This document shows positions 1 to 62,546 of a stretch of DNA of 62,546 bases, one piece after another. The position numbers were made by a program, and so were the translations under genes. How positions within the stretch are numbered: position 1 is the stretch's first letter; every line of letters begins with the position of its first letter. The notes beneath the pieces are model-generated. The model was not told where the DNA came from and did no database searches. It was given only the letters and a program-made list of their open reading frames with translations. This DNA comes from a virus (Duplodnaviria; Caudoviricetes), in the IMG/VR virus record IMGVR_UViG_3300021962_000102, positions 1 to 62,546 of that record. One strand, written 5' to 3'.

Positions 1-1
1 A

Positions 2-64
2 ATCAAAGCAGTACAAGAGATAGACAAACGTTTAAGAGACGTGGAAGACAAGTTGGCAGAGTAA
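2..64 (+). CDS. 3' end of a tail fibre gene (intramolecular chaperone/S74-type coiled-coil tail), partial
   Basis: Reads IKAVQEIDKRLRDVEDKLAE*, typical of the end of S74 chaperone domains; open at the window edge. Confidence 0.55.
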   Translation: MKAVQEIDKRLRDVEDKLAE

Positions 65-89
65 AAGAAGTTTCATACATTACAACATT

Positions 90-749
90 ATGCGAAGAGT
101 TTTGATTGGTACACCATCTTACGATGGACGAATAGATGTTTGGTTCGCCAACTCCCTAATAGCCACTGTAAAAGAAGCCGAAAAGAAAGGCATCTTTGTA
201 CATGCTATATACACTAGTTACGATTCGTTAATTCAACGAGCACGTAACTCCCTAGTTAAACTAGCCCTAGACGGTAAATACGATGACATATTCTTTATCG
301 ACTCAGATACAGAATGGGAACCAGAATGGTTCTTTCGTCTATTGGAACGTCCCGAACCTGTAGTAGGAGGAGCACTTATTAAGAAAACAGACAAAGAAGG
401 CTACACAGTCAAACTCCTAGATAAACAACTTAAATTTTCTGAGGACAAGAAGCTCATCCAAGCAGACGGAGTTGGTACTGGATTCCTTAAAGTATCCAGA
501 TTCGCTCTAGAGAAACTTTGGCTAGCATCAGATCCGTATACTAGTGAAGGAGAAGAACATAGAATGGTGTTTGACATCAAGGTCGAGAACGGAGACCTAA
601 TCAGTGAGGACTATGTTTTGTGTAACAAATGGCAGAAACTAGGATACAAGGTATGGTTAGATCCTACCATTACCTGTAATCATATCGGTATCAAAAAGTT
701 TAAAGGAGATTTAAATAAGTTTTTAGATAAACAGGAATATGTTCGATAA
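90..749 (+). CDS. GT-A fold glycosyltransferase-like protein
   Basis: SLIQRARN, FFIDSD (DxD), GTGF, SEDY motifs. Confidence 0.75.
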   Translation: MRRVLIGTPSYDGRIDVWFANSLIATVKEAEKKGIFVHAIYTSYDSLIQRARNSLVKLALDGKYDDIFFIDSDTEWEPEWFFRLLERPEPVVGGALIKKTDKEGYTVKLLDKQLKFSEDKKLIQADGVGTGFLKVSRFALEKLWLASDPYTSEGEEHRMVFDIKVENGDLISEDYVLCNKWQKLGYKVWLDPTITCNHIGIKKFKGDLNKFLDKQEYVR

Positions 750-1647
750 ACCCAAAGGCGGAACCGAGCTAATGCATGATGAGCTCATGGCAAGACTTCC
801 TGAAAATTACAAGGAAGTTTTCTCTATTTTTAATTATCTTCCTTACGCCGATTTTACAAAAAAGACCATTTACTGGAATCAGCTATCGTACGATCAGAAT
901 GCGATCGAACCGCTCAAAGATCCCGAAGTAATCAACAAGATCGATCACTTTGTCTTTGTAAGTCACTGGCAGGCAGAGATGTTTAGGAAGATGTTTAACA
1001 TCCCGGGGTATAAAACCAGCGTAATTAAAAACGCACACACCGGAGTAGGTAAAAGACACGTTTCGGCCCGGGATACAGTCCGGCTGTGTTACACTTCTAC
1101 TCCCTGGCGAGGGTTAGACGTACTGCTAAGAGCATGGGAGATCCTGCAACCTAAAAACTGCGAACTTCATATCTTTTCTAGCACTCAGATCTACGGTAAG
1201 GACTTTGCAGCAACGGCCGAAGACGGATATAAGCATCTATATGATAAATGCCAGGAGCTAGAAGGAGTTGTATACAGAGGCTCCATTCCAAACCAGGAGC
1301 TAAAAGCCGAACTTCCTACCTTCGATATCCTTGCCTACCCCAATACCTTTGAAGAAACTTCCTGTATTGCAGTGATTGAAGCACTAGCTACCGGCCTAAG
1401 GGTAGTAACCTCTAATCTAGGAGCATTACCAGAGACAACCGAAGGATGGGCTAGGATGTATACGTATAAGGTTGACGGAGAGACTCATGCACAGCATTTC
1501 TCTAAAGTTCTAGAACAGGAGATACTCTCTATTCGGCAAGGAAAACTCAATAATCACTTGCAGGAACAGATGCAGATCTATACCAACCGCTGGAGCTGGA
1601 ATGAAAGAATTAACGAATGGATTAATTTGCTAGATGAACTTCAATAA
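739..1647 (+). CDS. GT-B (GT4-like) glycosyltransferase
   Basis: GGTE N-terminus, YTSTPWRGL, EETSCIAVIEA (EX7E) motif. Confidence 0.8.
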   Translation: MFDKPKGGTELMHDELMARLPENYKEVFSIFNYLPYADFTKKTIYWNQLSYDQNAIEPLKDPEVINKIDHFVFVSHWQAEMFRKMFNIPGYKTSVIKNAHTGVGKRHVSARDTVRLCYTSTPWRGLDVLLRAWEILQPKNCELHIFSSTQIYGKDFAATAEDGYKHLYDKCQELEGVVYRGSIPNQELKAELPTFDILAYPNTFEETSCIAVIEALATGLRVVTSNLGALPETTEGWARMYTYKVDGETHAQHFSKVLEQEILSIRQGKLNNHLQEQMQIYTNRWSWNERINEWINLLDELQ

Positions 1648-2260
1648 TATTAAAAAGCTAGTAGAGTATTCCAGCCCTAAAAGATGCCTGGATATTGGAG
1701 CTCACGTAGGGGAGTTTAGTGCCGATCTAAAAACGATAACACCCCAGTGCGAGATCATCGCTATTGAAGCTAACCCAAATTGCGAACCCTATCTTAATAA
1801 GAAAGGTTTGAGGTACGAGATGATTGGACTGGGTGCCGGACAAGGAACATTCAACCTTTTTATTGAAGCTGAAAACCCAATCGGTACTGGTGCTTCTTTC
1901 TACCGGGAAAACACCCAATGGTATGAAGGAGAAAAAGCAAAAACAATTGAAGTAGCAGTTGATTCTTTAGACAATCGTTCGTATTTTAAAGATGAAATCA
2001 TCGATTTAGTAAAGATTGACGTTCAAGGAGCCGAGCTAGACATCCTGAACGGAGGTAGAGAAACCATCATGAGATCAAATTACGTGATTATGGAAGTTTC
2101 ACTCCTTCAGTACAACATCGGTGCACCTTTGATGGATGCAATCGTTGCTAAAATGAAAGAATATTCCTTCCATATTGAAGATATACTGGAATATCAAAAA
2201 CTTCAGGACGGAACTGTGTTCCAACTTGATGTGTTATTCAAGAACAAATATATTTATTAG
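1634..2260 (+). CDS. FkbM-family SAM methyltransferase
   Basis: LDIGAHVG, IEAN, KIDVQGAEL motifs. Confidence 0.85.
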   Translation: MNFNNIKKLVEYSSPKRCLDIGAHVGEFSADLKTITPQCEIIAIEANPNCEPYLNKKGLRYEMIGLGAGQGTFNLFIEAENPIGTGASFYRENTQWYEGEKAKTIEVAVDSLDNRSYFKDEIIDLVKIDVQGAELDILNGGRETIMRSNYVIMEVSLLQYNIGAPLMDAIVAKMKEYSFHIEDILEYQKLQDGTVFQLDVLFKNKYIY

Positions 2261-2279
2261 AAATTAAATATCCTTAACC

Positions 2280-2552
2280 ATGCCAGAACTAGGAATTCAA
2301 GAAACCCACACACCAGAGGAAGTAGCACAATCTATCTCTGCTGCTTTTGATTCAGTACACTTCATCAATACTATCCTTGACGAGACTGCAATGACAGAAG
2401 CCACTCAGGAAGATAAAGAAGCTACTGTTGAGCGTAATGTAGGTCACCTCAAGATCATGCTTGCAAAAGAATGGTTTACTGACGGCTGCACCGAAGCACA
2501 GCTCACCGACCTAAACGCAGCCGTAGCTGCAGGGGAGGAGTATATCGCCTAA
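2280..2552 (+). CDS. hypothetical protein
   Basis: 90-aa ORF inside the island, A-rich leader. Confidence 0.6.
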   Translation: MPELGIQETHTPEEVAQSISAAFDSVHFINTILDETAMTEATQEDKEATVERNVGHLKIMLAKEWFTDGCTEAQLTDLNAAVAAGEEYIA

Positions 2553-2594
2553 GATATACTTCCTCTCTTTTAAAAGTTTTGTTTAAATACCGTT

Positions 2595-3416
2595 ATGATA
2601 AAAAAAGTCTTTTATAATAGCTCTATGCCTAGAGCCGGATCTACTTTGATCCAAAATATCTTAGGACAAAATCCCGATCTATATACAACACCTACTTCAG
2701 GTGTTTTTGAGATGCTAGCAGCATCACGTACCATCTTCTCTGACGGTTTAGAGTTTAAAGCACAGGATGAGCAGCAGATGCTCACCGGCTTTAAAGGTTA
2801 CCTCAAAGGAGCGCTATACGGATTTTATGAAGATCTGACCGACAAGCCTTACGTCGTTGATAAATGCAGAGGCTGGAATGCGGAATGGGAGTTTGTAAAT
2901 GCTTTCGATCCTAATCCTAAGATGATCTGTATGATTAGAGACATTCGTGCGGTTTATGCCTCGCTAGAAAAGAAGTACAGAAAGCATCCATTAATCGATC
3001 ATCACATCGCTAACTGGGGTAACCTAACAGGTACTACCACAGACAAGAGAATTGAGGTATGGTCAGCCAATCCTCCTATCGGACCTTCGATGGACCGGAT
3101 CTATCAGGTACTGGTACAGGGTCTACACAAGAATATCTTGTTTGTCAAGTTTGAGGACTTAGCCTCAAATCCGAACGAACAGATGGAGCGTATCTATGAA
3201 TACCTTGAATTACCATACTACCAACATGATTTTAAAAACATCAAACAAATCACTCACGAGGATGATAAGTGGTACGGTATTTTTGGAGACCATATTATCC
3301 GTCAAGAACTTAAACCAGTACGAAACGATTTTGTTGACGTGTTAGGTCCTAACGCGGTTAAGTTGATCGAAAACCATTACGCTTGGTTCTTTAACGATTT
3401 TGGTTATGAGCTATGA
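2595..3416 (+). CDS. PAPS-dependent sulfotransferase
   Basis: MPRAGSTL 5'-PSB loop, RDIRAVYAS 3'-PB motif, KFEDL. Confidence 0.85.
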   Translation: MIKKVFYNSSMPRAGSTLIQNILGQNPDLYTTPTSGVFEMLAASRTIFSDGLEFKAQDEQQMLTGFKGYLKGALYGFYEDLTDKPYVVDKCRGWNAEWEFVNAFDPNPKMICMIRDIRAVYASLEKKYRKHPLIDHHIANWGNLTGTTTDKRIEVWSANPPIGPSMDRIYQVLVQGLHKNILFVKFEDLASNPNEQMERIYEYLELPYYQHDFKNIKQITHEDDKWYGIFGDHIIRQELKPVRNDFVDVLGPNAVKLIENHYAWFFNDFGYEL

Positions 3417-4408
3417 GAGTAGGATATCAAACCCAAGTAGACAAACAATATAAGTCTATCCAAGCCGATGGACTCCAAGCATCACCAGTTTTAATATCAG
3501 TTGCGCAAAAAAAAGATAACATGGAAAAATATATAGTATGGCATATTGAAGGAGGTTTAGGCAAAAACGTAGCCGCTACAGCACTTCTACCTTCACTGGC
3601 TAAAACATACCCAGATAGAAAGATCGTAGTTGTGGCCTCGTACCCGGAAGTGTTTCTAAATCACCCGGATGTTTACCGTGTTTACAGAGTAGGTACGACT
3701 GCTTACTTCTACGAGGATTACATCCTGGGAAAAGACACACTCGTATTCAGACACGAGCCCTACTTCCAGACCGGACACATTCTTAAGCAGAAGCATCTGG
3801 TTGAGAACTGGGCCGAGTTGCTGGGGGTAGAATACAAGAAGCAGCTACCGCAAGTCCATATGAATATGGTACAGAAGAACTTCCAGTTTAGCTGGAAGAG
3901 AGATAAGCCGGTAATGCTGCTGCAGACTAACGGAGGTCTATTCTCCGGCCAGCAAATGGGCTATGCCTGGACCCGGGACATGCCTATTGAACTAGCAGCC
4001 TGGATTGCTGAAAAGTTTGTAAAAGACTACCACATCATTCAGTTAACCCGGGAAGGAACCCCGGTTCTAGAAGGAGTAGAGGTTGTAAACTTTGCTATGA
4101 CTAACATGGAGATGTTTGCTCTAGTGCAGGCTTCAGAAAAGCGAGTATTAATCGATTCTAGCATCCAGCACGTAGCTGCAGGTCTTAACAAACCTTCAAC
4201 GGTATTATGGGTCGGAACTGCACCTGAGAATTTCGGGTACGATATGCATACCAATGTTAAGTCCTTACCTCCTAAAGGTACTACTAAGCTCATTGACGCT
4301 TACCTGTTTGATGCTTCATTTGAAGGAGTACCTCACGAATGTCCGTATAACGATATTCAAGAGATGTTTGATCTTCAAAAGCTAGAGCAGGCTCTAAAAA
4401 AGAAGTAA
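3413..4408 (+). CDS. GT9/heptosyltransferase-like glycosyltransferase (start may be 3520)
   Basis: GGLGKNV and IDSSIQHVAAGL..PSTVLW motifs. Confidence 0.65.
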   Translation: MRVGYQTQVDKQYKSIQADGLQASPVLISVAQKKDNMEKYIVWHIEGGLGKNVAATALLPSLAKTYPDRKIVVVASYPEVFLNHPDVYRVYRVGTTAYFYEDYILGKDTLVFRHEPYFQTGHILKQKHLVENWAELLGVEYKKQLPQVHMNMVQKNFQFSWKRDKPVMLLQTNGGLFSGQQMGYAWTRDMPIELAAWIAEKFVKDYHIIQLTREGTPVLEGVEVVNFAMTNMEMFALVQASEKRVLIDSSIQHVAAGLNKPSTVLWVGTAPENFGYDMHTNVKSLPPKGTTKLIDAYLFDASFEGVPHECPYNDIQEMFDLQKLEQALKKK

Positions 4409-4442
4409 GGTGGTGCTCGCCTGCTATTTATAAAGAAATAGT

Positions 4443-4553
4443 ATGAGTTTACACCACAATCCTAGACTTAACACAGCCGGGCTTATTGTAGCACTAGATG
4501 CTGCGGATATAAAGTTGCATAAAATCAATTTTCTTAGTATATTAGCATTGTAA
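4443..4553 (+). pseudogene. truncated N-terminus of a LamG/ConA-type virion protein gene
   Basis: MSLHHNPRLNTAGLIVALDAADIK resembles the conserved start of such phage proteins, then runs into promoter-like DNA and stops after 36 aa. Confidence 0.5.
4515..4545 (+). promoter_or_regulatory. Bacteroidota-type promoter (TTG-N20-TATATTAG)
   Basis: One mismatch to the -7 TAnnTTTG box, TTG 20 nt upstream. Confidence 0.4.
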
Positions 4554-4581
4554 TTACACTAACAATTAAAACGTTTTAACA

Positions 4582-4962
4582 ATGGCAGTAACAGCTACAG
4601 TTGAGAAGTTCGGAATGACCTTTTCCGAAGCTTACCACAAGGTAACTCGCCTCACATACGAGTCTACCGACCAAAAGACCTATGTATACGCTGCACCCGC
4701 AGAACCCTCAGTAGATGCTGATGGCAATCCCGTTCCTCCGATGCCTACCCCTCCGACCGAGGCTTGGGTTAAGAAGAACTTCTGCCACTACGAAGTAGCT
4801 ACCTACGCATCTGAGGAAACTCGTGAGGCGCACGCTGAACCTATCTACCGCACGCACTTTAGCTTTGAGCCCGTGCTCGATGCTGAATCTGCGGACATCA
4901 TCGTACAAGCCTACGACCACCTCAAGGCTCAGGCTGGCTACGAAGACGCTGTAGACTGCTAA
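4582..4962 (+). CDS. hypothetical protein, possibly tail-fibre associated
   Basis: 126-aa ORF with high-expression codon bias, C-terminal QAYDHLK..GYEDAVDC. Confidence 0.6.
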   Translation: MAVTATVEKFGMTFSEAYHKVTRLTYESTDQKTYVYAAPAEPSVDADGNPVPPMPTPPTEAWVKKNFCHYEVATYASEETREAHAEPIYRTHFSFEPVLDAESADIIVQAYDHLKAQAGYEDAVDC

Positions 4963-4994
4963 TCGATTAATAATTAACTTAAATAAAATCAAAT

Positions 4995-5282
4995 ATGGCA
5001 CAGATTTCTGAAGATCAATTGAATAAAGCCCGCGAAATTCGCGCGAAGCAACAGCAAATCCAAATGGAGCTAGGAGCTCTTTACGTAAGCGAGAAAGACA
5101 TCGCCACACGTCAAGATACTCTCGTAGCCGAACTCCGCAAGAGCGGTGAAGAGATTCAGTCTTTGATGGCTGAGCTTGCTGAAGTTCACGGACATGGAAC
5201 TCTGAATCTTGAGACTGGTGAGTTCACAGTACAAGATGAAGACTCTAAAGAATCTCCTTTGCGGGTTGTAAAACCTGAGTAG
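4995..5282 (+). CDS. coiled-coil hypothetical protein
   Basis: Heptad-rich, ends HGTLNLETGEF. Confidence 0.65.
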   Translation: MAQISEDQLNKAREIRAKQQQIQMELGALYVSEKDIATRQDTLVAELRKSGEEIQSLMAELAEVHGHGTLNLETGEFTVQDEDSKESPLRVVKPE

Positions 5283-5287
5283 TAATC

Positions 5288-5509
5288 ATGACGAAGCTGA
5301 TAAGAAAAATAAGTATCGGCAGAGATTATAAAAACGATGCAATGCACTACTCCATAGGCCAAGATGTCTATGGGGGGCATTGTATCTGTAGTATAATAGA
5401 AGAAGATAATAAATTCACTATATACATACAAAAAAACGAAGAAGTTATACCTTGGAAAGATTTCAACAAAAACATGGGTATAGCTGTTGAGTATAATCTT
5501 GAGTACTGA
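5288..5509 (+). CDS. hypothetical protein
   Basis: 73-aa ORF tightly packed in the operon. Confidence 0.65.
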   Translation: MTKLIRKISIGRDYKNDAMHYSIGQDVYGGHCICSIIEEDNKFTIYIQKNEEVIPWKDFNKNMGIAVEYNLEY

Positions 5510-5510
5510 T

Positions 5511-6110
5511 ATGAGATCAATATTCAACTTTGTTGTTAGGCCAAAAGATTCTAGAAACGCAAATAAAAAAAACGTTGATGGGACTGAACTAATATTAAAC
5601 ACTGACTTGCAAGACCACAAATACGTTAGTAGAGTTGGTGTTGTCGTTGGTGTTCCAAGTATTGGTTGTTTTGGCATAGAACCAGGTGAAGAAATAATTG
5701 TTCATCATAATGTCTTTAGAAGATTTTATGACATACGAGGTGTTGAAAAAAATAGTAGTGCATACTTTGCTGATGACGTTTTTATCGTTAGTCCAGATCA
5801 AGTATTTATGCATAGACAGCCGGGTGGAAAGTGGTATCCTGTTGATGGCTACTGTTTTGTAAAGCCAGTTGAGTCTGACGATATTTGGTCAGAAGAAAAG
5901 GAAAAACAATTGATTGGTGTTTTAAAACATCTAGATTCTAAACTTGAATTACTAGGTTTTAATAATGACGATTTAGTTGGCTTTTGCCCAAGGAGTGAAT
6001 ATGAATTCATAATAGACGGCGAGAGAATGTATAGAGTAGATTCAGACTCAATAGCTATAAACTATGGATATTCAGGAAACGAAAAAGAGTATAATCCAAG
6101 CTGGGCATAA
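5511..6110 (+). CDS. tandem GroES-like (Cpn10-fold) protein
   Basis: Two GroES-like patterns: FVVRP...GVVVGVP...IEPGEEIIV and PVDGYCFVKP...DDLVGF...IDGERMYRV..DSI; ATG at 5511. Confidence 0.55.
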   Translation: MRSIFNFVVRPKDSRNANKKNVDGTELILNTDLQDHKYVSRVGVVVGVPSIGCFGIEPGEEIIVHHNVFRRFYDIRGVEKNSSAYFADDVFIVSPDQVFMHRQPGGKWYPVDGYCFVKPVESDDIWSEEKEKQLIGVLKHLDSKLELLGFNNDDLVGFCPRSEYEFIIDGERMYRVDSDSIAINYGYSGNEKEYNPSWA

Positions 6111-6342
6111 GGCTGTAGAAGAACTCATAAAGGTTGCGCAAGAAAAAATCATCACAAATACAGAAGACGATGTGTCTGCTGATAGATTAAAAAATGCTGC
6201 TGCGACTAAGAAACTAGCTATATTTGACGCTTTTGAAATCCTATCAAGGATTCAAGAAGAGCAAGCTAGATTAGAAGACAGACCAGTAGAAAGAGAAGAT
6301 AAGCAAGCGTTTAAGGGATTCGCTGAGCGTAGATCAAAATAA
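6064..6342 (+). CDS. putative terminase small subunit
   Basis: Small helical protein directly upstream of and overlapping TerL. Confidence 0.5.
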   Translation: MDIQETKKSIIQAGHKAVEELIKVAQEKIITNTEDDVSADRLKNAAATKKLAIFDAFEILSRIQEEQARLEDRPVEREDKQAFKGFAERRSK

Positions 6343-8558
6343 TGTACGAACAAACTTTATATAGAGTAGTAGAACCTTTACGCATAAACACCGTAAAGAG
6401 ACTAAACAAATCTAAGAGTTGGAAGTACGGCTATGACAAAGAGCACGATATTGTTGTCATAAGCAAAACCGGCGAAATAGGCGATATATATGAAATTCAA
6501 AATCTCAAGATCGCTTTACCAAAGACGCCGCAGAGTGTGCATGAGTTTGAATCAGGGCGTTGGGAAGTACAAGAGTATCCTAGACAGTTGCGGTCAATAA
6601 AGACTATATTTGATTGGCGGGACACGGATGATTCTTTTAAGGTTAAATGGGAACAGTACATAGACGAAGAGTTCAATAGAAGGGAAAACGGTTTCTGGTT
6701 TAAGAATAACGGCACAAAGACATATATAACAGGTACACACTATATGTACTTACAGTGGTCTAAGATTGATGTTGGTAATCCAGACTTTAGAGAGGCAAAC
6801 AGACTTTTTTTTATTTTCTGGGAAGCTGTAAAAGCAGATAGTAGATGCTACGGAATGTGCTATCTAAAGAACAGACGTAGTGGTTTTTCATTTATGGCTA
6901 GCGGTGAGGTTGTTAATCAAGCAACTATAACATCGGATGCTAGATTTGGAATACTGTCTAAGACTGGTAACGATGCCAAAAAAATGTTCACAGACAAGGT
7001 TGTGCCTATATCTGTAAACTATCCTTTCTTTTTCAAGCCAATTCAAGATGGTATGGATAGACCTAAAACAGAATTAGCTTTTAGGGTTCCTGCGTCTAAA
7101 CTAACCAGAAAGAGAATATCATCTGGTGATCAGAGAGAAGAACTAGAAGGTCTTGACACAACAATAGACTGGAAAAACACAGGTGATAACTCGTACGACG
7201 GTGAAAAGCTAAAACTACTTATTCACGACGAGAGTGGAAAATGGGAAAGACCTGACAATATTCTAAATAACTGGCGCGTAACTAAAACGTGTTTACGTCT
7301 TGGTAGTAGGATAGTTGGAAAGTGCATGATGGGTTCAACATCAAATTCTTTGGAAAAAGGAGGAGATAACTTTAAAAACCTATACTACGATTCAGACGTA
7401 ACTCAGAGAAACAGAAACGGACAGACAAGGTCTGGACTTTATAGTTTGTTTATTCCAATGGAATGGAACTATGAGGGTTTTATAGATAAGTATGGTAATC
7501 CTGTTTTTGACACTCCAGAAGTAGCTGTAGAAGGTCCAGATGGACAATTAATATATGAAGGAGTAATACAGCACTGGGAAAACGAAGTAGACGGATTAAA
7601 GCATAGTCAAGATGCACTAAACGAATTTTACCGTCAGTTTCCAAGAACGGAGGAGCACGCGTTTAGGGATGAAATGAAAAATAGTCTATTTAATCTTGTT
7701 AAGATTTACGATCAAATAGACTACAACGAAGGACTTAGAAATTCTGGAGTCATAAGTGTTGGCAACTTCCAGTGGCGCAACGGAATACAAGATACTGAGG
7801 TTGTGTTTCATCCTGATCCTAATGGAAGATTTAAAATATCGTGGTTTCCACCTAAAAATCTTCAAAATAGTGTGATTGTAAAGAATGGGATGAAGTATCC
7901 TGGCAATGAACACTTAGGTGCATTTGGTTGTGACTCATATGATATATCTGGAACTGTTGACGGTAGAGGTTCAAAAGGAGCATTACACGGTTTAACGAAG
8001 TTCTCGATGGAAGATGTTCCACCATCAACGTTTTTTCTTGAATATATAGCTAGACCTCAAACTGCTGAAATATTCTTTGAGGATGTGTTGATGGCTATAG
8101 TTTTTTATGGTATGCCAATATTAGCAGAGAACGCTAAACCTAGATTACTGTACTACATAAGAAGAAGAGGTTATAGGGGTTTTTCAATGAATAGACCAGA
8201 TAGAAGAAGTAATCAACTATCTGTTACAGAAAGAGAAATAGGTGGCATACCTAACTCTAGTGAAGATATGAAGCAGGCACACGCTGCCGCTATAGAGATG
8301 TATATAGAAAATTATGTCGGGTATAATCCAGATACCGATACACACGGTACGATGTACTTTAACACTACGCTCAACGACTGGGCTAAGTTTGACATAAATA
8401 AAAGAACAAAGCATGACGCTTCTATTAGTTCTGGTTTGGCTATAATGGCATGCAATAGGCATCTTTACGCGCCAACGAAGACAATAGAAAGAGATGTTGT
8501 AAGTTTAGGTCTAGCAAGATTTAAAAATTCAGGGTTTTCATCCGAAATAATAAAATAA
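6342..8558 (+). CDS. terL: terminase large subunit
   Basis: KNRRSGFS Walker A, LLIHDESGK Walker B, GSTS motif, C-terminal nuclease (GCD, HDA). Confidence 0.9.
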   Translation: MYEQTLYRVVEPLRINTVKRLNKSKSWKYGYDKEHDIVVISKTGEIGDIYEIQNLKIALPKTPQSVHEFESGRWEVQEYPRQLRSIKTIFDWRDTDDSFKVKWEQYIDEEFNRRENGFWFKNNGTKTYITGTHYMYLQWSKIDVGNPDFREANRLFFIFWEAVKADSRCYGMCYLKNRRSGFSFMASGEVVNQATITSDARFGILSKTGNDAKKMFTDKVVPISVNYPFFFKPIQDGMDRPKTELAFRVPASKLTRKRISSGDQREELEGLDTTIDWKNTGDNSYDGEKLKLLIHDESGKWERPDNILNNWRVTKTCLRLGSRIVGKCMMGSTSNSLEKGGDNFKNLYYDSDVTQRNRNGQTRSGLYSLFIPMEWNYEGFIDKYGNPVFDTPEVAVEGPDGQLIYEGVIQHWENEVDGLKHSQDALNEFYRQFPRTEEHAFRDEMKNSLFNLVKIYDQIDYNEGLRNSGVISVGNFQWRNGIQDTEVVFHPDPNGRFKISWFPPKNLQNSVIVKNGMKYPGNEHLGAFGCDSYDISGTVDGRGSKGALHGLTKFSMEDVPPSTFFLEYIARPQTAEIFFEDVLMAIVFYGMPILAENAKPRLLYYIRRRGYRGFSMNRPDRRSNQLSVTEREIGGIPNSSEDMKQAHAAAIEMYIENYVGYNPDTDTHGTMYFNTTLNDWAKFDINKRTKHDASISSGLAIMACNRHLYAPTKTIERDVVSLGLARFKNSGFSSEIIK

Positions 8559-8561
8559 AAA

Positions 8562-10985
8562 ATGGCTGAATCAGTTGTAAAAAGTTACTTTCCTAGTCAA
8601 ATAGCTAGCGATAGAGAAAAAGCCAGTTACGAGTATGGCTTAAACGTAGCTAAAGCTATAGAGCAAGAGTGGTTTAAAGTGGATTCTGGTGTAAACAGAT
8701 TCTACAACAACCAAAATGCATTTCACAGCCTTAGACTTTACGCTAGAGGAGAGCAACCTATCCAAAAGTATAAAGACGAATTGGCTATCAATGGTGATTT
8801 GTCTTACTTGAATCTAGACTGGAAACCAGTTCCCATTATTCCTAAGTTTGTTGACATCGTAGTTAACGGAATAGCTGAAAGAACTTTTGAAATCAAAGCT
8901 TTTTCTCAAGACCCGTACGGCGTTTCTAAGAGAACAGCATATATGGAGTCTATTCTCAGAGACATGCAGACTAGGGAACTATCTGAGTTTGCACAAGAAG
9001 CATTTGGAGTAAACCTATTTGAGAACAATAAAGACGAACTTCCAGAAACCAAAGAAGAACTAGAAGTTCATATGCAGCTTAATTACAAGCAAGCAATAGA
9101 AATAGCTGCTGAACAAGCTATAAACACGATATTTGAAGGTAGTAAGTATGAGAACATAAAGAAAAGAATATACTACGACCTTACGGTCCTTGGCATTGGT
9201 GTTTCTAAAGACGTGTTTACTAAGAGTGAAGGAATCAAAGTTGAGTATGTAGATCCTGCAAACTTTATTTATTCATACACTGAGTCTCCATACTTTGAAG
9301 ATATCTACTACGCTGGAGAAATAAAGTCTATACCCATCAACGAGCTTAAAAAGCAGTTTCCAGAACTTACTGATGATGACCTAAAAGAAATTATTGCTCA
9401 GGGTATACAAAACAACAGAGTTAGAAGTAGCGGCGTTAGCGGTCATAATGAGATCGACGCTAACACTGTTCAGATAATGTACTTCAACTTCAAGACTTAC
9501 GCGAACGAAGTTTACAAGGTAAAAGAAACAGCTACTGGAGCAAGTAAGATTATAATTAAAGACGACGCATTTAATCCTCCTGCAGATATTGCTGAGCAGT
9601 TCTCTAAACTGTCAAGATCTCTTGAGGTTCTTTACGAAGGTGTTTTTGTTGTTGGTACAGAAAAACTCCTTAAATGGGAGATGGCCAAGAACGTGCTTAG
9701 ACCAAAGAGCGATTACACGAAAGTCAAACTCAATTACAGCATCGTAGCTCCTAGAATGTATAAGGGTCGTATAGAGTCTCTAGTTTCGCGTATAACTGGA
9801 TTCGCTGACATGATTCAATTGACACACCTTAAACTGCAACAGGTACTGTCTAGACTTGTTCCAGATGGCATCTATCTTGATGTTGATGGACTTGCTGAAA
9901 TCGATCTTGGAAACGGAACCAACTACAACCCGCAGGAAGCGCTTAATATGTTCTTCCAAACCGGTAGTATCGTAGGTCGTTCATTTACGTCAGATGGCGA
10001 TATGAACCCAGGTAAAGTTCCGATTCAAGAAATAACATCTGGATCTGGCGGAAATAAGATTCCTCAACTCATTAGTACGTATAATTATTACTTACAAATG
10101 ATAAGAGACGTCACTGGCCTCAACGAAGCAAGAGATGGTTCTACTCCAGATGCTAAAGCTTTAGTTGGTGTTCAGAAGTTAGCTGCTGCAAATTCAAACA
10201 CCGCAACCAGACATATTCTACAAGCTGGATTATTTATCACTTCTGACCTTGCCGAGAAAATAGCATTGAGAATATCAGACGTACTTGAGTACTCTCCTAC
10301 TAGGGAAGCTTTTGTTCAGGCTATAGGTGCTCACAATGTAGCTACGATGGATGAGATTTCTAATCTACATTTGCATGACTTTGGTATCTTTATAGATATA
10401 ATGCCAGACGCAGAAGAGAAACAAATGCTTGAGAATAACATTCAAGTTGCGCTAGCACAGCAGACTATAGACCTTGAAGATGCTATTGACATCAGAGAGG
10501 TTAAAAATATTAAGCTTGCTAACCAACTGTTGAAGATTAGAAGAAAGCGTAAACTTCAGCGCGATCAAATGATTACTCAGCAGAATATTCAAGCTCAAGC
10601 ACAGGCCAATGCGCAAACACAACAAGCCGTAGCTATTGCAGAGTCTCAGAAGATACAAGTTGAAACTGGAAGTAAAATCCAACTTGAACAAATGAAGTCA
10701 TCGCTTGCTTCTAAGAGATTAATGGAAGAAAAGCAGGCTAAGAAAGAGTTAATGCAATTTGAGTTTGAATTAAATATGAAACTCAAGCAAATGGAAGCTG
10801 GAGTTTATAAAGAAAAGGAGTCTTTTAAAGAAGATAGAAAAGACGACAGAGCGAAAATGCAAGCTTCACAACAGAGCCAGTTGATAGAGCAAAGAATGAC
10901 TGGTGGTGAGGCTAAAGATTTTGAATCAGCTGGTAATGACATAATTAGCGGTGATTTCAAATTAGGTTCATTTGAACCCAAGTGA
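8562..10985 (+). CDS. portal protein
   Basis: 807 aa, directly after TerL, helical, Q-rich coiled-coil C-terminus. Confidence 0.8.
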   Translation: MAESVVKSYFPSQIASDREKASYEYGLNVAKAIEQEWFKVDSGVNRFYNNQNAFHSLRLYARGEQPIQKYKDELAINGDLSYLNLDWKPVPIIPKFVDIVVNGIAERTFEIKAFSQDPYGVSKRTAYMESILRDMQTRELSEFAQEAFGVNLFENNKDELPETKEELEVHMQLNYKQAIEIAAEQAINTIFEGSKYENIKKRIYYDLTVLGIGVSKDVFTKSEGIKVEYVDPANFIYSYTESPYFEDIYYAGEIKSIPINELKKQFPELTDDDLKEIIAQGIQNNRVRSSGVSGHNEIDANTVQIMYFNFKTYANEVYKVKETATGASKIIIKDDAFNPPADIAEQFSKLSRSLEVLYEGVFVVGTEKLLKWEMAKNVLRPKSDYTKVKLNYSIVAPRMYKGRIESLVSRITGFADMIQLTHLKLQQVLSRLVPDGIYLDVDGLAEIDLGNGTNYNPQEALNMFFQTGSIVGRSFTSDGDMNPGKVPIQEITSGSGGNKIPQLISTYNYYLQMIRDVTGLNEARDGSTPDAKALVGVQKLAAANSNTATRHILQAGLFITSDLAEKIALRISDVLEYSPTREAFVQAIGAHNVATMDEISNLHLHDFGIFIDIMPDAEEKQMLENNIQVALAQQTIDLEDAIDIREVKNIKLANQLLKIRRKRKLQRDQMITQQNIQAQAQANAQTQQAVAIAESQKIQVETGSKIQLEQMKSSLASKRLMEEKQAKKELMQFEFELNMKLKQMEAGVYKEKESFKEDRKDDRAKMQASQQSQLIEQRMTGGEAKDFESAGNDIISGDFKLGSFEPK

Positions 10986-11020
10986 TATAATAATTATACA
11001 ATTTTTTAATATTTTATTTT

Positions 11021-12181
11021 ATGAACGAAGAAATTCAAAGAGATGATGCCAAATCCGATGATGGCGTTATACGCGTATTTATCCCATCAAACAAACAAGC
11101 AGATGAAATCAAAGACGAAACCTTGCGGGTGCAGCCCGATGAAGATGTGCAGCAAGCACAGCCCAGCGAAGATGGGAACGAAGAGCCCGGCGAAGATGTA
11201 CAACACCAAGAGCAGCCCGGCGAAGAAAGTAGGAATGAGGAACAAGGCCTGCTAGAAGAGGTAATCGATCTCCCTGCACAAGAGGAAGCTCAACCCGAGG
11301 AGTATCAATTATCTAAAGAGACTCAAGAAGAGCAAAAGCCAGAAAATAAAATTGAGTTACCAGAGAACATTGAAAAACTGGTAAACTTCATAAATGAAAC
11401 TGGTGGAACTATTGAGGACTATGTACTACTGAATCGCGATGTTGATTCACTTAACGAGTCCCAACTTATAAAAGAATACTATAAGCAAACAAAACCTCAT
11501 CTTAACGACGAGGAAATTCAGTTTCTTATAGAGGATCGATTCAGCTACGATGAAACACTCGATGATGAAATCGACATTAAAAGAAAGAAGTTAGCTTTCA
11601 AAGAAGAAGCTAGCTCGGCGAAGAAGCATCTTTCTAATATGAAAGATCGCTACTACGCTGAATTGAAGGCCGGTTCTAGATTAACTCAGGACCAACAAAA
11701 GGCAGTCGATTTCTTTAACCGTTATAACAAAGAGCAAGAGAGTGTAGCTAAGATTTCTGAACAACAGAAAAATGTATTTCTCAAGAAGACTGATGAGGTC
11801 TTCTCTAACGATTTCAAAGGTTTTGAATATGGCGTTGGCGATAAGAAATACAGATTCAATGTAAAGAATCCGAACGAAATCAAGAACTCCCAGAGCGACA
11901 TTAATAACTTCGTTAGAAAGTTTCTAAATAAAGAGAACGTTATTGAAGATGCTAAGGGATACCACAAGGCTTTGTTCACCGCTATGAACGCTGACGCTAT
12001 AGCTAATCACTTCTATGAGCAAGGAAAAGCTGATGCAATCAAAGAAAGCATCGCTAAGTCCAAGAACGTGGACATGCAGCCAAGAAGCCAACACGAGGGA
12101 GTATCTCAAGTTGGAGGAGTGCAAGTCCGTGCTGTCTCAGGTGATAGCAGCTCTAGGCTTCGAGTTAAGTTCAATAAATAA
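11021..12181 (+). CDS. capsid scaffolding protein
   Basis: Acidic disordered N-terminus, lies between portal and capsid genes. Confidence 0.65.
   Translation: MNEEIQRDDAKSDDGVIRVFIPSNKQADEIKDETLRVQPDEDVQQAQPSEDGNEEPGEDVQHQEQPGEESRNEEQGLLEEVIDLPAQEEAQPEEYQLSKETQEEQKPENKIELPENIEKLVNFINETGGTIEDYVLLNRDVDSLNESQLIKEYYKQTKPHLNDEEIQFLIEDRFSYDETLDDEIDIKRKKLAFKEEASSAKKHLSNMKDRYYAELKAGSRLTQDQQKAVDFFNRYNKEQESVAKISEQQKNVFLKKTDEVFSNDFKGFEYGVGDKKYRFNVKNPNEIKNSQSDINNFVRKFLNKENVIEDAKGYHKALFTAMNADAIANHFYEQGKADAIKESIAKSKNVDMQPRSQHEGVSQVGGVQVRAVSGDSSSRLRVKFNK
11103..11255 (+). CDS. overprinted small basic SPAKM-repeat protein (+1 frame of the scaffold gene)
   Basis: MKSKTKPCGCSPMKM..SPAKM..SPAKM..SPAKK; motif shared with ORF 57325..58788; A-rich leader. 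Confidence 0.5.
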   Translation: MKSKTKPCGCSPMKMCSKHSPAKMGTKSPAKMYNTKSSPAKKVGMRNKAC

Positions 12182-12205
12182 TAATAAACTCTAAAACATA
12201 TTACT

Positions 12206-13621
12206 ATGAGTTTTGTAAATGGTGGAGCATACCCTGCTGGGCTTACTCCTTCTCCCACTAAAACCCTTTTCGATAAGAACTACCTTTCGATTGGAGACAA
12301 TGATTTCAACTTCACGAAGCAATTCCTTCCTGAAGTATACGAAAAAGAAGTAGAGCGTTACGGTAACCGTACGGTTTCTGCTTTCTTGCGTATGGTTGGT
12401 GCTGAAATGCCTATGGCCTCTGACGAGGTTGTATGGACTGAGCAGGGCCGTCTTCACGTAGCATACGACGACGCTGTCATTGCTACCGTTAACGACAACA
12501 CCGACAACACGATCACTATTGCTAACCACGCTATCCGTGCTAACCAAACGATCGTTGTTGCAAAAGGTTACGATACCGTTCGTGCTTTTGTTAAGAGTGT
12601 TACCACCAACTCTATTGAGGCTTTCCCGTACGATGCTGCCACTTGGCCTGCTTCTTTCGTAGCCGCTGGCACGAATCCCGATTTGAAGGTTTTCGTATTC
12701 GGTTCTGAATTCGGTAAAGGTTCTGCTGGTATGCAGGGTTCTATTGACTCTGGTTTCCAGAAGTTCAGCAATAGCCCCATCATCATCAAGGACAAGTACA
12801 GCATCAACGGTTCTGACACTGCTCAGATCGGTTGGGTTGAGGTTACGTCTGAGCTTGGTACTTCTGGCTACCTGTGGTACCTGAAGTCAGAGCACGAGAC
12901 TCGCCTTCGTTTCGAGGACTACCTTGAGATGACGATGGTTGAAGCTGAAAAAGCTGCCGTTTCTATCACTGACGCTTCTTCTGCTACGGTTCGTGGTACG
13001 GAAGGTCTTTTCGCTGCCATTGAGTCTCGCGGTCTGGTATTCAACGACCACGACTTCAACAACTCAACTGGTCTTAACGGTCTTGCTGAGTTCGACCTTA
13101 TCCTTAAGGAGCTTGACAAGCAAGGTGCTATCGAAGAGAACATGCTGTTCCTGAACAGAGGTACTTCTTTGGCTATCGACAACATGCTTGCTCGCGCTAA
13201 CAGCTACGGTACTGGTGGTACTTCTTACGGAGTATTCAACAACTCAGCTGATATGGCTTTGAACCTTGGTTTCTCTGGTTTCCGTCGTGGTTCTTACGAC
13301 TTCTACAAAACCGACTGGAAATACTTGAACGATGCTGCTACTCGCGGTCTTACCGCTGACATCGACGGCGTACTCGTTCCTGCTGGTGTTTCTACGGTTT
13401 ACGACCAAACCCTTGGTAAGAACATCCAACGTCCGTTCTTGCACGTTCGCTACCGCGCTTCTGAAGCCGACGACCGTCGCATGAAGTCTTGGATCACTGG
13501 TTCTGTTGGTGGTAACTACACCAGCGACATCGACGAGATGAACGTTCACATGCTTTCTGAGCGCTGCTTGTGCGTTCAGGGTGCCAACAACTTCATCCTG
13601 TTCAAGCAAACCGCTGCCTAA
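12206..13621 (+). CDS. major capsid protein
   Basis: 471 aa after the scaffold; strongest high-expression codon bias; followed by a hairpin. Confidence 0.85.
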   Translation: MSFVNGGAYPAGLTPSPTKTLFDKNYLSIGDNDFNFTKQFLPEVYEKEVERYGNRTVSAFLRMVGAEMPMASDEVVWTEQGRLHVAYDDAVIATVNDNTDNTITIANHAIRANQTIVVAKGYDTVRAFVKSVTTNSIEAFPYDAATWPASFVAAGTNPDLKVFVFGSEFGKGSAGMQGSIDSGFQKFSNSPIIIKDKYSINGSDTAQIGWVEVTSELGTSGYLWYLKSEHETRLRFEDYLEMTMVEAEKAAVSITDASSATVRGTEGLFAAIESRGLVFNDHDFNNSTGLNGLAEFDLILKELDKQGAIEENMLFLNRGTSLAIDNMLARANSYGTGGTSYGVFNNSADMALNLGFSGFRRGSYDFYKTDWKYLNDAATRGLTADIDGVLVPAGVSTVYDQTLGKNIQRPFLHVRYRASEADDRRMKSWITGSVGGNYTSDIDEMNVHMLSERCLCVQGANNFILFKQTAA

Positions 13622-13636
13622 TAGCAGTTTAGTTTA

Positions 13637-13671
13637 GGGGGCACCCCGGTGTATGGCCGGGGTCGCTTCCC
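13637..13671 (+). terminator. GC-rich hairpin after the capsid gene
   Basis: ACCCCGG/CCGGGGT stem; weak U tract. Confidence 0.45.
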
Positions 13672-13700
13672 TTCTAAAAATTCTTATATTTTATAAAATC

Positions 13701-14474
13701 ATGACAAAAGAGAAAAAGGTGTCCAGTAGCCTCGAAAAAGACTGGGAAATTAAAGACAGAGTATACTTTCTTATTTCTAGAAAAAAGCCGATCATTATGA
13801 CTGTTCCGGCTAGACACACTGAAAAAAGACCATTGCTTTGGTTTGATAACGATTTAGGTTACGAAAGAGAACTTCGTTATGCTACAAACCAAGCTTCTCC
13901 TTTCGTTGACGAACAAGAAGGTCCAGTTACACTTGAGCACATTGTTTTCAGAGATGGAACATTGTTTGTGCCTAGAAATAAGCAAGCACTCCAAAAATTA
14001 CTTTCACTCTACCACCCCCTTAGAAACGGTGTGTACCAAGAGTTTGATGCAGTACAAGAAGCTGTTGATGAACTTGATGTGATTGAATTGGAAATTGAAG
14101 CACTCAACGCCGCTAACAACATGGAGGTTGACGTTGCTGAAGCAATCCTACGCGTAGAACTAGGCTCTAGAGTTGCTACGATGACATCTAAGGAGATTAA
14201 GCGCGATCTGTTGATCTACGCGCGTAGAAATCCAAAGACGTTCTTAGATCTTGCAAAAGACGAAAATGTTCAAATAAGAAATTTCGGAATTAAAGCTGTT
14301 GAAAATGGTATCATTAAGCTTGATGACGATCAGAGAACATTTAAATGGGCAACCAACGGACGTAAGTTAATGACTGTACCCTTTGATGAAAACCCATACT
14401 CTGCACTAGCGGCATTCTTCAAGACTGACGAAGGTGTTGAGATCTATCAGAATATAGAAAAGAGACTTAAATAA
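13701..14474 (+). CDS. hypothetical morphogenesis-module protein
   Basis: ATG 13701 after an A-rich leader; between capsid and tail genes. Confidence 0.65.
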   Translation: MTKEKKVSSSLEKDWEIKDRVYFLISRKKPIIMTVPARHTEKRPLLWFDNDLGYERELRYATNQASPFVDEQEGPVTLEHIVFRDGTLFVPRNKQALQKLLSLYHPLRNGVYQEFDAVQEAVDELDVIELEIEALNAANNMEVDVAEAILRVELGSRVATMTSKEIKRDLLIYARRNPKTFLDLAKDENVQIRNFGIKAVENGIIKLDDDQRTFKWATNGRKLMTVPFDENPYSALAAFFKTDEGVEIYQNIEKRLK

Positions 14475-14481
14475 TCACCGT

Positions 14482-14518
14482 GGTAAAAGGGTCACCAGCT
14501 ACGGTGGCCCTTTTTACC
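14482..14518 (+). terminator. intrinsic terminator
   Basis: AAAAGGGTCACC-agctac-GGTGGCCCTTTTT. Confidence 0.7.
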
Positions 14519-14534
14519 TTTAACAACAAACGAA

Positions 14535-15233
14535 ATGGCAGTTAGCGTTGATACAGTTTATCAGAGAGTATTAGCTATTCTCAACAAAGAACAACGGGGA
14601 TATGTTACCCCAGAAGAATTCAATTTGTTCGCTAACCAAGCGCAGTTAGATATATTTGAACAATATTTCTACGATATAAACCAATTCGGAAGACTACACG
14701 GAAACGATACAGAGTATTCTGACATGCTTAATATTCTTAATGAGAAAATAAGCGTTTTTGAAAAAGAAATAAATCTAGTTAGATCTGGTAACTTTTACCT
14801 TGTTCCAAGTGATTTATATAGGGTAGGAACGGTAATACTAGTTGATAACAACAAAGAAGTAGAGAGGGTAAATAAAAACGAGTACCTATACTACAACTCT
14901 TCACCCTTAACCAAACCAAAGGATACTAGACCTATATACATAAAAGATATAAATGGATTTAAGGTATTTGGTTCCTCAGAAATAGTATTAGCAAATAAGG
15001 TTAGATTAAACTACATTAAAAAACCAGCTAAAGTCGTTTGGAACTACGAAACAGTATTTGGTTATGCTCAATACGCTGCAACTGGTAGTTCTGATTTTGA
15101 GTTGCATCCATCAGAAGAAACTGAATTAGTAATAAAGATTCTAGCCCTCTGTGGACTTATATTGAAAGATCCGTCTGTTTATCAGATAGCAACTGGCGAA
15201 GAAGTTAGAAATAGTAACGAAGAAAAAGCTTAA
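14535..15233 (+). CDS. tail adaptor/ring protein
   Basis: Position and size; LNK..RGY.TP.EFN and YIKKP motifs of Bacteroidota podophage ring proteins. Confidence 0.6.
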   Translation: MAVSVDTVYQRVLAILNKEQRGYVTPEEFNLFANQAQLDIFEQYFYDINQFGRLHGNDTEYSDMLNILNEKISVFEKEINLVRSGNFYLVPSDLYRVGTVILVDNNKEVERVNKNEYLYYNSSPLTKPKDTRPIYIKDINGFKVFGSSEIVLANKVRLNYIKKPAKVVWNYETVFGYAQYAATGSSDFELHPSEETELVIKILALCGLILKDPSVYQIATGEEVRNSNEEKA

Positions 15234-15235
15234 AA

Positions 15236-16108
15236 ATGGGTTTATTCAACACGACCGAACACCTTTACTATAATGGTAGTGAATTTGGTGGTTATCAATT
15301 TATAAGCATTGATGACTTGATAAACAATTTTATCATTGCCTACGTTGGTGAGGATAAGATGATTAGCAAGATCAAGAGAACTGATGTTGCTTTCCACGCA
15401 CAAAGGGCTCTTCAAGAACTTAGCTACGATGTTCTTCGTTCTGAAAAATCTCAAGAAATAGAAGTTAGCTCAGCGCTAACTATGGTGCTTCCACACGATT
15501 ATGTCAATTACGTTAAACTAACTTGGTTAGACGACAATGGCATTGAAAGAATTATATACCCAGCTCAGAAGAGTTCTAACCCAGCTGCCATAATTCAAGA
15601 TAGTAATTACAATTACACCACAGACGGTACAAATCTTCTATACGCTCAGAATTCAAATACTTGGGATAAGTTTAAAAGCAATAACCAAGGAAACCAAGAC
15701 GATGTGTCTGCAGATAAGGACACCACGTTTAACTTGGCATTTGGTCAGAGATATGGCATAGAACCCCAACACGCTCAAAGCAACGGTACTTTCTTTATTG
15801 ATCCGATAAAATCAACTATATACTTTAGTTCTGATTTGTCTGGTAAAACCATAACTCTTAAATACATAAGTGATGGCGTTGCCCTTGATGGAGAAATGCA
15901 AGTACATAAGTTTGCTGAGGAAGCAGTTTACAAACACATAGCGCATGCCATTGTATCTACTAGAGCAAACATGCCTGAATATGTTATACAAAGACTTAAG
16001 AGAGAGCGTTTCGCTGCGTTTAGAACCGCGAAAATAAGACTTTCAAATATTAAACTTGAGGAAATAGCTCAAGTTATGAGGGGTAAATCAAAGCACATAA
16101 AGCACTAA
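15236..16108 (+). CDS. tail adaptor/ring protein 2
   Basis: LPHDYVNYVKL motif; position in the tail module. Confidence 0.6.
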   Translation: MGLFNTTEHLYYNGSEFGGYQFISIDDLINNFIIAYVGEDKMISKIKRTDVAFHAQRALQELSYDVLRSEKSQEIEVSSALTMVLPHDYVNYVKLTWLDDNGIERIIYPAQKSSNPAAIIQDSNYNYTTDGTNLLYAQNSNTWDKFKSNNQGNQDDVSADKDTTFNLAFGQRYGIEPQHAQSNGTFFIDPIKSTIYFSSDLSGKTITLKYISDGVALDGEMQVHKFAEEAVYKHIAHAIVSTRANMPEYVIQRLKRERFAAFRTAKIRLSNIKLEEIAQVMRGKSKHIKH

Positions 16109-16111
16109 GGT

Positions 16112-19100
16112 ATGCCAGAATTAAAGCGCGTGTTCACTTCGGGTAAAATGAACAAAGATCTTGACGAAAGACTTGTTCCACCTGGAGAATATAGAGATGC
16201 ATTAAATATACAAGTATCTAGCTCTGAAGGTTCTGACGTTGGAGCTGTAGAAAATATATTAGGTAACACTAAGAGAAATGTTAGGTCAGCAGTTGGACAA
16301 ACTGTTTGGCCTAGTGCTTTTGGTATTAATGGCACGTGCATTGGTTCAATAAGAGTTGACCAAGAAGAAAAAATATATTGGTTTATATCTGGTGTAACGG
16401 CAGATGCTATTGTAGAATACGATCAGCAGACAAACCAAGTTGCTCCTATACTAGTAGACAAGAACAGTATATTAAACTTTGATTCGTCAAAACTTATAAC
16501 TGGTATTAACTACCTTGAGGGTATGTTGATTTGGACTGACGACAACTACGAGCCAAAGAAAATAAATATATCTAGATTTAAATCTGGCAGCATTGACTTT
16601 AATACGCATACTGAAGTTTACGGAAGACCATTTATAAACCAAGACATAACTGTTATAAAAAGAAACCCTAGAGGAGTTCTTGGTGTTTCAATGAGCAGCA
16701 CACGAAAGGTTTTTCCAGAAACTGGCTGTGGTATATATCCAGTTTATACTGATTTTAATTTTACAGACGACGCTGGAGCTGGATTTTTTGTAGTAAAACC
16801 AGTTGGTTCTTCTGTCACGTTCACTACAGATGCTAGTGCAAACTGGGCAATAGGAGATGTAATATCATTGTCTGCTAGCGAACTAAATGATGAAAACTTT
16901 GAAGATGAGTTTGCCGTAAGAATAGAAGTAACTGCAAAGTCTGGAACTACTGTAACTGGTGATATTATAACGATATCTAGCAACATATTAGATCAAACAT
17001 ACACTTGGACCTGCATTTTAGAAGAAGAGCGTCCTATGTTTGAATTTAAATTCCCAAGATTTGCTTATAGGTGGAAATACATAGACGGAGAATATTCTAC
17101 GTTTTCACCGTTTACTGATGTTGTATTCCTTCCAAATAACTTCATATACAAATCATCCGACGCGTACAACGAGGGGATGACTAATAACATTCGCTCACTA
17201 ACATTGAATCTACAAGCAAAGTTGGGCGATACGGTTACATTAGACGATGTTCCAGACGACGTAGTAGAAATAGATATACTTTACAAAGAGTCAAATAGCA
17301 CTGTTGTATATAAGGTTGACTCAGTGCCAGTAACTCAAACATCTTACGCTATAACGTCTGAATTGATTGGTAATGTTATTTCAGCTAATCAATTGTTAAG
17401 ACCTTGGGATAACGTTCCTAGAAAAGCGAAAGCACAAGAAGTAATAGGTAATAGAATAGTTTACGGAAACTACGTACAGAACTATAACGGACCAAGCAAT
17501 GTTGATATAACGACTAGTTTGACGTCTAGTTCTGTTATACCTGGAACTCCTAAAAAGTCTATAAAGACGATGCGCTCGTACCAACTTGGTGTTGTATATG
17601 GAGATGAATTTGGTAGAGAAGCACCCGTCGTCACTGGCGCTGGTGGTTCTGTTACTGTAAATAAAGATTTATCTGATAACGCGCCTAGACTTAGTGCTAT
17701 AATAGAATCAACACCCCCAGCTTGGGCATCATACTTTAAATACTTTATAAAAGATACGTCTAATCAATATTACAACCTAGCGTTAGACAGATTCTACAAG
17801 GCCGACAGTGGTGGCGTTTGGTTATCTTTTCCAAGTGCAGAGAGAAGCAAAGTATCTATTGGAGATTATATATTACTGAAAAAAGAACATAATTCTTCTC
17901 TACCTGTAGATAAAGACGTAAGATATAGAGTTCTTGACATAAGTAATGAAGCTCCAACTGATGTTGTTGTTAAAAGAACATTTGAAGTTGGAAGCAAAGT
18001 AAATAAGGCAAGTGGTTCTAATCCAATGGGTGAAGATGTTATATCTTTTAGATTTAATGGCCCAACTCAAGTACAGAACACTAAGTTTTTTGAGGTTTGG
18101 AATGGTTCTGTTATAGTTAGATTCTGGAAAGGAAGTAATGTAACTGATTTTTACGAAATAGAATCTGGAGGATTCACAGGTGCAACCACGACTGAATACA
18201 GTGTTACGTTAAAAGAAAAACTTGGTGCAGACGCTGCTTGGATGGATACACTTGCCGCCGCAGATGAATTCAATGTTCAAGTTTATATAAACAAATACGT
18301 TTATAAAAAAGAGTATCAAGGCAAATTCTTTGTTAAAATAAATAGAGATCCATACTTTGATGAGTATATCATTAATCCATTAACCCAAATTTCTGGAACA
18401 TATAATAGAACTTTCGGTTCTATATTTATAGAAGATGCTCACCTTGATGATCCAACAGATACAATTAAAGAGCCTTCTGACTTTGCTTGGGGTGAGTTTG
18501 GAACCACAAATGAACCAGGAAAACCAAACCAAGGAAGCGCTAGTTTCTTTATATCATACGCACCCCACTCTAGTGGTGTTTCCGGTGGTAATATTGTTAC
18601 TACGGCATTGACTTCTGGAAAATCTTGGTTTGACACTGGTCTTGTTCCGGGAAGATTTATAAAGTTCATTAACGACCCTTCTCAAACTTATTATGAGATA
18701 GGTAACGTTTCAACTGTTTCTCAAGCTAGATTAGGAACTTCATTTCCATTTGGTTCAGACGACGCAGAACTTGTTAAGACTATAACTCTAACTGAGCAAA
18801 TAACAAATGACCCAGACTCTTGGGTTGATGCAGACTTTGAAATATTCATCAAGTCTACCGACTTTGAGGATATATTAGATTCTGATAATGTTATTATTAG
18901 TTCTTCTAATCCAGCTATATTTGAGACCGAACCAAAAGAAGCTGTTGATCTAGATATATACTACGAGGTTGGCGCTGCTTTTCCAATAAACAAACACGGC
19001 CTGCAGAATAATCTTGATTGGTTCAACTGTTTTGGTTTTGGAAACGGTGTTGAGTCAAACAGAATAAGAGACGACTTTAACGCCGTAACCATAGATAAAG

Positions 19101-20422
19101 GTCCAAGAGCTTCATCAACACTAGAAGAACCATATAACGAAGAAAGAAGAGGGAGTGGAATGATTTTCTCTGGTCTTTATAATTCAACTAGCGGTGTTAA
19201 TAATCTTAACCAGTTCTTAATAGCTGAAGACATAACAAAAGACTTAAACCCAACACATGGTACAATACAGAAACTTCACGCTAGAGACACAGATTTGATC
19301 GTACTGTGTGAAGATAAGATTTTCAACGTGATGGCCAATAAGGACGCATTATATGGCGCCGATGGTAATATTAATGTAACGTCTTCGAGAAACGTACTTG
19401 GTCAAGCGATACCATATGTTGGTGAGTTTGGTATTTCTAAAAATCCAGAGTCTTTTGCATCGTATGGTTTTAGAGCATACTTTACTGATAAGAATAGAGG
19501 TAGTGTTATAAGACTGTCTAGAGATGGTATAACTGAAATATCTAGAAAAGGTATGTCTTTTTACCTGAAAGCTGCGCTTGCAGACGCCACAAAAGCAATT
19601 GGTAGTTATGACGACTACAGCGATTGCTACAACCTAACAATAAACGGAGAAACAGTTTCTTTCGAAGAAGCAGTTGACGGTTGGAGTTCTAGAAAATCTT
19701 TTGTAGCTGAAAATGGTGTTTCAATGAACAATGTTTATTACACCTTCAAAAACGGCGAACTGTGGTCGCATGATAACACAAATAGATGTAATTTCTATGG
19801 TGTTCAATATCCAACTAGTATTGAGTTGATATACAACGATTCTCCAGGAAGAATAAAGAACTTCAAAACTCTTTCGTACGAAGGTTCGGAAGGTTGGGTT
19901 TCTCCTTTGATATATACCGATTCTCAAGATGCAGAAGTTCCTTTCTTTAAGAACAAAGAGGGAATATGGTATAACTACATCAAGGGTCTTGAAACAACTT
20001 GGAATAACAACACACAGAGTGGAAGTTTGGATCCAAGAGAATTTTCTGTTCAAGGAATAGACTACGTTGCCGAGGTAGAAATACAAGCTGGTAATTTAGT
20101 TAAGTTGACTTTTACAAACGCTATAAACGTCAGTATACAGGGAGGAATAAACCTAAAAGATGTTGTTTTTATAAAAAATTCAACTGGTAATATTTACTCT
20201 GTTGGAGATTGTATATCTGTTGACAATGAAGAAAACTTTATTATATGTACATTAGCAGCTGGAGTAACTATAAGTGTCGGTGATTTTGTTTTCTTTGCTA
20301 AGAACAGTCAAGTGAACACGTCAGGCATTATAGGTTACTATGCTAACGTTAAAATGGAAGTAAATTCTTCATCGTTTAAAGAACTGTTTGCTGTTAACTC
20401 AGAAGTATTCATAAGTAGTTAA
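16112..20422 (+). CDS. tail nozzle/stabilisation protein (P22 gp10-like)
   Basis: 1436 aa, beta-rich, N-terminal GKMNKDLDERL..GEYRDALN, GISKNPES motif. Confidence 0.7.
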   Translation: MPELKRVFTSGKMNKDLDERLVPPGEYRDALNIQVSSSEGSDVGAVENILGNTKRNVRSAVGQTVWPSAFGINGTCIGSIRVDQEEKIYWFISGVTADAIVEYDQQTNQVAPILVDKNSILNFDSSKLITGINYLEGMLIWTDDNYEPKKINISRFKSGSIDFNTHTEVYGRPFINQDITVIKRNPRGVLGVSMSSTRKVFPETGCGIYPVYTDFNFTDDAGAGFFVVKPVGSSVTFTTDASANWAIGDVISLSASELNDENFEDEFAVRIEVTAKSGTTVTGDIITISSNILDQTYTWTCILEEERPMFEFKFPRFAYRWKYIDGEYSTFSPFTDVVFLPNNFIYKSSDAYNEGMTNNIRSLTLNLQAKLGDTVTLDDVPDDVVEIDILYKESNSTVVYKVDSVPVTQTSYAITSELIGNVISANQLLRPWDNVPRKAKAQEVIGNRIVYGNYVQNYNGPSNVDITTSLTSSSVIPGTPKKSIKTMRSYQLGVVYGDEFGREAPVVTGAGGSVTVNKDLSDNAPRLSAIIESTPPAWASYFKYFIKDTSNQYYNLALDRFYKADSGGVWLSFPSAERSKVSIGDYILLKKEHNSSLPVDKDVRYRVLDISNEAPTDVVVKRTFEVGSKVNKASGSNPMGEDVISFRFNGPTQVQNTKFFEVWNGSVIVRFWKGSNVTDFYEIESGGFTGATTTEYSVTLKEKLGADAAWMDTLAAADEFNVQVYINKYVYKKEYQGKFFVKINRDPYFDEYIINPLTQISGTYNRTFGSIFIEDAHLDDPTDTIKEPSDFAWGEFGTTNEPGKPNQGSASFFISYAPHSSGVSGGNIVTTALTSGKSWFDTGLVPGRFIKFINDPSQTYYEIGNVSTVSQARLGTSFPFGSDDAELVKTITLTEQITNDPDSWVDADFEIFIKSTDFEDILDSDNVIISSSNPAIFETEPKEAVDLDIYYEVGAAFPINKHGLQNNLDWFNCFGFGNGVESNRIRDDFNAVTIDKGPRASSTLEEPYNEERRGSGMIFSGLYNSTSGVNNLNQFLIAEDITKDLNPTHGTIQKLHARDTDLIVLCEDKIFNVMANKDALYGADGNINVTSSRNVLGQAIPYVGEFGISKNPESFASYGFRAYFTDKNRGSVIRLSRDGITEISRKGMSFYLKAALADATKAIGSYDDYSDCYNLTINGETVSFEEAVDGWSSRKSFVAENGVSMNNVYYTFKNGELWSHDNTNRCNFYGVQYPTSIELIYNDSPGRIKNFKTLSYEGSEGWVSPLIYTDSQDAEVPFFKNKEGIWYNYIKGLETTWNNNTQSGSLDPREFSVQGIDYVAEVEIQAGNLVKLTFTNAINVSIQGGINLKDVVFIKNSTGNIYSVGDCISVDNEENFIICTLAAGVTISVGDFVFFAKNSQVNTSGIIGYYANVKMEVNSSSFKELFAVNSEVFISS

Positions 20423-20466
20423 TACAGCTACTCGAACTGTAATAATAATTAATAAAAGATAAGATT

Positions 20467-21144
20467 ATGTTTCCAGTAATGGCGGCCGTTGGTGGCCTCG
20501 CTCAATTAGGCATGGGTCTTTATGGTATGAAAAGACGTAGGCAAGAAAGAAGAGAAGCTGACGTTGAGTTTTCTCAGGCCAAAGCTGCATACCAAAACTT
20601 AGACACTACAAACCCATATTTAAACCTTCAAAACCCATACGAAGATTTGTCTGTTAATACACAGCAGGCTGACTTTGTAGCGCAGCAGCAAAACCAAGGT
20701 CTTGCTAACACGCTTGACGCGATGAGCGGTGCTGCTGGTGGAAGTGGTATTGCGGCGTTAGCTCAAGCTATGGCTAACCAACAATCTCAGAATATGCAAG
20801 CCGCATCTGCGTCTATTGGACAGCAAGAAGCTAGTAATCAAGCTATGGCAGCCCAAGGTGCAGCTTCTATTCAGTCTATGGAAAGACAAGGTGAAGTATT
20901 GTCTAGAGGTTGGGAGCGTCAACAAGCGATTGGAGAAACAGAAATGGCCGACGCCAGATTAAGAAACATCAAGGCAGAACAACAATTAGCAACTAACCAA
21001 ATGCTTGGTGGAGTTGGCACGCTAACTGGAGTTGCTCTTGGCGGTGTTCAAAACGCTATCGAAACAATGGGAGACGCTGCTGCTCCGGTAATGCAGTATG
21101 GATTTGGAACCGGTAACATACTAACTGGTCAAAACTACAACTAA
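20467..21144 (+). CDS. putative internal virion/ejection protein 1
   Basis: A/Q/G-rich helical protein with hydrophobic ends, after the tail genes. Confidence 0.55.
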   Translation: MFPVMAAVGGLAQLGMGLYGMKRRRQERREADVEFSQAKAAYQNLDTTNPYLNLQNPYEDLSVNTQQADFVAQQQNQGLANTLDAMSGAAGGSGIAALAQAMANQQSQNMQAASASIGQQEASNQAMAAQGAASIQSMERQGEVLSRGWERQQAIGETEMADARLRNIKAEQQLATNQMLGGVGTLTGVALGGVQNAIETMGDAAAPVMQYGFGTGNILTGQNYN

Positions 21145-22508
21145 TGGGAGATTTAGCATTTTTAGCGGCTCAAAAGCCGATTGGTGATCCAACTAGAACG
21201 GTAAACGCATCGGCCTTCACTGAGCCGATGTTCACCTATGGTAAACAAATAGAAGAGCAGAAAAAGCTTAAAGAAGAAAAGAGGAAGAACGCTGGTGCCA
21301 GAATGGAACGAGCAATTAACTCTATGACAAAGGCTTCTAATATAGATAAAGTTCCGGCGCCATATAAGAATTCTGTAAACCAGTTTCTTATGGCTCAGAA
21401 AAATAAATATTACGACGCCGCAAAGTTGCTCTCACAATCGGAGGTTGGTTCAGACAACTATATTGCTGCAGTAGAGCAGATGAACAATATAAACCAAAGT
21501 TTTACTAATCTTGATAAGCAACTACAGCTTTTATCAAGTAGGAAGTTAGAAGCAATAAATGATTTCGATAAAGGTTTGGTTTCCAAGGGAAACAGTCCTG
21601 ACGATGTAGACTGGTTGAGTAAAATGTATACGGACGGTCTGCCTATGCAAATAGGTGAAGGCGGTTCGTTGTATTTTGAGAAAAACGGATCTTATGTTCC
21701 GCTAGACGAAGCTCCAGACTACTTTGTTAAAGATTCTAAGGCGGCTAAGTCTATTATAGACCTTAACTCTAGAATATATAATGCTGGCATAGAGGATAAC
21801 GCAACCACGCGCCAGATGGTTAGAATGAACGTGAGGGAAATAGTTGAATCTGGAGGCAGAGAGACTGCTCTTTCACTTGCTGAGGATGATAGCATATACC
21901 CAGGTGGTCTTGGCATTGTAGATGAAGACCTACTTAGAAACCCAGCAAGATCAGAAGAGCTAAGCAATATAGTCATAGACAACTATACTGACTTGATAAT
22001 AAAGTCTGGTATTCAAGGTAATTCAGATAGACTTTCTAAACAGACTGCTGTTTCTGCTGCCAGATCTGCTGGTAGACCAAGTAGTTCAGCAAAGCAAGGT
22101 TCTTCTTTAAAGACATCTTGGTCAGAAGAAGAGTTGAACGCTTTGAATAGTAAAAACGTACCAGGTGTTAGAGAGGTTGTGCAAGCAATTGAAAGTAATG
22201 CAGATGCGTTTTTTAGAGGAATGAAGTACGATGGTTATGATATAACATCAGCTAAAGTTGCAAACAACGTTGTAACAATAACATACTTAAGGAATAAGCA
22301 ACCTATAACTTATTCTTTCAGTGTGAATAATCCAGAGAAAATTGCTAGTTTTGTTGATCAGAATTTCAGCAAAATTCTTGGATTAAATCCAACATCTAAA
22401 GAAGCAACTCAAGTAAAAACTACTATGAGAGCTTGGGTTAAAAAGAAATCTAGAGGAGCAGCTGGAGGATACTCTATAAGCACCAATGGTTTACCAATTA
22501 AACAATAA
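21144..22508 (+). CDS. putative internal virion/ejection protein 2
   Basis: Helical 454-aa protein, translationally coupled. Confidence 0.5.
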   Translation: MGDLAFLAAQKPIGDPTRTVNASAFTEPMFTYGKQIEEQKKLKEEKRKNAGARMERAINSMTKASNIDKVPAPYKNSVNQFLMAQKNKYYDAAKLLSQSEVGSDNYIAAVEQMNNINQSFTNLDKQLQLLSSRKLEAINDFDKGLVSKGNSPDDVDWLSKMYTDGLPMQIGEGGSLYFEKNGSYVPLDEAPDYFVKDSKAAKSIIDLNSRIYNAGIEDNATTRQMVRMNVREIVESGGRETALSLAEDDSIYPGGLGIVDEDLLRNPARSEELSNIVIDNYTDLIIKSGIQGNSDRLSKQTAVSAARSAGRPSSSAKQGSSLKTSWSEEELNALNSKNVPGVREVVQAIESNADAFFRGMKYDGYDITSAKVANNVVTITYLRNKQPITYSFSVNNPEKIASFVDQNFSKILGLNPTSKEATQVKTTMRAWVKKKSRGAAGGYSISTNGLPIKQ

Positions 22509-22517
22509 CAAATAATC

Positions 22518-25500
22518 ATGGAAGATAATAAATCTTTGTTTCGTTACGACGGAAAAGACTACACTCGCGAACAGATAGATATAGCCGCTGCAGAAAGCGG
22601 TTTATCTTTTGATGATTATATAAGTGAATTTGGATTAGAGCCAATTGATCCTATAAAAAAGATAACGGCCACAGTGGGAGGTGCGACTGTGGATCCAAAA
22701 CCCAAAGCACCAAGTACGGCATCCAAGCCGGTCGCTACTTCATCGGCATCGAAATCAAGTCCGATCGTACCTGATCCAGTAAAGCAGGCAAAGCAAAATA
22801 TAGATTCAATATTGTCTAATCCGTTTAGCGCAGATGAACTTGATAATATTGAGGCTCAGGTAAACGCCAAGCCATCGGTTGGTGTTACTGCTACTACGTT
22901 TGTTGGCGGTATGGGTGGCGGTGTTCCAGTTGTAAGTAAAAAGCCAACATATCCATACGAATCTCAGATTAACGTTGCTAAAAAGCAACTTGGAGTTGGT
23001 GCTACTGAGCAACAGATAAATGATTTAGCTAAAAATCTATATAGAGAGGAGTTAAAGTCTAAACTGGTTAAAAGAAAAGTAGACAATGTACTAAATCAAC
23101 TTGAAGACGAGACAAATAACTGGCAGAGCGTTGGTGAATTTTTTGAATCAGGTCTTGTCACATTGTCAAATCTTGGCTTAGGCGGAAGTGGCCAAGGCGT
23201 TCAGCCAGCTAAGTCAACAAAAGAGAAGAGATACGAAGCTGCCAGACAAGATGTTTCAGCATATGCAACACAGAAGTTAAACGAGAGACAAAAACTGGTA
23301 AACAAATCTGTTGCTGGCGCTAAACTAGCTAGTGCTGTTGTAGAAACAAATATCAATCAATTAAAAGAGATTGAGAAGAACATAAAGAATTCTCAAGACG
23401 CTGTAGAACGCAATGATTTAATTAATCAATATAATGCTGTTCTTGATGACACTAAGTCTGCTGCTGCCGCTTTTGAAGAATACAACGGTGAAGTAAGAAA
23501 GAATATAGACTATGTAAACTACGGTTCTCAAATAGTAAAAGATATACCAAAGTCTTACAACGAGTTAGATGTTTTTGAGAATAGAGTATTTACAACCGCT
23601 CTTACAACCGCCGCTAATCTAGCTGAGTTTGGAGAGACGGGTTCTTTGTATATGCTTAAGGCGCATAATCCCTATGTTGATCCTCAAATAATCAAAGCCA
23701 CATACGCCACGCCTGCTGAATCTTTTGGTGAAGACGTAAGAGAAATAACTGATGCTGCCAGTGTTCAAGTTAGAGATCATAGACCACTTGGAGACATATC
23801 CTCTTGGTCTGACTTTGGCGAGTTTATGGTTGATCTTGCTGGAGACCAAGCTTTTAACACCGGTTTGATGTTTGCTACTGGCGGTGTTGCTGGCGGTGCA
23901 TTACTTGGAGCCGGCGCGGCGGGTGGCAAGATGACAGAGATGTGGGACGCTAGAGCTAAGGGTGAAAACATAAGCGACGCTAAGTTTTTAGGTACGGCAA
24001 TTATATACGGAGGAGCAGAATGGGGAAGTGAATACATCGGTTTCGGCCAGTTAAAGCGCTCTTCTAAAATACTGGCTGACGCACTAGATCAAGGTGCAGT
24101 AACGATGACGCAACTAGGAGAGTCTTTTGGTAAGAAACTTGGTTCTGGACTTCAAGAGTATGGCGTTAACGTGTCTCAAGAAGGTTTTACAGAAGCTGTT
24201 TCTCAACTTGGCCAAAATATCGCTGATATAACGCTACTTGGTCAAAATAAAAGCATATTTGAAGGAGTAGAAGAATCTTTTGTTACGGGTTCTTTGATGT
24301 CTGGTTTGATGTTTCAAGCTCCGACGGTTGTAGCTGGAACAGTTAAACTATTTAATACTGTAGATGAAGTAAAGCAGGTTGACATAAACCAGAAAGAAAT
24401 AAATAGATTAAAACTTCAGTCTATAGAATTATCAAAGCAGATAAAACAGAAAGAAAACGAGGGTGCTGATGCCGCCGAGATTCAAGGTATGTATAGCAAC
24501 AAGAAACAAATTGACGACGTAATAGACGATTTGGCGCTTGCTAACACGGCCTTAATGCAGACTGGTATAGAACGCATAGACAATCTAAGAGATATAGAAA
24601 AAAGCGCTGTTATAGAGCAGTCTAAAAAAATAGCTTTTGCAAATTCGCTAATAAAAAAATATCAAGACATGATTGACTCTAGTGTGGATCTAGATGAGTC
24701 AACAACGTCTGATTTAATAAGCGAAATAAAAAAACTAAACGAATACAAAGACTCTAGTATAGAAACAATAAATGATATAATCAAAGAGTCTGATTTCTCT
24801 AAAACGCTAGACAAAGCGTACAGTGCTATAGAGCAATTTTCTAGTTCAGAGAATGGAGTTCCAACTGATATAATGAAATTTAATGGAGACATTAAGACAA
24901 CATATCAGATGCAGCAGTTTCTTGAATCAGATAAGTTTGCAGCTTATGTAGAAAAAAGATACGGAAAAGAAAAGCTTCAGCAAATAAAGAACGAGGCTTA
25001 CAAGCAGATAAAATTAAACGCTGGTAAGTCTGGTCTAGACGCGTTTAAGTCGAATGAATCTAAGACCAAAGCAAATGCTTTGTTTTTGACTTTCCCAAAC
25101 TTTGACTTAGCTGATGGCACTGAAGTTGAAATGCCTAGGTTTATAGTTTTAAATACTAAAAACGGTCTACACCACGAAACTGGTCACGCAACATTGTTTA
25201 GTGCAATTAGAGAGTCGTACGGAACAGATATTCTATCTACGATGTCTGACTCACTGTTGACTGAACTTAATGCTATTTTTGAATCAGATCCTGATAAGTA
25301 CGAATACGCGTCTAGATTCATAAAGAAACGTGTAGCGATGTACGAACAGCAACACGCTGACTACATAAAGAAATACGCGAACCATCCAGAAATAGAAAAT
25401 ATCACCGCCTGGTCTGAATCTAGACTTGCTGAAGAAAAACTAATAGCTTTCCTTGATTACGTAAAAGATTCGAAGCTAGAGGTAAAAAATGAAGCTAGAT

Positions 25501-28500
25501 TAAAAAATATATTCAAGGCAGTATCAAACGTTCTGGGAAAGGATAAAATGCAAACCTACAACGTTAGAGATGGCAAGGATGTGATGAATATGCTTAGGTC
25601 ATTTAACATGCACTTCGACAAGAAGGACATCGGTACAATGATAAGAAGCATTAATGAAAAGAAACTTCTTGCTGACAATAAGCTTTCTGAGATAGATTCT
25701 AATCTTAAGAAATCAGCAGATATCTTCAGAAAGATAATGAAGTCATTTGCTTCTCTTGCTGATGATATAAAGCCAAGTGCACATCCAAACTCAATACAGG
25801 CTGATAAAGTAAACAAGCTGTACGAAGAAAAAGGTGTTGAAGCAGCTTACGAAATAGCTGAACTATACGGAGGCATGTTGCGCAATGTACTTAGAAGATT
25901 TAAGTATTTGCCTAATTACGAGAACTTCGTAGAGGATATAATGGACGCCGTTAAATACGGAGATAGAGGTTTGTTTGGACTTATAAAGTCTTTTGATCCA
26001 GAGCGTGGTGTTCCTTTAGCTGCATACATAAACAAATACTTAAGCAAGAGAGCACTTGGCTACATAACTGAATACTTAAATCCAGAAGCTGGGTTTATGA
26101 AAGACGTTACTGAGCAGAAAGGCTTAATGGCAGAAGAAGAATACGACTTTGAGATTGATAAGCCAGAGCGTTCACATTCTGTTATACGCAAGTTCTTAGG
26201 ACTTAGCGAAGACCAAATGAATAAGGTTAGAAAGGCAGTTATAAACGCACTAGTATTTAACCCAGACATTCATAAGAAAAGAAAGTGGGTTCCTAGTGAG
26301 TTTAAGAGCGAACTTCTAAAGTCTTTTGAGCTTGACTTGTTTAATCTTGTTAAGTCAGATATATTCCCAAGCAAAAACCAAGATTGGTACCAGTATGCTG
26401 ATCAGATGTATGAATGGATTATAAACGAAGTTCCTATGGAAGTTTGGTTGAGATCCGGCGTTAGCATATTCTACGAGCCAGACATCGACCCAGTAAACAA
26501 TAAGCAAAAAAGGATGACGCCAGGTGAAGCTGAAATGGCTGGTGTTGCAGATATAAATTCTGGTAGATACAAGTGGATTGCTAAAAAGCCGACTAAAGAA
26601 CAGTGGATGGAATACATAAAGGCAGAAGGTATTAATCCAAACACTGGAAAGCCTTATTCTTGGACTACTGTTGGTACTAGAAAAGATACTATAGCCAAAA
26701 TTCTAGCTAGAGAGATGGCTTTTGATGCTACTCTAGAGGTCTTGCAAAATCCAGAACAGCCAACGTACGACTTTGATGGAAATCCAGACGGAGGAAGCAT
26801 AAATGTGATTCACAGAATGACATTGATGTCAGGACAAGAGTATAACAAACTCGCCGTTGTAGCTCAAGTTGCAGATATAATAAACAGAGACCCTAGAGTT
26901 ATGTTTAGTCTATCTGATGGCGGTTCTGTTGATAATAGATCAGCTGCGGCTGCGTTATTCGCAGAAGCTGAACTTATATTCCAAGAAATGGAAATTGTGT
27001 CTGAAGACGTTTCTGACTTGGCCGACGCGTACTCTAGTATCATAATAGATATACTAGATGAAAAGATGAAGGCCGCCGGAATGAAACCAATGTCTGAGAC
27101 TAAGAAGTTAGAGATAATTGAATCTGTACTGGCTATTAAATTCAAGGACGAAAGCAAAGAAAGCGAAGCCTGGAACAAAATCAGGACAGCCGGTATGATT
27201 AGTGTTGCTAAAAGTCTTTCTCAAGCTAGAGCAAAGAGCAAAACACTAATAGAAAGCAACGCACAAACCGCTAGAGAAATAGCTAATGAGATCAGACAAG
27301 AGATAGGTCTTTCTATGACTGCCAGAGAGAAAGAACTTAGCGATAGATTCAATAAGCTTTTGGAAAAGACTTTTGGAATAAAGCAAGGTAAAGTGTTCTC
27401 TGATTTCGATGCTCAAGTTGCGGCAAGCAAGCGATCTATACTTAAGAGTATGGAACTTATGCCTGTGACTGCTGAAGATTTTATTGGTCTTCTATATAGA
27501 ACTTTGTCTCCTGGCAAAGATGGCGAAGATCAAATGGCTTTTTATAGAAAATTCCTTTTGTATCCTTTCTACGACGGGGCAACAAGACACGACGCTGCGC
27601 GTGTTAGAATACTTAGCGGTTATAAAAAGTTAATCCAAGTAAAAAACAACAAGCACAAGCAGTTTAAAAAGATAGCATTCGGAAACTATACTATAGAACA
27701 CGTAATCAGAATAGCCATATGGAATAAGACTGGCGAATCTATAAGTGGTATTAGTTCTGAAGACGTTAAGTCAGCTATTGACTTTGCTAGAAAGATGCCT
27801 TGGGTCAATGAGATCGCAGACGATATAATTGAGATAATGGCACCAGATGGTTATGGTAAGCCACAGCAGAACTGGTTTTTGGGTAACATCGAAAACGATC
27901 TATACAACGCCATAAACGGTCATGTAAGAAAGAATAGAATGAAGGAGTTTGCTACAAACGCCGACGCTATATTCAATGAGTATAATATGAACAAAATACA
28001 AGCTGTGCTTGGTGGTTCATACAGGTTTGCTCTTCAGAACACACTTGAGCGGATGAAGTCTGGTAAGAACAGAATCGCAACTCAAAACGCTTGGGAAAGA
28101 AAGCTCAACAACTGGATAAATGGTTCTGTAGGTGCAATCATGTTCTTGAACATGCGAAGCGCCGTGCTTCAGCTTGTTTCTATGGGTAACTATATAAACT
28201 GGTCTGACAACAATCCAGTTGCTATCGCTAAGGCATACGCTAACACGAAGCAAATGGGTCAAGACATACTCAAGCTTTGGAACTCTGACTTTATGGTTAC
28301 TCGTAGAGATGGTCGTAAGATTGATATCAACGAGGCTGAATTGGTAGAGATGCTAGAAGAGTCTGGTGCTAATCTTGGAAAAATAATCAACTGGATTATA
28401 CAAAAAGGATTCACGCCTACGCAAGTTGCTGACTCAATGGCCATTATACTTGGTGGTGCTCCGTTCTACAGAAATAGAGTTAATACATACCTAAAAGAAG

Positions 28501-29399
28501 GTATGGATTTGAAGAAAGCAGAAGACAAAGCATTTCTTGATTTCAGAGAAACAACTGAAGAATCTCAACAGTCTTCTAGACCAGACCGTATATCACCACA
28601 GCAAGCTAGCTCAGCTGGTAGAATAATCTTGGCATTTGCTAACACTCCAGCTCAGTATTCTAGATTGATGATCAAAGCGGCTAAAGATATAAAGAACGGC
28701 AGAGGCGATCTTAAGACAAACATAAGCAAAATTGCTTACTACGCTATTATTCAGAATATGATATTTAGCTATATGCAGCAGGGTTTGTTTGCGTTATTAT
28801 TCTCTGACGACGAAGAAGAGGTTTCAGAAAAAGAAGCTACAGATTTGATCAACAGTGCCGCTGATTCTATACTTCGCGGTTTTGGAATACAGGGCGCGAT
28901 AATCTCTACATTGAAAAACGTAGCTATAGAATACGGTAGACAAGCAGAAGCGGGAAGATTTAAATCAGATAAAATCTTGCTTCAAGCTGCTAGTATATCT
29001 CCTCCTATTGGAAACAAGGTTAGAAAGATAAACAACATAATGTATAATTCTAGCCAAGTAACAAAAGAAGCCAAGAAGACTGGAGAATATGACTTTACTT
29101 CTAGACCAACTTTAGAAATTGCTGCTGGAGCTATAGAACTAGGTACCAACTTGCCATTGACTAGAGCATTGTCTAAATATGATAACGTCATATCAGCAAT
29201 GAACGAGGACACGCATGTTGTACTTAGAACAGCGATGCTATTTGGTTGGCCAGAGTGGCAATTAATCAAAGAAGAAGATGAAAAATCGTACAAGCCAATG
29301 TCTCAAGATGAATTCGTTGAGCAGATTAAGTCTAAGCAAACCGAAGACTCTGGAGCAATGAGCGAAGAAGATTATATAAACAGTTTAAACAAAAAATAA
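22518..29399 (+). CDS. giant ejection/polyvalent protein with zincin HExxH and sigma70 region-2-like domains
   Basis: 2293 aa; Gly-rich membrane-like segments; HHETGH at 25170; GLFGLIKSFDPERGVPLAAYINKYL at 25968. Confidence 0.7.
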   Translation: MEDNKSLFRYDGKDYTREQIDIAAAESGLSFDDYISEFGLEPIDPIKKITATVGGATVDPKPKAPSTASKPVATSSASKSSPIVPDPVKQAKQNIDSILSNPFSADELDNIEAQVNAKPSVGVTATTFVGGMGGGVPVVSKKPTYPYESQINVAKKQLGVGATEQQINDLAKNLYREELKSKLVKRKVDNVLNQLEDETNNWQSVGEFFESGLVTLSNLGLGGSGQGVQPAKSTKEKRYEAARQDVSAYATQKLNERQKLVNKSVAGAKLASAVVETNINQLKEIEKNIKNSQDAVERNDLINQYNAVLDDTKSAAAAFEEYNGEVRKNIDYVNYGSQIVKDIPKSYNELDVFENRVFTTALTTAANLAEFGETGSLYMLKAHNPYVDPQIIKATYATPAESFGEDVREITDAASVQVRDHRPLGDISSWSDFGEFMVDLAGDQAFNTGLMFATGGVAGGALLGAGAAGGKMTEMWDARAKGENISDAKFLGTAIIYGGAEWGSEYIGFGQLKRSSKILADALDQGAVTMTQLGESFGKKLGSGLQEYGVNVSQEGFTEAVSQLGQNIADITLLGQNKSIFEGVEESFVTGSLMSGLMFQAPTVVAGTVKLFNTVDEVKQVDINQKEINRLKLQSIELSKQIKQKENEGADAAEIQGMYSNKKQIDDVIDDLALANTALMQTGIERIDNLRDIEKSAVIEQSKKIAFANSLIKKYQDMIDSSVDLDESTTSDLISEIKKLNEYKDSSIETINDIIKESDFSKTLDKAYSAIEQFSSSENGVPTDIMKFNGDIKTTYQMQQFLESDKFAAYVEKRYGKEKLQQIKNEAYKQIKLNAGKSGLDAFKSNESKTKANALFLTFPNFDLADGTEVEMPRFIVLNTKNGLHHETGHATLFSAIRESYGTDILSTMSDSLLTELNAIFESDPDKYEYASRFIKKRVAMYEQQHADYIKKYANHPEIENITAWSESRLAEEKLIAFLDYVKDSKLEVKNEARLKNIFKAVSNVLGKDKMQTYNVRDGKDVMNMLRSFNMHFDKKDIGTMIRSINEKKLLADNKLSEIDSNLKKSADIFRKIMKSFASLADDIKPSAHPNSIQADKVNKLYEEKGVEAAYEIAELYGGMLRNVLRRFKYLPNYENFVEDIMDAVKYGDRGLFGLIKSFDPERGVPLAAYINKYLSKRALGYITEYLNPEAGFMKDVTEQKGLMAEEEYDFEIDKPERSHSVIRKFLGLSEDQMNKVRKAVINALVFNPDIHKKRKWVPSEFKSELLKSFELDLFNLVKSDIFPSKNQDWYQYADQMYEWIINEVPMEVWLRSGVSIFYEPDIDPVNNKQKRMTPGEAEMAGVADINSGRYKWIAKKPTKEQWMEYIKAEGINPNTGKPYSWTTVGTRKDTIAKILAREMAFDATLEVLQNPEQPTYDFDGNPDGGSINVIHRMTLMSGQEYNKLAVVAQVADIINRDPRVMFSLSDGGSVDNRSAAAALFAEAELIFQEMEIVSEDVSDLADAYSSIIIDILDEKMKAAGMKPMSETKKLEIIESVLAIKFKDESKESEAWNKIRTAGMISVAKSLSQARAKSKTLIESNAQTAREIANEIRQEIGLSMTAREKELSDRFNKLLEKTFGIKQGKVFSDFDAQVAASKRSILKSMELMPVTAEDFIGLLYRTLSPGKDGEDQMAFYRKFLLYPFYDGATRHDAARVRILSGYKKLIQVKNNKHKQFKKIAFGNYTIEHVIRIAIWNKTGESISGISSEDVKSAIDFARKMPWVNEIADDIIEIMAPDGYGKPQQNWFLGNIENDLYNAINGHVRKNRMKEFATNADAIFNEYNMNKIQAVLGGSYRFALQNTLERMKSGKNRIATQNAWERKLNNWINGSVGAIMFLNMRSAVLQLVSMGNYINWSDNNPVAIAKAYANTKQMGQDILKLWNSDFMVTRRDGRKIDINEAELVEMLEESGANLGKIINWIIQKGFTPTQVADSMAIILGGAPFYRNRVNTYLKEGMDLKKAEDKAFLDFRETTEESQQSSRPDRISPQQASSAGRIILAFANTPAQYSRLMIKAAKDIKNGRGDLKTNISKIAYYAIIQNMIFSYMQQGLFALLFSDDEEEVSEKEATDLINSAADSILRGFGIQGAIISTLKNVAIEYGRQAEAGRFKSDKILLQAASISPPIGNKVRKINNIMYNSSQVTKEAKKTGEYDFTSRPTLEIAAGAIELGTNLPLTRALSKYDNVISAMNEDTHVVLRTAMLFGWPEWQLIKEEDEKSYKPMSQDEFVEQIKSKQTEDSGAMSEEDYINSLNKK

Positions 29400-29400
29400 A

Positions 29401-29691
29401 ATGGCAGACAAAAGTAAAATGGCTTGTAATAAGCCAATGAAATCAGATAGAGCTGGTAAAAAGAAAATGGTTAAAGCTTGTTCTAATGGTCAAGAAAAGC
29501 TAATTCACTTTGGAGCATCTGGTTATGGACACAACTACAGTGATGCTGCTAGAAAATCTTTTAGAGCAAGGCACGGTTGTGAGTCAGCTGACAATAAATT
29601 AACAGCAAAGTATTGGGCTTGTAAGAATCTATGGGGAGGACCTGGTAAAGACACTAAGTCATCACCTAGAAACGTAAGGGGAAAATACTAA
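29401..29691 (+). CDS. small basic phage protein (FRARHxC motif)
   Basis: IHFG...RKSFRARHGC...TAKYWAC..LW. Confidence 0.7.
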   Translation: MADKSKMACNKPMKSDRAGKKKMVKACSNGQEKLIHFGASGYGHNYSDAARKSFRARHGCESADNKLTAKYWACKNLWGGPGKDTKSSPRNVRGKY

Positions 29692-29694
29692 ATT

Positions 29695-29728
29695 AAAAAA
29701 GGGGGACTTTCGTCCCCCTTCTTTTTTT
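29695..29728. terminator. bidirectional terminator where the two transcription arms converge
   Basis: AAAAAA-GGGGGAC-TTTC-GTCCCCC-TTCTTTTTTT. Confidence 0.85.
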
Positions 29729-29787
29729 ACAACAACCTATCGTAACAGCAAAACTGGTACACGTAAATATACTTAAAATATTTCAAT

Positions 29788-31563
29788 CTAACCATCACAA
29801 GATAAACAATCTGGATCCATAGCTGATGAAGCTATATCTCCACGAAGCACAGACTCTGTACGCATATAGTACAACGTCTTAACGCCCCTTTTCCAAGCTT
29901 CCATGTGAACTGTGTTTATCCACTTTGGTGTTGCTTCTTTTGGGAATGCCATATTCAAACTAACGCTTTGATCAACGTACTGTTGTCTTATGCCAGCTTG
30001 CTTAACTAGTTCTAATTGATTTATTTCTTTGAACGTTTTAAATACATCTTTTACTTTGTCAGATTCTGATAAAGCTAAAGCGTCTGATTCTATTTCAGAG
30101 TAATTAACCAATTTTCCTTTGTGGAAATACCAATTGTCAAGCTCTTCAATGCCTTGGACAGAACCCCCATCTTCTAAAATCTTATTCCAAGTTTCTGGTG
30201 TGTTAATACCAATGCGCTTGAAAATCTTTTCTAGCTCTGGATTCTTCCTAATAAAAGTACCTTTGGCAGATTGCTCTGTGAAAACATTAGCAGCCCAAGG
30301 TTCAATACCTGGTGAAACGTTTCCGCTTAACTTAGAGTTTGAAACAGTAGGAGCTATAGCACGTAAATGCGTGTTTCGCATACCAGTACCAGAACACCAT
30401 TGTGGTTCTCCGTATATGTCAGCTAGATCACGACTTGCTCTTTCGCTTTCTATTTTTATTTGCTGAAATATAGCTCTAGTTGCAAATTGGGCTTGCAAAC
30501 CCTCAAAAGGTATTCCACGCTGCTGTAGATATGTGTGCCATCCGAGTACACCCAGGCCAAGTGCCCGTCCCTTTTCAGCGGAGCGAACCGAATTTTCGAA
30601 GCCCTTCATATTCTTGGCTTTCTGGATGAACTCTTCTAGAATACCATCTAAGAAGAACGTGGAATAGTATATTAGATCTGTGTCTTTCCATTCGTCATAC
30701 TTAGCAAGATTAACACTTGATAAGCAGCATACAAAACTATGAATCTCATCAGTGTGCAATGCTATTTCAGAACAGATGTTTGTCATATGAACTTTTAGTC
30801 CATTGATTTTATAAGCTTCAGGATTCTGTTTATTCACATTACCCTTAAACATAATGTAAGGCTCACCAGTTGCTTTGCGTTTCTGCAGTAGCTTACTCCA
30901 TTTACGTCTAGCGTCTGGATCACCGTGTTCAAGCTTACGCATAAACTTATCACCAACAATTGCGCATTGATGAAGGTTTAGCGATTGTCTATTGACATCT
31001 CCTTTAGGTTCACGGATCTCAAGCCAGTCTTCAAAGTCTGCGTGGTCAATGTTTAGATTAACCGATGCAGCACCTCGTCTAACTGAACCTTGGCTGGTGG
31101 CGAGTATAGTTGAGTCAAATATTTTGCAGAAAGGAACAACGCCATCAGTAGTGCCGTTATCAGTAATTCTAGAACCAGCTGGTCTAATCATATTGATACC
31201 AATACCAACACCTCCACCGTGTTTTGCTAATAGCATCATTTCTAGGTTTTTAGAACCTATTTCGAAAACGCTATCACCAACGTCAATACCAAAGCAAGAT
31301 ATTGGCAAACCTCTATCAGTGCCAGTATTAGACAATACAGGAGAGGCAAGATTCAACCAGCCTTCCCAGATAAAGTTAAAGAACTTTTCTGCTAGCTCTG
31401 GCTTGTGTAATCTGCGAGCCGCTGTTTTAGCAACGCGATAGTAAGCCTCTCTAGGAGTTTCGTCTGGCAGTAAGTAACCACCAGTTATGGTCTTCTTATA
31501 GACCTCAGTGTCTCCCCACTTTGGATAGTCTTGACCTTTTACCCAATCGTTATTCCATTTCAT
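29788..31563 (-). CDS. nrdA: ribonucleotide reductase class I alpha subunit (no ATP cone)
   Basis: PISCF, TNICSE, VCCL, IAPT, KTLYY, C-terminal CLSC. Confidence 0.93.
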   Translation of the reverse strand: MKWNNDWVKGQDYPKWGDTEVYKKTITGGYLLPDETPREAYYRVAKTAARRLHKPELAEKFFNFIWEGWLNLASPVLSNTGTDRGLPISCFGIDVGDSVFEIGSKNLEMMLLAKHGGGVGIGINMIRPAGSRITDNGTTDGVVPFCKIFDSTILATSQGSVRRGAASVNLNIDHADFEDWLEIREPKGDVNRQSLNLHQCAIVGDKFMRKLEHGDPDARRKWSKLLQKRKATGEPYIMFKGNVNKQNPEAYKINGLKVHMTNICSEIALHTDEIHSFVCCLSSVNLAKYDEWKDTDLIYYSTFFLDGILEEFIQKAKNMKGFENSVRSAEKGRALGLGVLGWHTYLQQRGIPFEGLQAQFATRAIFQQIKIESERASRDLADIYGEPQWCSGTGMRNTHLRAIAPTVSNSKLSGNVSPGIEPWAANVFTEQSAKGTFIRKNPELEKIFKRIGINTPETWNKILEDGGSVQGIEELDNWYFHKGKLVNYSEIESDALALSESDKVKDVFKTFKEINQLELVKQAGIRQQYVDQSVSLNMAFPKEATPKWINTVHMEAWKRGVKTLYYMRTESVLRGDIASSAMDPDCLSCDG

Positions 31564-31756
31564 CTTCGCTTATTGCTTTTTTAGTTTTTTCAACAAGCGA
31601 ATCCATAGCCTTTTGATAGTCAGGCAACTGCTTAACTAATTCCATTGTGCCAACACTAAGGTTACGCATATATTCAATTTCGCGCAGCATGTTTTGCAGT
31701 ACAGAACCAAGTGTTTCTATTTGGTTCCGCATTTTAATAAGTTCTTGTTCTTTCAT
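31550..31756 (-). CDS. hypothetical protein
   Basis: 68-aa helical ORF between nrdB and nrdA. Confidence 0.6.
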   Translation of the reverse strand: MKEQELIKMRNQIETLGSVLQNMLREIEYMRNLSVGTMELVKQLPDYQKAMDSLVEKTKKAISEDEME

Positions 31757-31767
31757 TTTATTTAATT

Positions 31768-32760
31768 TTACCAGATGTCTTCGAAGTCTTCTGACTCTCC
31801 AGCTTTTGAATAATCAGTTGGTCTAATGGCAAAGAAGTCAGTATGTGTAACTCCTCCAGTTAAATGGTAGAACCAATCTAGTTCAGATGCCATTTGTTTA
31901 TCGTATTCGAAAATAGCTTCGTAACCTAACTCAATTAGTTTTTCGTTAGCGCGTTTTTTAATAAACTCTTTAAGATCAGATGCTTTAAGATTCTCAAGGT
32001 CTCCCATCTCAAACATCTTGTCAATAAAGTTGATTTCCATTTCAACAGCAATTCTAGCTGCGTCTTCAACTTTCTTTCTAACTTGAGTTCTAATCTCAGG
32101 ATGTTCTGAACATAGATGATTAAACAGCGTGCATCCCATCTTGCTGTGAAGACTCTCATCACGCACAGACCATTTCATTTGCTGTCCAATGCCTTTGAGC
32201 AGATTTCTCATCTGAAACGAATACAATACAGCAAAAGATGAATACAATGAAACTCCTTCAGCGAACGCGGAAAAAACTGCTATTGATCTAGCTACATCTT
32301 CGCGGCACTTAGGGCACTTTGAAAGCATGTTGTGATCATAACCTGCCTTTGTATTAACTAGGTTTTCAAATCTAGCAGCAGTAGCTGGCTCGTGCAAAAA
32401 AGCTTCGAAGTCCTCAAGACCAAGTGTTTCGTTAAGATAACTATATGCAGCCGCGTGGATTGTTTCTTGCGAACCAAACATCATTGCCATTTGCTTTATC
32501 TCATGCTTTGGAAACCACTTAGTTACCATAGTGGTCCAGTAATCGCCAACTGCAGTTTCAGTCTGCGCGAAACCCAATAGTATATTACCAACCAGATTAC
32601 GTTCAGCATCAGTTAGGTTCTCTTTGAAATCTTTGACATCGCCCTGCATTGATATTTCAGTGTGAAGCCAAAATGCTTGAGCTTGCTTAAGCCAACCCTC
32701 AGTGTAATACTCTGGGTACTCGAAAGGCTTATAAGCTATTCTTTCGGTAAAAATTCCCAT
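31768..32760 (-). CDS. nrdB: ribonucleotide reductase class I beta subunit
   Basis: KPFEYP, ETIH..AY, RDESLH, TDFF..RPTDYSK. Confidence 0.93.
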   Translation of the reverse strand: MGIFTERIAYKPFEYPEYYTEGWLKQAQAFWLHTEISMQGDVKDFKENLTDAERNLVGNILLGFAQTETAVGDYWTTMVTKWFPKHEIKQMAMMFGSQETIHAAAYSYLNETLGLEDFEAFLHEPATAARFENLVNTKAGYDHNMLSKCPKCREDVARSIAVFSAFAEGVSLYSSFAVLYSFQMRNLLKGIGQQMKWSVRDESLHSKMGCTLFNHLCSEHPEIRTQVRKKVEDAARIAVEMEINFIDKMFEMGDLENLKASDLKEFIKKRANEKLIELGYEAIFEYDKQMASELDWFYHLTGGVTHTDFFAIRPTDYSKAGESEDFEDIW

Positions 32761-32761
32761 T

Positions 32762-32905
32762 TTAATTACGAAGCTTTAAAGCAAAATCAATAAATGGTAT
32801 ATACAAAACGTGAGTGTTAAACTCTTCGTTCTCGTACGTTCTTATTCCTAACAAAATACCCTTGTAGAATCCAAAACTGAATTCCCAAATAACGTTATCT
32901 TCCAT
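32762..32905 (-). CDS. hypothetical protein
   Basis: 47-aa ORF packed against nrdB. Confidence 0.5.
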   Translation of the reverse strand: MEDNVIWEFSFGFYKGILLGIRTYENEEFNTHVLYIPFIDFALKLRN

Positions 32906-32906
32906 T

Positions 32907-33146
32907 TTACTTTTTACTTTTTTGGTTGTTGTTTTCGTAATAATCAATTAACTCCTCTAAATCTCTATATCGTACACATCCCTTGGTATTAATAGACCAT
33001 TTTACAAATGAATCTATTTTTCTTTCTTTGTATTTATTCCTTGCGATTTGCTTCTGCCTTCTAGTATCAAGGCTATCGTCATGTCGCAGTCTTTCTGATT
33101 CTGAGGCTTGTACAAAGCCACGTTGGGTCTTTTTATACTTATCCAT
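32907..33146 (-). CDS. hypothetical protein (start uncertain; overlaps the endonuclease)
   Basis: Fills the gap in the operon. Confidence 0.4.
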   Translation of the reverse strand: MDKYKKTQRGFVQASESERLRHDDSLDTRRQKQIARNKYKERKIDSFVKWSINTKGCVRYRDLEELIDYYENNNQKSKK

Positions 33147-33493
33147 TTTTTAAACATTTTCCATCTAATTGGGAATGATTCGTTAGCTCGACCCTTGCAT
33201 TCGATAATGAAATCTTCAGCAATAAAGTCTGGCGTATATGTGATAGGGAGAACTTTTTTAAAACCCCTTTGATCATATGATCCATTTCCATTAGATTGTC
33301 TTTCATGGCAACTAGTATTGAATACAAAGCCTTCAAATATAACAAACGTTTCACCTTCATACTTCGCTTGTATATTGTACTTCTTTAATTGAGAATACAT
33401 ATATTTCTCAAGTCCAGAAGCAAACGATATACCGTCATATGTTACTTTCTTAGCTAGTACAGGTCCGCGTTTTGTTTTTTTACTTTTTATCAT
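33014..33493 (-). CDS. T7 endonuclease I-like Holliday junction resolvase
   Basis: FASGLE, YTPDF, IIECKG PD-(D/E)xK motifs. Confidence 0.75.
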   Translation of the reverse strand: MIKSKKTKRGPVLAKKVTYDGISFASGLEKYMYSQLKKYNIQAKYEGETFVIFEGFVFNTSCHERQSNGNGSYDQRGFKKVLPITYTPDFIAEDFIIECKGRANESFPIRWKMFKKWISIKRPNVALYKPQNQKDCDMTIALILEGRSKSQGINTKKEK

Positions 33494-33716
33494 TTTGTTC
33501 TAGAAGCTCTTCTTTGACAGCTTGCAAATATAACACTGCATCCATCAACTCTTCTTGAACGTCATTAACATACTTTAAAAGACCTTTTACTTTTTCAGTG
33601 CGCTCTTGATGTAGTGTCATGCCATACTTAGCATATCCAACATCTGATCTTTGTACAAACTTGTCTACGACGCGTTCTACAATTGGGTCTCTAAATGATA
33701 TTGTTTTTTTACTCAT
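33480..33716 (-). CDS. small all-alpha NTP-pyrophosphatase-like protein
   Basis: RSDVGYAKYG..L and QEELMDAVLY motifs. Confidence 0.55.
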   Translation of the reverse strand: MSKKTISFRDPIVERVVDKFVQRSDVGYAKYGMTLHQERTEKVKGLLKYVNDVQEELMDAVLYLQAVKEELLEQNDKK

Positions 33717-34492
33717 CACAGTGTTGATTTTACAAATGTTCCATCTACCATTTTTCCGCTTCTAGACTTGATTTCATCATACGCTGAATCAATACAAAAC
33801 TCTATTGATGTTCCAGCAAGTTCCGCAAGGTTTGTTAAAACAACAACACAATCGCCAATAGCGTCGATCAATTCTTTTTCGTCTTTTTTGAGTATAGCTT
33901 TGCCTAGTTCGCCGAACTCTTCGCCAAGCTTTACATATTGTGTTTTAACATCTCCAGACGTGTATATACCTCGCTTTTCAGCCCAATCTCTAATGTTGTC
34001 AAACACTGTGTTAGGTATATCACCACTGGCTGGCTTTGGGTTAATGAATTTTTCTTTGTATGCCTTATTATATATGTAACTCTTGTCAGAATCAAATTGA
34101 GACTTAAAAGAGTTTTCATCAAGCCAGTCTATTGTATTGGCATCAATTGAAAAAGTACCGTGTGGCGTTTTCCAAATATGGCCAATGTTTTTTATGAGAT
34201 TTTTTCTCATATCGTTTTTTGACCAGGGGAATGTTGATGTTTGTTCGGTCGAGTTTATCATTTCGTTTGATGATTTAAAAATATTCAAGTACAACGTTTT
34301 ATCTACTGGATAACCGTATTGTTTCTGCAATTCTATTTCTCTATGCGAAACATAGAAAATATCATCGCTTTCTTCAAGAACTTCATATTCATGAGACAAA
34401 TAACCTTGTGACTTTGTAACTCTGTTGTGTAAATTACGAGCTACCCCTATTTTTTTACCGGGGATATGATAAATGTAATACATTTTTTTCAT
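33716..34492 (-). CDS. GIY-YIG-like N-terminus fused to a MazG-like nucleotide pyrophosphohydrolase
   Basis: YYIYHIPGKKIG; C-terminal KLGEEFGEL...DAIGD...AYDEIKSR. Confidence 0.75.
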   Translation of the reverse strand: MKKMYYIYHIPGKKIGVARNLHNRVTKSQGYLSHEYEVLEESDDIFYVSHREIELQKQYGYPVDKTLYLNIFKSSNEMINSTEQTSTFPWSKNDMRKNLIKNIGHIWKTPHGTFSIDANTIDWLDENSFKSQFDSDKSYIYNKAYKEKFINPKPASGDIPNTVFDNIRDWAEKRGIYTSGDVKTQYVKLGEEFGELGKAILKKDEKELIDAIGDCVVVLTNLAELAGTSIEFCIDSAYDEIKSRSGKMVDGTFVKSTL

Positions 34493-35139
34493 AGTTTATC
34501 ACTGTATAGATGTAAATTATGCGCGTAGTGGTAGTAATGACCAACCTCAAGTCCAACCTGACGTGCTACCATTTTTTGCAGTTCTGAAAAACAATATTGA
34601 TCGTTGCAGAAGCCGTACCAGAGATCATTAGATCGCATTAGAACAGACATATTCAACAAACCATCGCGTACTGTGAATTGCACAGCGTACGTGCACGGGG
34701 TGTCAGTTTTGTAACTGTCAAATTCTTTTGCATCGTAAATAGTAATCGCGGCTTTCCTTGTTTTAGGATTCGTTCTAAGCAAAGATATAACCTTATGCAA
34801 TTGTCCATTCCTTATCCATTGCCAACCGTAATTTGAGTTAACACGACCGTTTTCGTCAGCCATCTTTTTCCAAATCTGAGGTATTCTACCGTATAAAAGC
34901 CCAAGTGTTTTTATAGAGTTATCACCAGTCAGATACCATTGCCATTCGGCCTCGGCATATGACAAACTCCAATTACGCTCTTTGTCGTGTATAGCATTGT
35001 TTTTTGGCTTTTCAATATAGAAACCAACATTGAATAATGCCTTTGTACCGTCAAAGTCTTCACCGTGTTTGCGGATCTTCTTTTTAAAATACTTAAACGC
35101 TGAGTCTGCGTCTTTAAACTTTGTCTTTATACTTTTCAT
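34489..35139 (-). CDS. thymidylate-synthase-family enzyme with a dCMP (hydroxy)methylase signature
   Basis: TPCT catalytic Cys, MRSNDLWYGFCND, NLHLY. Confidence 0.8.
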   Translation of the reverse strand: MKSIKTKFKDADSAFKYFKKKIRKHGEDFDGTKALFNVGFYIEKPKNNAIHDKERNWSLSYAEAEWQWYLTGDNSIKTLGLLYGRIPQIWKKMADENGRVNSNYGWQWIRNGQLHKVISLLRTNPKTRKAAITIYDAKEFDSYKTDTPCTYAVQFTVRDGLLNMSVLMRSNDLWYGFCNDQYCFSELQKMVARQVGLEVGHYYHYAHNLHLYSDKL

Positions 35140-35356
35140 AATAATACCTACAATAAGAGTAAAATTTTTCCCAAGATTCGTTTTGATTGTAATCAACAGG
35201 ATCTCTAACTTCCTTGCCCTTGGATATAAGGCCAACGTAGTAAGTTCCATTTTTATTCGGTCCTCGAAATATCTTAATACCGTTTTTTATACAAAACTCA
35301 ACACATATAATATCTTGCTCGGTAGCTATGTATACGTCTTGTTTTTTCTTTTTCAT
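35114..35356 (-). CDS. hypothetical protein
   Basis: ATGA-coupled to the primase stop. Confidence 0.55.
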   Translation of the reverse strand: MKKKKQDVYIATEQDIICVEFCIKNGIKIFRGPNKNGTYYVGLISKGKEVRDPVDYNQNESWEKFYSYCRYYYEKYKDKV

Positions 35357-37071
35357 TCCCAAGGCATTTTATCTTCCGACGTGTCAATCATCACATAAGG
35401 GATAAAGCTACCAGATCTTGGTTCCCATTTAAAATGAGCTTCAGCGCCATTCTCTCCTAGGTTTTGAAACTTAACCTTAAGCACTTTTGCTTTTACTGTT
35501 TTTGTTTCGTAATCCCTATGCACCAGCAGACCGTGGTAAGACGCATCGTACCATTCACCGCCGCCTTTGATGTTGTACATAGTTGGTTCTTCAATATTGC
35601 CATCTTTGTCTTTATACATCTTAGTAGGGTGAGCTACGATAATAACAAGTACATCGTACTTTTTAGCAAAAGATTCAATCTTAGTCAAATATTCAAGAGT
35701 GTAAACATTCACATCACCAGAAGAACCTTTATCGTCTCTAACTTTATTAAATGGATCTATGACTAAACATTTAATTCCCTTGCGTTTCACAAGCTCAGCA
35801 CCCTTGCGAAGAACAGCGTCAAGAGTATATCTATCCATATCAATGAAGAAAAAACTATCATTGACGTGTTCAGTTACCTTCTGCCATTGATCTCCTCCAA
35901 TATCAGCAGCCGTTGGCATATCTTGCCATATCTTACGCATTAGCTTATGAGCGTGAAGATACGTTGGAGCATTTTCTGGAGAAGCGTACGCTGTCTTCCA
36001 ACCGTATAGATTGTTATAGCCAACACACATCTGATCTACAAAGTCTGACTTACCACTTGATGGTATTCCAGTTACAGTTATAAATTGACCAGTGTATGTA
36101 CTGAATATCTTGTCAAAGTTTGGTAAACCAATCTGAAAGCCTGGCTTAAAACCATTGCGAACAAAATCAGTGATATCACCTTCTATATCTTTTAACGTTG
36201 TTACGTTTTCTAGAGGTACTGGCTTTGCTTTACTTATAGCTTCTTTAAGAGCTTTTTGTCCGTACTTTATTAAGTATTCATTAGCATCTTTACAGTCTTC
36301 GAAGTTTACCATGTAGCAAACCTCAGCGCCTAGACGTCGTATTAGCTCTTGCTGCAGCGCTTGACCAGGTTCGTCTGAGTCTACTGCTATGATAATTTTC
36401 TCTTTATCTAAGAAATAATCAATACAGTTGTCTAAGTAATCTAAGTTATTATGGTTGAGCGTAGCGCCGTTTGGCACGGATATGGCATTATTAACTCCAG
36501 CTTCGTGCAAAGCTAAAACATCCATTTCACCCTCAACTATAACACAGCTATTTCTACCAACAGTGTTATCTATGTTGTAAAATACTTTCTCAGCTCCTTT
36601 ATATAGTTTAAAGTTTTTTCTGCCGTCTCTGTATTTTATGTTTACAAGTTCACCACCAATAAAATAGTTGAACTGTATTGTGTTTTCTTCTTTGCCAGTT
36701 TGTGGCATGAACTCAACACCTTCTGTAACTTTTAGATCAACAAGTGTTTTAACAGATATACCTCTATCAGAAAACCACTTTGCTATTTTATCGCCTACTG
36801 GAGCGAAATATTCTACTTGAAATGGCTTGACATATTCTTTTTGTCTTTCGCCCTTTCTTTTAAATGTATGAAGTTGAAATACCTCGCTACAGTTGTGGCA
36901 AGTGCCAAGTCCTGTTTCCCAATCATATGAGGCGCACTTTTTGTCTTTATTACCATCCTTTCGGTCAGCGGAGCACAGGGGACAAATCCCCTGCGTCGCG
37001 CCGGCCTCAAGTTCGTATTGATTAAACTTATCAATAGCGAAACCATTAATTTCAGTGTCCTGGATCTGCAT
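35353..37071 (-). CDS. primase-helicase (T7 gp4/Twinkle-like)
   Basis: CPLC..CHNC Zn finger, TOPRIM EGEMD/DSDEPG/KDANE, GIPSSGKS Walker A, IDP, VAHP. Confidence 0.92.
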   Translation of the reverse strand: MQIQDTEINGFAIDKFNQYELEAGATQGICPLCSADRKDGNKDKKCASYDWETGLGTCHNCSEVFQLHTFKRKGERQKEYVKPFQVEYFAPVGDKIAKWFSDRGISVKTLVDLKVTEGVEFMPQTGKEENTIQFNYFIGGELVNIKYRDGRKNFKLYKGAEKVFYNIDNTVGRNSCVIVEGEMDVLALHEAGVNNAISVPNGATLNHNNLDYLDNCIDYFLDKEKIIIAVDSDEPGQALQQELIRRLGAEVCYMVNFEDCKDANEYLIKYGQKALKEAISKAKPVPLENVTTLKDIEGDITDFVRNGFKPGFQIGLPNFDKIFSTYTGQFITVTGIPSSGKSDFVDQMCVGYNNLYGWKTAYASPENAPTYLHAHKLMRKIWQDMPTAADIGGDQWQKVTEHVNDSFFFIDMDRYTLDAVLRKGAELVKRKGIKCLVIDPFNKVRDDKGSSGDVNVYTLEYLTKIESFAKKYDVLVIIVAHPTKMYKDKDGNIEEPTMYNIKGGGEWYDASYHGLLVHRDYETKTVKAKVLKVKFQNLGENGAEAHFKWEPRSGSFIPYVMIDTSEDKMPWE

Positions 37072-37098
37072 TTTTAAATGCGAAATGTCATTTGTTAA

Positions 37099-37413
37099 TT
37101 AGAAGGGCAAATCGTCGTCAGCAACCTCTACTTTTTTCGGCTTTGGCTGAGGTCTCTGTCCTCCGCCTTGAGAAGGCTGCGGTACATCACCATTTGTCCA
37201 AACGATTTTCGCATTTCCAAGATAAACCTTTTGTTCTTTAGCTTCGCGCTCTTCTTTAGATTGCTCAACTGTAATAGAACCGTGATTTCCGAATTTGTCT
37301 TCGGCATCGTTAATTGTGATCGTCAAAGGCAAGTATTTACCCTTCTTACCATCAATTATTTTATCCTTAGGGATACTGTTTAAGTTAATACTAGCTTTTA
37401 GAATAACGGCCAT
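37099..37413 (-). CDS. ssb: single-stranded DNA-binding protein
   Basis: YLGN motif, acidic DDDLPF tail. Confidence 0.75.
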   Translation of the reverse strand: MAVILKASINLNSIPKDKIIDGKKGKYLPLTITINDAEDKFGNHGSITVEQSKEEREAKEQKVYLGNAKIVWTNGDVPQPSQGGGQRPQPKPKKVEVADDDLPF

Positions 37414-37424
37414 TTTGTTTTTGT

Positions 37425-38174
37425 TTACAAGGTTTCATTTATCAGATATTGCTTTTTGTCGAATGAGTCATCCATAACAAAAAGTTTGTAGTTAGCTATT
37501 GCAGCTTCTACTTTTTGCCTTCCACTTTCTAAGAAAGCATCAGAACAGTCAAACACGCCCAGGACGTTCGTGCTCTTGTCAATGGCGATGAATATCATAT
37601 CATAGCCAAAGATTTTTTTATATATATAAGCTTGTGAGTCGTAGTTATATTTCTTAGCAGAACGTCTAAACTCTTTGATATCAGACGTCGTTTTAAGATC
37701 TACAATAGCTTGCTGATCGTGGTTTAATATATCAGCTTTACCCTTAAACATTACACCATCTATCTCTGTAATTCCGGGCACTTCGTAATCAATATTCGAA
37801 AACCCTTCGCCTCTAATTAAGAACCTACAGATGTCGTTTTCTAATATGGTGTCACGCATTAAATGAACCATATCAGCCTCGTGTTCTAACAGACATATCT
37901 CACCATCGCTGATGTCTTTGTATATCTTCGTGTTTCTATTAGAAGCTTCTACAATTTTGAATTTATCTACCTTGTCCGGTTCTAATATAAGAGTGTGGAA
38001 ATATCCACCTACAACCATTGGTACAGTTTTCTCCTTTGGAGTACCGTAACTAATTGGATCGTTAATTAGTGTATCAATGTCAGAATTACTGACAAATTTT
38101 CTACCAAACTCTCCGTAGTAGTTTTCATCGTCTCTAAGCAGTTCAATAATCTGCTCGTTAGTGTACTCTGCCAT
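37425..38174 (-). CDS. PD-(D/E)xK exonuclease (RecE/DUF3799-like)
   Basis: KGKAD...DLKTT...YDSQAYIY. Confidence 0.8.
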   Translation of the reverse strand: MAEYTNEQIIELLRDDENYYGEFGRKFVSNSDIDTLINDPISYGTPKEKTVPMVVGGYFHTLILEPDKVDKFKIVEASNRNTKIYKDISDGEICLLEHEADMVHLMRDTILENDICRFLIRGEGFSNIDYEVPGITEIDGVMFKGKADILNHDQQAIVDLKTTSDIKEFRRSAKKYNYDSQAYIYKKIFGYDMIFIAIDKSTNVLGVFDCSDAFLESGRQKVEAAIANYKLFVMDDSFDKKQYLINETL

Positions 38175-38175
38175 T

Positions 38176-38730
38176 TTACTTAGCTATTTTAAGCAATTCT
38201 GCTTCAACTTCAGGAGTAAGCTCATATTTAGCTTTGATAGCTTCAATAGAACCACCGTCACTCAAATACTTAACTGCTTTTTCATATTGCTTATCTGTGG
38301 TTGATAATATTGCAAACTTAGTTGGTGCCACTGATGTTTTACCGTGTGAATTAGTTGCATCGGCATCGGCAGTGTCATCAATGAGCAACAAATTACCAAG
38401 CGCATACTTTTTACCATATGATGATGCTGAACCAAACGCTTGTGGTACTTGCATACCTTTCTGTGCTAGATCTACACCAACAACGGCTGTTGCTTTAATA
38501 GTTTGTTCTCCGTCGCTTATCGATGCAGTTGAGACCAAGATTGGTACAGCGGATTCAGTAATAATAGTTTCGTTCACTACGAAATAAACGCCATACTTAG
38601 CATTAATTGGTTTTAGTGCTTCAAGGATGTCTTCAGCGCTTCTGTAGTTGTATTTACCGAAGCTATTGTATCTACTTTTCTGAGCTTTGAACTCCTCTTG
38701 AATAGCAGATAACTTTGATGATAAAGTCAT
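38176..38730 (-). CDS. ERF-family ssDNA annealing protein
   Basis: YNYRSAEDI, GSASSYGKKYAL..DD..DAD. Confidence 0.85.
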   Translation of the reverse strand: MTLSSKLSAIQEEFKAQKSRYNSFGKYNYRSAEDILEALKPINAKYGVYFVVNETIITESAVPILVSTASISDGEQTIKATAVVGVDLAQKGMQVPQAFGSASSYGKKYALGNLLLIDDTADADATNSHGKTSVAPTKFAILSTTDKQYEKAVKYLSDGGSIEAIKAKYELTPEVEAELLKIAK

Positions 38731-38756
38731 AGGTTGTTGTTTTTTAGTTATTTAAA

Positions 38757-38764
38757 CAAATATA
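38757..38764 (-). promoter_or_regulatory. -7 box TATATTTG upstream of the ERF gene
   Basis: Exact TAnnTTTG in intergenic DNA. Confidence 0.55.
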
Positions 38765-38782
38765 CAAACAAATTTTGAAGTA

Positions 38783-39532
38783 TTATAAATGGTCTAATAT
38801 TTGGGAATGATCTGTGTTTGCAATTAGTTTATCTATGGCGTCTTTTTTTATTTGGGACACCCTAACGTGAGCTGTTTCTACAAATATTCCTATTTTTTCA
38901 GCTATCTGTTTGGCATTGTGTTTTTCACAATCAAGACCATAGCTTAATCTAAGGACTTCATATTCTCTATCGTTAAGGTTCTTTTTCAAAAGACCCATTA
39001 GATAAGTATTAAGTATGTCTATATTATATGGCTCTGATGAGTCTGGTATGTCGTAGATATAGTTGTCGTCCACATTTGGTTGTTCATCAACAGATAAGAA
39101 TATGCTATTGAAGAACATTGCAACCATTTCTTTGTCTTTTCCACTGTCTTTTCTGATTTGGTTGATTTTGTGTTCGGGTATGCGTATATCACCTCTGTTT
39201 TTGTCGATGGCTCTACGTATTGCACCTTTGATTCTCTTTGATAAGAACGATATGATTGTTTTTTCTTTGTCATCGCTTCTTTCTACTTTTTCCCAATCTA
39301 TTTTATCAACAGCAGTAACCAAACCAATGTTGCCTTCCTGTATTAGGTCTTCTATGTTGAGAACGCCTATTGCTTGCTGTGTAGTAGTAAACTTTCTAGC
39401 AATGCCTTCTACAAGAGGTAAGAACATTGTTATAATGTCATCTCTATGTCTAGAATCTCTATCAACTCTAGATAAAAAGAATTCTACATCTTTTTTGTAT
39501 TTAACGTAATTCGTTATGTTGTACTTTTTCAT
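38783..39532 (-). CDS. phage sigma70-family factor (probably late)
   Basis: LVEGIARKF, DLIQEGNIGL, IRIP, region 4 LNDREYEVLRLSYGL..RVSQIKK. Confidence 0.88.
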   Translation of the reverse strand: MKKYNITNYVKYKKDVEFFLSRVDRDSRHRDDIITMFLPLVEGIARKFTTTQQAIGVLNIEDLIQEGNIGLVTAVDKIDWEKVERSDDKEKTIISFLSKRIKGAIRRAIDKNRGDIRIPEHKINQIRKDSGKDKEMVAMFFNSIFLSVDEQPNVDDNYIYDIPDSSEPYNIDILNTYLMGLLKKNLNDREYEVLRLSYGLDCEKHNAKQIAEKIGIFVETAHVRVSQIKKDAIDKLIANTDHSQILDHL

Positions 39533-40154
39533 AATCCAAGTTCAGTAATTGTTTCTCTTTTTTGAGATCATCACTGATGTTTCTATGAATAGTACGAACA
39601 GAACACTTTAACACCTCTGATAATTTTGAAAATGTAATTTTCTCATTATTATCATGTACGTAAAGCATAGCATCATATATATCGTCTTCGTTTATTTTTT
39701 TACTCTTACCGATAATACTTCCAACTATACTTAGTTTTTCAGTGATAGATAACCCACAGCCTTCCTTGAATATAATCTTTCTGGATTTATTCTTAGGAGA
39801 GAGTTCGAAGTCATATTTGATTAAGTCTTGGATTATATTATGTTTTACTTCTTCACTCGCTGTAAAAGTAATAAAACCATTTAACTTATTTGATAAAAAT
39901 TCTAATATTTCTATTATCTCACTGAATTTTCTACTTGGATTCAAATAAAGTATAACAAGCATGTGCCATTTTAATGACTTATACGATGTTATCCTAGCCT
40001 TGCTTCTAAATAGATCGTAGCATTCATTGGTGCCGTTTTCGTAATAATAGCCCCAAACAAATTCTTGTGTGTAGGTATCGTTAATAGGATTCCTCCTATA
40101 GACGATGCGTCTATTATTAAGGAATTCTAAATTTCGATCTGGGAATTGTGACAT
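39501..40154 (-). CDS. C-terminal HTH DNA-binding protein (possible origin-binding protein)
   Basis: ITFSKLSEVLKCSVRTIHRN HTH. Confidence 0.65.
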   Translation of the reverse strand: MSQFPDRNLEFLNNRRIVYRRNPINDTYTQEFVWGYYYENGTNECYDLFRSKARITSYKSLKWHMLVILYLNPSRKFSEIIEILEFLSNKLNGFITFTASEEVKHNIIQDLIKYDFELSPKNKSRKIIFKEGCGLSITEKLSIVGSIIGKSKKINEDDIYDAMLYVHDNNEKITFSKLSEVLKCSVRTIHRNISDDLKKEKQLLNLDYEKVQHNELR

Positions 40155-40194
40155 TTGCCCCCTACTATATTTTATCTATAACCCTAATGTCACA
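40147..40194. promoter_or_regulatory. 48-bp TGTGACA-N34-TGTCACA element overlapping the HTH gene start codon
   Basis: Same length and end repeats as the copies at 50532 and 50635. Confidence 0.7.
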
Positions 40195-40236
40195 GTTCTT
40201 GTTTAAGATACAGTGTTTGGTTATTAATTTGTTTCA

Positions 40237-40244
40237 CAAATTTA
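40237..40244 (-). promoter_or_regulatory. -7 box TAAATTTG upstream of the HTH gene
   Basis: Exact TAnnTTTG; TTTG 16 nt upstream. Confidence 0.5.
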
Positions 40245-40255
40245 TTAAACTATAT

Positions 40256-40750
40256 TCAACCAAATATCACTTCGTAGTTCTTTTCTGCGATTTCGCGCGT
40301 TGTGAACATTGATGCGAACTTTATTAAAGACTCTTTTTCGTGCCAAGATATGCGCTCAAATGCATCGTGTATAGCATTCTCAGCATCAAGCCTGTCCATC
40401 TTAGGTAACACATCGTCTTTTATGAAGTCAGTCATTTTTTTAATACTTGTGGCTTCTCCAAATTTGTATTTAACCTTGCACCTCTCATATGAGTCAACTG
40501 CTTTTTTATATAACTCTTTATAATCATCGTAAAGCATTCTATCGTCGTGTGTTCTTATATAATAAAGAATCGTTGAGTGGTCCATGCGCAATTGTCTGCC
40601 AAGTTCAGTTGGACCAACAATTTTAAATAGAACGTTGCTTATTGCTATTTTAGGAAGAACTATATCTCTACGTCTAGATCTAATAAGTGGAGCATCGATG
40701 TTGAAATAAAAATCTTGTATTGTTTCTTTTGCTATTGTTACGTATTTCAT
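40256..40750 (-). CDS. DnaA domain IV-like HTH protein
   Basis: RSRRRDIVLPK...ELGRQLRMDHSTILY resembles the DnaA C-terminal signature. Confidence 0.65.
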   Translation of the reverse strand: MKYVTIAKETIQDFYFNIDAPLIRSRRRDIVLPKIAISNVLFKIVGPTELGRQLRMDHSTILYYIRTHDDRMLYDDYKELYKKAVDSYERCKVKYKFGEATSIKKMTDFIKDDVLPKMDRLDAENAIHDAFERISWHEKESLIKFASMFTTREIAEKNYEVIFG

Positions 40751-40754
40751 GTTG

Positions 40755-41366
40755 TCAATGTTTTAATAGTCCAACTTTTATATTGTTATTGAACCATCTG
40801 GTTGCATATAAATCGTGTTCTGATGCGTTAATATATTCGTCGCGTTTCATCGCGTCTAATGACGAAAAAATAACGGCATGCCTGTCTTTTGTTACATCTA
40901 TATATTCTTTTTGTTTACCACTAGTGCTGAATATTATATCAAAGTTTTCTGGTATTAATTCAGAATTTTGTTTTATAAGCTTAACACTATTTGTGTAACT
41001 GTAGAACCGGATGTTTGGAAATTTATTTGCTATGTCTATCCATTTCTTTAAATAATTAAAAGAATAAAAATCACCAGAGTCATGTACTCTAACGTAAGAA
41101 GGATTTTCATAGGTTATATGTGACGACATGACTTCAACAAAATCATCTTTAAGAGTAGCACTGTATCTTTCTTCGTATGCTTTAGAAGGATTTTTGTATT
41201 TATAAGTTCCTTTCCTAGCATAACAGAACTTGACGCAGTCGCCAGCAAATGGACATGTTACTTTGCCAGTTACAGACTTAAACGCTGGTATACCAAAATT
41301 TAATATGCGCACACCAAAATGTTTTGACGTACGCAGCATTTTAGAATTCTGTGATAATAATTTCAT
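40755..41366 (-). CDS. GP88-like (radical-SAM-like) protein
   Basis: TCPFAGDCVKFCYA, RVHDSGDF, FYSYT. Confidence 0.7.
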   Translation of the reverse strand: MKLLSQNSKMLRTSKHFGVRILNFGIPAFKSVTGKVTCPFAGDCVKFCYARKGTYKYKNPSKAYEERYSATLKDDFVEVMSSHITYENPSYVRVHDSGDFYSFNYLKKWIDIANKFPNIRFYSYTNSVKLIKQNSELIPENFDIIFSTSGKQKEYIDVTKDRHAVIFSSLDAMKRDEYINASEHDLYATRWFNNNIKVGLLKH

Positions 41367-41371
41367 AATTG

Positions 41372-41403
41372 TATTATCAACGAAGTGTTGTTGTTTTGTT
41401 GTG
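41372..41403 (-). promoter_or_regulatory. phage early promoter motif
   Basis: CACA-N8-ACA-N10-GATAATA. Confidence 0.7.
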
Positions 41404-41406
41404 TGG

Positions 41407-41637
41407 TTATGTGTTTTTCTCAAACACAAACAATATGTTTTCCCAAGCTTTTATTTCAAACTCTAATCTAGCTATAGCGGTTTCTTTATACTTGTTTTTG
41501 TTTATCAATGGATTATAACTAGAGATCGTATCTGATAAAACAATTTTGTGATCAGATATATTTTTCATTATTAACTCTCTAGAAACAGAATCAATATATT
41601 GTTTAGAATATTCTATCGTTTCTATATCTAGTTTCAT
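41407..41637 (-). CDS. hypothetical protein
   Basis: Co-oriented ORF, ATG 41637. Confidence 0.5.
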   Translation of the reverse strand: MKLDIETIEYSKQYIDSVSRELIMKNISDHKIVLSDTISSYNPLINKNKYKETAIARLEFEIKAWENILFVFEKNT

Positions 41638-41766
41638 TGTGTTTCTACTATTAAACTTAAAGCTTTTATATAACCATTCCAATACGCTGTTTCTTCAGTA
41701 AGACCCCTATATTTACAAACATTGCGGTTGTACTTAGCTTTTCTGTATTGCTCAATTATTATTTTC

Positions 41767-42075
41767 TCATTTTTCATCGTTAAGACTATTTATATAATCT
41801 TCATAACGTAGGCACTCGGCACACACCCATTCATCTTTAGTTGGACTGTTTTGTAAAATCTTTCTGTACACCTCATTTGGTGAGCCGCACCTATCGCATC
41901 TAATACTGTTCTCTAATCCGTATGGATTCCAATCAGCATTATCCTTGAAGTCGCTTGACACCTCTACGTACCATAGACCGAAGTCAAAGATGATAGACCA
42001 AGCTACGTTTGGGTATCGTAACCACGTTACACCAATAGCAAACTGGTCAACGTATTTTCCTTTGCTAATTTTCAT
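41767..42075 (-). CDS. hypothetical protein with CxxC..CxxC Zn ribbon
   Basis: CDRC...CAEC. Confidence 0.55.
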   Translation of the reverse strand: MKISKGKYVDQFAIGVTWLRYPNVAWSIIFDFGLWYVEVSSDFKDNADWNPYGLENSIRCDRCGSPNEVYRKILQNSPTKDEWVCAECLRYEDYINSLNDEK

Positions 42076-42268
42076 TGTCAGATTTTGTTTGGTTATTCGG
42101 ATTTTCTCCGAGTTGAGGTTCATTTTTTGACAACTCTACGATAAAGTCAGCGACCTTCTCGCACTGCTGCTTGTTTAGGAAGTAAAGGCTGTTAGAATGG
42201 AACGTATGACGAATCTTATCGTACACCAACTTCTTTATCAGCGCCCACTTTTCTTCTTCTGTTCTCAT
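42065..42268 (-). CDS. hypothetical protein
   Basis: ATGA-coupled chain. Confidence 0.55.
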   Translation of the reverse strand: MRTEEEKWALIKKLVYDKIRHTFHSNSLYFLNKQQCEKVADFIVELSKNEPQLGENPNNQTKSDNEN

Positions 42269-42501
42269 TTGTACTTGCGTATTACTTCAAAGGTTCTCTT
42301 AATGTCAGAATCAAGATGTGGTTTTTGTTCTGCTCTCACAGGATACCAAGCAATAGTATAACCGTGGTTTGCATTCCAGTCTTCTTTCTTCACTCTGTTC
42401 CCGTTGACGCTGTGCAGATATATCCAAGGGATGTTACCCATCAGCTCAAGCTTAATGCCGATACGCTTCATACGATTGATGAAGATGTCAACCTCGTTCA
42501 T
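42265..42501 (-). CDS. hypothetical protein
   Basis: ATGA-coupled chain; GNIPWIYL motif. Confidence 0.65.
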   Translation of the reverse strand: MNEVDIFINRMKRIGIKLELMGNIPWIYLHSVNGNRVKKEDWNANHGYTIAWYPVRAEQKPHLDSDIKRTFEVIRKYK

Positions 42502-42707
42502 TTCTCGTTGGTTTTGTATTCTTTATCAAAAGAATCTGCAATCTGACGGGTGGTCAAATCTCCGTACTTGAAAGCGAAGTCAACCATCTGCTCCTTCTCC
42601 ATTTCTTTGGCTTTAATTAGAATATCATTTGCGTCTGTAAATTCTGATTTTCCATAAAGAAATTTTGATAACTCAATGTGTTGCCACTCTACTGCTGTCT
42701 GTTTCAT
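42498..42707 (-). CDS. MKQTAVEW-type small phage protein
   Basis: KQTAVEW...KAKEMEKEQ. Confidence 0.65.
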   Translation of the reverse strand: MKQTAVEWQHIELSKFLYGKSEFTDANDILIKAKEMEKEQMVDFAFKYGDLTTRQIADSFDKEYKTNEK

Positions 42708-42868
42708 TTCTCGTTTGTTTTAAAGGTTTCATTTAATAGTTCTGCTAAATCTTGGGCATCTTCTCCGATAGACCCAATTATCTTTCCGTCTACAAGCACG
42801 TTGTATCCGTATTCATCACAACATCCGTCTCCGCAGGTGTGCCAGTATGGTTGAAGTTCTATTTTCAT
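42704..42868 (-). CDS. 54-aa protein with CGDGCC motif (not in the ORF track)
   Basis: MKIELQPYWHTCGDGCCDEYG...FKTNEK*, ATGA overlaps at both ends. Confidence 0.65.
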   Translation of the reverse strand: MKIELQPYWHTCGDGCCDEYGYNVLVDGKIIGSIGEDAQDLAELLNETFKTNEK

Positions 42869-43155
42869 TTCTGCTTAGCGTCAAAGTCTGAATACTTCAG
42901 CCCCCACATTACATTGAACCAGCGCATCTCCTTCTCTGCATAGACTGCTCGCATCTTGAGTTCCTTCATAAGGTACTGCTTACCCCACTCCTTCAGTTCC
43001 TCTCCCTGCTCAAAGGTCATAGTGTACTTCTGAAACCACTTGTCTACGCCACGGATGTCGTCGTAGGTTACGTCGTGTCCAGCAATATCAAACATCTTAT
43101 TGATGATGTCAACGATTGCCTTCTCTTTCTTTTGTTCTCTTGTTAGTCGTTTCAT
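42865..43155 (-). CDS. hypothetical protein
   Basis: ATGA-coupled chain. Confidence 0.65.
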   Translation of the reverse strand: MKRLTREQKKEKAIVDIINKMFDIAGHDVTYDDIRGVDKWFQKYTMTFEQGEELKEWGKQYLMKELKMRAVYAEKEMRWFNVMWGLKYSDFDAKQK

Positions 43156-43304
43156 TCTTCAGTGTTGAAATAGTTAGACGTGCTACACTCCTCACACAAC
43201 CGCTTGCCCTGCATCACAAGACCGAGCTTTGGTGTATGTGTAGTCACCTTCTGGCAGTGTAAGCAGAACTGCTTACCTCGTTTGTGGATTGCGTCTTGTT
43301 TCAT
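43152..43304 (-). CDS. 50-aa Zn-ribbon protein (not in the ORF track)
   Basis: FCLHC...LCEEC; ATGA overlap. Confidence 0.6.
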   Translation of the reverse strand: MKQDAIHKRGKQFCLHCQKVTTHTPKLGLVMQGKRLCEECSTSNYFNTEE

Positions 43305-43349
43305 AATGTGTGTTTAAATGCACAAAGTGTGTAGGTTTTGTGTGATTTA

Positions 43350-43607
43350 TTACACATTATCCTCAATTAGAATCTCCCAATAGTCGTCGTGTTCAACGAA
43401 CCCATTAACAATTCCTTGTAGTAAATACAGCGACATATTAGTGCCCAAGGATATAAATGGTCCGCCGCTTGGGTCAACAAATATAATCTTGTCGTCATCA
43501 TTCCACCCGTAGCGCGTGTACTTGAAGTCTCCCTTCCAGTCGATGTTGCCGTTCTCGTTCTTTTCAAACGTGAACTCGTCTTTATATCTGTTAGTGTACT
43601 TAATCAT
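43350..43607 (-). CDS. hypothetical protein
   Basis: FVDPSGGPFI motif. Confidence 0.65.
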   Translation of the reverse strand: MIKYTNRYKDEFTFEKNENGNIDWKGDFKYTRYGWNDDDKIIFVDPSGGPFISLGTNMSLYLLQGIVNGFVEHDDYWEILIEDNV

Positions 43608-43966
43608 TGGAATGTTTGAATTTTAGCATATACTTCTTTTAGTTCAGACCAAGTACCTAAGTACGTAATTGCTCTAACTTTTCTGTTGTCAATCCATACG
43701 TATTCTTGTCCGTCTTTGATGCGTGGTTTATCCATCACTAATCCATGATACTTGAATCCGTGGTCACTCAACCATTTTTCTGTAACGGCACGGTCTTTTG
43801 ATTCTCTTGCTGTGAAAAAAGTTATAACATTACCATCTTCATACCACTTGTTTATGATTTTTAAAGCGTTGTCATAAACTTTAGCGTATGGGAACAAATG
43901 ACTTTCTTCATTTTTAATGTCATCGCATATTGTTCCGTCAATATCAATTAAGAATACTTTATTCAT
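43604..43966 (-). CDS. HAD-superfamily phosphatase
   Basis: FLIDIDGT, FTAR, MDKP, WIDN; ATG 43966. Confidence 0.8.
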   Translation of the reverse strand: MNKVFLIDIDGTICDDIKNEESHLFPYAKVYDNALKIINKWYEDGNVITFFTARESKDRAVTEKWLSDHGFKYHGLVMDKPRIKDGQEYVWIDNRKVRAITYLGTWSELKEVYAKIQTFQ

Positions 43967-43978
43967 TTTGTTTTTACT

Positions 43979-44055
43979 TGGCACCCCTGACAGGAATCGA
44001 ACCTGTAACCTACGCATTAGAAGTGCGTTGCTCTATCCAGTTGAGCTACAGGGGC
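43979..44055 (-). tRNA. tRNA-Arg(UCU)
   Basis: Canonical cloverleaf, loop CT-TCT-AA, GTTCGA T loop, encoded CCA. Confidence 0.95.
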
Positions 44056-44060
44056 ATAAT

Positions 44061-44139
44061 AGTACGCTCGGTGGGACTCGAACCCACGTGTGACCAGTTA
44101 CCCTTTCTACAAGGTATAAGCTTGAGGGGATACGAGCGT
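44061..44139 (-). tRNA. non-canonical tRNA-like RNA, anticodon UAU (Ile), no D arm
   Basis: 7-bp acceptor ACGCTCG/CGAGCGT, T arm GTGGG-TTCGAGT-CCCAC, loop CT-TAT-AC, discriminator A. Confidence 0.7.
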
Positions 44140-44146
44140 TTATGCT

Positions 44147-44356
44147 TTAAAACTCAGGATGTATATCGCTATCATTTAGCGAATCGTAGTGTTCTCCGTT
44201 GTTTCCATTGCGTAGTATGATCATCATACGTTGCTCTGCTTCTTTTTCTTCTTCGTCAATCTCAATTTGTTGGAATTGCGCGTGTACTGCGCAGGCATTG
44301 ACTATGTATTTCTGGTCGTCTCCAGGGTCGTCGTCAAGTATCACATTATTGTTCAT
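44147..44356 (-). CDS. hypothetical acidic protein
   Basis: RMMIILRNGNNGEHY motif. Confidence 0.55.
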   Translation of the reverse strand: MNNNVILDDDPGDDQKYIVNACAVHAQFQQIEIDEEEKEAEQRMMIILRNGNNGEHYDSLNDSDIHPEF

Positions 44357-44553
44357 TGTTCCCAATATATGAATTTGTAACCATCAGTATTATTAGATGC
44401 TTTGTTTTTCGATCTATCAATCATTGATTTACGTTCTAGCCATCTAGAATACATTTTAGCAACTACTGCATCTCTTTGTCTTTTAAATGGATAGTATTTT
44501 CTAACCTTAGCATTAGCTATTCTTAAAAAGTCATTCATCTGCTTGTCGTCCAT
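44353..44553 (-). CDS. hypothetical protein
   Basis: Coupled ORF. Confidence 0.55.
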   Translation of the reverse strand: MDDKQMNDFLRIANAKVRKYYPFKRQRDAVVAKMYSRWLERKSMIDRSKNKASNNTDGYKFIYWEQ

Positions 44554-44818
44554 CTCCTTCTTCTTGTTTAGTGTTGTAAAGCATACTGCAAAATAAAATA
44601 TATGTAGCTATTTTATTATAAATATACTCAGACGGTAGACCATCGTCTTTGTCTGACTTTATAACATTTATAGCAAATTTAGCTGCTAGTTTTTCAACAA
44701 ACACGCTAGCAGCCTCTGCTCCGAATTGTTTATGTACTTCATAAACGCTCTTGCCTATATCTAGAGGGTTTATTTCACTTATGTTAAAGTCTTCCTGATC
44801 CATTGTAATACTGCTCAA
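44531..44818 (-). CDS. hypothetical protein (start may be 44803)
   Basis: Co-oriented ORF. Confidence 0.5.
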   Translation of the reverse strand: MSSITMDQEDFNISEINPLDIGKSVYEVHKQFGAEAASVFVEKLAAKFAINVIKSDKDDGLPSEYIYNKIATYILFCSMLYNTKQEEGDGRQADE

Positions 44819-44941
44819 CTATGTTTATTGCCCTGTCCATAGCTTGTAAGTTGGCAGTGTGCACGTTTTTGTTTTTGAGCATCCATTCAACGAATTTAGC
44901 GCTTTTAGAAATACTTTCTGCAAGTTTATCTTGTTTCATAA

Positions 44942-45211
44942 TTAATGTTGTTGCCAAATCATCATTGTTCCTGGATCATACCACTCGAAATACCAACCGT
45001 TTTTTTCAACAAGTTCGTTGATTTTTGGATGTACGCCAAATGTGTTGTTCCAAGTATCACTATAGTAATCGAAGAACTGTGGAGTGTAATCTGCAGCTAA
45101 CCAAATGCCTTGATTTTCTACTTTGTGACCATAAAAATCAGATGCGGTACCACACACTTTAAGACCTTTTTCCGAAAGCAGGTCCATTAATTTACTAATA
45201 TCAGTAGCCAT
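44942..45211 (-). CDS. hypothetical protein
   Basis: GWYFEWYDPGT motif. Confidence 0.65.
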   Translation of the reverse strand: MATDISKLMDLLSEKGLKVCGTASDFYGHKVENQGIWLAADYTPQFFDYYSDTWNNTFGVHPKINELVEKNGWYFEWYDPGTMMIWQQH

Positions 45212-45464
45212 TTTCGTCTAAATAAGCTTGAATTAATTCTTCTAACTTGTTAAAAAACACAATGTTAGAACCGTTTTTATCCACGATTAACGCCTTTGAA
45301 CCTATAGATAGGCTAATTGCATTTACATAAGCATCCCAGCCTGCTTGAGCGCCAGTGCCAGATTCGTAGTCTAATTCTGCTGGAGAATATTCTGCAGATC
45401 CGAACACATCAACTTCAATGTGATCGTTAAAAGGCATTAGCCCAGTTAATTCTATTTTTGACAT
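45201..45464 (-). CDS. hypothetical acidic protein
   Basis: Directly downstream of an early promoter. Confidence 0.6.
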   Translation of the reverse strand: MSKIELTGLMPFNDHIEVDVFGSAEYSPAELDYESGTGAQAGWDAYVNAISLSIGSKALIVDKNGSNIVFFNKLEELIQAYLDENGY

Positions 45465-45481
45465 TTAGCTGTTGTTTTATG

Positions 45482-45513
45482 TATTATCAAACGGTGATCG
45501 TTACTTGGTTGTG
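45482..45513 (-). promoter_or_regulatory. phage early promoter motif
   Basis: CACA-N8-ACG-N10-GATAATA. Confidence 0.75.
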
Positions 45514-45893
45514 AGGTAAATGTTTTTATTGATCTTACGGTTGTGTGAAATGCTCCACTTGTGTTCATTTGCAGTCACGTAGTCAAGTATGTATAGCAAA
45601 CGATCCTTACGGCTGAGAATCTTTACAACCTTACCATCTATACGCGGGTTGATTGGATAGTATTGGTTTGAGAAGTTTTTACCAATGTTGCGTTGGCGTA
45701 TTACGTTTCCAGCAAGTGTTTCACTGATTGTGAATCCATATCGCGTTTGCCAATATGTACTACCGTTGTTAAGGTTTTTCTTCGGAGCAACAGGTGTTAA
45801 GCCAGCGTCAATAAGCTTTTTCCAAGCGTTGCCTTCTGATTTGATTTCGTCATAGACAATAGTGAGTTCGTAGGGTTTATTTGTCTTTTTCAT
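45501..45893 (-). CDS. hypothetical protein
   Basis: 130-aa co-oriented ORF. Confidence 0.6.
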   Translation of the reverse strand: MKKTNKPYELTIVYDEIKSEGNAWKKLIDAGLTPVAPKKNLNNGSTYWQTRYGFTISETLAGNVIRQRNIGKNFSNQYYPINPRIDGKVVKILSRKDRLLYILDYVTANEHKWSISHNRKINKNIYLTTK

Positions 45894-45983
45894 TTTTTTC
45901 TGATTTTTTATCTAGGTATTTTGACAATAAGAATACTGATACTAAAAACAATAGGAATATTGAAAACGGTATAATCTTGTTTA

Positions 45984-46844
45984 CTACAGTAAGATACTTG
46001 AGCATTTTTTATTTCTTTTTAATCTATTTAATCCGCTGTCTTTTAGTTGACGCGCTTTTTCATCTGGAATATCTAATTCCATAGCTATTTGCTTAATAGT
46101 CTTGGCATGTTCAAACGCGCCTAAATACATTGACACAACCTTGAAGTGCATTGGATTTAAAACCTTCTCTGCAGTTTTCCAAAACAGATTTACTGTAGAC
46201 TCCTGTGTTATATCTTCATCTGGTTGTGCGTAGGTTGTGTTAGGCAACACATCAGATATTGTAGTTGATGATTCATCTCCAGACAGCGTAGCGTCGCTAG
46301 ACGTCATCTCTGCGGTGTGGTTGAACATGTCTAAAACAAAACTCTCTTCAACGCCAAGATGTTCTGCAATCTCAAAAGGTTCTGGTTCTCTAAACAGTTT
46401 CTGCTCGAGCTCAGACGATGCCTTGCGTATCCTATTCATATTGGCATTCCTATTGCCTGGCGTGTATATCTGCTTTGACTTAGTGTCAATTGAGTGTAGT
46501 ATACTCTGCCTGATCCACCACACGGCGAACGATATGAACTTAAAACCTCTTGTTGGATCGAACCTGTCAACAGCCTTAATAAGGCCGATGTTGCCTTCTG
46601 ATATTAAGTCTTCAAGCTTCATACCAGATACTTGATACTGCTTGGCGACAGATACAACAAACCTTAAGTTTGCGCGCGTTAGTTTTTCTTTTGCAACTGG
46701 ATCCCCTGTTTCGTAAATGATTTTAGTTAATTCAAATTCTTCTTCTGGCGTTAATAGTTTTTCTTTAGAAAGCTCTAAAAAGTATTTATCTATTGATTTG
46801 CTTTCGCGTTTAGTAATCTGATTGGCGATCTTAAGTTGGCGCAT
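45984..46844 (-). CDS. RpoD/SigA-like sigma factor of the Bacteroidota primary-sigma type
   Basis: MRQLKI..ITKRE, ANLRFVVSVAKQYQ, DLISEGNIGL, FDPTRGFKFISFAVWWIRQSI. Confidence 0.92.
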   Translation of the reverse strand: MRQLKIANQITKRESKSIDKYFLELSKEKLLTPEEEFELTKIIYETGDPVAKEKLTRANLRFVVSVAKQYQVSGMKLEDLISEGNIGLIKAVDRFDPTRGFKFISFAVWWIRQSILHSIDTKSKQIYTPGNRNANMNRIRKASSELEQKLFREPEPFEIAEHLGVEESFVLDMFNHTAEMTSSDATLSGDESSTTISDVLPNTTYAQPDEDITQESTVNLFWKTAEKVLNPMHFKVVSMYLGAFEHAKTIKQIAMELDIPDEKARQLKDSGLNRLKRNKKCSSILL

Positions 46845-47059
46845 TAATCTAAAAGTTCTGGATAAAATTCTCGGATAGTCATCTTATCCATTTCATAATA
46901 TGGCGATGACAAGAAATCAAACAACTGTTGCTTTGTGCCCGTTAACAAGGCTATGCCGTAGTTGGTTTTACAGGCGATATTAAACTTGGCACATAAAGAA
47001 ACAAACTCTTGCTCTGGACCAACGTAGTCTAGATCAATAGTTAAAAGTTCTTCTTGCAT
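46844..47059 (-). CDS. hypothetical protein
   Basis: Coupled ORF. Confidence 0.55.
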   Translation of the reverse strand: MQEELLTIDLDYVGPEQEFVSLCAKFNIACKTNYGIALLTGTKQQLFDFLSSPYYEMDKMTIREFYPELLD

Positions 47060-47391
47060 TAGTAAACGTTTTTAATAAGTATTCTTTGGTGCGAACTACC
47101 GTCCCATTCGACTTCATAGCCTGCGGTTTCAAACGTACGGCGGATTTCTTCACCGTCACCAGCCCACGCGATGTATAGGTTGTTTGTATCTCTAAGATGA
47201 GACTTGTCTTGTGCGTGGTAGAAAACAACCTTTTGCTCTTTGCCTTCTGGCACGGCACTCCATCCGCACCCCTGGCAGCACATGAAGTTTTGCCTAGCGA
47301 AGTACCCTAGTTTACGCAGTTCTTTAAACACTGCGGTTAATTGGCTATTGTCAACACTATAGCGATTGCTGTATCTCGTCGAGCGCCTCAT
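47059..47391 (-). CDS. DUF6891-like protein
   Basis: ARQNFMCCQGCG, VFYHAQD, LYIAW. Confidence 0.6.
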   Translation of the reverse strand: MRRSTRYSNRYSVDNSQLTAVFKELRKLGYFARQNFMCCQGCGWSAVPEGKEQKVVFYHAQDKSHLRDTNNLYIAWAGDGEEIRRTFETAGYEVEWDGSSHQRILIKNVY

Positions 47392-47581
47392 AGTTGATGT
47401 CTCCGTTTTGGTTAATGATGTTGTTTTCAATAAGTGCACTAGCGGCGCGGCCGTAAAAGCCTTGTAGTTGCCAAGCCATACCCGTGCGGATAAGGGTTGA
47501 GAACATATTTATAGTGCTAATGTCATCTAGTTCGCCGTTTTCAAAGGCGATAATGTTGTCTAAAGAGAAGTTGTCTTGCAT
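47357..47581 (-). CDS. DUF7417-like protein
   Basis: LIRTGMAWQLQGFYGRAA..LI. Confidence 0.65.
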   Translation of the reverse strand: MQDNFSLDNIIAFENGELDDISTINMFSTLIRTGMAWQLQGFYGRAASALIENNIINQNGDINYEALDEIQQSL

Positions 47582-47638
47582 TGTGGTCGTTGTTGATGTA
47601 ACCAAGAGGCGCTACAGACGTAACGCCCCGTGGTACAT

Positions 47639-47671
47639 TATTATCAACTACTTTGACGTAACGCCATCGTG
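47639..47671 (-). promoter_or_regulatory. phage early promoter motif
   Basis: CACG-N8-ACG-N11-GATAATA. Confidence 0.7.
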
Positions 47672-47675
47672 AAGA

Positions 47676-48329
47676 TTAAGAGATAATGCTGAAGTACGTA
47701 CCGTGACCTGGGCGCTCAACAATATGTTCTTCGCCTTCGATTACAAACTTAACTCGCTTGCAGTCTGCAAAGCCGATCTCACGTCGCTCCATTGCTGTTG
47801 ATGAAGCGTGACCATTTCTGATGTAAATCTTTTGATCTGTTTCGTGTGTATTTGTGTCAACTGTAAAGCTATCACCAAAGTTGTGCCATTCTTTTTCTGG
47901 TTGCTTGTAACCACCTTCTTCAAGAACAGAGATTACAACTGGTCGTTGATCATCTGTAGCAGCCAATATCATTTTTTCTGCAAACTTCTTGGTGATATGA
48001 ACTTCTTTTGTGAACGGACTGTTGTTCTCTGCGATTTGTGAACTGATCTTTTCTTTCCAGTCAGAGCAAGCTACATCGTAGATTTTACCAATGCTTTCAC
48101 GCTTTAGCTTAATCATACTTGAGTCATCTGCTAGCTCTAACCAACGGGCGTTGCACCACATATTGTCGTCTTCGGCGAAGCTTACTCGCGCGGTTTCGTC
48201 GCTTGGGTCTACGATGATTACTTCGCCAGTTTTGCCAAGGTATTCGCTACTAATGACACCAACGCCTGGACCTTCTGTAAGGTTAACTACTTTTACTTGT
48301 TGTCCTTCTTTGATTTCGTGGATTTTCAT
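47676..48329 (-). CDS. hypothetical protein with an N-terminal SH3/KOW-like region
   Basis: IKEGQQVKV...GKTGEVI; YIRNG..EIGF shared with 48621..49526. Confidence 0.6.
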   Translation of the reverse strand: MKIHEIKEGQQVKVVNLTEGPGVGVISSEYLGKTGEVIIVDPSDETARVSFAEDDNMWCNARWLELADDSSMIKLKRESIGKIYDVACSDWKEKISSQIAENNSPFTKEVHITKKFAEKMILAATDDQRPVVISVLEEGGYKQPEKEWHNFGDSFTVDTNTHETDQKIYIRNGHASSTAMERREIGFADCKRVKFVIEGEEHIVERPGHGTYFSIIS

Positions 48330-48387
48330 AAAAAAATAAAATTAAGGTTAAGTGAAAATTAAAGGTTATAACTAGTGTGTATAGCAA

Positions 48388-48594
48388 CTACTGCTGCGGG
48401 AAAAACTTATCTGTATTGCGTTTGACATATTCTAGCCCAGCGATGAAGCCGACGTCAAAGATGCGCATCATCTCTTCTTGAGAACCAGCGAGTTCAGTGA
48501 ACTCAAGGAACTGTTTGTCATCGGAGAATGATACGTAGATGCTGGCCATCTCATTCATTAGCCATTGCTGCATTAGTTGTTCTTGCTCAGTCAT
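48388..48594 (-). CDS. hypothetical protein
   Basis: Downstream of an early promoter. Confidence 0.6.
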   Translation of the reverse strand: MTEQEQLMQQWLMNEMASIYVSFSDDKQFLEFTELAGSQEEMMRIFDVGFIAGLEYVKRNTDKFFPQQ

Positions 48595-48615
48595 AGTGCT
48601 GTTGTTTTACATAGA

Positions 48616-48647
48616 TATTATCAATGCGCTTGCGTCGCGCGATCGTG
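48616..48647 (-). promoter_or_regulatory. phage early promoter motif
   Basis: CACG-N8-ACG-N10-GATAATA. Confidence 0.75.
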
Positions 48648-49526
48648 AGGACGAAGGCGGAAGTAGTTATCCGCTGTTCCACGGTTAACTACGTCAAACA
48701 CGACCTCGCCAGTATTGACGTTCTCAATACAAATGCGGAAATAGCCTGAAAAACCAATCTCAAAGCATCTATACTCTGGACTACTAGATAAACCATTTCG
48801 GATGTATAGATTGTTGCCGCTGTGCATTTCTAAGTCTATATTGTAGAAACGCTTTTTAACCAATCGCTTATGGTACTTGTTATCCGTGATTGTATCCAAG
48901 AATTTACTGACTACGCTGTACTTGCCCCAATGGTGCATTAGTATTTCGTAGAAAACCCAGTCTTTAGGATCTGGGAAAACGTTAAAAACATCGTAACTAA
49001 ACAGTCTACCTAAAAAGTCTTTCTTGATGTCTAGTTTATCTTCAAGCGGGATCATAGACATGTCAATAGCTTCAAAGAAATCACCTAAATGCTCTTGCAA
49101 ATCTTTAGGGTTCTTAATCACGCTCTTACCACTAAGTGGCCTGATGAAGATGCGGTACTCATCTCGCTTACCAGACGTGGTGAACGCAGCGCCATCGGTT
49201 TGGTACACCATAGTGAAGAAGTCTAAATCATACTTGTTAGACACAAGCAAACCACCGTTCACCTCTGTGAGTGCATCGTTGCCGTAAAGCTTAAATTCTT
49301 TGCCGAAGTGATAGCAACCACCGTTGAGTAGTTTTTTGAACTCAACTTCTTTGTCGCCAGCGTAGTTTTCGATTAAGAAGTCAACCTCTTCCTCGCTCAA
49401 GTGAACCACATCCATAAACACATTAGAACCAGCCATATCTTCAAACTCTCGGCGAGCCTTGCCTGGCAAATCAAAGTAGAACGGCTTTAACTCATCCAGT
49501 TCTACGTAAGTTATTTTTTCTTTCAT
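48621..49526 (-). CDS. hypothetical protein
   Basis: 301-aa ORF. Confidence 0.65.
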   Translation of the reverse strand: MKEKITYVELDELKPFYFDLPGKARREFEDMAGSNVFMDVVHLSEEEVDFLIENYAGDKEVEFKKLLNGGCYHFGKEFKLYGNDALTEVNGGLLVSNKYDLDFFTMVYQTDGAAFTTSGKRDEYRIFIRPLSGKSVIKNPKDLQEHLGDFFEAIDMSMIPLEDKLDIKKDFLGRLFSYDVFNVFPDPKDWVFYEILMHHWGKYSVVSKFLDTITDNKYHKRLVKKRFYNIDLEMHSGNNLYIRNGLSSSPEYRCFEIGFSGYFRICIENVNTGEVVFDVVNRGTADNYFRLRPHDRATQAH

Positions 49527-49637
49527 AGGTTTTTAAGTTAAATGTTAGGGCGACTGCCTAGGGCTAACTACAAGTGCAACCTTTAATCCATCGGTGAAGC
49601 CAAATGCACCAGTAGAAAATACCCTAAGCAATCTGGT

Positions 49638-49895
49638 CTAACCCTTGGCTCCACCAATTTTCTTAATACTACCGATCATAGCCCATCCGATGATAAATCC
49701 AGACATAGACGAGATAACGGCGTTATAATCTTCAACCATACCCTTGTTATCAGGGTCAATGTCAAGCTTGATACCGAACTCGTCATTAAGCATTTCTAAA
49801 AGCATTTCAAACGCAATAGAACTCTGTGCTTCGACCTCGGTGGTCATAGACTCTAAGTGCTTCTCAAAGTCTTCGTAGATAAATGAATCTTGCAT
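49638..49895 (-). CDS. hypothetical acidic protein
   Basis: Co-oriented ORF. Confidence 0.55.
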   Translation of the reverse strand: MQDSFIYEDFEKHLESMTTEVEAQSSIAFEMLLEMLNDEFGIKLDIDPDNKGMVEDYNAVISSMSGFIIGWAMIGSIKKIGGAKG

Positions 49896-49900
49896 ACTAA

Positions 49901-50137
49901 TTATTTTTTAGGCATTGTCTTATACCAAACATTCTTGTAAACCATATTGAACGCCAGTGAACCGATGTAGCCATCTAAACCTTGGCGCTTGTACTCATTG
50001 TACATAGCTTCGTGCATACCCGTTATAGTTGTAGCGTTGAAAACGCCTGACGGGTTTAAATCATCAAAAGTCTCAAGCAACACACCGACTAAAGCGGAGC
50101 GTAAGCTATCAATACTAGGTTCGTGGGTTTGTAGCAT
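49901..50137 (-). CDS. hypothetical protein
   Basis: Downstream of an early promoter. Confidence 0.55.
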   Translation of the reverse strand: MLQTHEPSIDSLRSALVGVLLETFDDLNPSGVFNATTITGMHEAMYNEYKRQGLDGYIGSLAFNMVYKNVWYKTMPKK

Positions 50138-50161
50138 AACTAAGTTGTGTTTTTACATAGA

Positions 50162-50193
50162 TATTATCGTCTGTCTTGCGTCATAAGATTGTA
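50162..50193 (-). promoter_or_regulatory. phage early promoter motif
   Basis: TACA-N8-ACG-N10-GATAATA. Confidence 0.7.
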
Positions 50194-50219
50194 TAGTTGA
50201 CAACTACACCATTTTATGG

Positions 50220-50426
50220 TTAAAGCTCGTTAGATTCAACTACAGCCGTGCTAAACGATGCGGCAAGGATAACTAGGCCAAGCACAACCCGCACGTTCTC
50301 ATCAATAGCATAGTAATCCATTGACCCAGTAAACAATACATAGAAAAAGTAAATAACAAACCAAAATAAAACCGATGACACAATAAGAACACCAATAAAC
50401 CGAACGAGTGAAGTGATAACTTCCAT
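50220..50426 (-). CDS. small two-TM membrane protein
   Basis: Two hydrophobic stretches. Confidence 0.55.
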   Translation of the reverse strand: MEVITSLVRFIGVLIVSSVLFWFVIYFFYVLFTGSMDYYAIDENVRVVLGLVILAASFSTAVVESNEL

Positions 50427-50505
50427 AATCAAGGTGGATAAAGAGTTAAAGTGAAAAAAACTAAGAGGAGGTTCAAAACCCTATCTCACACTAAGTGAAT
50501 AGGAA

Positions 50506-50687
50506 ATGTCACCAAACTAAGCTGAAAAAACTGTGACATTTGCCTTATAAGTAGTATATAGTAACGGGCTATTGTCACACTTTTGGCGGAGTTTAAGGTT
50601 ACTGGTAATGTCACCAGGTGAACCTCAAAAAAACTGTGACATTAGCCTTATAAGTAATAGATAGTAACAGGCTATTGTCACACTTTT
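50506..50687. repeat. ~103-bp tandem repeat with two 48-bp TGTGACA..TGTCACA elements and two extra TGTCAC half-sites (candidate origin)
   Basis: Elements at 50532-50579 and 50635-50682; ATGTCACC at 50506 and 50608. Confidence 0.85.
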
Positions 50688-50690
50688 AGT

Positions 50691-50891
50691 TTACTCTGCT
50701 ATGAAGGTCAAACCTTGGCAGGTAAAGAAGTCGCTCTCACTTGTCTTGAAGGTTTTAGGTAGCTCGTTGAGCCTGTGACCTTCGTAAGTTTTTCCTTTGT
50801 ACTGTAACTTGATACGGCGACTGTCGCCTGAATAAAAGAATTTTAGGAACATACCTGAGGATTTAAGGTTTAGGGTGATCGCACTGATCAT
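50691..50891 (-). CDS. hypothetical protein
   Basis: Downstream of an early promoter. Confidence 0.55.
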   Translation of the reverse strand: MISAITLNLKSSGMFLKFFYSGDSRRIKLQYKGKTYEGHRLNELPKTFKTSESDFFTCQGLTFIAE

Positions 50892-50894
50892 TTG

Positions 50895-50933
50895 TATTAT
50901 CAGACGCGGTGTGTATTAGGATTGTGTATAGCA
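50895..50933 (-). promoter_or_regulatory. phage early promoter motif with TGCTATA extension
   Basis: TGCTATACACA-N8-ACA-N10-GATAATA. Confidence 0.8.
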
Positions 50934-50945
50934 AAAAATAAAAGG

Positions 50946-50969
50946 AAAAAAGGCACCCGAAGGTGCCCT
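50946..50969 (-). terminator. intrinsic terminator (UUCG loop)
   Basis: GGCACC-TTCG-GGTGCC-TTTTTT. Confidence 0.85.
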
Positions 50970-50975
50970 TAATCC

Positions 50976-51209
50976 TTACTTCAATGCTTCTCGCACGAAT
51001 TTAGGTAGGTTGTTACTATTAGTGTAATTCCCGTATTTATTAAAGCAAGGCATTGCTTCAAACTTAGCTTTAAACAGCTCGAACACTTTATCGTGGTCGT
51101 AGGTCATTTCTTCACCTTTAGTATTCTTAAAAGTGATAGTTAAACCTTTGCCGAGCATATTCTTGGCAATTACAAAGCGATTCTTGGTGACTGAGGTTGA
51201 GGTAGACAT
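50976..51209 (-). CDS. early protein, paralogue 3
   Basis: KNRFVIAK..TYDHDKV..MPCFNKYGNYTNSNNLPKF. Confidence 0.8.
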   Translation of the reverse strand: MSTSTSVTKNRFVIAKNMLGKGLTITFKNTKGEEMTYDHDKVFELFKAKFEAMPCFNKYGNYTNSNNLPKFVREALK

Positions 51210-51247
51210 AGGAATGAGGTTTTAGACTGAGCGTCGATGCTCATCGT

Positions 51248-51286
51248 TATTATCCAATAGAGACTGTTTTAGGATTGTGTATAGCA
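51248..51286 (-). promoter_or_regulatory. phage early promoter motif with TGCTATA extension
   Basis: TGCTATACACA-N8-ACA-N10-GATAATA. Confidence 0.8.
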
Positions 51287-51296
51287 AATTAAAAAG

Positions 51297-51322
51297 AAAA
51301 AAAGAGGAGCTTTCGCTCCCCT
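51297..51322 (-). terminator. intrinsic terminator (GAAA loop)
   Basis: GGAGC-GAAA-GCTCC followed by a T tract. Confidence 0.8.
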
Positions 51323-51325
51323 TAG

Positions 51326-51550
51326 TCACTTCAAAGCCTCTCTGATAAACTTTGGTAAGTTATTACTATTCGTATAGTTTCCATACTTATTGAAGCAAGG
51401 CATCTCATCGAACTTACTCTTGAACATCTCGTATACCTTGTCGTGCTCGTAGGTTACTTCCTCACCTTTGGCATTCTTGAATACAATAGTCAGTTCCTTA
51501 CCAATCATATTCTTGGCGATCACGAAACGGTTCTTGGTTACTTGTGGCAT
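51326..51550 (-). CDS. early protein, paralogue 2
   Basis: Closely similar to 50976..51209. Confidence 0.8.
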   Translation of the reverse strand: MPQVTKNRFVIAKNMIGKELTIVFKNAKGEEVTYEHDKVYEMFKSKFDEMPCFNKYGNYTNSNNLPKFIREALK

Positions 51551-51590
51551 AATAAGTGGTGTTAGACGTAAGCTTTAGTGCTTACATAGG

Positions 51591-51629
51591 GATTATCCAT
51601 AGGAGCTCGTTAGAATCTTGTGTATAGCA
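51591..51629 (-). promoter_or_regulatory. phage early promoter motif with TGCTATA extension
   Basis: TGCTATACACA-N8-ACG-N10-GATAATC. Confidence 0.8.
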
Positions 51630-51639
51630 TACATAAAAG

Positions 51640-51661
51640 AAAAAAAGGGACCGAAGTCCCT
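51640..51661 (-). terminator. intrinsic terminator (UUCG loop)
   Basis: AGGGAC-TTCG-GTCCCT-TTTTTT. Confidence 0.85.
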
Positions 51662-51665
51662 CGTC

Positions 51666-51920
51666 TTACAGCATACTCGCCATATCTCTTACGAACTTAG
51701 GCAAGTTGTTACTGTTGGTGTAGTTACCGTACTTAGCGAAGCATGGCATCACTTCAAAGCGAGACTTGTTTGCCTCATACACCTTATCGTGATCGTATGT
51801 ACACTCTTCGCCTTTGTGGTTAGTGAATGAGATGATGATTCCTTTACCTAGCATGCTCTTCGCGATAACGAAACGCTTCTTGGCTACTGGTGCTGGGGTG
51901 GGGGTGGCTGTCTTAGACAT
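51666..51920 (-). CDS. early protein, paralogue 1
   Basis: Start at MSKT (51920), downstream of the promoter. Confidence 0.8.
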   Translation of the reverse strand: MSKTATPTPAPVAKKRFVIAKSMLGKGIIISFTNHKGEECTYDHDKVYEANKSRFEVMPCFAKYGNYTNSNNLPKFVRDMASML

Positions 51921-51947
51921 GATTAGAGGATTTAAGTTAGACATAGG

Positions 51948-51986
51948 TATTATCCATGGCAACTCGTAAGGATCTCGTGTATAGCA
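51948..51986 (-). promoter_or_regulatory. phage early promoter motif with TGCTATA extension (outermost)
   Basis: TGCTATACACG-N8-ACG-N10-GATAATA. Confidence 0.8.
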
Positions 51987-52168
51987 TAAACAAACAATAC
52001 CCTAAACATATTCAGAAACAATACACCAGCAGTCGCATCAACACTCAGTCAGTGGCGTAAAAGGCCTAAACCATATAGGTAAACGGTAAATAGGGCCCAG
52101 GCCCGGGTTTACAGATTGACTTTCCTAAACAGGGGCTTCCTCTCCCCGGAGGGGGCCAACACCCAACT

Positions 52169-52217
52169 TCTATACATCTAACAAAAAAAATACACCTCAC
52201 CTCTATACATCTAACAA
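52169..52217 (+). repeat. 16-bp direct repeat TCTATACATCTAACAA x2
   Basis: 52169-52184 and 52202-52217 in the non-coding divergence region. Confidence 0.75.
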
Positions 52218-52262
52218 CTAAATTAGCATTAATGGGAAGTCTTTAAATGTGATAGTGATAAT

Positions 52263-52508
52263 ATGGCAAAACAAAAGTTATCTGCGCAGGCATTGCGCGA
52301 CAAAAGAGCTAGGGATTTGGCAGAGGCAAAGAGTCCGCGTAGGACTCGGATGCGTGCTGAGAACCAGAAGAAGCGCAGGGACGCTGAGAAGGATGGTCAG
52401 GACGTTGATGGAAAAGACTACGACCACAATTCTAAGCGCTTTGTGAGTGTTAAGACCAACCGTGGAGGCCACGGAAGGGGTACAAAAGTGTATAATACTA
52501 AGAGGTAA
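52263..52508 (+). CDS. small basic degenerate HNH-like protein
   Basis: DGKDYDH....VSVKTNRG. Confidence 0.5.
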   Translation: MAKQKLSAQALRDKRARDLAEAKSPRRTRMRAENQKKRRDAEKDGQDVDGKDYDHNSKRFVSVKTNRGGHGRGTKVYNTKR

Positions 52509-52624
52509 TGGCAAAGAGTGCAAAAAAGAGGGTTTTCAATGCTAACGGAATCAAGAAGGTTGACAAGACTAGGGTTTCAGTTGGGTTGAAGAACATCGAA
52601 ATCATAAATAAGCTGTCGCTATGA
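52508..52624 (+). CDS. 38-aa basic protein (not in the ORF track)
   Basis: MAKSAKKRVF..., coupled at both ends. Confidence 0.55.
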   Translation: MAKSAKKRVFNANGIKKVDKTRVSVGLKNIEIINKLSL

Positions 52625-53064
52625 TGCGTTTTTCTGCGTTTCTGGTAGTTTTACTGCTCTCGGGGTGCTCAGCACAATGGCACCTAAAGAAAGCTGTTAA
52701 AAAGGACCCTAGTTTGCTTGACAAAAGCATCGTCACCGTGGTTGATACGGTGCTGATTCCTGGTGTTGAGGTGCGCGATACTGTTAGTTTCACTAACACG
52801 GACACCATAGAGATCGTTAAGGACAACTTTCACGTTCGTTTGGTGAAGGTGCGTGATTCTATTTTAGTTGACGGTGGGTGCAAAACTGATACTATAGTGC
52901 GCAAGGTGTCTGTCCCTGTTGAAAAACTTGTGTACAAAGAGAAAAATACTTTCTTTGATAAGGTAAAAAGCCTTTCGTTCTATGTGATAGTTGTTATTAT
53001 ACTGGCTTCAATAGTTAGAAGGTTGATTAAAAGTGTTTGGTGGTATGAAAGACTGGGTAAATAA
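52621..53064 (+). CDS. lipoprotein with C-terminal TM segment, u-spanin-like
   Basis: Lipobox LLLSG-C, DT-rich beta region, C-terminal TM, in the lysis cluster. Confidence 0.6.
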   Translation: MMRFSAFLVVLLLSGCSAQWHLKKAVKKDPSLLDKSIVTVVDTVLIPGVEVRDTVSFTNTDTIEIVKDNFHVRLVKVRDSILVDGGCKTDTIVRKVSVPVEKLVYKEKNTFFDKVKSLSFYVIVVIILASIVRRLIKSVWWYERLGK

Positions 53065-53266
53065 ACTACTTGCAGTAGGAGACGATGTTTCATCTAAGCG
53101 TGTCATCGGTGTAATTGGGGCTTTGGTTCTTTTTGGCACTATGATAGCTAATAGCTTTTCACCTATTGATATTGCACCCAGTAAAGAACTAGTTGAAGCG
53201 GTTGAGTACATAACAATAGCGATGTTCTTTGGAACAGCTGTTGAAAAATTTGCAAATAAAAAATAA
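53045..53266 (+). CDS. holin-like membrane protein
   Basis: SSKRVIG motif and two TM segments. Confidence 0.6.
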   Translation: MKDWVNKLLAVGDDVSSKRVIGVIGALVLFGTMIANSFSPIDIAPSKELVEAVEYITIAMFFGTAVEKFANKK

Positions 53267-53679
53267 TGCACGTAGCAGACGTAATGGAAGATAGAGGTTT
53301 AAAAAGGGTAGTTAGTATATTTAAGTACAGTGATAGTGAACCCAATGAGGTTTTTACGTCAATACTACATACGTTTATACTACCAGCGGCGCTTTACACA
53401 GAGATGTTTTCTTCTCCAATACTTTGTATTGTATCTATGTTTTGTGGTTTATACCAGGGATACGCTGTTTTATGGCATGGTGGTATTTCCATACGTTCTA
53501 ATGCTGTTAAAATTGCATTTTTGGTTGCCGTAGCTACTGTTTTGAATTACTGGATGGAAGGTATGCTACACGGCTCTAACATGGGCTGGCTATTGGTTTT
53601 GATTTTCTCTGGTTGGAATATCATAAGAGTAGAAAACCAAAAACACATTAATGAACTAAAAAAGAAATACGCTAAGTAA
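53266..53679 (+). CDS. multi-TM membrane protein
   Basis: 3-4 hydrophobic segments, basic C-terminus. Confidence 0.6.
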   Translation: MHVADVMEDRGLKRVVSIFKYSDSEPNEVFTSILHTFILPAALYTEMFSSPILCIVSMFCGLYQGYAVLWHGGISIRSNAVKIAFLVAVATVLNYWMEGMLHGSNMGWLLVLIFSGWNIIRVENQKHINELKKKYAK

Positions 53680-53990
53680 TGGACCTGGCTCAAGTTGTTA
53701 TAACAGTTGTAACGGTGTTAGGCAGTGGTGCTGCCTTTCAGTTTTACACTAATAGGATGAAATTAAGCGCAGATGCTAAAAAAGATGAGCTAGCTAATAG
53801 TGATACGCATTTATACCGTGATGATCTTAAAAACCGTGTCCGTAACCTGGAGGAATTATTGGCTAGATCTGCTGATGAAAAAGATGAAATGCGTCAGCAC
53901 ATACTTAATCTAACTGCTGAGGTTCACTCGCTGCGTGTTAAGGTTGACTTCTTGGAGCGTGAGAATCAAGCACTAAAAATGCGTAAATAA
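53679..53990 (+). CDS. TM plus coiled-coil holin-like protein
   Basis: N-terminal TM, coiled coil, abuts the endolysin. Confidence 0.55.
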   Translation: MDLAQVVITVVTVLGSGAAFQFYTNRMKLSADAKKDELANSDTHLYRDDLKNRVRNLEELLARSADEKDEMRQHILNLTAEVHSLRVKVDFLERENQALKMRK

Positions 53991-54457
53991 TGAAATTAAG
54001 TAAATATGTATCGCTTGCAGAGGTAACGCGTAGCGACACTGCAAAGCGCAGAGGCATCGACAACTCGCCAACCGAAGAGCATCTTGAAAACCTAAAGACT
54101 ATATGTGTTGACATTTTTGATAAAGTCCGCGAGTACTTTGGTGTACCCATTTACATCTCTAGTGGATATCGCTCAGCCGCTTTGAACAAGGCCATCGGTG
54201 GTAGTGCTACGTCTGACCACAACAAAGGCTGCGCGCTTGACCTAGACCAGGACGGCCATGGCAACGGAGTAACCAACGCGGACGTATTTAACTTTATCAA
54301 GAACAACTTGGAGTATGATCAACTTATCTGGGAGTTCGGTTCTAGCAAGAACCCAGATTGGGTACATGTTGGGTACAGAAAGGGAAAGAATAGAAAGCAA
54401 ACACTAAGAGCAATAAAGGACGCAAGTGGAAAAACAGTATATGCGCCGTTCAAGTAA
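53990..54457 (+). CDS. endolysin, peptidase M15 family
   Basis: ISSGYRS..LN.AIGG..TSDH..G.A.D, WVHVGY. Confidence 0.88.
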   Translation: MKLSKYVSLAEVTRSDTAKRRGIDNSPTEEHLENLKTICVDIFDKVREYFGVPIYISSGYRSAALNKAIGGSATSDHNKGCALDLDQDGHGNGVTNADVFNFIKNNLEYDQLIWEFGSSKNPDWVHVGYRKGKNRKQTLRAIKDASGKTVYAPFK

Positions 54458-54543
54458 GTTTTATATACAGCTTGACTATGATTTCATCATAAGCCAAATA
54501 GTAAGTGAAGCAAAAATAGAAACGGATAAAATAAAAGAAGAAA

Positions 54544-54687
54544 ATGGCAAAGATAAAAGCACAGTCTGCTGTAACATTTAAGGCAAAACCAAAGGTCTCT
54601 AGACCTGGAGTACACGCTAAGACTAAAACTTCTAAAAATAAAGCGTCTAAAAACTACGCTAAACCATACGCGGGGCAGGGTAAGTAA
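54544..54687 (+). CDS. 47-aa Lys-rich protein (not in the ORF track)
   Basis: RPGVHAKTKTS...KNY.KPYAGQGK. Confidence 0.65.
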   Translation: MAKIKAQSAVTFKAKPKVSRPGVHAKTKTSKNKASKNYAKPYAGQGK

Positions 54688-54699
54688 TTCTATTTTTAG

Positions 54700-54707
54700 T
54701 AAATTTG
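54700..54707 (+). promoter_or_regulatory. -7 box TAAATTTG upstream of groEL
   Basis: Exact TAnnTTTG, 27 nt before ATG 54735. Confidence 0.5.
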
Positions 54708-54734
54708 TGTAGTGTTACACAAAAAATTACTATA

Positions 54735-56306
54735 ATGGAATACAATAATCCAAGTGAACTCATTAAAGAGTTGACATTCAGCGCCAGGGCTAGAAACAGA
54801 ATGAAACAAGGCGTTGACAAACTAGCAGCCGCAGTTTCATCAACGTTGGGGGCCAGCGGAAAGTGCGTTATATATGAAGACGCTATGGGTAGACCCATTA
54901 TCACTAAGGATGGTGTTACTGTAGCTGAGTCAGTTGTACTTAAAGACCCGCTAGAAAACATCGGCGCAACGCTTATCAAGGAAGCCGCAAAAAATACTGT
55001 TAAAGAAGCTGGTGACGGAACAACCACCGCTACGGTGCTTTCACACGCTATCCTTACGCACGCATACGAGATTATAGAAAACGAAAACCTTCGTGAACTA
55101 AAGAAAGGTATCGAACAAGCGACAAACGACGTGATTGACTTACTGGAGTCAGCCAAGGTGGAGGTATCTGGAGACATGCTTTACTCTGTCGCCAACATAT
55201 CCACGAATAATGATTCAGAGCTGGCAAAAGTGATTTCAGAAGCATTCACAGCCGTTGGTAACAGCGGCGTTGTCCTAATGGAGGAGTCTGAAACAGACCT
55301 AACGCACGTTGAGATAGTAGACGGCGTACAGTTTGACTCTCCACTCAAGTCGCAGCACTTTATTACAGACGCGGACAAAGAAAAAGCCGTTCTGGAAAAC
55401 CCATATGTACTTATCATGGACTCTAAAATTCCTAATATTAGGAGAATACAAGGAGTTCTAGAATTTGTAATCAAGCAAAATAGATCGTTGCTTATTATCG
55501 CAGACATCGAACAGCAGCCACTCGGTGCACTGTTGATGAACAAGGTACGCGGTAATATCAAGGTCAATGTTGTGGATCAGCCCGGCTTTGGACCAACGCG
55601 GCGTGATACGCTTGAAGACCTAGCTGCAATAACCGGTGCTAAACTCATTTCTGATGAACTGGGTGACGATATCGATTCAATATCTGTTGATGCGCTGGGA
55701 GAGGCCGTAAAAGCCGTTACGGATGGAAAAAACACCGTTATCACTGTTGAAGAGACGAGTGAACTGGTTAGCGAGCGCTTAGCGATTGCTGAGGTAAAAC
55801 TTAAAAGCGAGCAAAATCCGTTTTTCAAAAAGAAGATCGAACAGCGCGTAGCAATGCTTAGCGGTAAGGTTGGTATTGTAAGAGTTGGTGCTAACTCTAA
55901 AATAGAGTTGAAAGAAAAGAAAGATCGTGTTGAAGACGCTATCTACGCTGTTAAGGCCGCTATTCAAGAAGGAATTATCCCAGGCGGTGGTATCGCACTA
56001 CTTAACGCATCGGCAAAACTAAATAAAACTGGAAACTCCAATGGCTACAATGTAGTGCTTAACGCAATTATGGAGCCTTGGATCAAAATAATGACAAATG
56101 CCGACCTAAATCCAGAAGATAGGAAGTACAAAAAGATGAAGCCAGGTCAAGGCGTTGATGTAGTGACTGGAGAAATTGTTGATATGGTTGAGGCTGGTAT
56201 CATTGACCCGCTACTAGTTACTAAGACAGCGCTGAAAAACGCGTCGTCAGTTGCCGCAACTATTATATCGGCAGACGCTGTTATCTCTAACGTTAGAATC
56301 GATTAA
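54735..56306 (+). CDS. groEL: chaperonin GroEL
   Basis: ITKDGVTVA, AGDGTTTATVL, PGFG, RVEDA, PGGG, GIIDP; no GGM tail. Confidence 0.95.
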   Translation: MEYNNPSELIKELTFSARARNRMKQGVDKLAAAVSSTLGASGKCVIYEDAMGRPIITKDGVTVAESVVLKDPLENIGATLIKEAAKNTVKEAGDGTTTATVLSHAILTHAYEIIENENLRELKKGIEQATNDVIDLLESAKVEVSGDMLYSVANISTNNDSELAKVISEAFTAVGNSGVVLMEESETDLTHVEIVDGVQFDSPLKSQHFITDADKEKAVLENPYVLIMDSKIPNIRRIQGVLEFVIKQNRSLLIIADIEQQPLGALLMNKVRGNIKVNVVDQPGFGPTRRDTLEDLAAITGAKLISDELGDDIDSISVDALGEAVKAVTDGKNTVITVEETSELVSERLAIAEVKLKSEQNPFFKKKIEQRVAMLSGKVGIVRVGANSKIELKEKKDRVEDAIYAVKAAIQEGIIPGGGIALLNASAKLNKTGNSNGYNVVLNAIMEPWIKIMTNADLNPEDRKYKKMKPGQGVDVVTGEIVDMVEAGIIDPLLVTKTALKNASSVAATIISADAVISNVRID

Positions 56307-56307
56307 T

Positions 56308-56562
56308 ATGAGAGCAGTTAATTACTACCTGATAGTCAAAAAGTTGAAGCAAGAGGTCGTCAACGTTGGCGGCCTTGAGCTTAACGATGCACTTGCTGAG
56401 CAGCGTTATTTAAAGGCAGAAGTTATTTCTGCTGGAGATAAAGTTGATTTTGTCAAGGAAGGTGAAGTTGTATACTATGACCGTCACGCTGGACACGAAA
56501 TAACTTTTGAAGAAAACGTTTATCAAGTCATCAAAGTCGGTGATATTGTAATAGTAGAATGA
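56308..56562 (+). CDS. groES: co-chaperonin GroES
   Basis: LIVKK..GGLEL..AEVISAG..VKEGEVVYY; follows groEL. Confidence 0.85.
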   Translation: MRAVNYYLIVKKLKQEVVNVGGLELNDALAEQRYLKAEVISAGDKVDFVKEGEVVYYDRHAGHEITFEENVYQVIKVGDIVIVE

Positions 56563-56999
56563 GGTTGAGTTCGCACGACATCCGCGATCTAAAGTTGTTC
56601 AAATACTATAGGTTAGTGAGAAAGTGGGCGTGTGATCAGAATGGCCTTAACGATGCAGATCTAGAATTACTTATGTATCTAGACTGCTTGGGTAGATTTA
56701 ACCGAAAAGACTATATGGACGGAACGTATGCATATCGTTGGGATAAGCATCGTTGGGAACGCCTAAGATCAGAAGGTTGGATCTCCGTTTGGAGAGAACG
56801 CAATAGAACGACACAGAAGTACGCTATATATCAAGTTTCTCAAAAGGGTAAAAACCTTATAATGCGCATATACAGAATTCTTCTTGGTGAAGAAGATGTT
56901 ACGCTAAGTAGTAGAAGCGTTTATTACAATAATAAGTCATACACCGCTAAAGTTAGAAACAAGGCGATAGATGACATGGTAAAAGACAAAGACAGATGA
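56559..56999 (+). CDS. MarR-like winged-helix protein
   Basis: GLNDADLELLMYL...GWI...YQVSQKGK. Confidence 0.55.
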   Translation: MRLSSHDIRDLKLFKYYRLVRKWACDQNGLNDADLELLMYLDCLGRFNRKDYMDGTYAYRWDKHRWERLRSEGWISVWRERNRTTQKYAIYQVSQKGKNLIMRIYRILLGEEDVTLSSRSVYYNNKSYTAKVRNKAIDDMVKDKDR

Positions 57000-57328
57000 C
57001 AAAGCCAATAACGCATAAGGCGAAAAACCACGAGAACAATAGAAGGATGATGAATCCAACTATAGTTATTGTAGATTTAGAGCCTGGCGTTGTAGCCGAG
57101 GCCAATATAGACGGAAGTATATACATAGACAGAAAAGCATCTCCTAGTAAGATGAAAGAAGCTGTGTCTCATGAGAAAGTGCATTTAAATCAGATGAGTA
57201 GAGGTGATCTTTCTTATGACTCACAAAACGTTTACTGGAAGGGTAAGATCTACAACAGAAACAATATGAACGAGGGCAGCGGAAGTCTTCCCTGGGAAAA
57301 AGAAGCATATAAAAAAGCTAAGAAATGA
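56996..57328 (+). CDS. zincin-like metallopeptidase
   Basis: IYID...HEKVH...PWEKEAY. Confidence 0.7.
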   Translation: MTKPITHKAKNHENNRRMMNPTIVIVDLEPGVVAEANIDGSIYIDRKASPSKMKEAVSHEKVHLNQMSRGDLSYDSQNVYWKGKIYNRNNMNEGSGSLPWEKEAYKKAKK

Positions 57329-58788
57329 AAAGCAAACCAATTACTGCTAAAGCATCTCCGTTAAAGATTAAAGAGGAGAAATCAAAAAAGACAACCACTT
57401 CGTCAACCTCATATGAGACTGACGCAAGTGGAAACCTATTTAAGGTGGACCGCTCTGCGTCCGCTGGCGATGTATTAGCATCGGCCGCGCAACCATCTGG
57501 TGGCTCTAGCGTGCCTAAAGCCGCTGCTAGCGGATCTAAAACATCTAACCCAGACGCATACGTGGCCGGTTTGAAAAAGCGCTTCCCCGGAGCAACTGGT
57601 CAAGATCTTGTTCAAGCAGGTTATATATCTAGCGCATACGCTGATAGATTCCCAGCTAGCCAACAAGCTTCTAGTTCTTCGTCTTCTTCTACTTCATCTA
57701 TGGAGTCAGAGACTAAAACTCCGGTGATGCGTCCAGCAGAACCCGGTAACGAAGGTATGACGACCGATACTCGTTGGAACTGGCAGCAGAAGAACATCAA
57801 CAGAACGCAGCAAAGCCAGCGTAGATCTAACCGCAAGCAAGCTCGCGCTGACATGAAGTACATGGAGTCTCAAGGTCTTGTTGAAAGAACCGGAGATGGT
57901 GGAAGAGGTCAGGGCTATAGATTGACTGAAGCTGGTTCTGCAAACGCAGACGCCGCAAAACGCTATGATCTAAACCAAGCTGATATTTTTGGAGTTGATC
58001 AAACTAGATTTACTAGAGACGAAAAAGGCAATATAACTGGTCGCAACGAATCGTACAACCCACAGGACTCTAGAAAGAACAGAGCGCAAACTGGAACGTA
58101 CAATCCTCACGATGTATATAAAGAGGCAAGACCTGAAGAGCAGTGGAATGTCAATAGACACGGTGATTATGGTAATACAACCACGTCTTCTAGCTCTTCT
58201 AATAATAGAACTGAGTCGTCTACTATGTCTAGTCCTTCTGATTCTAGAGCAGAGTCTTCTACTATGTTTGGTAATGCTCCGCAGGAAAAGATCGAACTAC
58301 CGGCAAAAAAGCAATCGCTAGATATTTCTCAGCCGAATGTTGAAATCATGAGGCAGGTTCCAACGGAGCGTACGTACGATGGTGGTCAACTTGATGAAGT
58401 AGATGTTGTATCTGGCTATAGTGAGCCTGATTTCTCTGAAAAATCAATACTTGGTTCAGAAGGATCTTCAAACGCATTTTTAAGCGGACTAGAGCAAGGT
58501 TCTACTTCTGGGTTGAGAAATGAATCTGCACCTATATCAACTTCTGGTAAATACCAGTCAAGAGGAAATATGGAGGCTATAGATCAAGAAGAAACTCCAC
58601 TGCAGATGAAGTACAAGCATAATCCAAGAATGATGTACAAAGACTCTCCCGCTAAGATGTGGGGAGATGCTAAGACCGAAGCTGGCGACAAAGGCGTGTT
58701 TAACAAAGTAAAGTCTGAGACTGCTTCTAAACCAATCACTAAGTTCTCTAATGGTGGAGGATTTAAAATGAAAGGCTTTAATAAATAA
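57325..58788 (+). CDS. low-complexity putative internal virion protein with SPxK motifs
   Basis: Ser-rich and disordered; KPIT, SPLK, TPLQM, SPAKM, FKMKG. Confidence 0.6.
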   Translation: MKSKPITAKASPLKIKEEKSKKTTTSSTSYETDASGNLFKVDRSASAGDVLASAAQPSGGSSVPKAAASGSKTSNPDAYVAGLKKRFPGATGQDLVQAGYISSAYADRFPASQQASSSSSSSTSSMESETKTPVMRPAEPGNEGMTTDTRWNWQQKNINRTQQSQRRSNRKQARADMKYMESQGLVERTGDGGRGQGYRLTEAGSANADAAKRYDLNQADIFGVDQTRFTRDEKGNITGRNESYNPQDSRKNRAQTGTYNPHDVYKEARPEEQWNVNRHGDYGNTTTSSSSSNNRTESSTMSSPSDSRAESSTMFGNAPQEKIELPAKKQSLDISQPNVEIMRQVPTERTYDGGQLDEVDVVSGYSEPDFSEKSILGSEGSSNAFLSGLEQGSTSGLRNESAPISTSGKYQSRGNMEAIDQEETPLQMKYKHNPRMMYKDSPAKMWGDAKTEAGDKGVFNKVKSETASKPITKFSNGGGFKMKGFNK

Positions 58789-58898
58789 TGGCTAAGAAAA
58801 CTAATCCTTGTTGGAAAGGATACGAACCTATTGGTATGAAGACTAAATCTGGTAAAAAAGTACCAAACTGCGTTCCAATTACTAAGAAAAAGAAATAG
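58788..58898 (+). CDS. 36-aa CWxGY..VPNCV protein (not in the ORF track)
   Basis: PCWKGYEPIGMKTKSGKKVPNCVP. Confidence 0.7.
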   Translation: MAKKTNPCWKGYEPIGMKTKSGKKVPNCVPITKKKK

Positions 58899-58907
58899 TA
58901 TTACTAA

Positions 58908-59603
58908 ATGGCTAGAATCAGTACCTACGTTAACGATACGACAGTATCAGGTCAAGACAAATTGCTTGGTAGTGATTCGACTGAAGCAACTAGAAACTTT
59001 CCTGTTTCTTCTTTAGCCGGTTACTTAGACAACAGTGGTAGTATAACAATATCTGATCAATTAAACTTAAGATTTATAACTGAGTCTGATGATATTGCTA
59101 ACGCCACGTTTTTTAAAGATGGATTTGGCGGTGATGGTAGTAATATTAATTCTTTGCAGATCATATATGTCAGTAAAAGAGACGCCGCTGGTAATTCTTT
59201 GATAGAATATACGAAGAAGATATTCGGTTATAAAATAAACCTAATAGAAATAGGTAATAAAAATAACTTTGCTACTTTTTCTGTAAACTATATAATTAAC
59301 GATGCTGTTTACACTAACTTTTTTAAAGTTTCTATTCAAGCAGTTAGTGGTAACGGTGTTTTATCTTCAGATAAATACTATTCATTTTCTATAGTATCTG
59401 GTGATGAAGCTAAAAATTATACTCACGTTCAAGGAACACCAGCTTCTGTTTGGGAAGTACAACATAGTTTAAATAAAAATCCATCAGTAACAATTGTTGA
59501 TTCTTCAAATAATGTTGTCTACGGTCAAATAGAATATTTAGATTCTAACAATGTTCGTTTAACTTTCGCTAGTGCCTTTAGTGGCAAAGCATATCTTAAT
59601 TAA
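58908..59603 (+). CDS. tail-associated structural protein
   Basis: MARISTY..D; C-terminal W.VQHSL.K.PSV..VD..FSGKAYLN. Confidence 0.65.
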   Translation: MARISTYVNDTTVSGQDKLLGSDSTEATRNFPVSSLAGYLDNSGSITISDQLNLRFITESDDIANATFFKDGFGGDGSNINSLQIIYVSKRDAAGNSLIEYTKKIFGYKINLIEIGNKNNFATFSVNYIINDAVYTNFFKVSIQAVSGNGVLSSDKYYSFSIVSGDEAKNYTHVQGTPASVWEVQHSLNKNPSVTIVDSSNNVVYGQIEYLDSNNVRLTFASAFSGKAYLN

Positions 59604-59609
59604 AAAATT

Positions 59610-60812
59610 ATGGCAATTCCATTTTTGTCCCCTATAGATCTTGGTGGACTAGAAATACTAAACGTAAAAGCTCAATTCATATCTTTCGGGTCTTTGCCTT
59701 CCGCGGCTAGCCACGAGGGTAGATTTGTATATGACTCAACAAACAAGGTACTTAGATACTCTAATGGCGTAGACTGGATTGACGTGTCTGGCGATATTAG
59801 AAGTGTTTCTGCTGGAGATGGTTTAACTGGTGGTGGAAATAGTGGAGACGTTACTCTTCACGTTGGAGCTGGTACTGGTATTACGGTAAACGCTAATGAC
59901 GTACAGCTTGACATCACCAATACCCGTAACGTCGACCACACTGGTCTTAACGTAACCGCAGGTGATGGTTTGACTGGTGGTGGTGAATTAACAGCTGGTG
60001 TTACGCTTAATGTTGTAGCTACTACCAATGCTGGTATCGAGGTTGCTGCCGACGCTATTCGCTTTAAGAACTACGCTAATCTGACCCAGTACAACGTTAT
60101 GATGTGGGGTCCAGGCGGACAACTAACGAATGCCCCGATTGTACGCACGGTAAACCAATCGAATGAGGAAATTATCACGATTCAAGGTAACCTTATCGTT
60201 ACTGGTACGACCACGAGCGTAAACTCAAACGAGGTAAACATCGGCGACAGCATCATCAAGCTTAATTCTGATGCTACTGGCACCGCAACACAGAATGCTG
60301 GTTTTGAGGTTGAGCGTGGTGATGACACGAACGTATCATTTATCTGGGACGAGACTGCTGACCGATTCTCTACCGTTGACCAGAAGTTGCACATTGGTTC
60401 TGTTGATACTATTGTTCCAGGTAGTGATGATTTCTTTTATGTATATGACAACGCTATAGGAGAAACTGGTGAGATTAAGAAAGCCACATACAATTCTGTT
60501 GCTAACCTACTTGGTGCTCCTATACACTATTCGCTTGACGCGGCACAGGGTGCAGTAACTAAGGCTTCTAATACTTACACGGTAACTCACAACCTTGGTA
60601 CTAAAGCTGTTAATGTTCAAGTTGTGGATTACTCAACGCAAGAGACTATTTATGTTGACGTTGCTAGACCAACTAACAATACCATAACAGTAACTTTTGC
60701 ATCAACCGTCGTTGATAACGACTACTACGTTATCCTTATAGCTTCTAAGCGCACTGGAGATACGGTCGCCGGTTCTGAAAATGGCGACGCGCCTGACACG
60801 GCTAACGCCTAA
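59610..60812 (+). CDS. tail fibre/spike-associated protein
   Basis: AGDGLTGGG repeats, GFEVERG, THNLGT. Confidence 0.7.
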   Translation: MAIPFLSPIDLGGLEILNVKAQFISFGSLPSAASHEGRFVYDSTNKVLRYSNGVDWIDVSGDIRSVSAGDGLTGGGNSGDVTLHVGAGTGITVNANDVQLDITNTRNVDHTGLNVTAGDGLTGGGELTAGVTLNVVATTNAGIEVAADAIRFKNYANLTQYNVMMWGPGGQLTNAPIVRTVNQSNEEIITIQGNLIVTGTTTSVNSNEVNIGDSIIKLNSDATGTATQNAGFEVERGDDTNVSFIWDETADRFSTVDQKLHIGSVDTIVPGSDDFFYVYDNAIGETGEIKKATYNSVANLLGAPIHYSLDAAQGAVTKASNTYTVTHNLGTKAVNVQVVDYSTQETIYVDVARPTNNTITVTFASTVVDNDYYVILIASKRTGDTVAGSENGDAPDTANA

Positions 60813-60837
60813 TAATTGACACGCTTGAGCAAACAAT

Positions 60838-60866
60838 TGGGAGACTAAAATCTCCCTTTTGTTTTT
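60838..60866 (+). terminator. intrinsic terminator
   Basis: GGGAGA-ctaaaa-TCTCCC-TTTTGTTTTT. Confidence 0.7.
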
Positions 60867-60902
60867 CATGCTTTTATTTGCATTGTAATAGATTATTAGA
60901 AA

Positions 60903-62546
60903 ATGAAGTTTTTATCTCAAGTAAACGTCAACACAGAATACACGCTACCAATAATAGATGGTACAAATGGCCAGGTGTTGACCACCGATGGCACTGGTGC
61001 GGTTTATTGGGGTAATGTTAGTGCTGGTGCAACTAATCTTGATGGGCTAACTGACGTTGAGATTACGTCACCGCAGGCTGGTCAGATACTTAACTATAGT
61101 GTACCATTGGGTGGCACCGTACCAGTATGGAGGAACATTACGTCTCCGTACGCCACAATAGCTTCACCAGCATTCACTGGGATTCCGACGGCCCCCACTG
61201 CGCCCACTTCAACTAACACCACGCAAATTGCAACTACTGCGTTCGTAAAGGCTCAGGGATATCTTACTAGCTACACTGAGACTGACCCAACGGTTCCTTC
61301 TCACGTTAAGTCTATCACAACTACGAATATCACCAACTGGAATGCAGCGTATGACGATTCAATCAGGGCGATTGCATTCAATACAACAAATGGTATTCTA
61401 ACGCTAACACAGCAGGACACTGGCACGCTAACGGTTGACCTTGATGGTAGATACCTTACTTCTTTTACTGAGTCAGACCCAGTATTCGAAGCTAGTGCAG
61501 CATCAGGAATATCTAACGAGGATATTGCGCTCTGGAATGAAGCTTACGGATGGGGTAATCACGCTGATTACGGATACCTTACTTCGTTTACTGAGACCGA
61601 CCCTACCGTTCCTGCTCACGTTAAGTCTATTACTACAACTGAAAAAAGTAACTGGAATACTGCATTTGGTTGGGGTAATCACGCATCTTATGGATACGCC
61701 ACGGAGTCTTATGTAACTACAGCAATCGCAAATCTTGTAGACTCTGCTCCAGATGCTCTTGATACGCTAAACGAGTTGGCGGCAGCTCTCGGTCAAGACC
61801 CGAACTTCGCTACCACCGTAACGAATAGCATTGCCACTAAGATGCCTTATTACCACGGAGCTATTAGTGGTGACCCTGGTACAGCAGTAAACGGTGTAAC
61901 AAGAATATACCCAACAGCAAATGGACCTTTTGGTTTAGGTCACTTTACTGTATTCACCGCACTGCAAGACAGTGTAAACTACGGATGGCAATTCACCGCT
62001 GTTGGCAATGAAGCATACTTTAGAAGTAGGGACACAACATATGGTTCTTGGAATAGACTTTGGTCTGGGTCTGACTTCACGTCAACTAATATTTCCAATT
62101 GGAACACAGCCTACAACGATAGAATCACCGCTGCTGCCGTAACAGGAACAAGCACTAAGACGCTTACGCTTACTCAGGGAGACGGTGGAACTGTTACCGC
62201 TACCTGGACTGATTATGACACGGATAACGATGCTCAGACGATTTCGTATAGTTCTGGCACTAATGAATTGTCTATATCGAACGGTAATAGCATCACCCTC
62301 GATGGACTAGCTACTGAGGATTACGTATTGAGTCAAGGGTTTACCACCTTCCAGCCTTGGAACTCTGGAACGGGAAGCATTAACTATACCGCTGGTAATG
62401 TCGGCATTGGTACTACTAGTCCTAATGAAAAACTGCATGTTAACGGAAGAAATATATTAGTTGGTGATCTTAAAATTGGTAGAGCTAACTCTGTTGATGA
62501 TAGCGGTGGAGATGCGGTTCTTGCAATTGGTAAGCAAGCATTAAAT
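60903..62546 (+). CDS. long tail fibre, partial (runs off the window)
   Basis: GTNGQVLTTDG, SPAFTGIPTAPT, YLTS.TETDP/WGNH repeats, LDTLNELAAAL, GNVGIGTTSP. Confidence 0.85.
   Translation, partial: MKFLSQVNVNTEYTLPIIDGTNGQVLTTDGTGAVYWGNVSAGATNLDGLTDVEITSPQAGQILNYSVPLGGTVPVWRNITSPYATIASPAFTGIPTAPTAPTSTNTTQIATTAFVKAQGYLTSYTETDPTVPSHVKSITTTNITNWNAAYDDSIRAIAFNTTNGILTLTQQDTGTLTVDLDGRYLTSFTESDPVFEASAASGISNEDIALWNEAYGWGNHADYGYLTSFTETDPTVPAHVKSITTTEKSNWNTAFGWGNHASYGYATESYVTTAIANLVDSAPDALDTLNELAAALGQDPNFATTVTNSIATKMPYYHGAISGDPGTAVNGVTRIYPTANGPFGLGHFTVFTALQDSVNYGWQFTAVGNEAYFRSRDTTYGSWNRLWSGSDFTSTNISNWNTAYNDRITAAAVTGTSTKTLTLTQGDGGTVTATWTDYDTDNDAQTISYSSGTNELSISNGNSITLDGLATEDYVLSQGFTTFQPWNSGTGSINYTAGNVGIGTTSPNEKLHVNGRNILVGDLKIGRANSVDDSGGDAVLAIGKQALN

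Follow-up and report, generated by a model that had tools for sequence, protein, structure and literature searches.

The question raised by this locus is whether the open +1 frame in the 5′ third of a phage scaffold-like gene is a gene in its own right or the second reading of a repetitive acidic linker. The window, i.e., the whole 62,546-nucleotide stretch of marine phage DNA analyzed herein, carries a plus-strand gene (11021..12181) for a 386-aa protein that is presumably a scaffold, given its place between a portal gene directly upstream (8562..10985, plus strand; phrog_6547 portal protein, E 5.8e-155) and a capsid-like virion structural gene directly downstream (12206..13621, plus strand; phrog_13704, E 1.6e-100). 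Pfam and PHROG gave no match for this protein, its Elemovirus homologue is annotated as a “structural protein”, and blastn of positions 10700..11700 against 50,697 phage records returned no match. A conserved C-domain begins near residue 100 of the protein and is preceded by an N-terminal motif and an acidic linker, the latter being the overprinted part. To our knowledge, gene callers miss same-strand genes nested in another frame. Our sequence comparisons make it likely that 11103..11255 is a real protein-coding gene lying at +1 within the 5′ third of the scaffold-like coding sequence, whose +1 frame very probably specifies a very small and strongly basic product.

The +1 ORF (11103..11255, plus strand) comprises 50 codons and a TAG stop, and its product from the ATG at 11103 is the 50-aa MKSKTKPCGCSPMKMCSKHSPAKMGTKSPAKMYNTKSSPAKKVGMRNKAC, exactly as a previous sequence-only reading of this DNA had written it. 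The peptide has a pI of 10.2, with 13 Lys plus Arg and no Asp or Glu, four Cys, six Met, one His, a GRAVY of -0.94, and no hydrophobic stretch; AlphaFold2 returned a mean pLDDT of 55.6 with no secondary structure, and the peptide is predicted to be disordered. Specifically, it holds a Cys/His cluster, C-G-C-x5-C-x2-H (11124..11159, plus strand), which in alignments reads C-x-C-x5-C-x2-H in the window, L082, and L085 and C-G-C-x4-C-x-C in the L086-L088, L214, and L179 lineages, with C8, G9, C10, and C16 invariant in 7/7 aligned sequences; these residues might serve as a metal ligand set. It also holds four 15-nt plus-strand units (11133-11147, 11160-11174, 11184-11198, and 11214-11228), which are copies of one DNA unit, AGC CCR NNG AAG AWR, read in two frames: as SPMKM, SPAKM, SPAKM, and SPAKK in +1, and as QPDED, QPSED, EPGED, and QPGEE in frame 0, where the general reading is [QE]P[DSG]E[DE]. 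The G+C fraction of the repeat stretch (11133..11228) is 0.54 vs. 0.39 for the genome. The CCG/CCA difference between units, to which the sequence-only reading had pointed, is indeed synonymous in +1 and part of a D/S/G change in frame 0, but it has no statistical weight alone; the repeat units of one genome are non-independent.

Where translation of the +1 frame would begin is best judged from relatives. The open stretch runs over 11025..11255, reaching base 5 of the scaffold gene, and contains ATGs at 11043 and 11046 (giving a 70-aa ORF) and at 11103 (giving 50 aa). The possible upstream extension (11043..11102, plus strand) stays open in no lineages other than the window, L082/L170, and L085, and its overlap with DDGVIRVF, a motif of frame 0, is enough to explain why it is conserved. 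The MKSK start at 11103, which the sequence-only reading had chosen, is the one favored by the comparative data, because in L086, L214, and L179 the +1 frame closes a few codons ahead of the corresponding ATG; a stop shortly 5′ of the conserved ATG is found throughout L086-L088, L214, and L179. The leader of ATG 11103 is A-rich and lacks a Shine-Dalgarno sequence, resembling the leaders of other genes in the same phage.

The length of the +1 ORF does not distinguish it from chance. When the scaffold protein was held fixed and its codons were redrawn from the phage’s own usage (5,000 draws), +1 ATG-initiated ORFs of at least 70 codons arose in 12.9% and of at least 51 codons in 31.9% of the draws; ORF-length P values were 0.07-0.20 in the five lineages with the window’s peptide type, and length was individually significant (p<=0.05) at 6/84 loci. 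The region is hydrophobic-poor, with a T fraction of 0.17 vs. 0.24 at codon position 2, and few T at this position lead to few +1 stops. Likewise, the loose motif SP.K[MKLIY] occurred eight times in six frames vs. 5.2 +/- 2.3 in 50 shuffles, and Tandem Repeats Finder reported 0 rows for 10900..11500, the repeats being too short and too widely spaced. The case for a real gene rests on comparative evidence rather than on the window alone.

That comparison centers on the window’s peptide type, hereafter type C, which comprises the window together with L082, L170, L085, L086, L087, L088, L172, L214, L179, and L221. The +1 frame is open in 10/10 of these relatives, each with an ATG at the aligned start, and the +1 stops that the sequence-only reading regarded as evidence against itself occur in 0/10. 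All ten also keep the C-G-C..C pattern and four to six SPxK units while the frame-0 residues vary: frame-0 QPSED becomes KSGED, QSGED, or ESVQN, where +1 remains SPAKM or SPYKM, and across type C the repeat unit has zero invariant frame-0 residues, with S, P, and K kept in +1. Substitutions were counted along 10 minimum-spanning-tree (MST) edges among the 11 type-C sequences, edges that are only roughly independent. With a frame-0-guided alignment, the conservative choice for a test of +1 selection, 63 changes were nonsynonymous in frame 0 and synonymous in +1 vs. 45 of the reverse kind (p 0.009, mutational expectation 0.456), and 109/217 changes were doubly nonsynonymous (0.50 vs. 0.62 expected, p 3e-4); a +1-guided alignment gave 61 vs. 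36 (p 7e-4). The first eight type-C sequences alone, in the frame-0-guided alignment, gave 30 vs. 27 (p 0.29).

Divergence between pairs of lineages was also examined by region. Frame-0 synonymous divergence between the window and L086 was 0.51 in the overlap vs. 0.88 downstream (Fisher p 1e-4), with the downstream frame-0 synonymous sites near saturation (pS 0.88), and between the window and L085 it was 0.34 vs. 0.56 (p 0.044). Frame-0 nonsynonymous divergence was higher in the overlap than downstream, and +1 pN/pS was 0.47-0.82 in the overlap vs. 1.2-2.3 in the downstream control. The closest pair, the window and L082/L170, was free of frame bias (5 vs. 6 vs. 6-7), and synonymous divergence in its frame 0 was not lowered (0.21 vs. 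0.18; Fisher p 0.80). Codon choice is also skewed: CCC accounts for 4/4 frame-0 Pro codons in the window overlap, vs. 15/231 in ten structural genes, and in the L086 clade it stands at 5/6 frame-0 Pro codons, where +1 needs CC. The frame-specific conservation that the sequence-only reading proposed as a check is present in both alignments and in the lowered frame-0 synonymous divergence. A metagenome scan turned up only variants of known lineages (L170, L171 = L088, and L172), and the window peptide had no homologue among 5.8 billion called proteins at lengths of 27-88 aa.

The dual coding proposed by the sequence-only reading draws support not only from this conservation but also from a selected +1 gene at the same position in distant homologues. 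Of more than 600 IMG/VR scaffold homologues, 160 were retrieved, and the census covers 146 distinct scaffold 5′ regions. A classed +1 ORF was present in 116/146, and 108 had a recognizable type: an MPFKS type in 71, a second type in 20, the window’s type in 11, and a short MPYGKKS type in 6; another 8 had other ORFs of at least 35 aa, and 30 had none or a short one. An Elemovirus, the sole cultured relative examined and one of 74 matched phage records, lacks the +1 ORF. MPFKS-type peptides were found by their anchor at 34 of the first 80 homologue loci, all 34 of which keep the ATG, with a +1 stop 0-13 codons upstream of it. Nucleotide diversity at frame-0 positions 1, 2, and 3 is 0.444, 0.389, and 0.329 in the MPFKS-type overlap, and 0.265, 0.177, and 0.483 downstream of it; the peak at position 1 in the overlap corresponds to the +1 wobble position. 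Along 28 MST edges, purifying selection on the MPFKS +1 frame was evident at 126 vs. 43 (p 9e-14), and at 117 vs. 42 (p 1.6e-11) without the anchor codons, while the controls at these loci behaved as expected, giving 51 vs. 67 (p 0.36) for the acidic stretch past the +1 stop and 24 vs. 159 for the C-domain. Sequences of the second type were picked by a 4-residue anchor, which admitted 4 unrelated rows.

The MPFKS family comprises 160 called proteins at E<=1e-3. Among 78 IMG/VR loci, 29 copies are free-standing, others lie at +1 inside open frames with lengths of either 390-439 aa (20 copies) or 1248-2517 aa (8 copies), and 7 form the N-terminus of longer products. Free-standing copies usually sit in head or packaging modules; their flanks (13 loci) include portal genes at 5 and large terminase genes at 2, and in L091 the gene order is portal, small MPFKS gene, scaffold, and major head protein. 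The family start, M-P-F-K-S-[KE]-x-Q, precedes a helical hairpin, for which AlphaFold2 gave two confidently predicted helices (pLDDT 84-93 over residues 1-30). The family weakly matches phrog_1375 (function unknown); Pfam gave nothing close to any curated cut-off for the +1 peptides, and tblastn of an MPFKS peptide against 50,697 phage records found no match. An assignment to DUF3008, raised by an ESM Atlas lead (0.81), was rejected, as 0/17 free-standing members match it at E<=1. The MPFKS and window peptides are alike in being small and basic and in lying at +1 of the scaffold gene, the MPFKS type directly after a DDGxIKVDL motif, and several MPFKS members have one or two SPxK[ML] units at their C-terminus (GSPAKLK, GSPFKMK). 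However, the window peptide starts MKSKTKPCGC and has neither the MPFKS.xQ start nor the helical hairpin (..P.IAK.W.K.YG); hhalign detected no homology between the window type and the MPFKS profile (probability 0.6%, E 0.09), and the MPFKS profile had no match at E<=10 in any frame of the whole window.

How do other accounts of the locus fare against these observations? The ORF could be an untranslated by-product, the acidic, hydrophobic-poor linker rarely making +1 stops and SPAKM being the second reading of a QPxED DNA repeat. ORFs of such length do arise in 13-32% of synonymous resamplings, only the 6/84 loci noted above are individually significant, the repeat is a DNA repeat, and the closest pair lacks frame bias. 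We nevertheless regard this account as unlikely, although it deserves some weight, since it would have to accommodate the lowered frame-0 synonymous divergence in the overlap (window-L086, p 1e-4), the excess of +1-synonymous and deficit of doubly nonsynonymous changes, the rare CCC kept in two lineages separated by saturated synonymous divergence, the S, P, K, and Cys pattern kept despite varying frame-0 residues, and the clear +1 selection on neighboring types at the same position. It is far less probable that conservation of the G+C-rich repeat AGCCCRGCGAAGATG acts at the nucleic-acid level, DNA or RNA, through a protein-binding site or structure that constrains frame-0 synonymous sites. 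Variation among units falls at the +1 wobble (AGC/AGT, CCA/CCG, AAG/AAA) and the x codon, although the units had been chosen by their +1 motif; the ATG and the non-repeated CGC..C part are constrained too, Rfam gave no match at E<=1, and the MPFKS and second types are selected in +1 at the same place without such a repeat. Such an element would fit the local G+C island (0.54 v 0.39), which is conserved in all lineages, and the near invariance of the unit in nucleotides, as well as an RNA folding z-score of -1.97, a signal that is marginal, with 9/200 shuffles folding at least as well.

Two further accounts concern how the two frames are expressed. Ribosomal frameshifting out of the scaffold frame, which would attach a basic tail to the N-terminus of the scaffold instead of yielding a separate peptide, seems highly improbable: none of the 11 type-C or 34 anchor-found MPFKS-type loci has lost the ATG, and a +1 stop precedes it by 0-13 codons in MPFKS loci and by a few codons in L086, L214, and L179. 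The openness of +1 back to 11025 in the window, L082, and L085 would permit frameshifting, and called proteins P0002 and P0010 join the scaffold N-terminus to the MPFKS peptide, with P0014 having the reverse order, but these chimeras are single sequences that may be assembly errors. Alternatively, there might be no overlap at all, with the scaffold protein starting downstream of 11255 and the small gene being an ordinary one between portal and scaffold, much as the MPFKS gene is free-standing in other phage lineages, in some of them between portal and scaffold. This arrangement is barely credible here, as the next frame-0 ATG after codon 1 comes only at about codon 205, the linker is open in frame 0 in 80/80 homologues (378-430 aa), the DDGxI[KR]V.. 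motif lies 5′ of the overlap in 48/80, and the type-C substitution test indicates constraint in both frames.

SPAKM units are not confined to the overlap. The sequence-only reading had noted that the MKSK start and SPAKM recur in a plus-strand, Ser/Thr-rich ORF of 487 aa (57325..58788), and the recurrence is real, comprising an MKSKP start and an exact SPAKM (58645), along with SPLKI (57355) and a ..FKMKGFNK end; what is shared, however, is a short motif. The neighboring ORF 56996..57328 carries SPSKM at 57140. Compared with the L082 phage, both termini of ORF 57325..58788 are conserved while its middle has diverged; homologues occur in 1/5 related records, and PHROG and Pfam returned nothing for it. 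By synteny (GroEL, a 146-aa protein, a protein of ~100 aa, then a MPYGKKSPAKMGH-repeat protein), it corresponds in position to free-standing MPYGKKSPAKMGH-repeat proteins, and BLASTP gave E 5e-4 over 65 aa. These proteins (P0122 and P0123; loci L256-L264) are uncharacterized, belong to related phages, have units like MPYGKKSPAKMGHKSPAKMGH, and match a type-C profile at E 7e-5 and 2e-4 in a HMMER search of 1.84 billion proteins; 4/5 records with them have a scaffold homologue, i.e., belong to the same phage group. Repeated [KH]SPAKM(G) units and an abundance of Met, His, and Lys are features that they have in common with the window peptide. Unlike it, they are free-standing, 119-235 aa long, and located downstream of a phage GroEL, and the window peptide lacks both their core, KQE.KNL..NPV...SWMSKHS, and their MPYGKKSP start, so that only the units are common. 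Because the genomes encoding them carry an MPFKS-type +1 ORF in the scaffold gene, the repeat proteins are separate genes.

If 11103..11255 is indeed a nested gene, its translation would probably start independently at ATG 11103 on a late head-module mRNA; metatranscriptome contigs (2 runs) of a ~95%-identical relative span only 11522..12200, outside the overlap. The strongly basic 50-aa product would combine four S-P-x-K-[M/K] units with a C-x-C...C-x2-H cluster. The gene would occupy a slot after the portal and at the start of the scaffold gene that in many related phages is filled by the MPFKS-type +1 gene, itself free-standing between portal and scaffold in some other phages. Most likely, a small gene beside the scaffold gene became covered when the scaffold protein gained an acidic N-terminal extension under low constraint; basic +1 codons (AAG, ATG) are natural partners of acidic frame-0 codons (GAA, GAT). 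The virion location put forward in the sequence-only reading is conjectural. As to the role of the peptide, we infer that it would most likely act as a helper in head assembly or DNA packaging, as a disordered DNA- or scaffold-binding peptide that would bind DNA, the acidic scaffold, or the portal interior electrostatically through its SPKK-like units and perhaps a metal-bound knuckle.

More speculatively, and with considerable doubt on our part, a large group of marine (probably Bacteroidota-infecting) tailed phages may carry an unannotated class of very small basic peptides that regularly belong to the head module, hidden mostly at +1 in the scaffold gene or, in other phages, in giant DarB-like ORFs. 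The window version, with its Cys knuckle and SPAKM units, might then be a phage “protamine” packaged with or onto DNA or clamping the acidic scaffold tail, and the SPAKM unit common to ORF 57325 would suggest one partner reading the motif in several proteins. If the nested-gene reading itself is right, hundreds of environmental phage genomes would lack an annotation for a head-module component. Further, the same small-gene family, found free-standing, in ~400-aa scaffold-like frames, in giant ORFs, and fused, offers a natural series for the origin of overlaps, in which the older, more constrained reading would be the short +1 frame and the host frame a disordered acidic extension. SPAKM and its variants are a short unit with no known function that recurs in several proteins of these phages. 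Full-text literature searches, judged from result listings and abstract openings, found no description of this overlap; no mention of MPFKSK or DUF3008 and nothing relevant on Elemovirus was found in the literature.

Comparison with known systems can be made at the level of both residues and gene arrangement. The canonical zinc knuckle has the spacing CX2CX4HX4C, from which the C-x-C-x5-C-x2-H of the window peptide departs. SPKK-type units in histone tails bind and compact DNA, the canonical unit being S/T-P-K/R-K/R. The window peptide resembles such tails in its tandem S-P-x-K units within a very basic, predicted-disordered stretch, although SPKK proteins are eukaryotic and the window units are S-P-A-K-M, with a final S-P-A-K-K; none of its four S-P-x-K units is the canonical SPKK tetrapeptide, and one is SPAKK. 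SPKK-type motifs are known from histone H1 and sperm histone H2B tails (PMC9903204).

With respect to gene arrangement, lambda Rz1 is comparable in that a tailed dsDNA phage again has one gene nested out of frame within another. Rz1, a lipoprotein, is nested at +1 in Rz, both being lysis (spanin) genes, and across phages the Rz/Rz1 pair may be nested, overlapped, or separate, with both products acting in the same process. Whereas Rz/Rz1 serve lysis, the window case belongs to a head-assembly module and concerns a basic, Cys- and Met-containing peptide that is predicted to be disordered. Judged by arrangement, the closest analogue is gene E inside gene D of phiX174, in which the lysis gene is nested at +1 in the gene for the external scaffolding protein: both cases involve a short same-strand gene, out of frame, wholly inside a scaffolding-protein gene, and with its own start. 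An E-like lysis peptide was rejected for the window, as the N-terminal transmembrane helix is absent (GRAVY -0.94, with 13 Lys plus Arg in 50 aa). PhiX174 E is a membrane lysis protein of a small ssDNA phage, whereas the window peptide has no hydrophobic segment, stands in a ~62-kb tailed dsDNA phage, and shares its slot with a family that is also found free-standing.

In its late block, the 62,546-base IMG/VR virus record (a whole record, 99% complete; 39% G+C) carries genes for the large terminase (6342..8558) and the portal (8562..10985), directly followed by a 386-aa ORF (11021..12181) and then by a gene for a virion structural, capsid-like protein (12206..13621). The 386-aa ORF had no match in Pfam or PHROG, and the annotation of its counterpart in the Flavobacterium phage genus Elemovirus reads “structural protein”; the ORF’s position and acidic composition suggest that it is the scaffold. 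Its +1 frame stays open between 11025 and 11255 and contains ATGs at 11043/11046 and 11103. From the last of these, it encodes the SPAKM-repeat peptide just as the sequence-only reading had quoted it: 50 aa with a pI of 10.2, 13 K+R, no D or E, 4 Cys, 6 Met, and 1 His, over a stretch where the scaffold frame (frame 0) has 18 D+E and a pI of 4.05. Each of the four SPxK[MK] units is encoded by a copy of the same 15-nt DNA unit, which frame 0 reads as [QE]P[DSG]E[DE]. Elsewhere in the structural block, a 2293-aa ORF (22518..29399, plus strand) had no PHROG match at E<=1e-3.

By itself, the window sequence does not convince as evidence for a +1 gene. With the scaffold protein fixed and synonymous codons redrawn from the phage’s usage, a +1 ATG-ORF of at least 70 codons arose in 12.9% of 5000 draws, and one of at least 51 codons arose in 31.9%. 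Long +1 ORFs are common by chance because +1 stops need a T at frame-0 codon position 2 (hydrophobic residues), which is scarce in the linker (0.17 versus 0.24). Further, the genetic code automatically produces the two-frame repeats and the acid/base mirror, with GAA GAT read as AAG ATG, and the CCG/CCA difference between repeats, to which the sequence-only reading had drawn attention, is present as described but carries no weight by itself.

The case for the gene comes from relatives. With the +1 peptide and the scaffold N-terminus as queries, IMG/VR and the JGI metagenomes yielded 10 further sequences of the window’s type from about five lineages: L082 (=L083=L084) and L170, with 93% nucleotide identity over the gene; L085; L086/L087; L088/L172; L214; and L179/L221. 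The +1 frame is open, with an ATG at the aligned start, in all 10, such that the stops anticipated as contrary evidence occur in none, and each retains C-G-C, then C, then C/H, plus 4 to 6 SPxK units. A +1 stop closely precedes the aligned ATG in the lineages of L086, L214, and L179, which places the start of the conserved gene at the position matching 11103 rather than 11043. Under the units, frame 0 varies (QPSED, EPGED, KSGED, QSGED, ESVQN) and +1 holds S-P-x-K, a comparison that is illustrative only, as the units were chosen by the +1 motif.

The frame-specific conservation proposed as a check on the gene was found in these homologues by tests free of that selection of units, as an excess of +1-synonymous changes and a depressed frame-0 pS (Nei-Gojobori) in the overlap. 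Specifically, pS in the overlap versus downstream was 0.51 versus 0.88 for window-L086 (Fisher p 1e-4), 0.34 versus 0.56 for window-L085 (p 0.044), and 0.65 versus 0.83 for L085-L086 (p 0.089), with no drop in the closest pair, the window versus L082/L170 (0.21 versus 0.18; p 0.80). Frame-0 pN was higher in the overlap than downstream, and +1 pN/pS was 0.47-0.82 in the overlap versus 1.2-2.3 in the downstream control. Along the 10 minimum-spanning-tree edges joining the 11 sequences, changes nonsynonymous in frame 0 and synonymous in +1 outnumbered the reverse by 63 to 45 in a frame-0-guided alignment (p 0.009) and by 61 to 36 in a +1-guided one (p 7e-4), and doubly nonsynonymous changes were depleted (0.50 versus 0.62 expected; p 3e-4); with just 8 sequences, the frame-0-guided test was not significant (30 to 27; p 0.29). 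The rare codon CCC accounts for 4/4 frame-0 Pro codons in the window’s overlap, against a background of 15/231 in ten structural genes, and for 5/6 in the L086 clade.

The scaffold gene has more than 600 homologues in IMG/VR, itself a lower bound. Examination of 160 of these, together with the window’s type, gave 146 distinct 5' regions, in which +1 ORFs were surveyed just 3' of the frame-0 motif DDGxIKVDL. A peptide starting MPFKS.xQ occupied 71 of the 146, a second type (..EWL..MPSPQKNKKKY..) 20, the window’s type 11, a short MPYGKKS type 6, and other +1 ORFs of at least 35 aa 8; the remaining 30 had a short one or none, and the +2 frame held nothing (median ATG-ORF 0). For the MPFKS type, which is also small and basic, the +1 selection signal is unambiguous. 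Nucleotide diversity at frame-0 positions 1, 2, and 3 was 0.444, 0.389, and 0.329, with its maximum at position 1 and minimum at position 3, versus 0.265, 0.177, and 0.483 downstream of the overlap, and +1-synonymous exceeded frame-0-synonymous changes on tree edges by 126 to 43 (p 9e-14), or 117 to 42 without anchor codons. Control counts were 51 to 67 for the acidic stretch past the +1 stop and 24 to 159 for the C-domain. With a loose anchor, the second type gave 156 to 75 (p 1.5e-8); a stop interrupts it in L037 and a deletion truncates it in L053, and the nested gene is thus not intact in every genome. In the Elemovirus scaffold homologue (L175, 1267..2286; MT497071.1), the +1 frame is broken by many stops and no nested ORF is present; the homologue’s own frame-0 N-terminus, MFKMKLEG, recalls FKMK ends elsewhere.

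The MPFKS family comprises 160 called proteins. Among 78 further IMG/VR loci, the gene was free-standing at 29, nested at +1 in open frames of 390-439 aa at 20, of 1248-2517 aa at 8, and of 105-186 aa at 8, nested in another frame at 1, overlapped on the opposite strand only at 5, and the N-terminus of longer products at 7. At 13 free-standing loci, the nearest large flank was the portal (5), large terminase (2), a tail fibre (1), or a gene without a PHROG hit (5), and L091 has the order portal, small gene, scaffold, major head protein. Together, the selection, family, and flank data show that the slot past the portal, at the scaffold start, is occupied by a genuine small gene in this group of phages. 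AlphaFold2 confidently predicts a helical hairpin for the MPFKS peptide, followed by a disordered basic tail. The frames of 1248-2517 aa (L093, L094, L095, L112, L130, L142, L148, L150; always +1) might represent another class of host gene for this overprinted family; that of L094 matches DarB-like antirestriction PHROGs (E 1e-38), and that of L142 holds DUF3293. The motif also heads products of 926 aa (L123, 4001..6781), 610 aa (L158, 4001..5833, with DUF6321), and 186 aa (L127 and L129, 4001..4561). Three called proteins (P0002, P0010, P0014), each a single sequence, join the scaffold frame-0 N-terminus to the MPFKS peptide, or the reverse, and could reflect either frameshifts in assembly or naturally fused variants.

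The window peptide is the counterpart of the MPFKS peptide in position and frame. Profile comparison detected no sequence relationship to that family (hhalign probability 0.6%), and no MPFKS match was found across the whole window. One or two SPxK[ML] units, or ..M.MC..H.., stand at the C-terminus of some MPFKS members; this could, as an impression only, be a remnant of shared ancestry. When the profile of the window’s type was run with HMMER against the full set of 1.84 billion representatives, four hits resulted, two of which (E 7e-5, 2e-4) are 128-132-aa proteins built from MPYGKKSPAKMGHKSPAKMGH-like units. Their genes are free-standing, 3' of a phage GroEL gene and a 146-aa gene, the layout seen around window ORF 57325..58788, and these phages have an MPFKS-type +1 ORF in the scaffold gene in 4/4 records holding it. 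The SPAKM unit thus recurs within this group of phages, in no fewer than two distinct genes. ORF 57325..58788, where the MKSK start and SPAKM had been said to recur, does begin MKSKP and hold SPLKI and SPAKM, a genuine recurrence of the motif but short of demonstrated homology (65 aa aligned by BLASTP, E 5e-4).

This 487-aa, Ser/Thr-rich ORF (plus strand) keeps its termini, MKSKPITAKASPLKIKEE.. and ..SPAKMWGD..GGGFKMKGFNK, in a close relative (L173, 1171..2475, minus strand), where the middle has diverged and is 53 aa shorter. Upstream lies a GroEL-type chaperonin gene (54705..56306, plus strand; PF00118 E 9e-58, phrog_5725 E 9e-134), homologues of which also precede SPAKM-repeat genes in L257 and L263, and an overlapping 103-aa TTG ORF (56251..56562, plus strand) that is GroES-like by eye only. 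The 110-aa ORF adjoining 57325..58788 (56996..57328, plus strand), identical in the L082 phage, combines an SPSKM unit with the HExxH-type motif HEKVH, matches two unknown-function families (phrog_10499, E 9e-8; phrog_16532, E 2e-7), and may encode a small metallopeptidase.

The +1 ORF is conserved, under selection, and headed by a conserved ATG, inside a gene whose frame 0 also codes throughout the overlap: it is open there in 80/80 homologues, has its motif upstream of the overlap in 48/80, and lacks an internal ATG from codon 1 to about 205. We consider 11103..11255 a probable real gene, with good confidence. It would be translated by internal initiation; its leader is A-rich and free of a Shine-Dalgarno sequence, like those of other genes of the window, which fits a Bacteroidota host. 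The product is predicted to be a disordered basic peptide (pLDDT 55.6, shallow alignment). All elements of the original sequence observation were confirmed. Of the dual-coded basic virion peptide originally proposed, the dual coding is borne out by +1 conservation and selection signatures in relatives; packaging in virions seems less likely than not. For a real gene, we would give a head-assembly or DNA-related role roughly even chances. Such a peptide could act in head assembly or DNA packaging, binding DNA or acidic scaffold or portal surfaces electrostatically via its SPKK-like units, perhaps aided by a metal-bound Cys/His cluster. Historically, the acidic scaffold extension may have grown over a pre-existing small gene.

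A limited literature search, at the level of titles and abstracts, found no prior description of this overlap. Known out-of-frame nested phage genes include E within D of phiX174 and Rz1 within Rz of lambda. The arrangement described herein adds an example in the head module of tailed phages and is unusual in that, across related genomes, the small gene occurs as a free-standing unit, within scaffold-like frames, within giant ORFs, or as a fusion.

What the first reader, a model, noticed from the sequence alone, without database searches (positions are those of the whole stretch)
25790..26255. Sigma70-like domain inside the giant ejection protein: candidate virion-injected sigma factor
Seen: residues ~1095-1245 read AAYEIAELYGGMLRNVLRRF...EDIMDAV..GDRGLFGLIKSFDPERGVPLAAYINKYLSKRA. 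This aligns by eye with region 2 of this phage's own RpoD-like gene ([38 protein letters not shown]). About 45 aa later comes a region-4.2-like helix (IRKFLGLSEDQMNKVRKAVINAL). Known: crAss-like phages carry a virion RNA polymerase in a giant protein at a comparable genomic position; none is recognisable here. Inference: the phage injects a sigma module with its DNA and redirects host core RNAP to its non-host early promoters before any phage gene is expressed.
Basis: partly seen in the sequence, partly recalled or inferred. Interest (0 to 1): 0.9.

Follow-up and report, generated by a model that had tools for sequence, protein, structure and literature searches.

The report
Sigma-domain-2 look-alike in giant phage protein
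A giant late protein of this uncultured phage of Bacteroidota carries a very diverged copy of the part of bacterial sigma factors that docks on RNA polymerase, but not a whole sigma factor, so the phage may grip the host's transcription enzyme at entry, which is untested.

Summary
The quoted residues are there, in ORF 22518-29399 (2293 aa), the last gene of the virion-gene block of a 62.5-kb, 99%-complete crAss-related phage record. Residues ~1090-1189 form a conserved helical domain. Sequence evidence for sigma region 2 is weak to moderate: Pfam Sigma70_r2 scores 15.8-21.6 bits against a cut-off of 24. Two family profiles put sigma factors on top of PDB (E 0.0065 and 0.00029). hhalign against the phage's own 249-aa sigma family gives 41%.

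The AlphaFold2 core is confident (pLDDT 83-97). Foldseek lists mostly sigma factors, but no hit reaches E 0.001. A co-fold with Flavobacterium beta-prime clamp helices scored 0.76 against 0.12 for the best control, through the helix equivalent to region 2.2; this may only reflect likeness to solved complexes.

No region 3 or 4 was found, and the tryptophan pair of region 2.3 is replaced. The phage has two free sigma genes and no RNA polymerase. An invariant HExxH block lies just upstream.

My reading is a sigma-2-like polymerase-docking module in a probably ejected mosaic protein. A complete injected sigma factor is not supported. Packaging, binding and promoter use are all untested.

This scan found the same domain earlier in several other marine phage genomes. 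My four searches of the held paper library found no paper describing it.

The parts
22518..29399 (+). Giant ORF, 2293 aa (P0001). It is the last gene of the + strand virion-gene block and starts 10 nt after the preceding ORF.
   Evidence: Upstream genes are terminase, portal, structural proteins and a crAss muzzle-like protein. 100 giant homologues were found; 589 IMG/VR stretches encode a relative.
25035..25754 (+). HExxH (zincin-like) block, aa 840-1079. The HExxH motif is at aa 886-890 (25173-25187), with a further invariant Glu at aa 973.
   Evidence: H886, E887 and H890 are invariant in A1. G28, H47, E48, H51 and E134 are invariant in A5. 8 of 28 members weakly hit Peptidase_M78, best E 0.0015. 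Small zinc endoproteases are the only PDB hits, at E 0.34.
25785..26084 (+). Sigma-2-like helical domain, aa ~1090-1189. Helices at aa 1091-1116, 1118-1126, 1134-1147, 1152-1158 and 1167-1187.
   Evidence: AF2 pLDDT is 83-97 over this stretch. Pfam Sigma70_r2 is sub-threshold. PDB profile hits are. hhalign against A7 gives 41%.
25914..25961 (+). Helix equivalent to sigma region 2.2 (aa 1133-1148), the predicted contact with the beta-prime clamp helices.
   Evidence: In the co-fold with RPOC_FLAJ1 215-350, interface residues are A2 54-69 (= aa 1133-1148) plus aa 1111, 1186 and 1189, against beta-prime 284-319. Score 0.76 against a best control of 0.12.
26091..26174 (+). Acidic linker of low confidence (aa 1192-1219), preceded by the conserved F-x-x-D-[VI]-[TS]-E motif.
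   Evidence: pLDDT is below 50. F114 is invariant and D117 and E120 nearly invariant in A2.
26181..26279 (+).
   Evidence: pLDDT is 62-83. There is no Sigma70_r4 match and no fold match.
26292..26879 (+). Mid block of mixed helices and short strands (aa ~1259-1454), fold of unknown kind.
   Evidence: The AF2 model of aa 1080-1500 has pLDDT mostly 70-90 here. Foldseek against PDB gave nothing at E<=0.001.
27285..29396 (+). C-terminal domain (aa 1590-2293), the most conserved part of the family.
   Evidence: A4: 32 sequences, 38-44% identity to the window, 82 invariant columns. No Pfam or PDB sequence match. The protein-atlas lead to clusters carrying LPD38/LPD39 is a lead only.
45984..46844 (-). 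Context: free-standing RpoD-like sigma gene (286 aa).
   Evidence: Pfam regions 1.2, 2, 3 and 4 are all over their cut-offs. About 47% identical to Bacteroidota primary sigma factors.
38783..39532 (-). Context: second free-standing sigma gene (249 aa).
   Evidence: Pfam Sigma70_r2 37.1 bits and Sigma70_r4 28.1 bits. Thousands of close homologues exist, some on 60-70 kb contigs.
41372..51979 (-). Context: seven bipartite promoter-like sites CAC[AG]A-N18-22-GATAATA on the - strand, at 41372, 45482, 47639, 48616, 50895, 51248 and 51948. Five have an ATG 3-5 nt after the motif; at 47639 the ATG overlaps the motif's last A, and at 45482 it lies about 18 nt downstream.
   Evidence: 7 matches against 0.07 expected. 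Sequences are shown.

Best explanation
Residues ~1090-1189 of the giant protein are a very diverged homologue of sigma-factor domain 2 (regions 1.2 and 2.1-2.4). This is the domain that docks on the clamp helices of the RNA polymerase beta-prime subunit. It stands alone: there is no sigma-3 or sigma-4. It sits directly after a zincin-like HExxH block, inside a mosaic 2293-aa protein encoded as the last gene of the virion block.

Most likely the protein is packaged and ejected with the DNA, as giant proteins at this position are in related phages (inferred). The domain, whole or cut free by the neighbouring peptidase (inferred), then binds the host polymerase core at the sigma site (predicted in silico only). 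The consequence is open. It could compete with the host primary sigma, hold the polymerase at the entering genome, or supply the -10-reading half of a split sigma.

Shown: the domain's presence, its conservation, its predicted fold and the predicted interface. Inferred: packaging, cleavage, binding in the cell and any effect on transcription.
For: - Pfam Sigma70_r2 is the top family on P0001 and its fragments, covering nearly the whole profile, and scores 21.6 bits in the genome scan.
- 4 of 5 PDB sequence hits of the whole protein are sigma factors.
- Profile A2 (25 sequences) against PDB: the top 2 hits are sigma factors at E 0.0065 and 0.0069, and 5 of 9 hits are sigma.
- Profile A8 (18 other lineages plus the window): the top hit is sigma factor 8x6g_H at E 0.00029, and 3 of 8 hits are sigma.
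- In A8, Sigma70_r2 is the Pfam family hit by most members, 3 of 19.
- hhalign of A2 against the family of the phage's own 249-aa sigma gives probability 41%, E 2.8e-4, with 83 columns covering exactly its region 2. The unrelated control A4 gives 0.13%.
- AF2 core pLDDT is 83-97, and the same helices recur in the second model.
- Foldseek against PDB: 35 of the 46 rows listed are sigma-factor entries or chains of sigma-polymerase initiation complexes. 6omf_F has probability 0.99 and rmsd 3.3 A over 97 columns. SigmaE region 2 (4lup_A) has TM 0.59 by target length.
- Foldseek against BFVD: 8 of the top 18 rows are named sigma or polymerase subunits.
- Family-invariant G1148 and G1151 and near-invariant Y1170 fall on the Gly-x-x-Gly and Tyr of the RpoS row in the HMMER alignment.
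- Co-fold with Flavobacterium johnsoniae beta-prime 215-350: score 0.76, best of 3 controls 0.12. That mark was reached by 58 of 80 solved complexes and 2 of 110 mismatched pairs. Runs agree in at least 72% of contacts and partner pLDDT is at least 81. The interface is the region-2.2-equivalent helix on beta-prime 284-319.
- Context: the virion-gene order matches Elemovirus, where the giant gene at this position is annotated as a structural protein.
Against: - Every Pfam score is under the 24-bit cut-off.
- Only 1 of 25 members of A2 and 3 of 19 of A8 hit Sigma70_r2 at E<=1.
- hhalign against 24 Bacteroidota primary sigmas gives 1%. Against the single own sigmas it gives 3.5% and 10.8%.
- The A2 profile against 1.84 billion proteins found only 369 hits at E<=0.001. 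That is far fewer than if sigma factors were matched. The 150 rows shown range from 223 to 3366 aa, most over 1000, and none was identified as a sigma factor.
- No Foldseek hit reaches E 0.001; the best are 0.13 (PDB) and 0.059 (BFVD).
- The two tryptophans of region 2.3 align with Lys-Tyr here and with Lys-Phe/Tyr in the family.
- No region 3 or 4 was found.
- The domain was detected in only 35 of 74 (jackhmmer) to 46 of 74 (iterated profile) full-length relatives.
- The co-fold pass may come from memory of solved sigma/beta-prime complexes. Beta-prime came from a stand-in species and its own pLDDT was only 55-58.
- There is no virion proteomics, and no cultured phage in INPHARED carries this protein family.
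Confidence: 0.5

Rival explanations
1. The injected domain acts as a working sigma factor that directs host core polymerase to the phage's GATAATA early promoters before any phage gene is expressed. It would act alone, like a -10-only minimal sigma, or with a partner for the upstream element.
For: - The sigma-2-like fold and the predicted beta-prime docking.
- The sites lack the TAnnTTTG box of Bacteroidota promoters (consensus recalled).
- Sigma-2-only factors exist (T4 gp55, recalled).
Against: - No region 4 was found.
- The tryptophan pair that helps open the -10 element is replaced.
- The exact bipartite motif occurs 0, 0, 2, 1, 1 times in 5 relatives with the domain and 0, 1, 1, 0, 0 times in 5 without it. 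The backwards-read control gave 1 and 2 matches in total. The nearly invariant helix PLAAYINK therefore does not track this motif.
- The phage already encodes two complete sigmas.
- Cellulophaga baltica polymerase is reported to transcribe the T7 A1 promoter in vitro (passages).
Confidence: 0.12
2. The domain has no link to transcription. It is a helical packing or scaffolding unit of an internal virion protein, and its likeness to sigma-2 is distant ancestry without retained function, or convergence of a small helical bundle.
For: - All sequence and fold statistics are marginal.
- Giant proteins at this locus are mosaics. MW202828.1 (3859 aa) shares nothing detectable with this one, and Elemovirus gp18 (3694 aa) shares only the HExxH block.
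- The domain is not detected in 28 of 74 relatives.
Against: - Independent lines agree on the same family and the same register: Pfam, two PDB profile searches, hhalign to the phage's own sigma family, two fold libraries and the co-fold interface.
- The family's most conserved residues coincide with hallmark positions of sigma region 2.2-2.3.
Confidence: 0.23
3. The domain binds polymerase, but in the producing cell and late in infection. It could sequester core polymerase or displace sigma while virions are built. In this reading the protein is not delivered into the next host, or delivery is irrelevant to this domain.
For: - The gene lies in the late block and would be made in quantity late.
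- Nothing here shows packaging.
Against: - Gene order matches that of relatives in which the giant gene at this position is annotated as structural.
- An adjacent zincin-like block is typical of injected polyvalent proteins as described by Iyer et al. 2017 (abstract and passages).
Confidence: 0.15

Closest known systems
Sigma-70 family, domain sigma-2 (regions 1.2, 2.1-2.4; Pfam PF04542). Nearest rows: 8x6g_H, SigE N-terminal domain 8b3z_A, pro-sigmaK 8vjl_B, RpoS 6omf_F/7vf9_F, sigmaE region 2 4lup_A.
   Same: - Predicted helix order and fold.
- The Asp-x-Ile-x-x-Gly-x-x-Gly-Leu ... Phe-Asp-Pro-x-x-Gly ... Tyr pattern in the right register.
- Predicted docking of the region-2.2-equivalent helix on the beta-prime clamp helices.
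   Different: - Below every curated threshold.
- Embedded in a 2293-aa protein.
- No region 3 or 4.
- The tryptophan pair is replaced by Lys-Tyr/Phe.
- No sigma factor reached E 0.001 in a search of 1.84 billion proteins.
Phage T4 gp55, a minimal sigma made of a sigma-2-like domain only that reads a -10-type late promoter (recalled, not fetched here).
   Same: A sigma-2-only polymerase-docking unit in a phage. It would work without a -35-reading domain.
   Different: - gp55 is a small free protein made during infection and needs gp33 and the sliding clamp.
- The domain here is part of a giant late protein.
- No partner is identified, and no sequence or fold match to gp55 appeared among the listed hits.
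Virion RNA polymerases delivered with the DNA: crAss-like phi14:2 gp66 (2180 aa, DFDID motif) and N4 vRNAP.
   Same: A giant protein at the end of the virion block of a crAss-related podophage (muzzle-protein homologue), and the idea of bringing transcription machinery into the cell (passages).
   Different: - P0001 has no D-x-D-x-D motif anywhere.
- No polymerase Pfam or PDB hit.
- The phage encodes sigma factors, so it relies on the host polymerase.
Polyvalent proteins of phages and conjugative elements (Iyer et al. 2017, PMC5512222).
   Same: A multidomain giant protein of a phage with a zincin-like HExxH block that could process it, and a proposed role at the earliest stage of infection. 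A protein-atlas lead points to clusters carrying LPD38/LPD39.
   Different: - The word sigma, or the Greek letter, occurs 0 times in that paper's main text; its supplements were not seen.
- No LPD Pfam model hits the protein.
Earlier cases in this scan: sigma-2-like domains in giant proteins of other marine phage genomes, and a complete ECF-type sigma inside a gp16-like ejection protein.
   Same: The same kind of domain in proteins of 2227-3041 aa of marine Flavobacteriia phages, with the same verdicts of observation confirmed and reading partly supported.
   Different: - Those notes are AI notes on other DNA.
- The sequence look-up found no look-alike stretch of this window's own domain.
- The ECF case is a complete sigma in an unrelated phage type.

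Membership tests
Sigma-70 family (as a sigma-2 domain) | Match to Pfam Sigma70_r2 over the curated cut-off (24 bits) | tested here: not met
   15.8, 19.2, 20.1, 21.1 and 21.6 bits. 1 of 25 and 3 of 19 family members hit at E<=1.
Sigma-70 family (as a sigma-2 domain) | Sigma-2 helical fold | tested here: met
   Predicted model only. Core pLDDT is 83-97. 35 of 46 listed PDB rows are sigma entries or initiation-complex chains. 6omf_F has probability 0.99 and rmsd 3.3 A over 97 columns. 4lup_A has TM 0.59 by target length. No hit reaches E<=0.001. BFVD agrees.
Sigma-70 family (as a sigma-2 domain) | Binding of region 2.2 to the beta-prime clamp helices | tested here: inconclusive
   The co-fold scored 0.76 against a best control of 0.12, with the interface on the expected helix. 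This is a model's confidence, possibly from memory of solved complexes, and not a measurement.
Sigma-70 family (as a sigma-2 domain) | Aromatic residues of region 2.3 that open and hold the -10 element (Tyr and the Trp pair; their role is recalled) | tested here: not met
   The Tyr is kept (Y1170, near-invariant). The Trp-Trp of RpoS aligns with Lys-Tyr here and with Lys-Phe/Tyr in the family.
Sigma-70 family (as a complete sigma factor) | Domain sigma-4 (region 4.2 helix-turn-helix, Pfam PF04545) | tested here: not met
   There is no r4 hit in P0001 at E<=10. In the whole genome only the two free sigma genes hit at E<=1. The 421-aa model found no sigma-3/4 match.
Sigma-70 family (as a complete sigma factor) | Promoter-specific initiation with core polymerase | not testable with these tools
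   This needs in vitro transcription. The motif co-distribution test was uninformative.
crAss-like virion RNA polymerase (phi14:2 gp66 type) | DFDxD catalytic motif in a double-psi beta-barrel | tested here: not met
   No D-x-D-x-D motif in P0001. No polymerase hit in Pfam or PDB sequences. PF00623 is absent from the genome, with the control ringing in 14 of 14 genomes.
Polyvalent proteins (Iyer et al. 2017) | Several unrelated domains in one giant phage polypeptide, with a zincin-like peptidase | tested here: met
   An invariant HExxH plus a downstream Glu. Weak Peptidase_M78 hits in 8 of 28 members. Sigma-2-like, mid and C-terminal blocks are distinct. Peptidase activity is untested.
Polyvalent proteins (Iyer et al. 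2017) | Packaged in the virion and injected with the DNA | not testable with these tools
   Only gene position supports this. No cultured phage in INPHARED carries the family.

The most novel reading that the evidence does not exclude
A large group of uncultured marine Bacteroidota phages has replaced the injected RNA polymerase of its crAss-like relatives with an injected half-sigma. A sigma-2 module is carried in the virion inside a giant protein and cut free by the adjacent zincin peptidase on entry. It docks on the host beta-prime clamp helices and directs core polymerase to the phage's own -10-type early promoters before any phage protein is made. This would be the first case of a virion-delivered promoter-specificity subunit.
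Probability: 0.12. Interest if true: 0.85.

Novelty: new variant of a known kind. Interest (0 to 1): 0.6.

Why it matters
Phages are known to take over transcription at entry in two main ways. Some inject a whole RNA polymerase (N4, crAss-like, phiKZ-like phages). Others inject an enzyme that modifies the host polymerase (T4 Alt).

A polymerase-docking sigma domain built into a probably ejected giant protein would be a third route. The domain occurs in at least 369 protein clusters at 50% identity and in hundreds of IMG/VR contigs. It would also explain how phages with non-host-type early promoters and no polymerase of their own could start.

It gives a compact, testable fragment of about 105 aa. 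Even if the domain only blocks or tethers the polymerase, it would be a new class of host-takeover module in an abundant, uncultured marine phage group.

Tried and rejected
- **Virion RNA polymerase.** Rejected. P0001 has no D-x-D-x-D motif and no polymerase family or PDB hit, and PF00623 is absent from the genome. The PF00940 search is uninformative because its control rang nowhere.
- **Sigma-4 in the 'region-4.2-like helix' or in the 1259-1454 block.** Not found.
- **PHROGs on P0001.** 0 families.
- **tblastn of P0001 against INPHARED.** No match at 1e-5.
- **Giant proteins at the same position in relatives.** The one in MW202828.1 shows no similarity. Elemovirus gp18 shares only a weak HExxH block, 19.4 bits.
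- **C-terminal domain.** No Pfam or PDB sequence match. The atlas gave LPD38/LPD39 leads only.
- **hhalign controls.** A2 against A5 is invalid, because some A5 segments run into the start of the sigma-like region, which gave the 98.6%. A2 against A4 is the valid control, at 0.13%.
- **Profile search of 1.84 billion proteins.** It returned only the family itself (369 at E<=0.001). It neither links nor unlinks sigma factors at that database size.
- **Co-distribution of the bipartite GATAATA motif with the domain.** The 5 relatives with the domain had 0, 0, 2, 1, 1 matches. The 5 relatives without it had 0, 1, 1, 0, 0. No signal. The closest relative's record is only 76% complete. The 'without' label rests on my own detection, which is a lower bound.
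- **Hydropathy scan.** Only two moderately hydrophobic 19-mers, at aa 450-468 and 1871-1889. This is too weak to call membrane segments.
- **Papers.** Four searches found none describing a sigma-like domain in a giant virion or ejection protein. I saw passages only of 10.1101/2020.03.07.982082, PMC5512222, PMC7824862 and PMC9965538. The supplements of these papers were not seen and could list such a domain under another name.
Full report
**What the window is**

The window is a whole IMG/VR virus record of 62,546 bases, estimated 99% complete.

- The + strand carries the virion block: terminase (6342-8558), portal (8562-10985), structural proteins, a 1436-aa protein with the crAss muzzle C-terminal domain (16112-20422), two smaller ORFs, and then the giant ORF 22518-29399.
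- The - strand carries replication genes: ribonucleotide reductase, primase-helicase, ERF and a PD-(D/E)XK-like protein. It also carries two free-standing sigma genes. One is a 286-aa RpoD-like gene (45984-46844) with Pfam regions 1.2, 2, 3 and 4. The other is a 249-aa gene (38783-39532) with regions 2 and 4.
- The RpoD-like protein is about 47% identical to primary sigma factors named as Bacteroidota, so the host is very probably a member of that phylum.
- By terminase, the nearest cultured phages are Flavobacterium Elemovirus phages, at 46% identity, followed by Cellulophaga phages.
- No RNA polymerase is recognisable. PF00623 is absent while its control rings in 14 of 14 genomes. P0001 has no D-x-D-x-D motif, no polymerase family and no polymerase among its PDB sequence hits.

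**The observation**

The stated coordinates 25790-26255 correspond to aa ~1092-1246.

**Is the region-2 likeness real? Sequence evidence**

The sequence evidence is weak to moderate.

- Pfam Sigma70_r2 is the best family on the whole protein (15.8 bits). It is also best on fragments (19.2, 20.1 and 21.1 bits; E 0.0011 to 0.00028). It covers profile positions 3-61/62 of 71, but always falls under the 24-bit cut-off. The six-frame genome scan gives 21.6 bits.
- 4 of the 5 PDB chains that phmmer finds for the 2293-aa protein are sigma factors, all on aa 1073-1183, at E 0.04-0.4.
- The region is conserved. A search with aa 1040-1340 found 100 giant proteins of 1421-3352 aa, and the shared core is aa ~1089-1220.
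- A profile of the domain from the window and 24 IMG/VR relatives (A2) puts two sigma factors on top of PDB at E 0.0065 and 0.0069. 5 of its 9 hits are sigma factors.
- A second profile, of 18 further and more divergent lineages plus the window (A8), puts sigma factor 8x6g_H on top at E 0.00029.
- Profile-profile comparison with 16 homologues of the phage's own 249-aa sigma gives probability 41% and E 2.8e-4. It aligns 83 columns onto exactly that protein's region 2. An unrelated control alignment gives 0.13%.

Results against the likeness:

- Only 1 of 25 (A2) and 3 of 19 (A8) members reach Sigma70_r2 at E<=1 on their own.
- The comparison with 24 Bacteroidota primary sigmas gives only 1%.
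- In a search of 1.84 billion proteins the A2 profile finds 369 proteins at E<=0.001. The 150 rows shown range from 223 to 3366 aa, most over 1000, and none was identified as a sigma factor.

**Fold evidence**

- AlphaFold2 on A2 gives a confident core, pLDDT 83-97 for aa ~1090-1189. It has five helices in the order expected for regions 1.2, 2.1, 2.2 and 2.3-2.4. The same helices recur in a second, longer model.
- Foldseek against PDB returns no hit at E<=0.001; the best is 0.13. Even so, 35 of the 46 rows listed are sigma-factor entries or chains of sigma-polymerase initiation complexes. That those chains are the sigma subunit is my reading of the titles. 6omf_F has probability 0.99 and rmsd 3.3 A over 97 columns. 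Isolated sigmaE region 2 has TM 0.59 by target length.
- Against BFVD, rank 1 is an uncharacterised 1475-aa viral protein, probably a family member. 8 of the top 18 rows are named sigma or polymerase subunits, all at E>=0.059.
- The family's invariant G1148 and G1151 and near-invariant L1155, G1164 and Y1170 fall on the Gly-x-x-Gly-Leu, Gly and Tyr positions of the RpoS row in the HMMER alignment.
- The Trp-Trp of that row aligns with Lys-Tyr here.

**Docking on the polymerase**

I co-folded aa 1087-1197 (with the A2 alignment) and residues 215-350 of Flavobacterium johnsoniae RpoC.

- The score was 0.76 against 0.12 for the best of 3 controls. The tool's mark was reached by 58 of 80 solved complexes and 2 of 110 mismatched pairs.
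- The three runs agree in at least 72% of contacts, and the partner's pLDDT is at least 81.
- The interface is aa 1133-1148, the region-2.2-equivalent helix, plus aa 1111, 1186 and 1189, on beta-prime 284-319.
- This is where sigma factors sit on the clamp helices (recalled).
- The tool warns that such a pass can come from memory of solved complexes. It shows likeness, not that this copy binds. The beta-prime fragment came from a stand-in species and was itself modelled poorly (pLDDT 55-58).

**What is not there**

- Region 4 is absent. Pfam Sigma70_r4 finds only the two free sigma genes in the whole genome at E<=1 and nothing in P0001 at E<=10.
- A 421-aa model (aa 1080-1500) folds a further block (aa ~1259-1454, pLDDT mostly 70-90) of helices and short strands. 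Foldseek finds nothing for it at E<=0.001, and no sigma-3/4 likeness.

**The rest of the protein**

- Directly upstream lies a block with an invariant HExxH (H886, E887, H890) and a further invariant Glu (E973). 8 of 28 members weakly hit Peptidase_M78. The only PDB hits are small zinc endoproteases, at E 0.34.
- In all 26 IMG/VR giant ORFs where I detected both blocks, the sigma-like domain starts next to, or slightly overlapping, the detected end of the HExxH block, between about 39 aa before it and 62 aa after it.
- The C-terminal 700 aa are the most conserved part: 38-44% identity to the window and 82 invariant columns. They match no Pfam family or PDB sequence. A language-model look-up points to viral clusters, some carrying LPD38 or LPD39, the 'large polyvalent protein-associated domains'. 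That is a lead only.
- The sigma-like module was detected in 35 of 74 (jackhmmer) and 46 of 74 (iterated profile, still rising) full-length giant ORFs of the fetched loci. It is therefore widespread in the family but very divergent, or absent from some members.
- Giant proteins at this genomic position are mosaics. The 3859-aa one of MW202828.1 shares nothing detectable with this one. Elemovirus gp18 (3694 aa, annotated 'structural protein') shares only the HExxH block.

**Promoters**

- GATAATA occurs 22 times against 12.5 expected.
- The bipartite form CAC[AG]A-N18-22-GATAATA occurs 7 times against 0.07 expected. All seven are on the - strand between 41372 and 51979. Five have an ATG 3-5 nt after the motif; at 47639 the ATG overlaps the motif's last A, and at 45482 it lies about 18 nt downstream.
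The exact motif occurs 0, 0, 2, 1, 1 times in five relatives with the domain and 0, 1, 1, 0, 0 times in five without.
- The phi14:2 preprint reports that C. baltica polymerase transcribes the T7 A1 promoter, and that sigma70-type middle promoters of that phage are used by host-type holoenzyme (passages).

**Reading**

- I put the odds that this is a true, very diverged sigma-2 domain at about 0.85.
- I put the odds that it docks on host polymerase as part of an ejected protein at about 0.5.
- I put the odds that it works as an injected promoter-specificity factor at about 0.12.
- The mechanism I think most likely runs as follows. The giant protein is packaged and ejected (inferred from position). 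It is possibly cut by its own zincin block (inferred). The sigma-2-like unit then occupies the clamp helices of host core polymerase (predicted).
- Whether that blocks host sigma, tethers polymerase to the entering DNA, or supplies half of a split sigma cannot be told here.

**Comparison and novelty**

- The domain works like sigma-2 and may be homologous to it, but it fails the curated Pfam threshold and lacks region 4. I therefore do not file the protein as a sigma factor.
- It is closest in concept to T4 gp55 (sigma-2 only, recalled), to injected polymerases of crAss-like and N4-like phages, and to the polyvalent injected proteins of Iyer et al. 2017. The main text of that paper never uses the word sigma.
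- Four literature searches found no description of such a domain. Supplements were closed.
- This scan has already reported the same kind of domain in giant proteins of several other marine phage genomes, with the same partial verdicts. For the scan, this window is a further member rather than a first sighting.

Noticed in passing
window 41372-51979, - strand: Seven copies of a bipartite promoter-like motif CAC[AG]A-N18-22-GATAATA, against 0.07 expected. Five have an ATG 3-5 nt downstream; at 47639 the ATG overlaps the motif's last A, and at 45482 it lies about 18 nt downstream, which would mean very short or no leaders. One copy precedes the operon holding the RpoD-like sigma gene.
   Followed up: partly
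window 25035-25754 (aa 840-1079 of the giant ORF): An invariant HExxH plus a downstream Glu, with weak Peptidase_M78 likeness in 8 of 28 relatives. In all 26 relatives where both blocks were detected, it sits directly before the sigma-like domain. It is a candidate self-processing peptidase.
   Followed up: partly
window 26091-26120 (aa ~1192-1201): A conserved F-x-x-D-[VI]-[TS]-E motif at the start of a disordered acidic linker just after the sigma-like domain (F invariant, D and E nearly invariant). It may be a processing site.
   Followed up: no
window 27285-29396 (aa 1590-2293): The C-terminal 700 aa are the most conserved part of the family, with 82 invariant columns including many Asn, Gln, Arg and Gly. 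They have no Pfam or PDB sequence match. The only lead is to viral clusters carrying LPD38/LPD39.
   Followed up: partly
window 38783-39532 (-): The 249-aa sigma factor has thousands of homologues. All 8000 scored candidates pass E<=0.001, and the 120 listed are at least 65% identical. Some lie on contigs of 60-72 kb. It looks like a core gene of an abundant marine phage group.
   Followed up: no
L001 (MW202828.1) 741-12320; L086 (NC_055853.1) 18719-29803: Related phages carry giant genes of 3859 and 3694 aa at the same position. They share nothing, or only the HExxH block, with this one, so the giant gene is a swappable mosaic.
   Followed up: partly
window 39501-40154 (-): A 217-aa ORF overlapping the start of the 249-aa sigma gene has a weak HTH_11 hit (E 0.0011). 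It is a possible further transcription regulator.
   Followed up: no
window 54705-56306 (+): A phage-encoded GroEL-type chaperonin (Cpn60_TCP1, E 9e-58). MW202828.1 likewise carries groEL and a chaperonin-10 (GroES-type) gene; in the Elemovirus stretch viewed only co-chaperonin GroES is annotated.
   Followed up: no

Follow-up and report, generated by a model that had tools for sequence, protein, structure and literature searches.

A 48-bp element that overlaps the start codon of an HTH gene, and recurs inverted at a second locus, is kept across a large group of uncultured phages. We consider it probable that this element is a phage-specific middle/late promoter, which would produce a near-leaderless HTH mRNA and would probably be read by a conserved phage sigma factor.

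A 48-bp element with inverted arms occurs at two loci

We searched the window (the whole stretch of DNA that was analyzed, a near-complete 62.5-kb virus genome with Bacteroidota-type signals) for the pattern TGTGACA-N30-38-TGTCACA. There were exactly three matches, all TGTGACA-N34-TGTCACA and 48 bp long (Table 1), as the first-pass annotation had reported, and none of 100 dinucleotide-preserving shuffles contained any match to the pattern. The heptamer alone was not enriched (7 observed versus 8.3 expected in the window), and 6 of the 7 occurrences lay inside the three elements. The annotation had also described the 40-kb copy as reversed relative to the 50-kb copies, which our results bear out: the two sides form an inverted repeat with 57-nt arms that are 77% complementary, and the element profile scored 40 to 51 bits in the orientation given in Table 1 versus 19 to 21 bits reversed. 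The cores, previously called AT-rich, are 68 to 71% A+T, but this is barely above the local background.

On the minus strand, the 40-kb copy reads TGTGACA (-35-like), TAGTAG (-10-like), and then A-ATGTCACA; the right arm, ATGTCACA, is the start of the HTH gene, again as first described. No ORF starts inside the first 50.5-kb copy (which offers a TTG, followed by a 30-codon frame). Both 50-kb copies lie in a tandem duplication, each unit of which comprises a ATGTCACC half-site, an A-tract, and one element copy. The ATGTCACC half-sites, also noted earlier, are present at 50506 to 50513 and 50608 to 50615; they are shared only with a 97%-identical relative, L074, and are absent from other relatives. 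The tandem is a duplication specific to the lineage of the window and L074. TRF reported nothing for this tandem.

Table 1. Coordinates of the element copies and neighboring features in the window
Feature	Position	Strand	Remarks
Element copy heading the HTH-sigma operon	40147..40194	-	40.4 bits on minus strand
Element copy 1 at 50.5 kb	50532..50579	+	45.8 bits on plus strand; points rightward, away from early block
Element copy 2 at 50.6 kb	50635..50682	+	50.6 bits, top-scoring copy in the window; points rightward
Tandem duplication, two ~103-bp units	50500..50706		80/103 positions identical
HTH gene, 217 aa	39501..40154	-	New N-terminal domain plus C-terminal three-helix HTH; ATG in element right arm
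Sigma-70-family factor sigma2, 249 aa, regions 2 and 4	38783..39532	-	Overlaps end of HTH gene; conserved beside it in relatives
Sigma1, second phage sigma factor, 286 aa, regions 1.2 to 4	45984..46844	-	In early block
164-aa ORF, last early gene upstream of element	40256..40750	-	Not a conserved neighbor
TGCTATACA motif, second, separate promoter-like class	40368..40376	-	~180 nt upstream of the HTH-gene copy, same strand
Four small early-type units	50691..51962	-	Each with TGCTATACA motif; three with own hairpin/T-run terminator
First gene of rightward operon, 81 aa, basic	52263..52508	+	57 to 59% identity to L105_77 and L107_77

The blocks of the element are laid out asymmetrically and at fixed spacing, as (T)GTGACA, 18 to 20 nt, TAGTAA, 6 nt, A, and NTGTCAC. 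The distance from GACA to GTA was 20 to 22 nt in 91/91 copies, and NTG had an A directly before it in 41/50 HTH copies and 33/41 of the others. The two arms carry the same ~11-bp half-site, GACAnTAGSC, in opposite orientations, with centers ~36 to 41 bp apart; the sequence is conserved on both sides, including within the coding region. A simple promoter scan flagged GTGACA-18-TATAGT or GATAGT at all three window copies (GTGACA-18-TATAGT, 10/12, at the 40-kb copy); as a class, promoter-like consensus matches show no excess in the window (46 versus 39 ± 7 in shuffles).

The element is conserved in sequence, position, and orientation

In nearly all of 53 distinct relatives, the element likewise covers the HTH-gene ATG. 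These 53 upstream regions, an unfiltered set from 70 loci plus the window that was anchored on the HTH gene, matched a strict pattern in 46 cases and a loose pattern in 50, and their highest information fell in the blocks AGTAA, GC, and ATGTCA. The element was also matched at 15 of the 18 loci usable in a second collection. Searches of whole records found the strict pattern in 43/49 related records, with 0 for the reversed control, and a sequence-only profile found a match in 50/50. In our alignment of copies (A2), many invariant columns are fixed by the pattern that gathered the copies; the gene-anchored set of 53 regions and the profile search are the two analyses free of that collection bias. 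The first-pass annotation had counted a lack of conservation beside the HTH gene in relatives against its reading; the element is conserved there.

Codon 2 of the HTH gene is TCA in 49/49 genes (TCA makes up 23% of 523 other Ser codons), and TGTCAC is also kept in noncoding copies; the right arm in the HTH gene is constrained at the DNA level. Copies are more alike within a genome than between genomes (72.4% versus 68.6%), a difference that 0 of 5,000 label shuffles reach, in a test inflated by genome relatedness; a single reader common to all copies would fit this result.

Other genomes have one or two element copies with genes between them, and most have single copies at two loci 5 to 10 kb apart, inverted. 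In 40/40 records that list an HTH-gene copy and another copy, the two are on opposite strands and face outward, as they do in the window; in this tabulation, five pairs (G007, G012, G026, G030, and G035) span record ends, as does one of the two second copies in G013. Twenty-seven of the 41 non-HTH copies adjoin a same-strand ORF without an intervening opposite-strand ORF, lying 36 to 150 nt upstream of it in 23 cases and 12, 292, 388, and 438 nt upstream in the remaining four. The upstream neighbor is on the opposite strand for 37 of the 41, so these copies sit in divergent regions. About 12 of the 41, including both 50.5-kb copies, are followed by one to five small opposite-strand ORFs, not a gene, and at a third locus two copies are aimed into long convergent ORFs.

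An HTH gene and a sigma factor gene accompany the element

The HTH protein belongs to a family with 392 representatives, in which HTH_11 was found in 31 of 35 members. In its predicted structure (pLDDT 89), only residues 152 to 217 match TetR-type HTH domains (Z 5 to 6), and Pfam, structure, and family comparisons recognized no initiator family. The TetR-type family binds palindromes as dimers, and the HTH protein is a candidate trans-acting factor for the palindromic arms. Directly after the HTH gene, 48/49 relatives have an ORF of 211 to 260 aa (sigma2), and in the exception sigma2 is 3 kb downstream. Sigma2 passes a superfamily model only (TIGR02937, 69 bits versus a cut-off of 42.9), with a region 2 that most resembles RpoD/FliA types; it is a candidate reader of the element. 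Sigma1 is not conserved among relatives (only L074 has a close one, and the ~280-aa ORFs in 6/6 relatives are DNA ligases) and is thus not the general reader.

The ORF upstream of the element belongs to at least three unrelated families across relatives. The one in the window had been called DnaA-IV-like; its protein has no match in Pfam, PHROG, or NCBIfam. The upstream ORF of several relatives has its stop codon inside the element (gaps of 12 to 22 nt), so the HTH gene could be expressed by read-through without its own promoter; in the window, the TGCTATACA motif ~180 nt upstream could supply such transcripts. On the other side, the homologue of the first rightward gene begins 36 to 126 nt past the proximal element copy in relatives, and the gene itself lies 1.58 to 1.69 kb downstream of the two 50.5-kb copies in the window.

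Anatomy and position suggest an outward-facing phage promoter

Our promoter reading draws on the anatomy and position of the element. In the direction of transcription, the proposed layout would be an A- or T-tract, (T)GTGACA at about -37 to -32, the spacer, TAGTAA at -12 to -7, nRGGCW, the conserved A taken as +1, and NTGTCAC at +2 to +8. With the ATG of the HTH gene then at +2, hardly any leader would precede it in the mRNA. At -3 the gene carries C, which is a poor setting for initiation on a leadered mRNA; A at this position is described as favorable for translation in Flavobacterium (PMC6847099). Judged by its sequence, the element is not a host sigma-A promoter: it has G at -10, and the Flavobacterium -7 box is given as TAHHTTTG, in which G hardly ever occurs at -10 or -9 (PMC6847099).

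Most copies have no other conserved motif nearby: GCTATACA is mostly absent upstream (missing within 400 nt on the same strand for 27/41 other copies and 37/48 HTH copies) and TGCTATACA never occurs on the plus strand of the window (9 on the minus strand and 0 on the plus). Against an own promoter, the upstream same-strand GCTATACA could be the real promoter at 11/48 HTH copies and 14/41 other copies. The 18- to 20-nt spacer between the -35- and -10-like boxes is long for a sigma-70-type promoter, the -10-like hexamer ends in A, not T, and the copies that face small opposite-strand or convergent ORFs also speak against a promoter.

Under the promoter reading, the two sets of copies would direct transcription away from the early gene block at either end. 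The leftward copy would serve an operon encoding the HTH protein, sigma2, an ERF recombinase, an exonuclease, and a primase-helicase, and the rightward copy or copies an opposite-strand operon encoding a small basic protein, lysis genes, and GroEL, and then terminase, portal, and capsid. Early transcription would first extend into the HTH-sigma2 genes; sigma2, joined to the core polymerase of the host, would next fire both element promoters, perhaps helped or checked by the HTH protein, so that the HTH-sigma2 operon would be amplified and the late strand switched on. Because the rightward copies in the window precede four small minus-strand early genes, transcripts from these copies would cross those genes in antisense orientation.

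The mirroring of the -35 block at +2 to +8 is unexplained by a promoter and calls for a second function. The palindromic arms may additionally be an operator for the HTH protein; these inverted half-sites bracket the putative polymerase site and suit a dimeric HTH regulator, which makes autoregulation of the HTH gene via the element plausible.

Alternative functions of the element

The element might instead be a regulator binding site only, most likely for the HTH protein as a dimer or tetramer on the 11-bp arms, with transcripts starting elsewhere; read-through into the HTH-sigma operon would be blocked at the start codon and the rightward operon gated. The two-sided conservation of the arms, the start of the HTH gene inside the element, the TetR-like C-terminal domain, and the GCTATACA upstream of some copies all agree with this, and where upstream ORFs end inside the element there would be read-through transcripts for an operator to control. 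A palindromic operator, however, needs neither the strongly asymmetric center (AGTAA on one side only) nor an orientation to downstream genes that is fixed in every genome. In addition, the half-site centers are too distant for one simple dimer, and 27 of the 41 other copies lack any further conserved promoter-like motif nearby. We regard an operator without promoter function as unlikely.

A role as an RNA hairpin strikes us as distinctly improbable. In this scenario, the distal copies, read in reverse, would be intrinsic terminators or attenuators of small immediate-early units, and at the HTH gene a forward hairpin would hide the start codon in read-through mRNA. Minus-strand folding gave -21.1 kcal/mol (z -5.2) for the 50.6-kb copy and -14.3 kcal/mol (z -2.9) for the 50.5-kb copy, with GUUUUUU after each; the first hairpin starts 9 nt past the stop of ORF 50691-50891, where three paralogous units have ordinary terminators. 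At least five A residues occur in the 8 nt upstream of 8/12 distal copies, which gives a U-run on the other strand, versus 10/27 proximal copies (rows that are not independent). The arms, however, show no covariation (492/500 shuffles reach the observed score), which indicates that selection does not maintain a hairpin, and roughly half of the copies have broken inner pairs, with pair 19-45 unpaired in 40/84 distinct rows. The ~20-nt loop and AT-rich, interrupted stem are unlike the terminators of the phage itself, those proximal copies that sit in plain divergent regions are not crossed by any transcript from the other side, and no Rfam family matched the element.

The first-pass annotation had favored an iteron-like replication origin, which we now consider very unlikely, whether as initiator-bound iterons or as a promoter-type origin in which the transcript of a gene-less copy primes DNA synthesis, as at T4 oriF and oriG. 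The idea drew on the two tandem copies and half-sites at 50.5 kb; the element also adjoins a recombination/replication module (ERF, exonuclease, and primase-helicase), and distal copies without a gene directly downstream could yield a transcript with a noncoding role. Against it, the tandem and its half-sites are lineage specific, whereas most genomes have the two distant, inverted loci, with positions tied to gene starts and an orientation fixed toward downstream genes; the HTH protein has no recognized initiator family, and the GC-skew turning points, proposed as a check, merely track gene orientation. The earlier alternative, recombination sites inverting the 10-kb early block, is scarcely credible: inverted repeats do flank the 40.2- to 50.5-kb segment, but in 10/10 relatives fetched the early block keeps one orientation with respect to the HTH operon, all 40 records listing both sites show the outward arrangement, no recombinase family was found among 56 window proteins scanned against Pfam, and arm identity is merely ~77%.

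Comparison with known systems

Iteron origins of plasmids and lambdoid phages likewise have repeats near the gene of a DNA-binding protein, with one copy over its start, but they differ from the element, which forms no array of three or more direct repeats and whose copies are inverted, distant, and tied to gene starts. Autoregulated ECF-type sigma operons and phage sigma cascades, such as SPO1 gp28 and gp33/34, resemble the proposed arrangement in two respects: the operon of a sigma-70-family gene (regions 2 and 4) begins with a distinctive conserved promoter, and the same motif heads another, later-activated operon. Unlike in ECF systems, the motif lacks the "AAC ... CGT" pattern, and the partner gene stands ahead of the sigma gene and codes for an HTH protein instead of a membrane anti-sigma factor.

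In the lambda immunity region, PL and PR point outward with operators OL and OR, each of three 17-bp sites, and a leaderless cI mRNA is made from PRM. The proposed element would share with lambda two related promoter-operators that point away from a regulatory block between them, a regulator mRNA beginning with its AUG, and palindromic sites overlapping the polymerase site. In contrast to lambda, we saw no repressor-family or integrase gene in this phage, each element has a single pair of arms, separated by 34 bp, in place of three operators, and 5 to 10 kb of early genes are flanked, with the regulator gene lying outside the block, where it would be read from an outward promoter.

A further likeness is to the crAss-like Cellulophaga phage phi14:2, whose genes g108 and g110 are reported to be preceded by an extended tripartite middle-promoter motif, read by host holoenzyme (bioRxiv 10.1101/2020.03.07.982082). 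The sequences are unrelated: host-type TTG ... TAnnTTTG boxes precede phi14:2 g070, g075, g108, and g110, and our element profile found nothing better than E 0.5 in phi14:2 positions 50 to 100 kb. Phage phi14:2 also has no HTH-sigma pair. As far as that motif has been described, both are long, conserved, present in few copies, and built of -35-like, -10-like, and further blocks. By our inspection of gene order, g108/g110 head the GroEL-terminase-portal operon, and in both phages, whose hosts are Bacteroidota-type, one copy heads an operon of small genes, GroEL, terminase, portal, and capsid. By analogy, the phi14:2 middle promoters would be a precedent for the rightward copy, at an equivalent operon position.

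Conservation of the element

The 48-bp element TGTGACA-N34-TGTCACA is a real and strongly conserved regulatory element of a large group of uncultured phages. The window (62,546 bp, a whole virus record with an estimated completeness of 99%) holds the three copies described in the first-pass annotation and no other: one at the start of a gene for a helix-turn-helix (HTH) protein at 40 kb and two at 50.5 kb. A scan with the element profile recovered these three only, and none of 100 shuffles contained any match to the pattern. The heptamer alone is not enriched (7 observed versus 8.3 expected), and six of the seven are arms of the three elements. The other first-pass observations also stand: the 40-kb copy is inverted relative to both 50.5-kb copies (57-nt arms, 77% complementary), its minus-strand right arm, ATGTCACA, is the beginning of the HTH gene, and extra half-sites, ATGTCACC, are present at 50.5 kb. 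A tandem duplication of about 103 bp, identical at 80 of 103 positions, contains both 50.5-kb copies and the half-sites; this assignment is based on repeat comparison and the identity count. TRF reported no tandem array on 50300-52400.

We found 70 homologs of the HTH protein in viral contigs (44 to 59% identity), from a family of 392 representatives at the 50% cluster level. Conservation of the element beside this gene was one of the first-pass checks, and in the unfiltered upstream regions of the 70 homologs the same element precedes nearly all. Among 53 distinct gene-anchored upstream regions, information content is highest at AGTAA, GC, and ATGTCA; 46 match the strict pattern and 50 the loose one. 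The gene starts with ATGTCA in 51 of the 53; the other two had misassigned starts, and each has the motif at the corresponding alignment position. The element was also found in 15 of 18 usable loci of a separate collection of metagenome-assembled genomes (MAGs), with a close variant in two more. The strict pattern occurs in 43 of 49 whole related records, compared to none for the reversed control, and a sequence-only profile from 91 copies matches all 50 related records. Because these 91 copies were gathered by a pattern fixing GACA, GTA, GC, and TGTCA, the invariant columns of the alignment (A2) are partly built in; the 53 upstream regions and the profile search of the 50 records are free of this bias.

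No GenBank phage was matched by megablast of 39400-51700 or by tblastn of the HTH protein, and a full-text literature search by subject returned nothing on the element or on phage-encoded sigma factors in flavobacterial phages. Rfam has no family for the element, and its matches in 39-53 kb were two tRNAs and subthreshold noise. Start codons in the window have A-rich leaders and no Shine-Dalgarno sequence, which fits a Bacteroidota host. MAG bins support such a host only weakly, since 8 of the 26 MAG contigs with the HTH gene are in Bacteroidota-labeled bins and the remaining bins are mixed. One locus, L133 (a 117,301-bp contig in a Flavobacteriaceae bin), has an HTH homolog mid-contig with a variant element, TATGACG ... 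ATGTCGCA; possible explanations are a concatemer, a larger relative, and an integrated copy.

Promoter-like anatomy

The consensus of the element at HTH genes is tgTGACAAtAGg...TaA.aaatAaatAGTAAtagGCtAATGTCACA, and that of the other copies is TgTGACAtTAGcct.ttAa.ttaa.atAGTAA.aGGCtAtTGTCACacTtTt. Like sigma-70-type promoters, the element has two blocks at a constrained spacing, GTGACA and TAGTAA, with A nearly invariant at the second position of the latter, and the distance from GACA to GTA is 20 to 22 nt in all 91 copies. It departs from that type in its long spacer (18 to 20 nt) and in the last base of the downstream block, which is A rather than T. The base preceding NTG is A in 41/50 HTH copies and 33/41 other copies. 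If this conserved A is taken as +1, the TAGTAA block falls at -12 to -7, with GACA some way upstream at about -35 to -32 and the HTH ATG at +2 in 51 of 53 genes, so that the HTH mRNA would have a one-nucleotide leader. The element is also asymmetric, its profile scoring 40 to 51 bits forward and 19 to 21 bits in reverse.

These features do not match the host-type promoter. The Flavobacterium -7 box, as given in PMC6847099, is TAHHTTTG at -12 to -5, where G hardly ever occurs at -10 or -9. In its place, TAGTAAnR is found in the element, with G at -10 and neither TTTG nor TAnnTTTG. The same source describes A at -3 as a positive translation signal in Flavobacterium; the HTH gene has C there. The leaderless share of mRNAs in F. 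psychrophilum is put at 5.5% in PMC9723704, so a regulator expressed in this way would be uncommon there but have precedent.

The right arm is constrained as DNA and not as protein: all 49 HTH genes compared use TCA as codon 2, a triplet that makes up only 23% of their other 523 serine codons. Noncoding copies also retain TGTCAC, after TTG, GTG, CTG, or ATG.

Arms and hairpins

The left and right arms repeat an approximately 11-bp sequence (GACAnTAGSC) in inverted orientation, and 79.5% of their positions are pairable. Single copies fold with z-scores of -1.5 to -5.2. Covariation, the mark of pairs kept by compensatory change, is not above that of shuffles, however, with 492 of 500 reaching the observed score, and 40 of 84 distinct rows lack the inner pair 19-45. 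The arms are therefore kept as sequences, which suggests recognition by a protein.

A hairpin may still matter as a side function in reversed copies. Read as minus-strand RNA, the tandem copies at 50.5 kb come right after the stop codon of ORF 50691-50891; they fold at -14.3 and -21.1 kcal/mol, and each fold has GUUUUUU behind it. An A-tract giving a U-run on the opposite strand is found in 8 of 12 distal copies (those separated from the rightward operon by small opposite-strand ORFs) versus 10 of 27 proximal copies (those adjoining its first gene), in rows that are not independent, and hairpin plus U-run is absent from most proximal or HTH copies. Reversed distal copies may act as terminators.

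Position and orientation of the copies

Genes at about 29.8-52.0 kb of the window are on the minus strand and the remainder are on the plus strand. Reading leftward, the minus block comprises about 25 small early genes, the tRNAs, and a 286-aa sigma factor (sigma1), followed beyond the 40-kb element by the HTH gene, a 249-aa sigma factor with regions 2 and 4 (sigma2), an ERF recombinase, a PD-(D/E)XK nuclease, and a primase-helicase, and further left by ThyX, MazG, and ribonucleotide reductase. The plus block encodes small proteins, a holin-like protein, an endolysin, and GroEL and then terminase, portal, and structural proteins.

Features of the window
Feature	Position	Strand	Remarks
Glycosyltransferase, FkbM-type methyltransferase, and sulfotransferase genes	739-3416	+	Late strand; may be surface-modification genes
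GroES-like protein	5487-6110	+	PHROG 13932
1436-aa ORF	16112-20422	+	crAss muzzle C-terminal domain; precedes 2293-aa ORF
2293-aa ORF	22518-29399	+	At crAss-like position of virion RNA polymerase
sigma2 gene	38783-39532	-	
HTH gene	39501-40154	-	
Element, HTH copy	40147-40194	-	
Two tRNA genes	43982-44055 and 44063-44139	-	Early block; Rfam tRNA, 71.6 and 31.4 bits
sigma1 gene	45984-46844	-	RpoD/RpoS-like, regions 1.2-4
Half-sites ATGTCACC	50506 and 50608		
Element, tandem copies	50532-50579 and 50635-50682	+	Distal; 1.58-1.69 kb before ORF 52263
Four small units	50.7-52.0 kb	-	Paralogous ORFs, one TGCTATACA motif each, terminators on three
Tandem units of ~350 bp, three to four	50889-51994		Conserved leader and paralogous small ORF (77, 74, 98 aa) each; fourth unit with unrelated 66-aa ORF; hairpin/T-run terminator in three
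TGCTATACA sites	51978, 51621, 51278, 50925, 48378, 45590, 40368, 34988, 24490	-	Site at 24490 antisense, within 2293-aa gene
Two tandem 33-bp repeats	52159-52224		Plus-strand CTATACA in each; 40-90 nt before ORF 52263
First gene of plus block	52263-52508	+	Small basic protein
GroEL, phage-encoded	54705-56306	+	PHROG 5725, E 9e-134

In all 40 records listing both, the HTH copy and the other copy are on opposite strands and point apart, with 4.7 to 9.5 kb between them; the pair spans the record ends in G007, G012, G026, G030, and G035, as does the pair with one of the two second copies in G013. The window has the same outward arrangement, with 10.3 kb between the two sets. What separates the copies is the early block, which shares its direction of transcription with the HTH operon (10 of 10 relatives, over 20-kb stretches).

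Most non-HTH copies have the fixed orientation and short distance expected of a promoter. Among 41 distinct ones, 27 lie beside a same-strand ORF with no intervening opposite-strand ORF, 23 of them 36 to 150 nt upstream, and the upstream neighbor is on the opposite strand in 37. The first gene beyond proximal copies encodes a small basic protein, whose window homolog is 57 to 59% identical, and GroEL follows shortly after. The exceptions are about 12 distal copies, separated from the rightward operon by one to five small early-direction ORFs, and two copies at a third locus (G003:27105-27156, plus strand, and G046:39838-39889, minus strand; loci L123 and L122), which are followed by ATG and a short frame of 22 to 39 codons and aim into long convergent ORFs.

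Two further observations concern the stretch before the rightward operon. A second conserved noncoding motif, TGTAATWA / TAAGTATAAT, sometimes preceded by TAAATTT, sits 25 to 40 nt after proximal copies, between the copy and the first rightward gene (L103-L105, L107, L115-L119, and others). In the window, the tandem 33-bp repeats occupy the site of the proximal copy in relatives.

The separate TGCTATACA motif

TGCTATACA has nine minus-strand and zero plus-strand sites in the window, against an expectation of about 0.24 for each strand. It heads the small early units of the window, is also enriched in relatives, and looks like a second, separate promoter class. It was ruled out as a constant companion promoter of the element because most copies have none nearby: it is absent within 400 nt upstream of 37/48 HTH copies and 27/41 other copies.

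Candidate binding proteins

The constant proteins are the HTH protein and a sigma factor of about 250 aa, encoded directly after it in 48 of 49 relatives and 3 kb downstream in the exceptional one. For sigma2, only the sigma-70 superfamily model passed; its region 2 is nearest to RpoD/FliA types, and a search of GenBank phages returned distant sigma genes only. This conserved factor is the likeliest candidate reader of the element.

The HTH protein has a confidently predicted fold (pLDDT of 89). Pfam HTH_11 is found in 31 of 35 family members. In a wide VIA search only residues 152-217 matched, to generic TetR-type HTH domains (Z of 5 to 6, at most 6.2). Foldseek of the predicted fold against the PDB returned nothing at an E value of ≤0.001, and a profile search of PDB sequences returned nothing below an E value of 0.08. 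Prediction of an HTH-sigma2 complex scored 0.00 in both runs, which counts neither way.

Other candidates were set aside. Sigma1 was ruled out as the reader: among relatives only L074, which is 97% identical, has it, while six other relatives encode DNA ligases in their ORFs of about 280 aa. Beyond L074, the closest relatives of sigma1 (30 to 47% identity) are on much larger viral contigs. The 164-aa upstream ORF, which the first-pass annotation had called DnaA-IV-like, was ruled out as a binder; it is a singleton without a family match and is not a conserved neighbor, and ORFs of at least three unrelated families take the place next to the HTH copy on its upstream side. The 2293-aa ORF was dropped as a virion RNA polymerase, as it lacks a D[FY]DxD motif and matched nothing in Pfam or PHROG. 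For the same reason, we make no claim on the reader of the early genes.

Interpretation

We lean toward a phage-specific promoter as the best reading of the element, given its fixed orientation, tight spacing, -35/-10-like blocks, and divergent intergenic sites and the absence of any other shared motif. A promoter by itself does not account for the mirrored arms; a putative operator for the HTH protein, bracketing the polymerase site, is the simplest addition, and the element is most likely a promoter-operator. Early transcription can enter the HTH-sigma genes, since upstream ORFs sometimes end inside the element, 12 to 22 nt before the ATG. Early transcripts would then reach these genes by read-through, setting up a positive loop that would also open the late strand.

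A fuller version of the promoter-operator seems unlikely as a whole. It would be a previously undescribed "bracketed" switch in which one half-site supplies both the -35 block and, inverted, the first transcribed bases. Its reader would be the phage-specific pair of HTH protein and small sigma factor, whose near-leaderless mRNA begins inside it. With two such switches pointing away from the early block, the pair would feed back on itself, turn on the late strand, and, in phages of the kind seen here, send antisense transcripts through the immediate-early genes, and the reversed DNA would end early transcripts. The gene-less transcript of a distal copy might further prime replication.

The first-pass annotation had favored an iteron-like origin with an autoregulated initiator gene. 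The window does have a tandem pair with half-sites, but these are confined to it and L074; other relatives have single copies, or two copies 0.35 to 1.5 kb apart with small ORFs between. Iterons would be at least three direct repeats at one locus, kept in relatives, and the maximum seen is two tandem copies. This reading fails because its defining feature, a conserved direct-repeat array, is absent. As to an adjacent initiator gene, the HTH protein has a generic HTH only, and the 164-aa ORF matches no family. Recombination sites inverting the flanked segment, its alternative, find no support; they would predict both orientations and a recombinase gene, but the orientation is the same in 10/10 fetched relatives, and no recombinase families were found among the 56 window proteins scanned.

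The element provides an easily recognized, promoter-like landmark for the early/late boundary in these genomes and suggests a pairing of a cis site with the new HTH protein and the minimal sigma factor, both conserved, as trans candidates. It may offer Bacteroidota, in which standard signals for expression fail, an orthogonal promoter/sigma pair. If the arms are an operator, it would be a compact case of a single site serving as promoter, operator, and start codon.

Comparison with known systems

To our knowledge, gene expression in such uncultured phages is known almost solely from phi14:2, a crAss-like Cellulophaga phage. The window resembles it in its gene order of GroEL, terminase, portal, capsid, and tail. 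The nearest described case (bioRxiv 10.1101/2020.03.07.982082) is the extended tripartite middle promoter of phi14:2 upstream of g108/g110. That promoter occupies the equivalent place, at the head of the GroEL-terminase-portal operon. However, the four named promoter regions of phi14:2 have host-type TTG/TAnnTTTG boxes unrelated to the element, and the element profile found nothing better than an E value of 0.5 in its positions 50-100 kb.

In phage lambda, the promoters PL and PR point outward around a central block, and the regulator mRNA from PRM begins at its AUG. The outward pair around the early block and the predicted start of the regulator mRNA at its AUG recall, by analogy, this arrangement of PL/PR and PRM.
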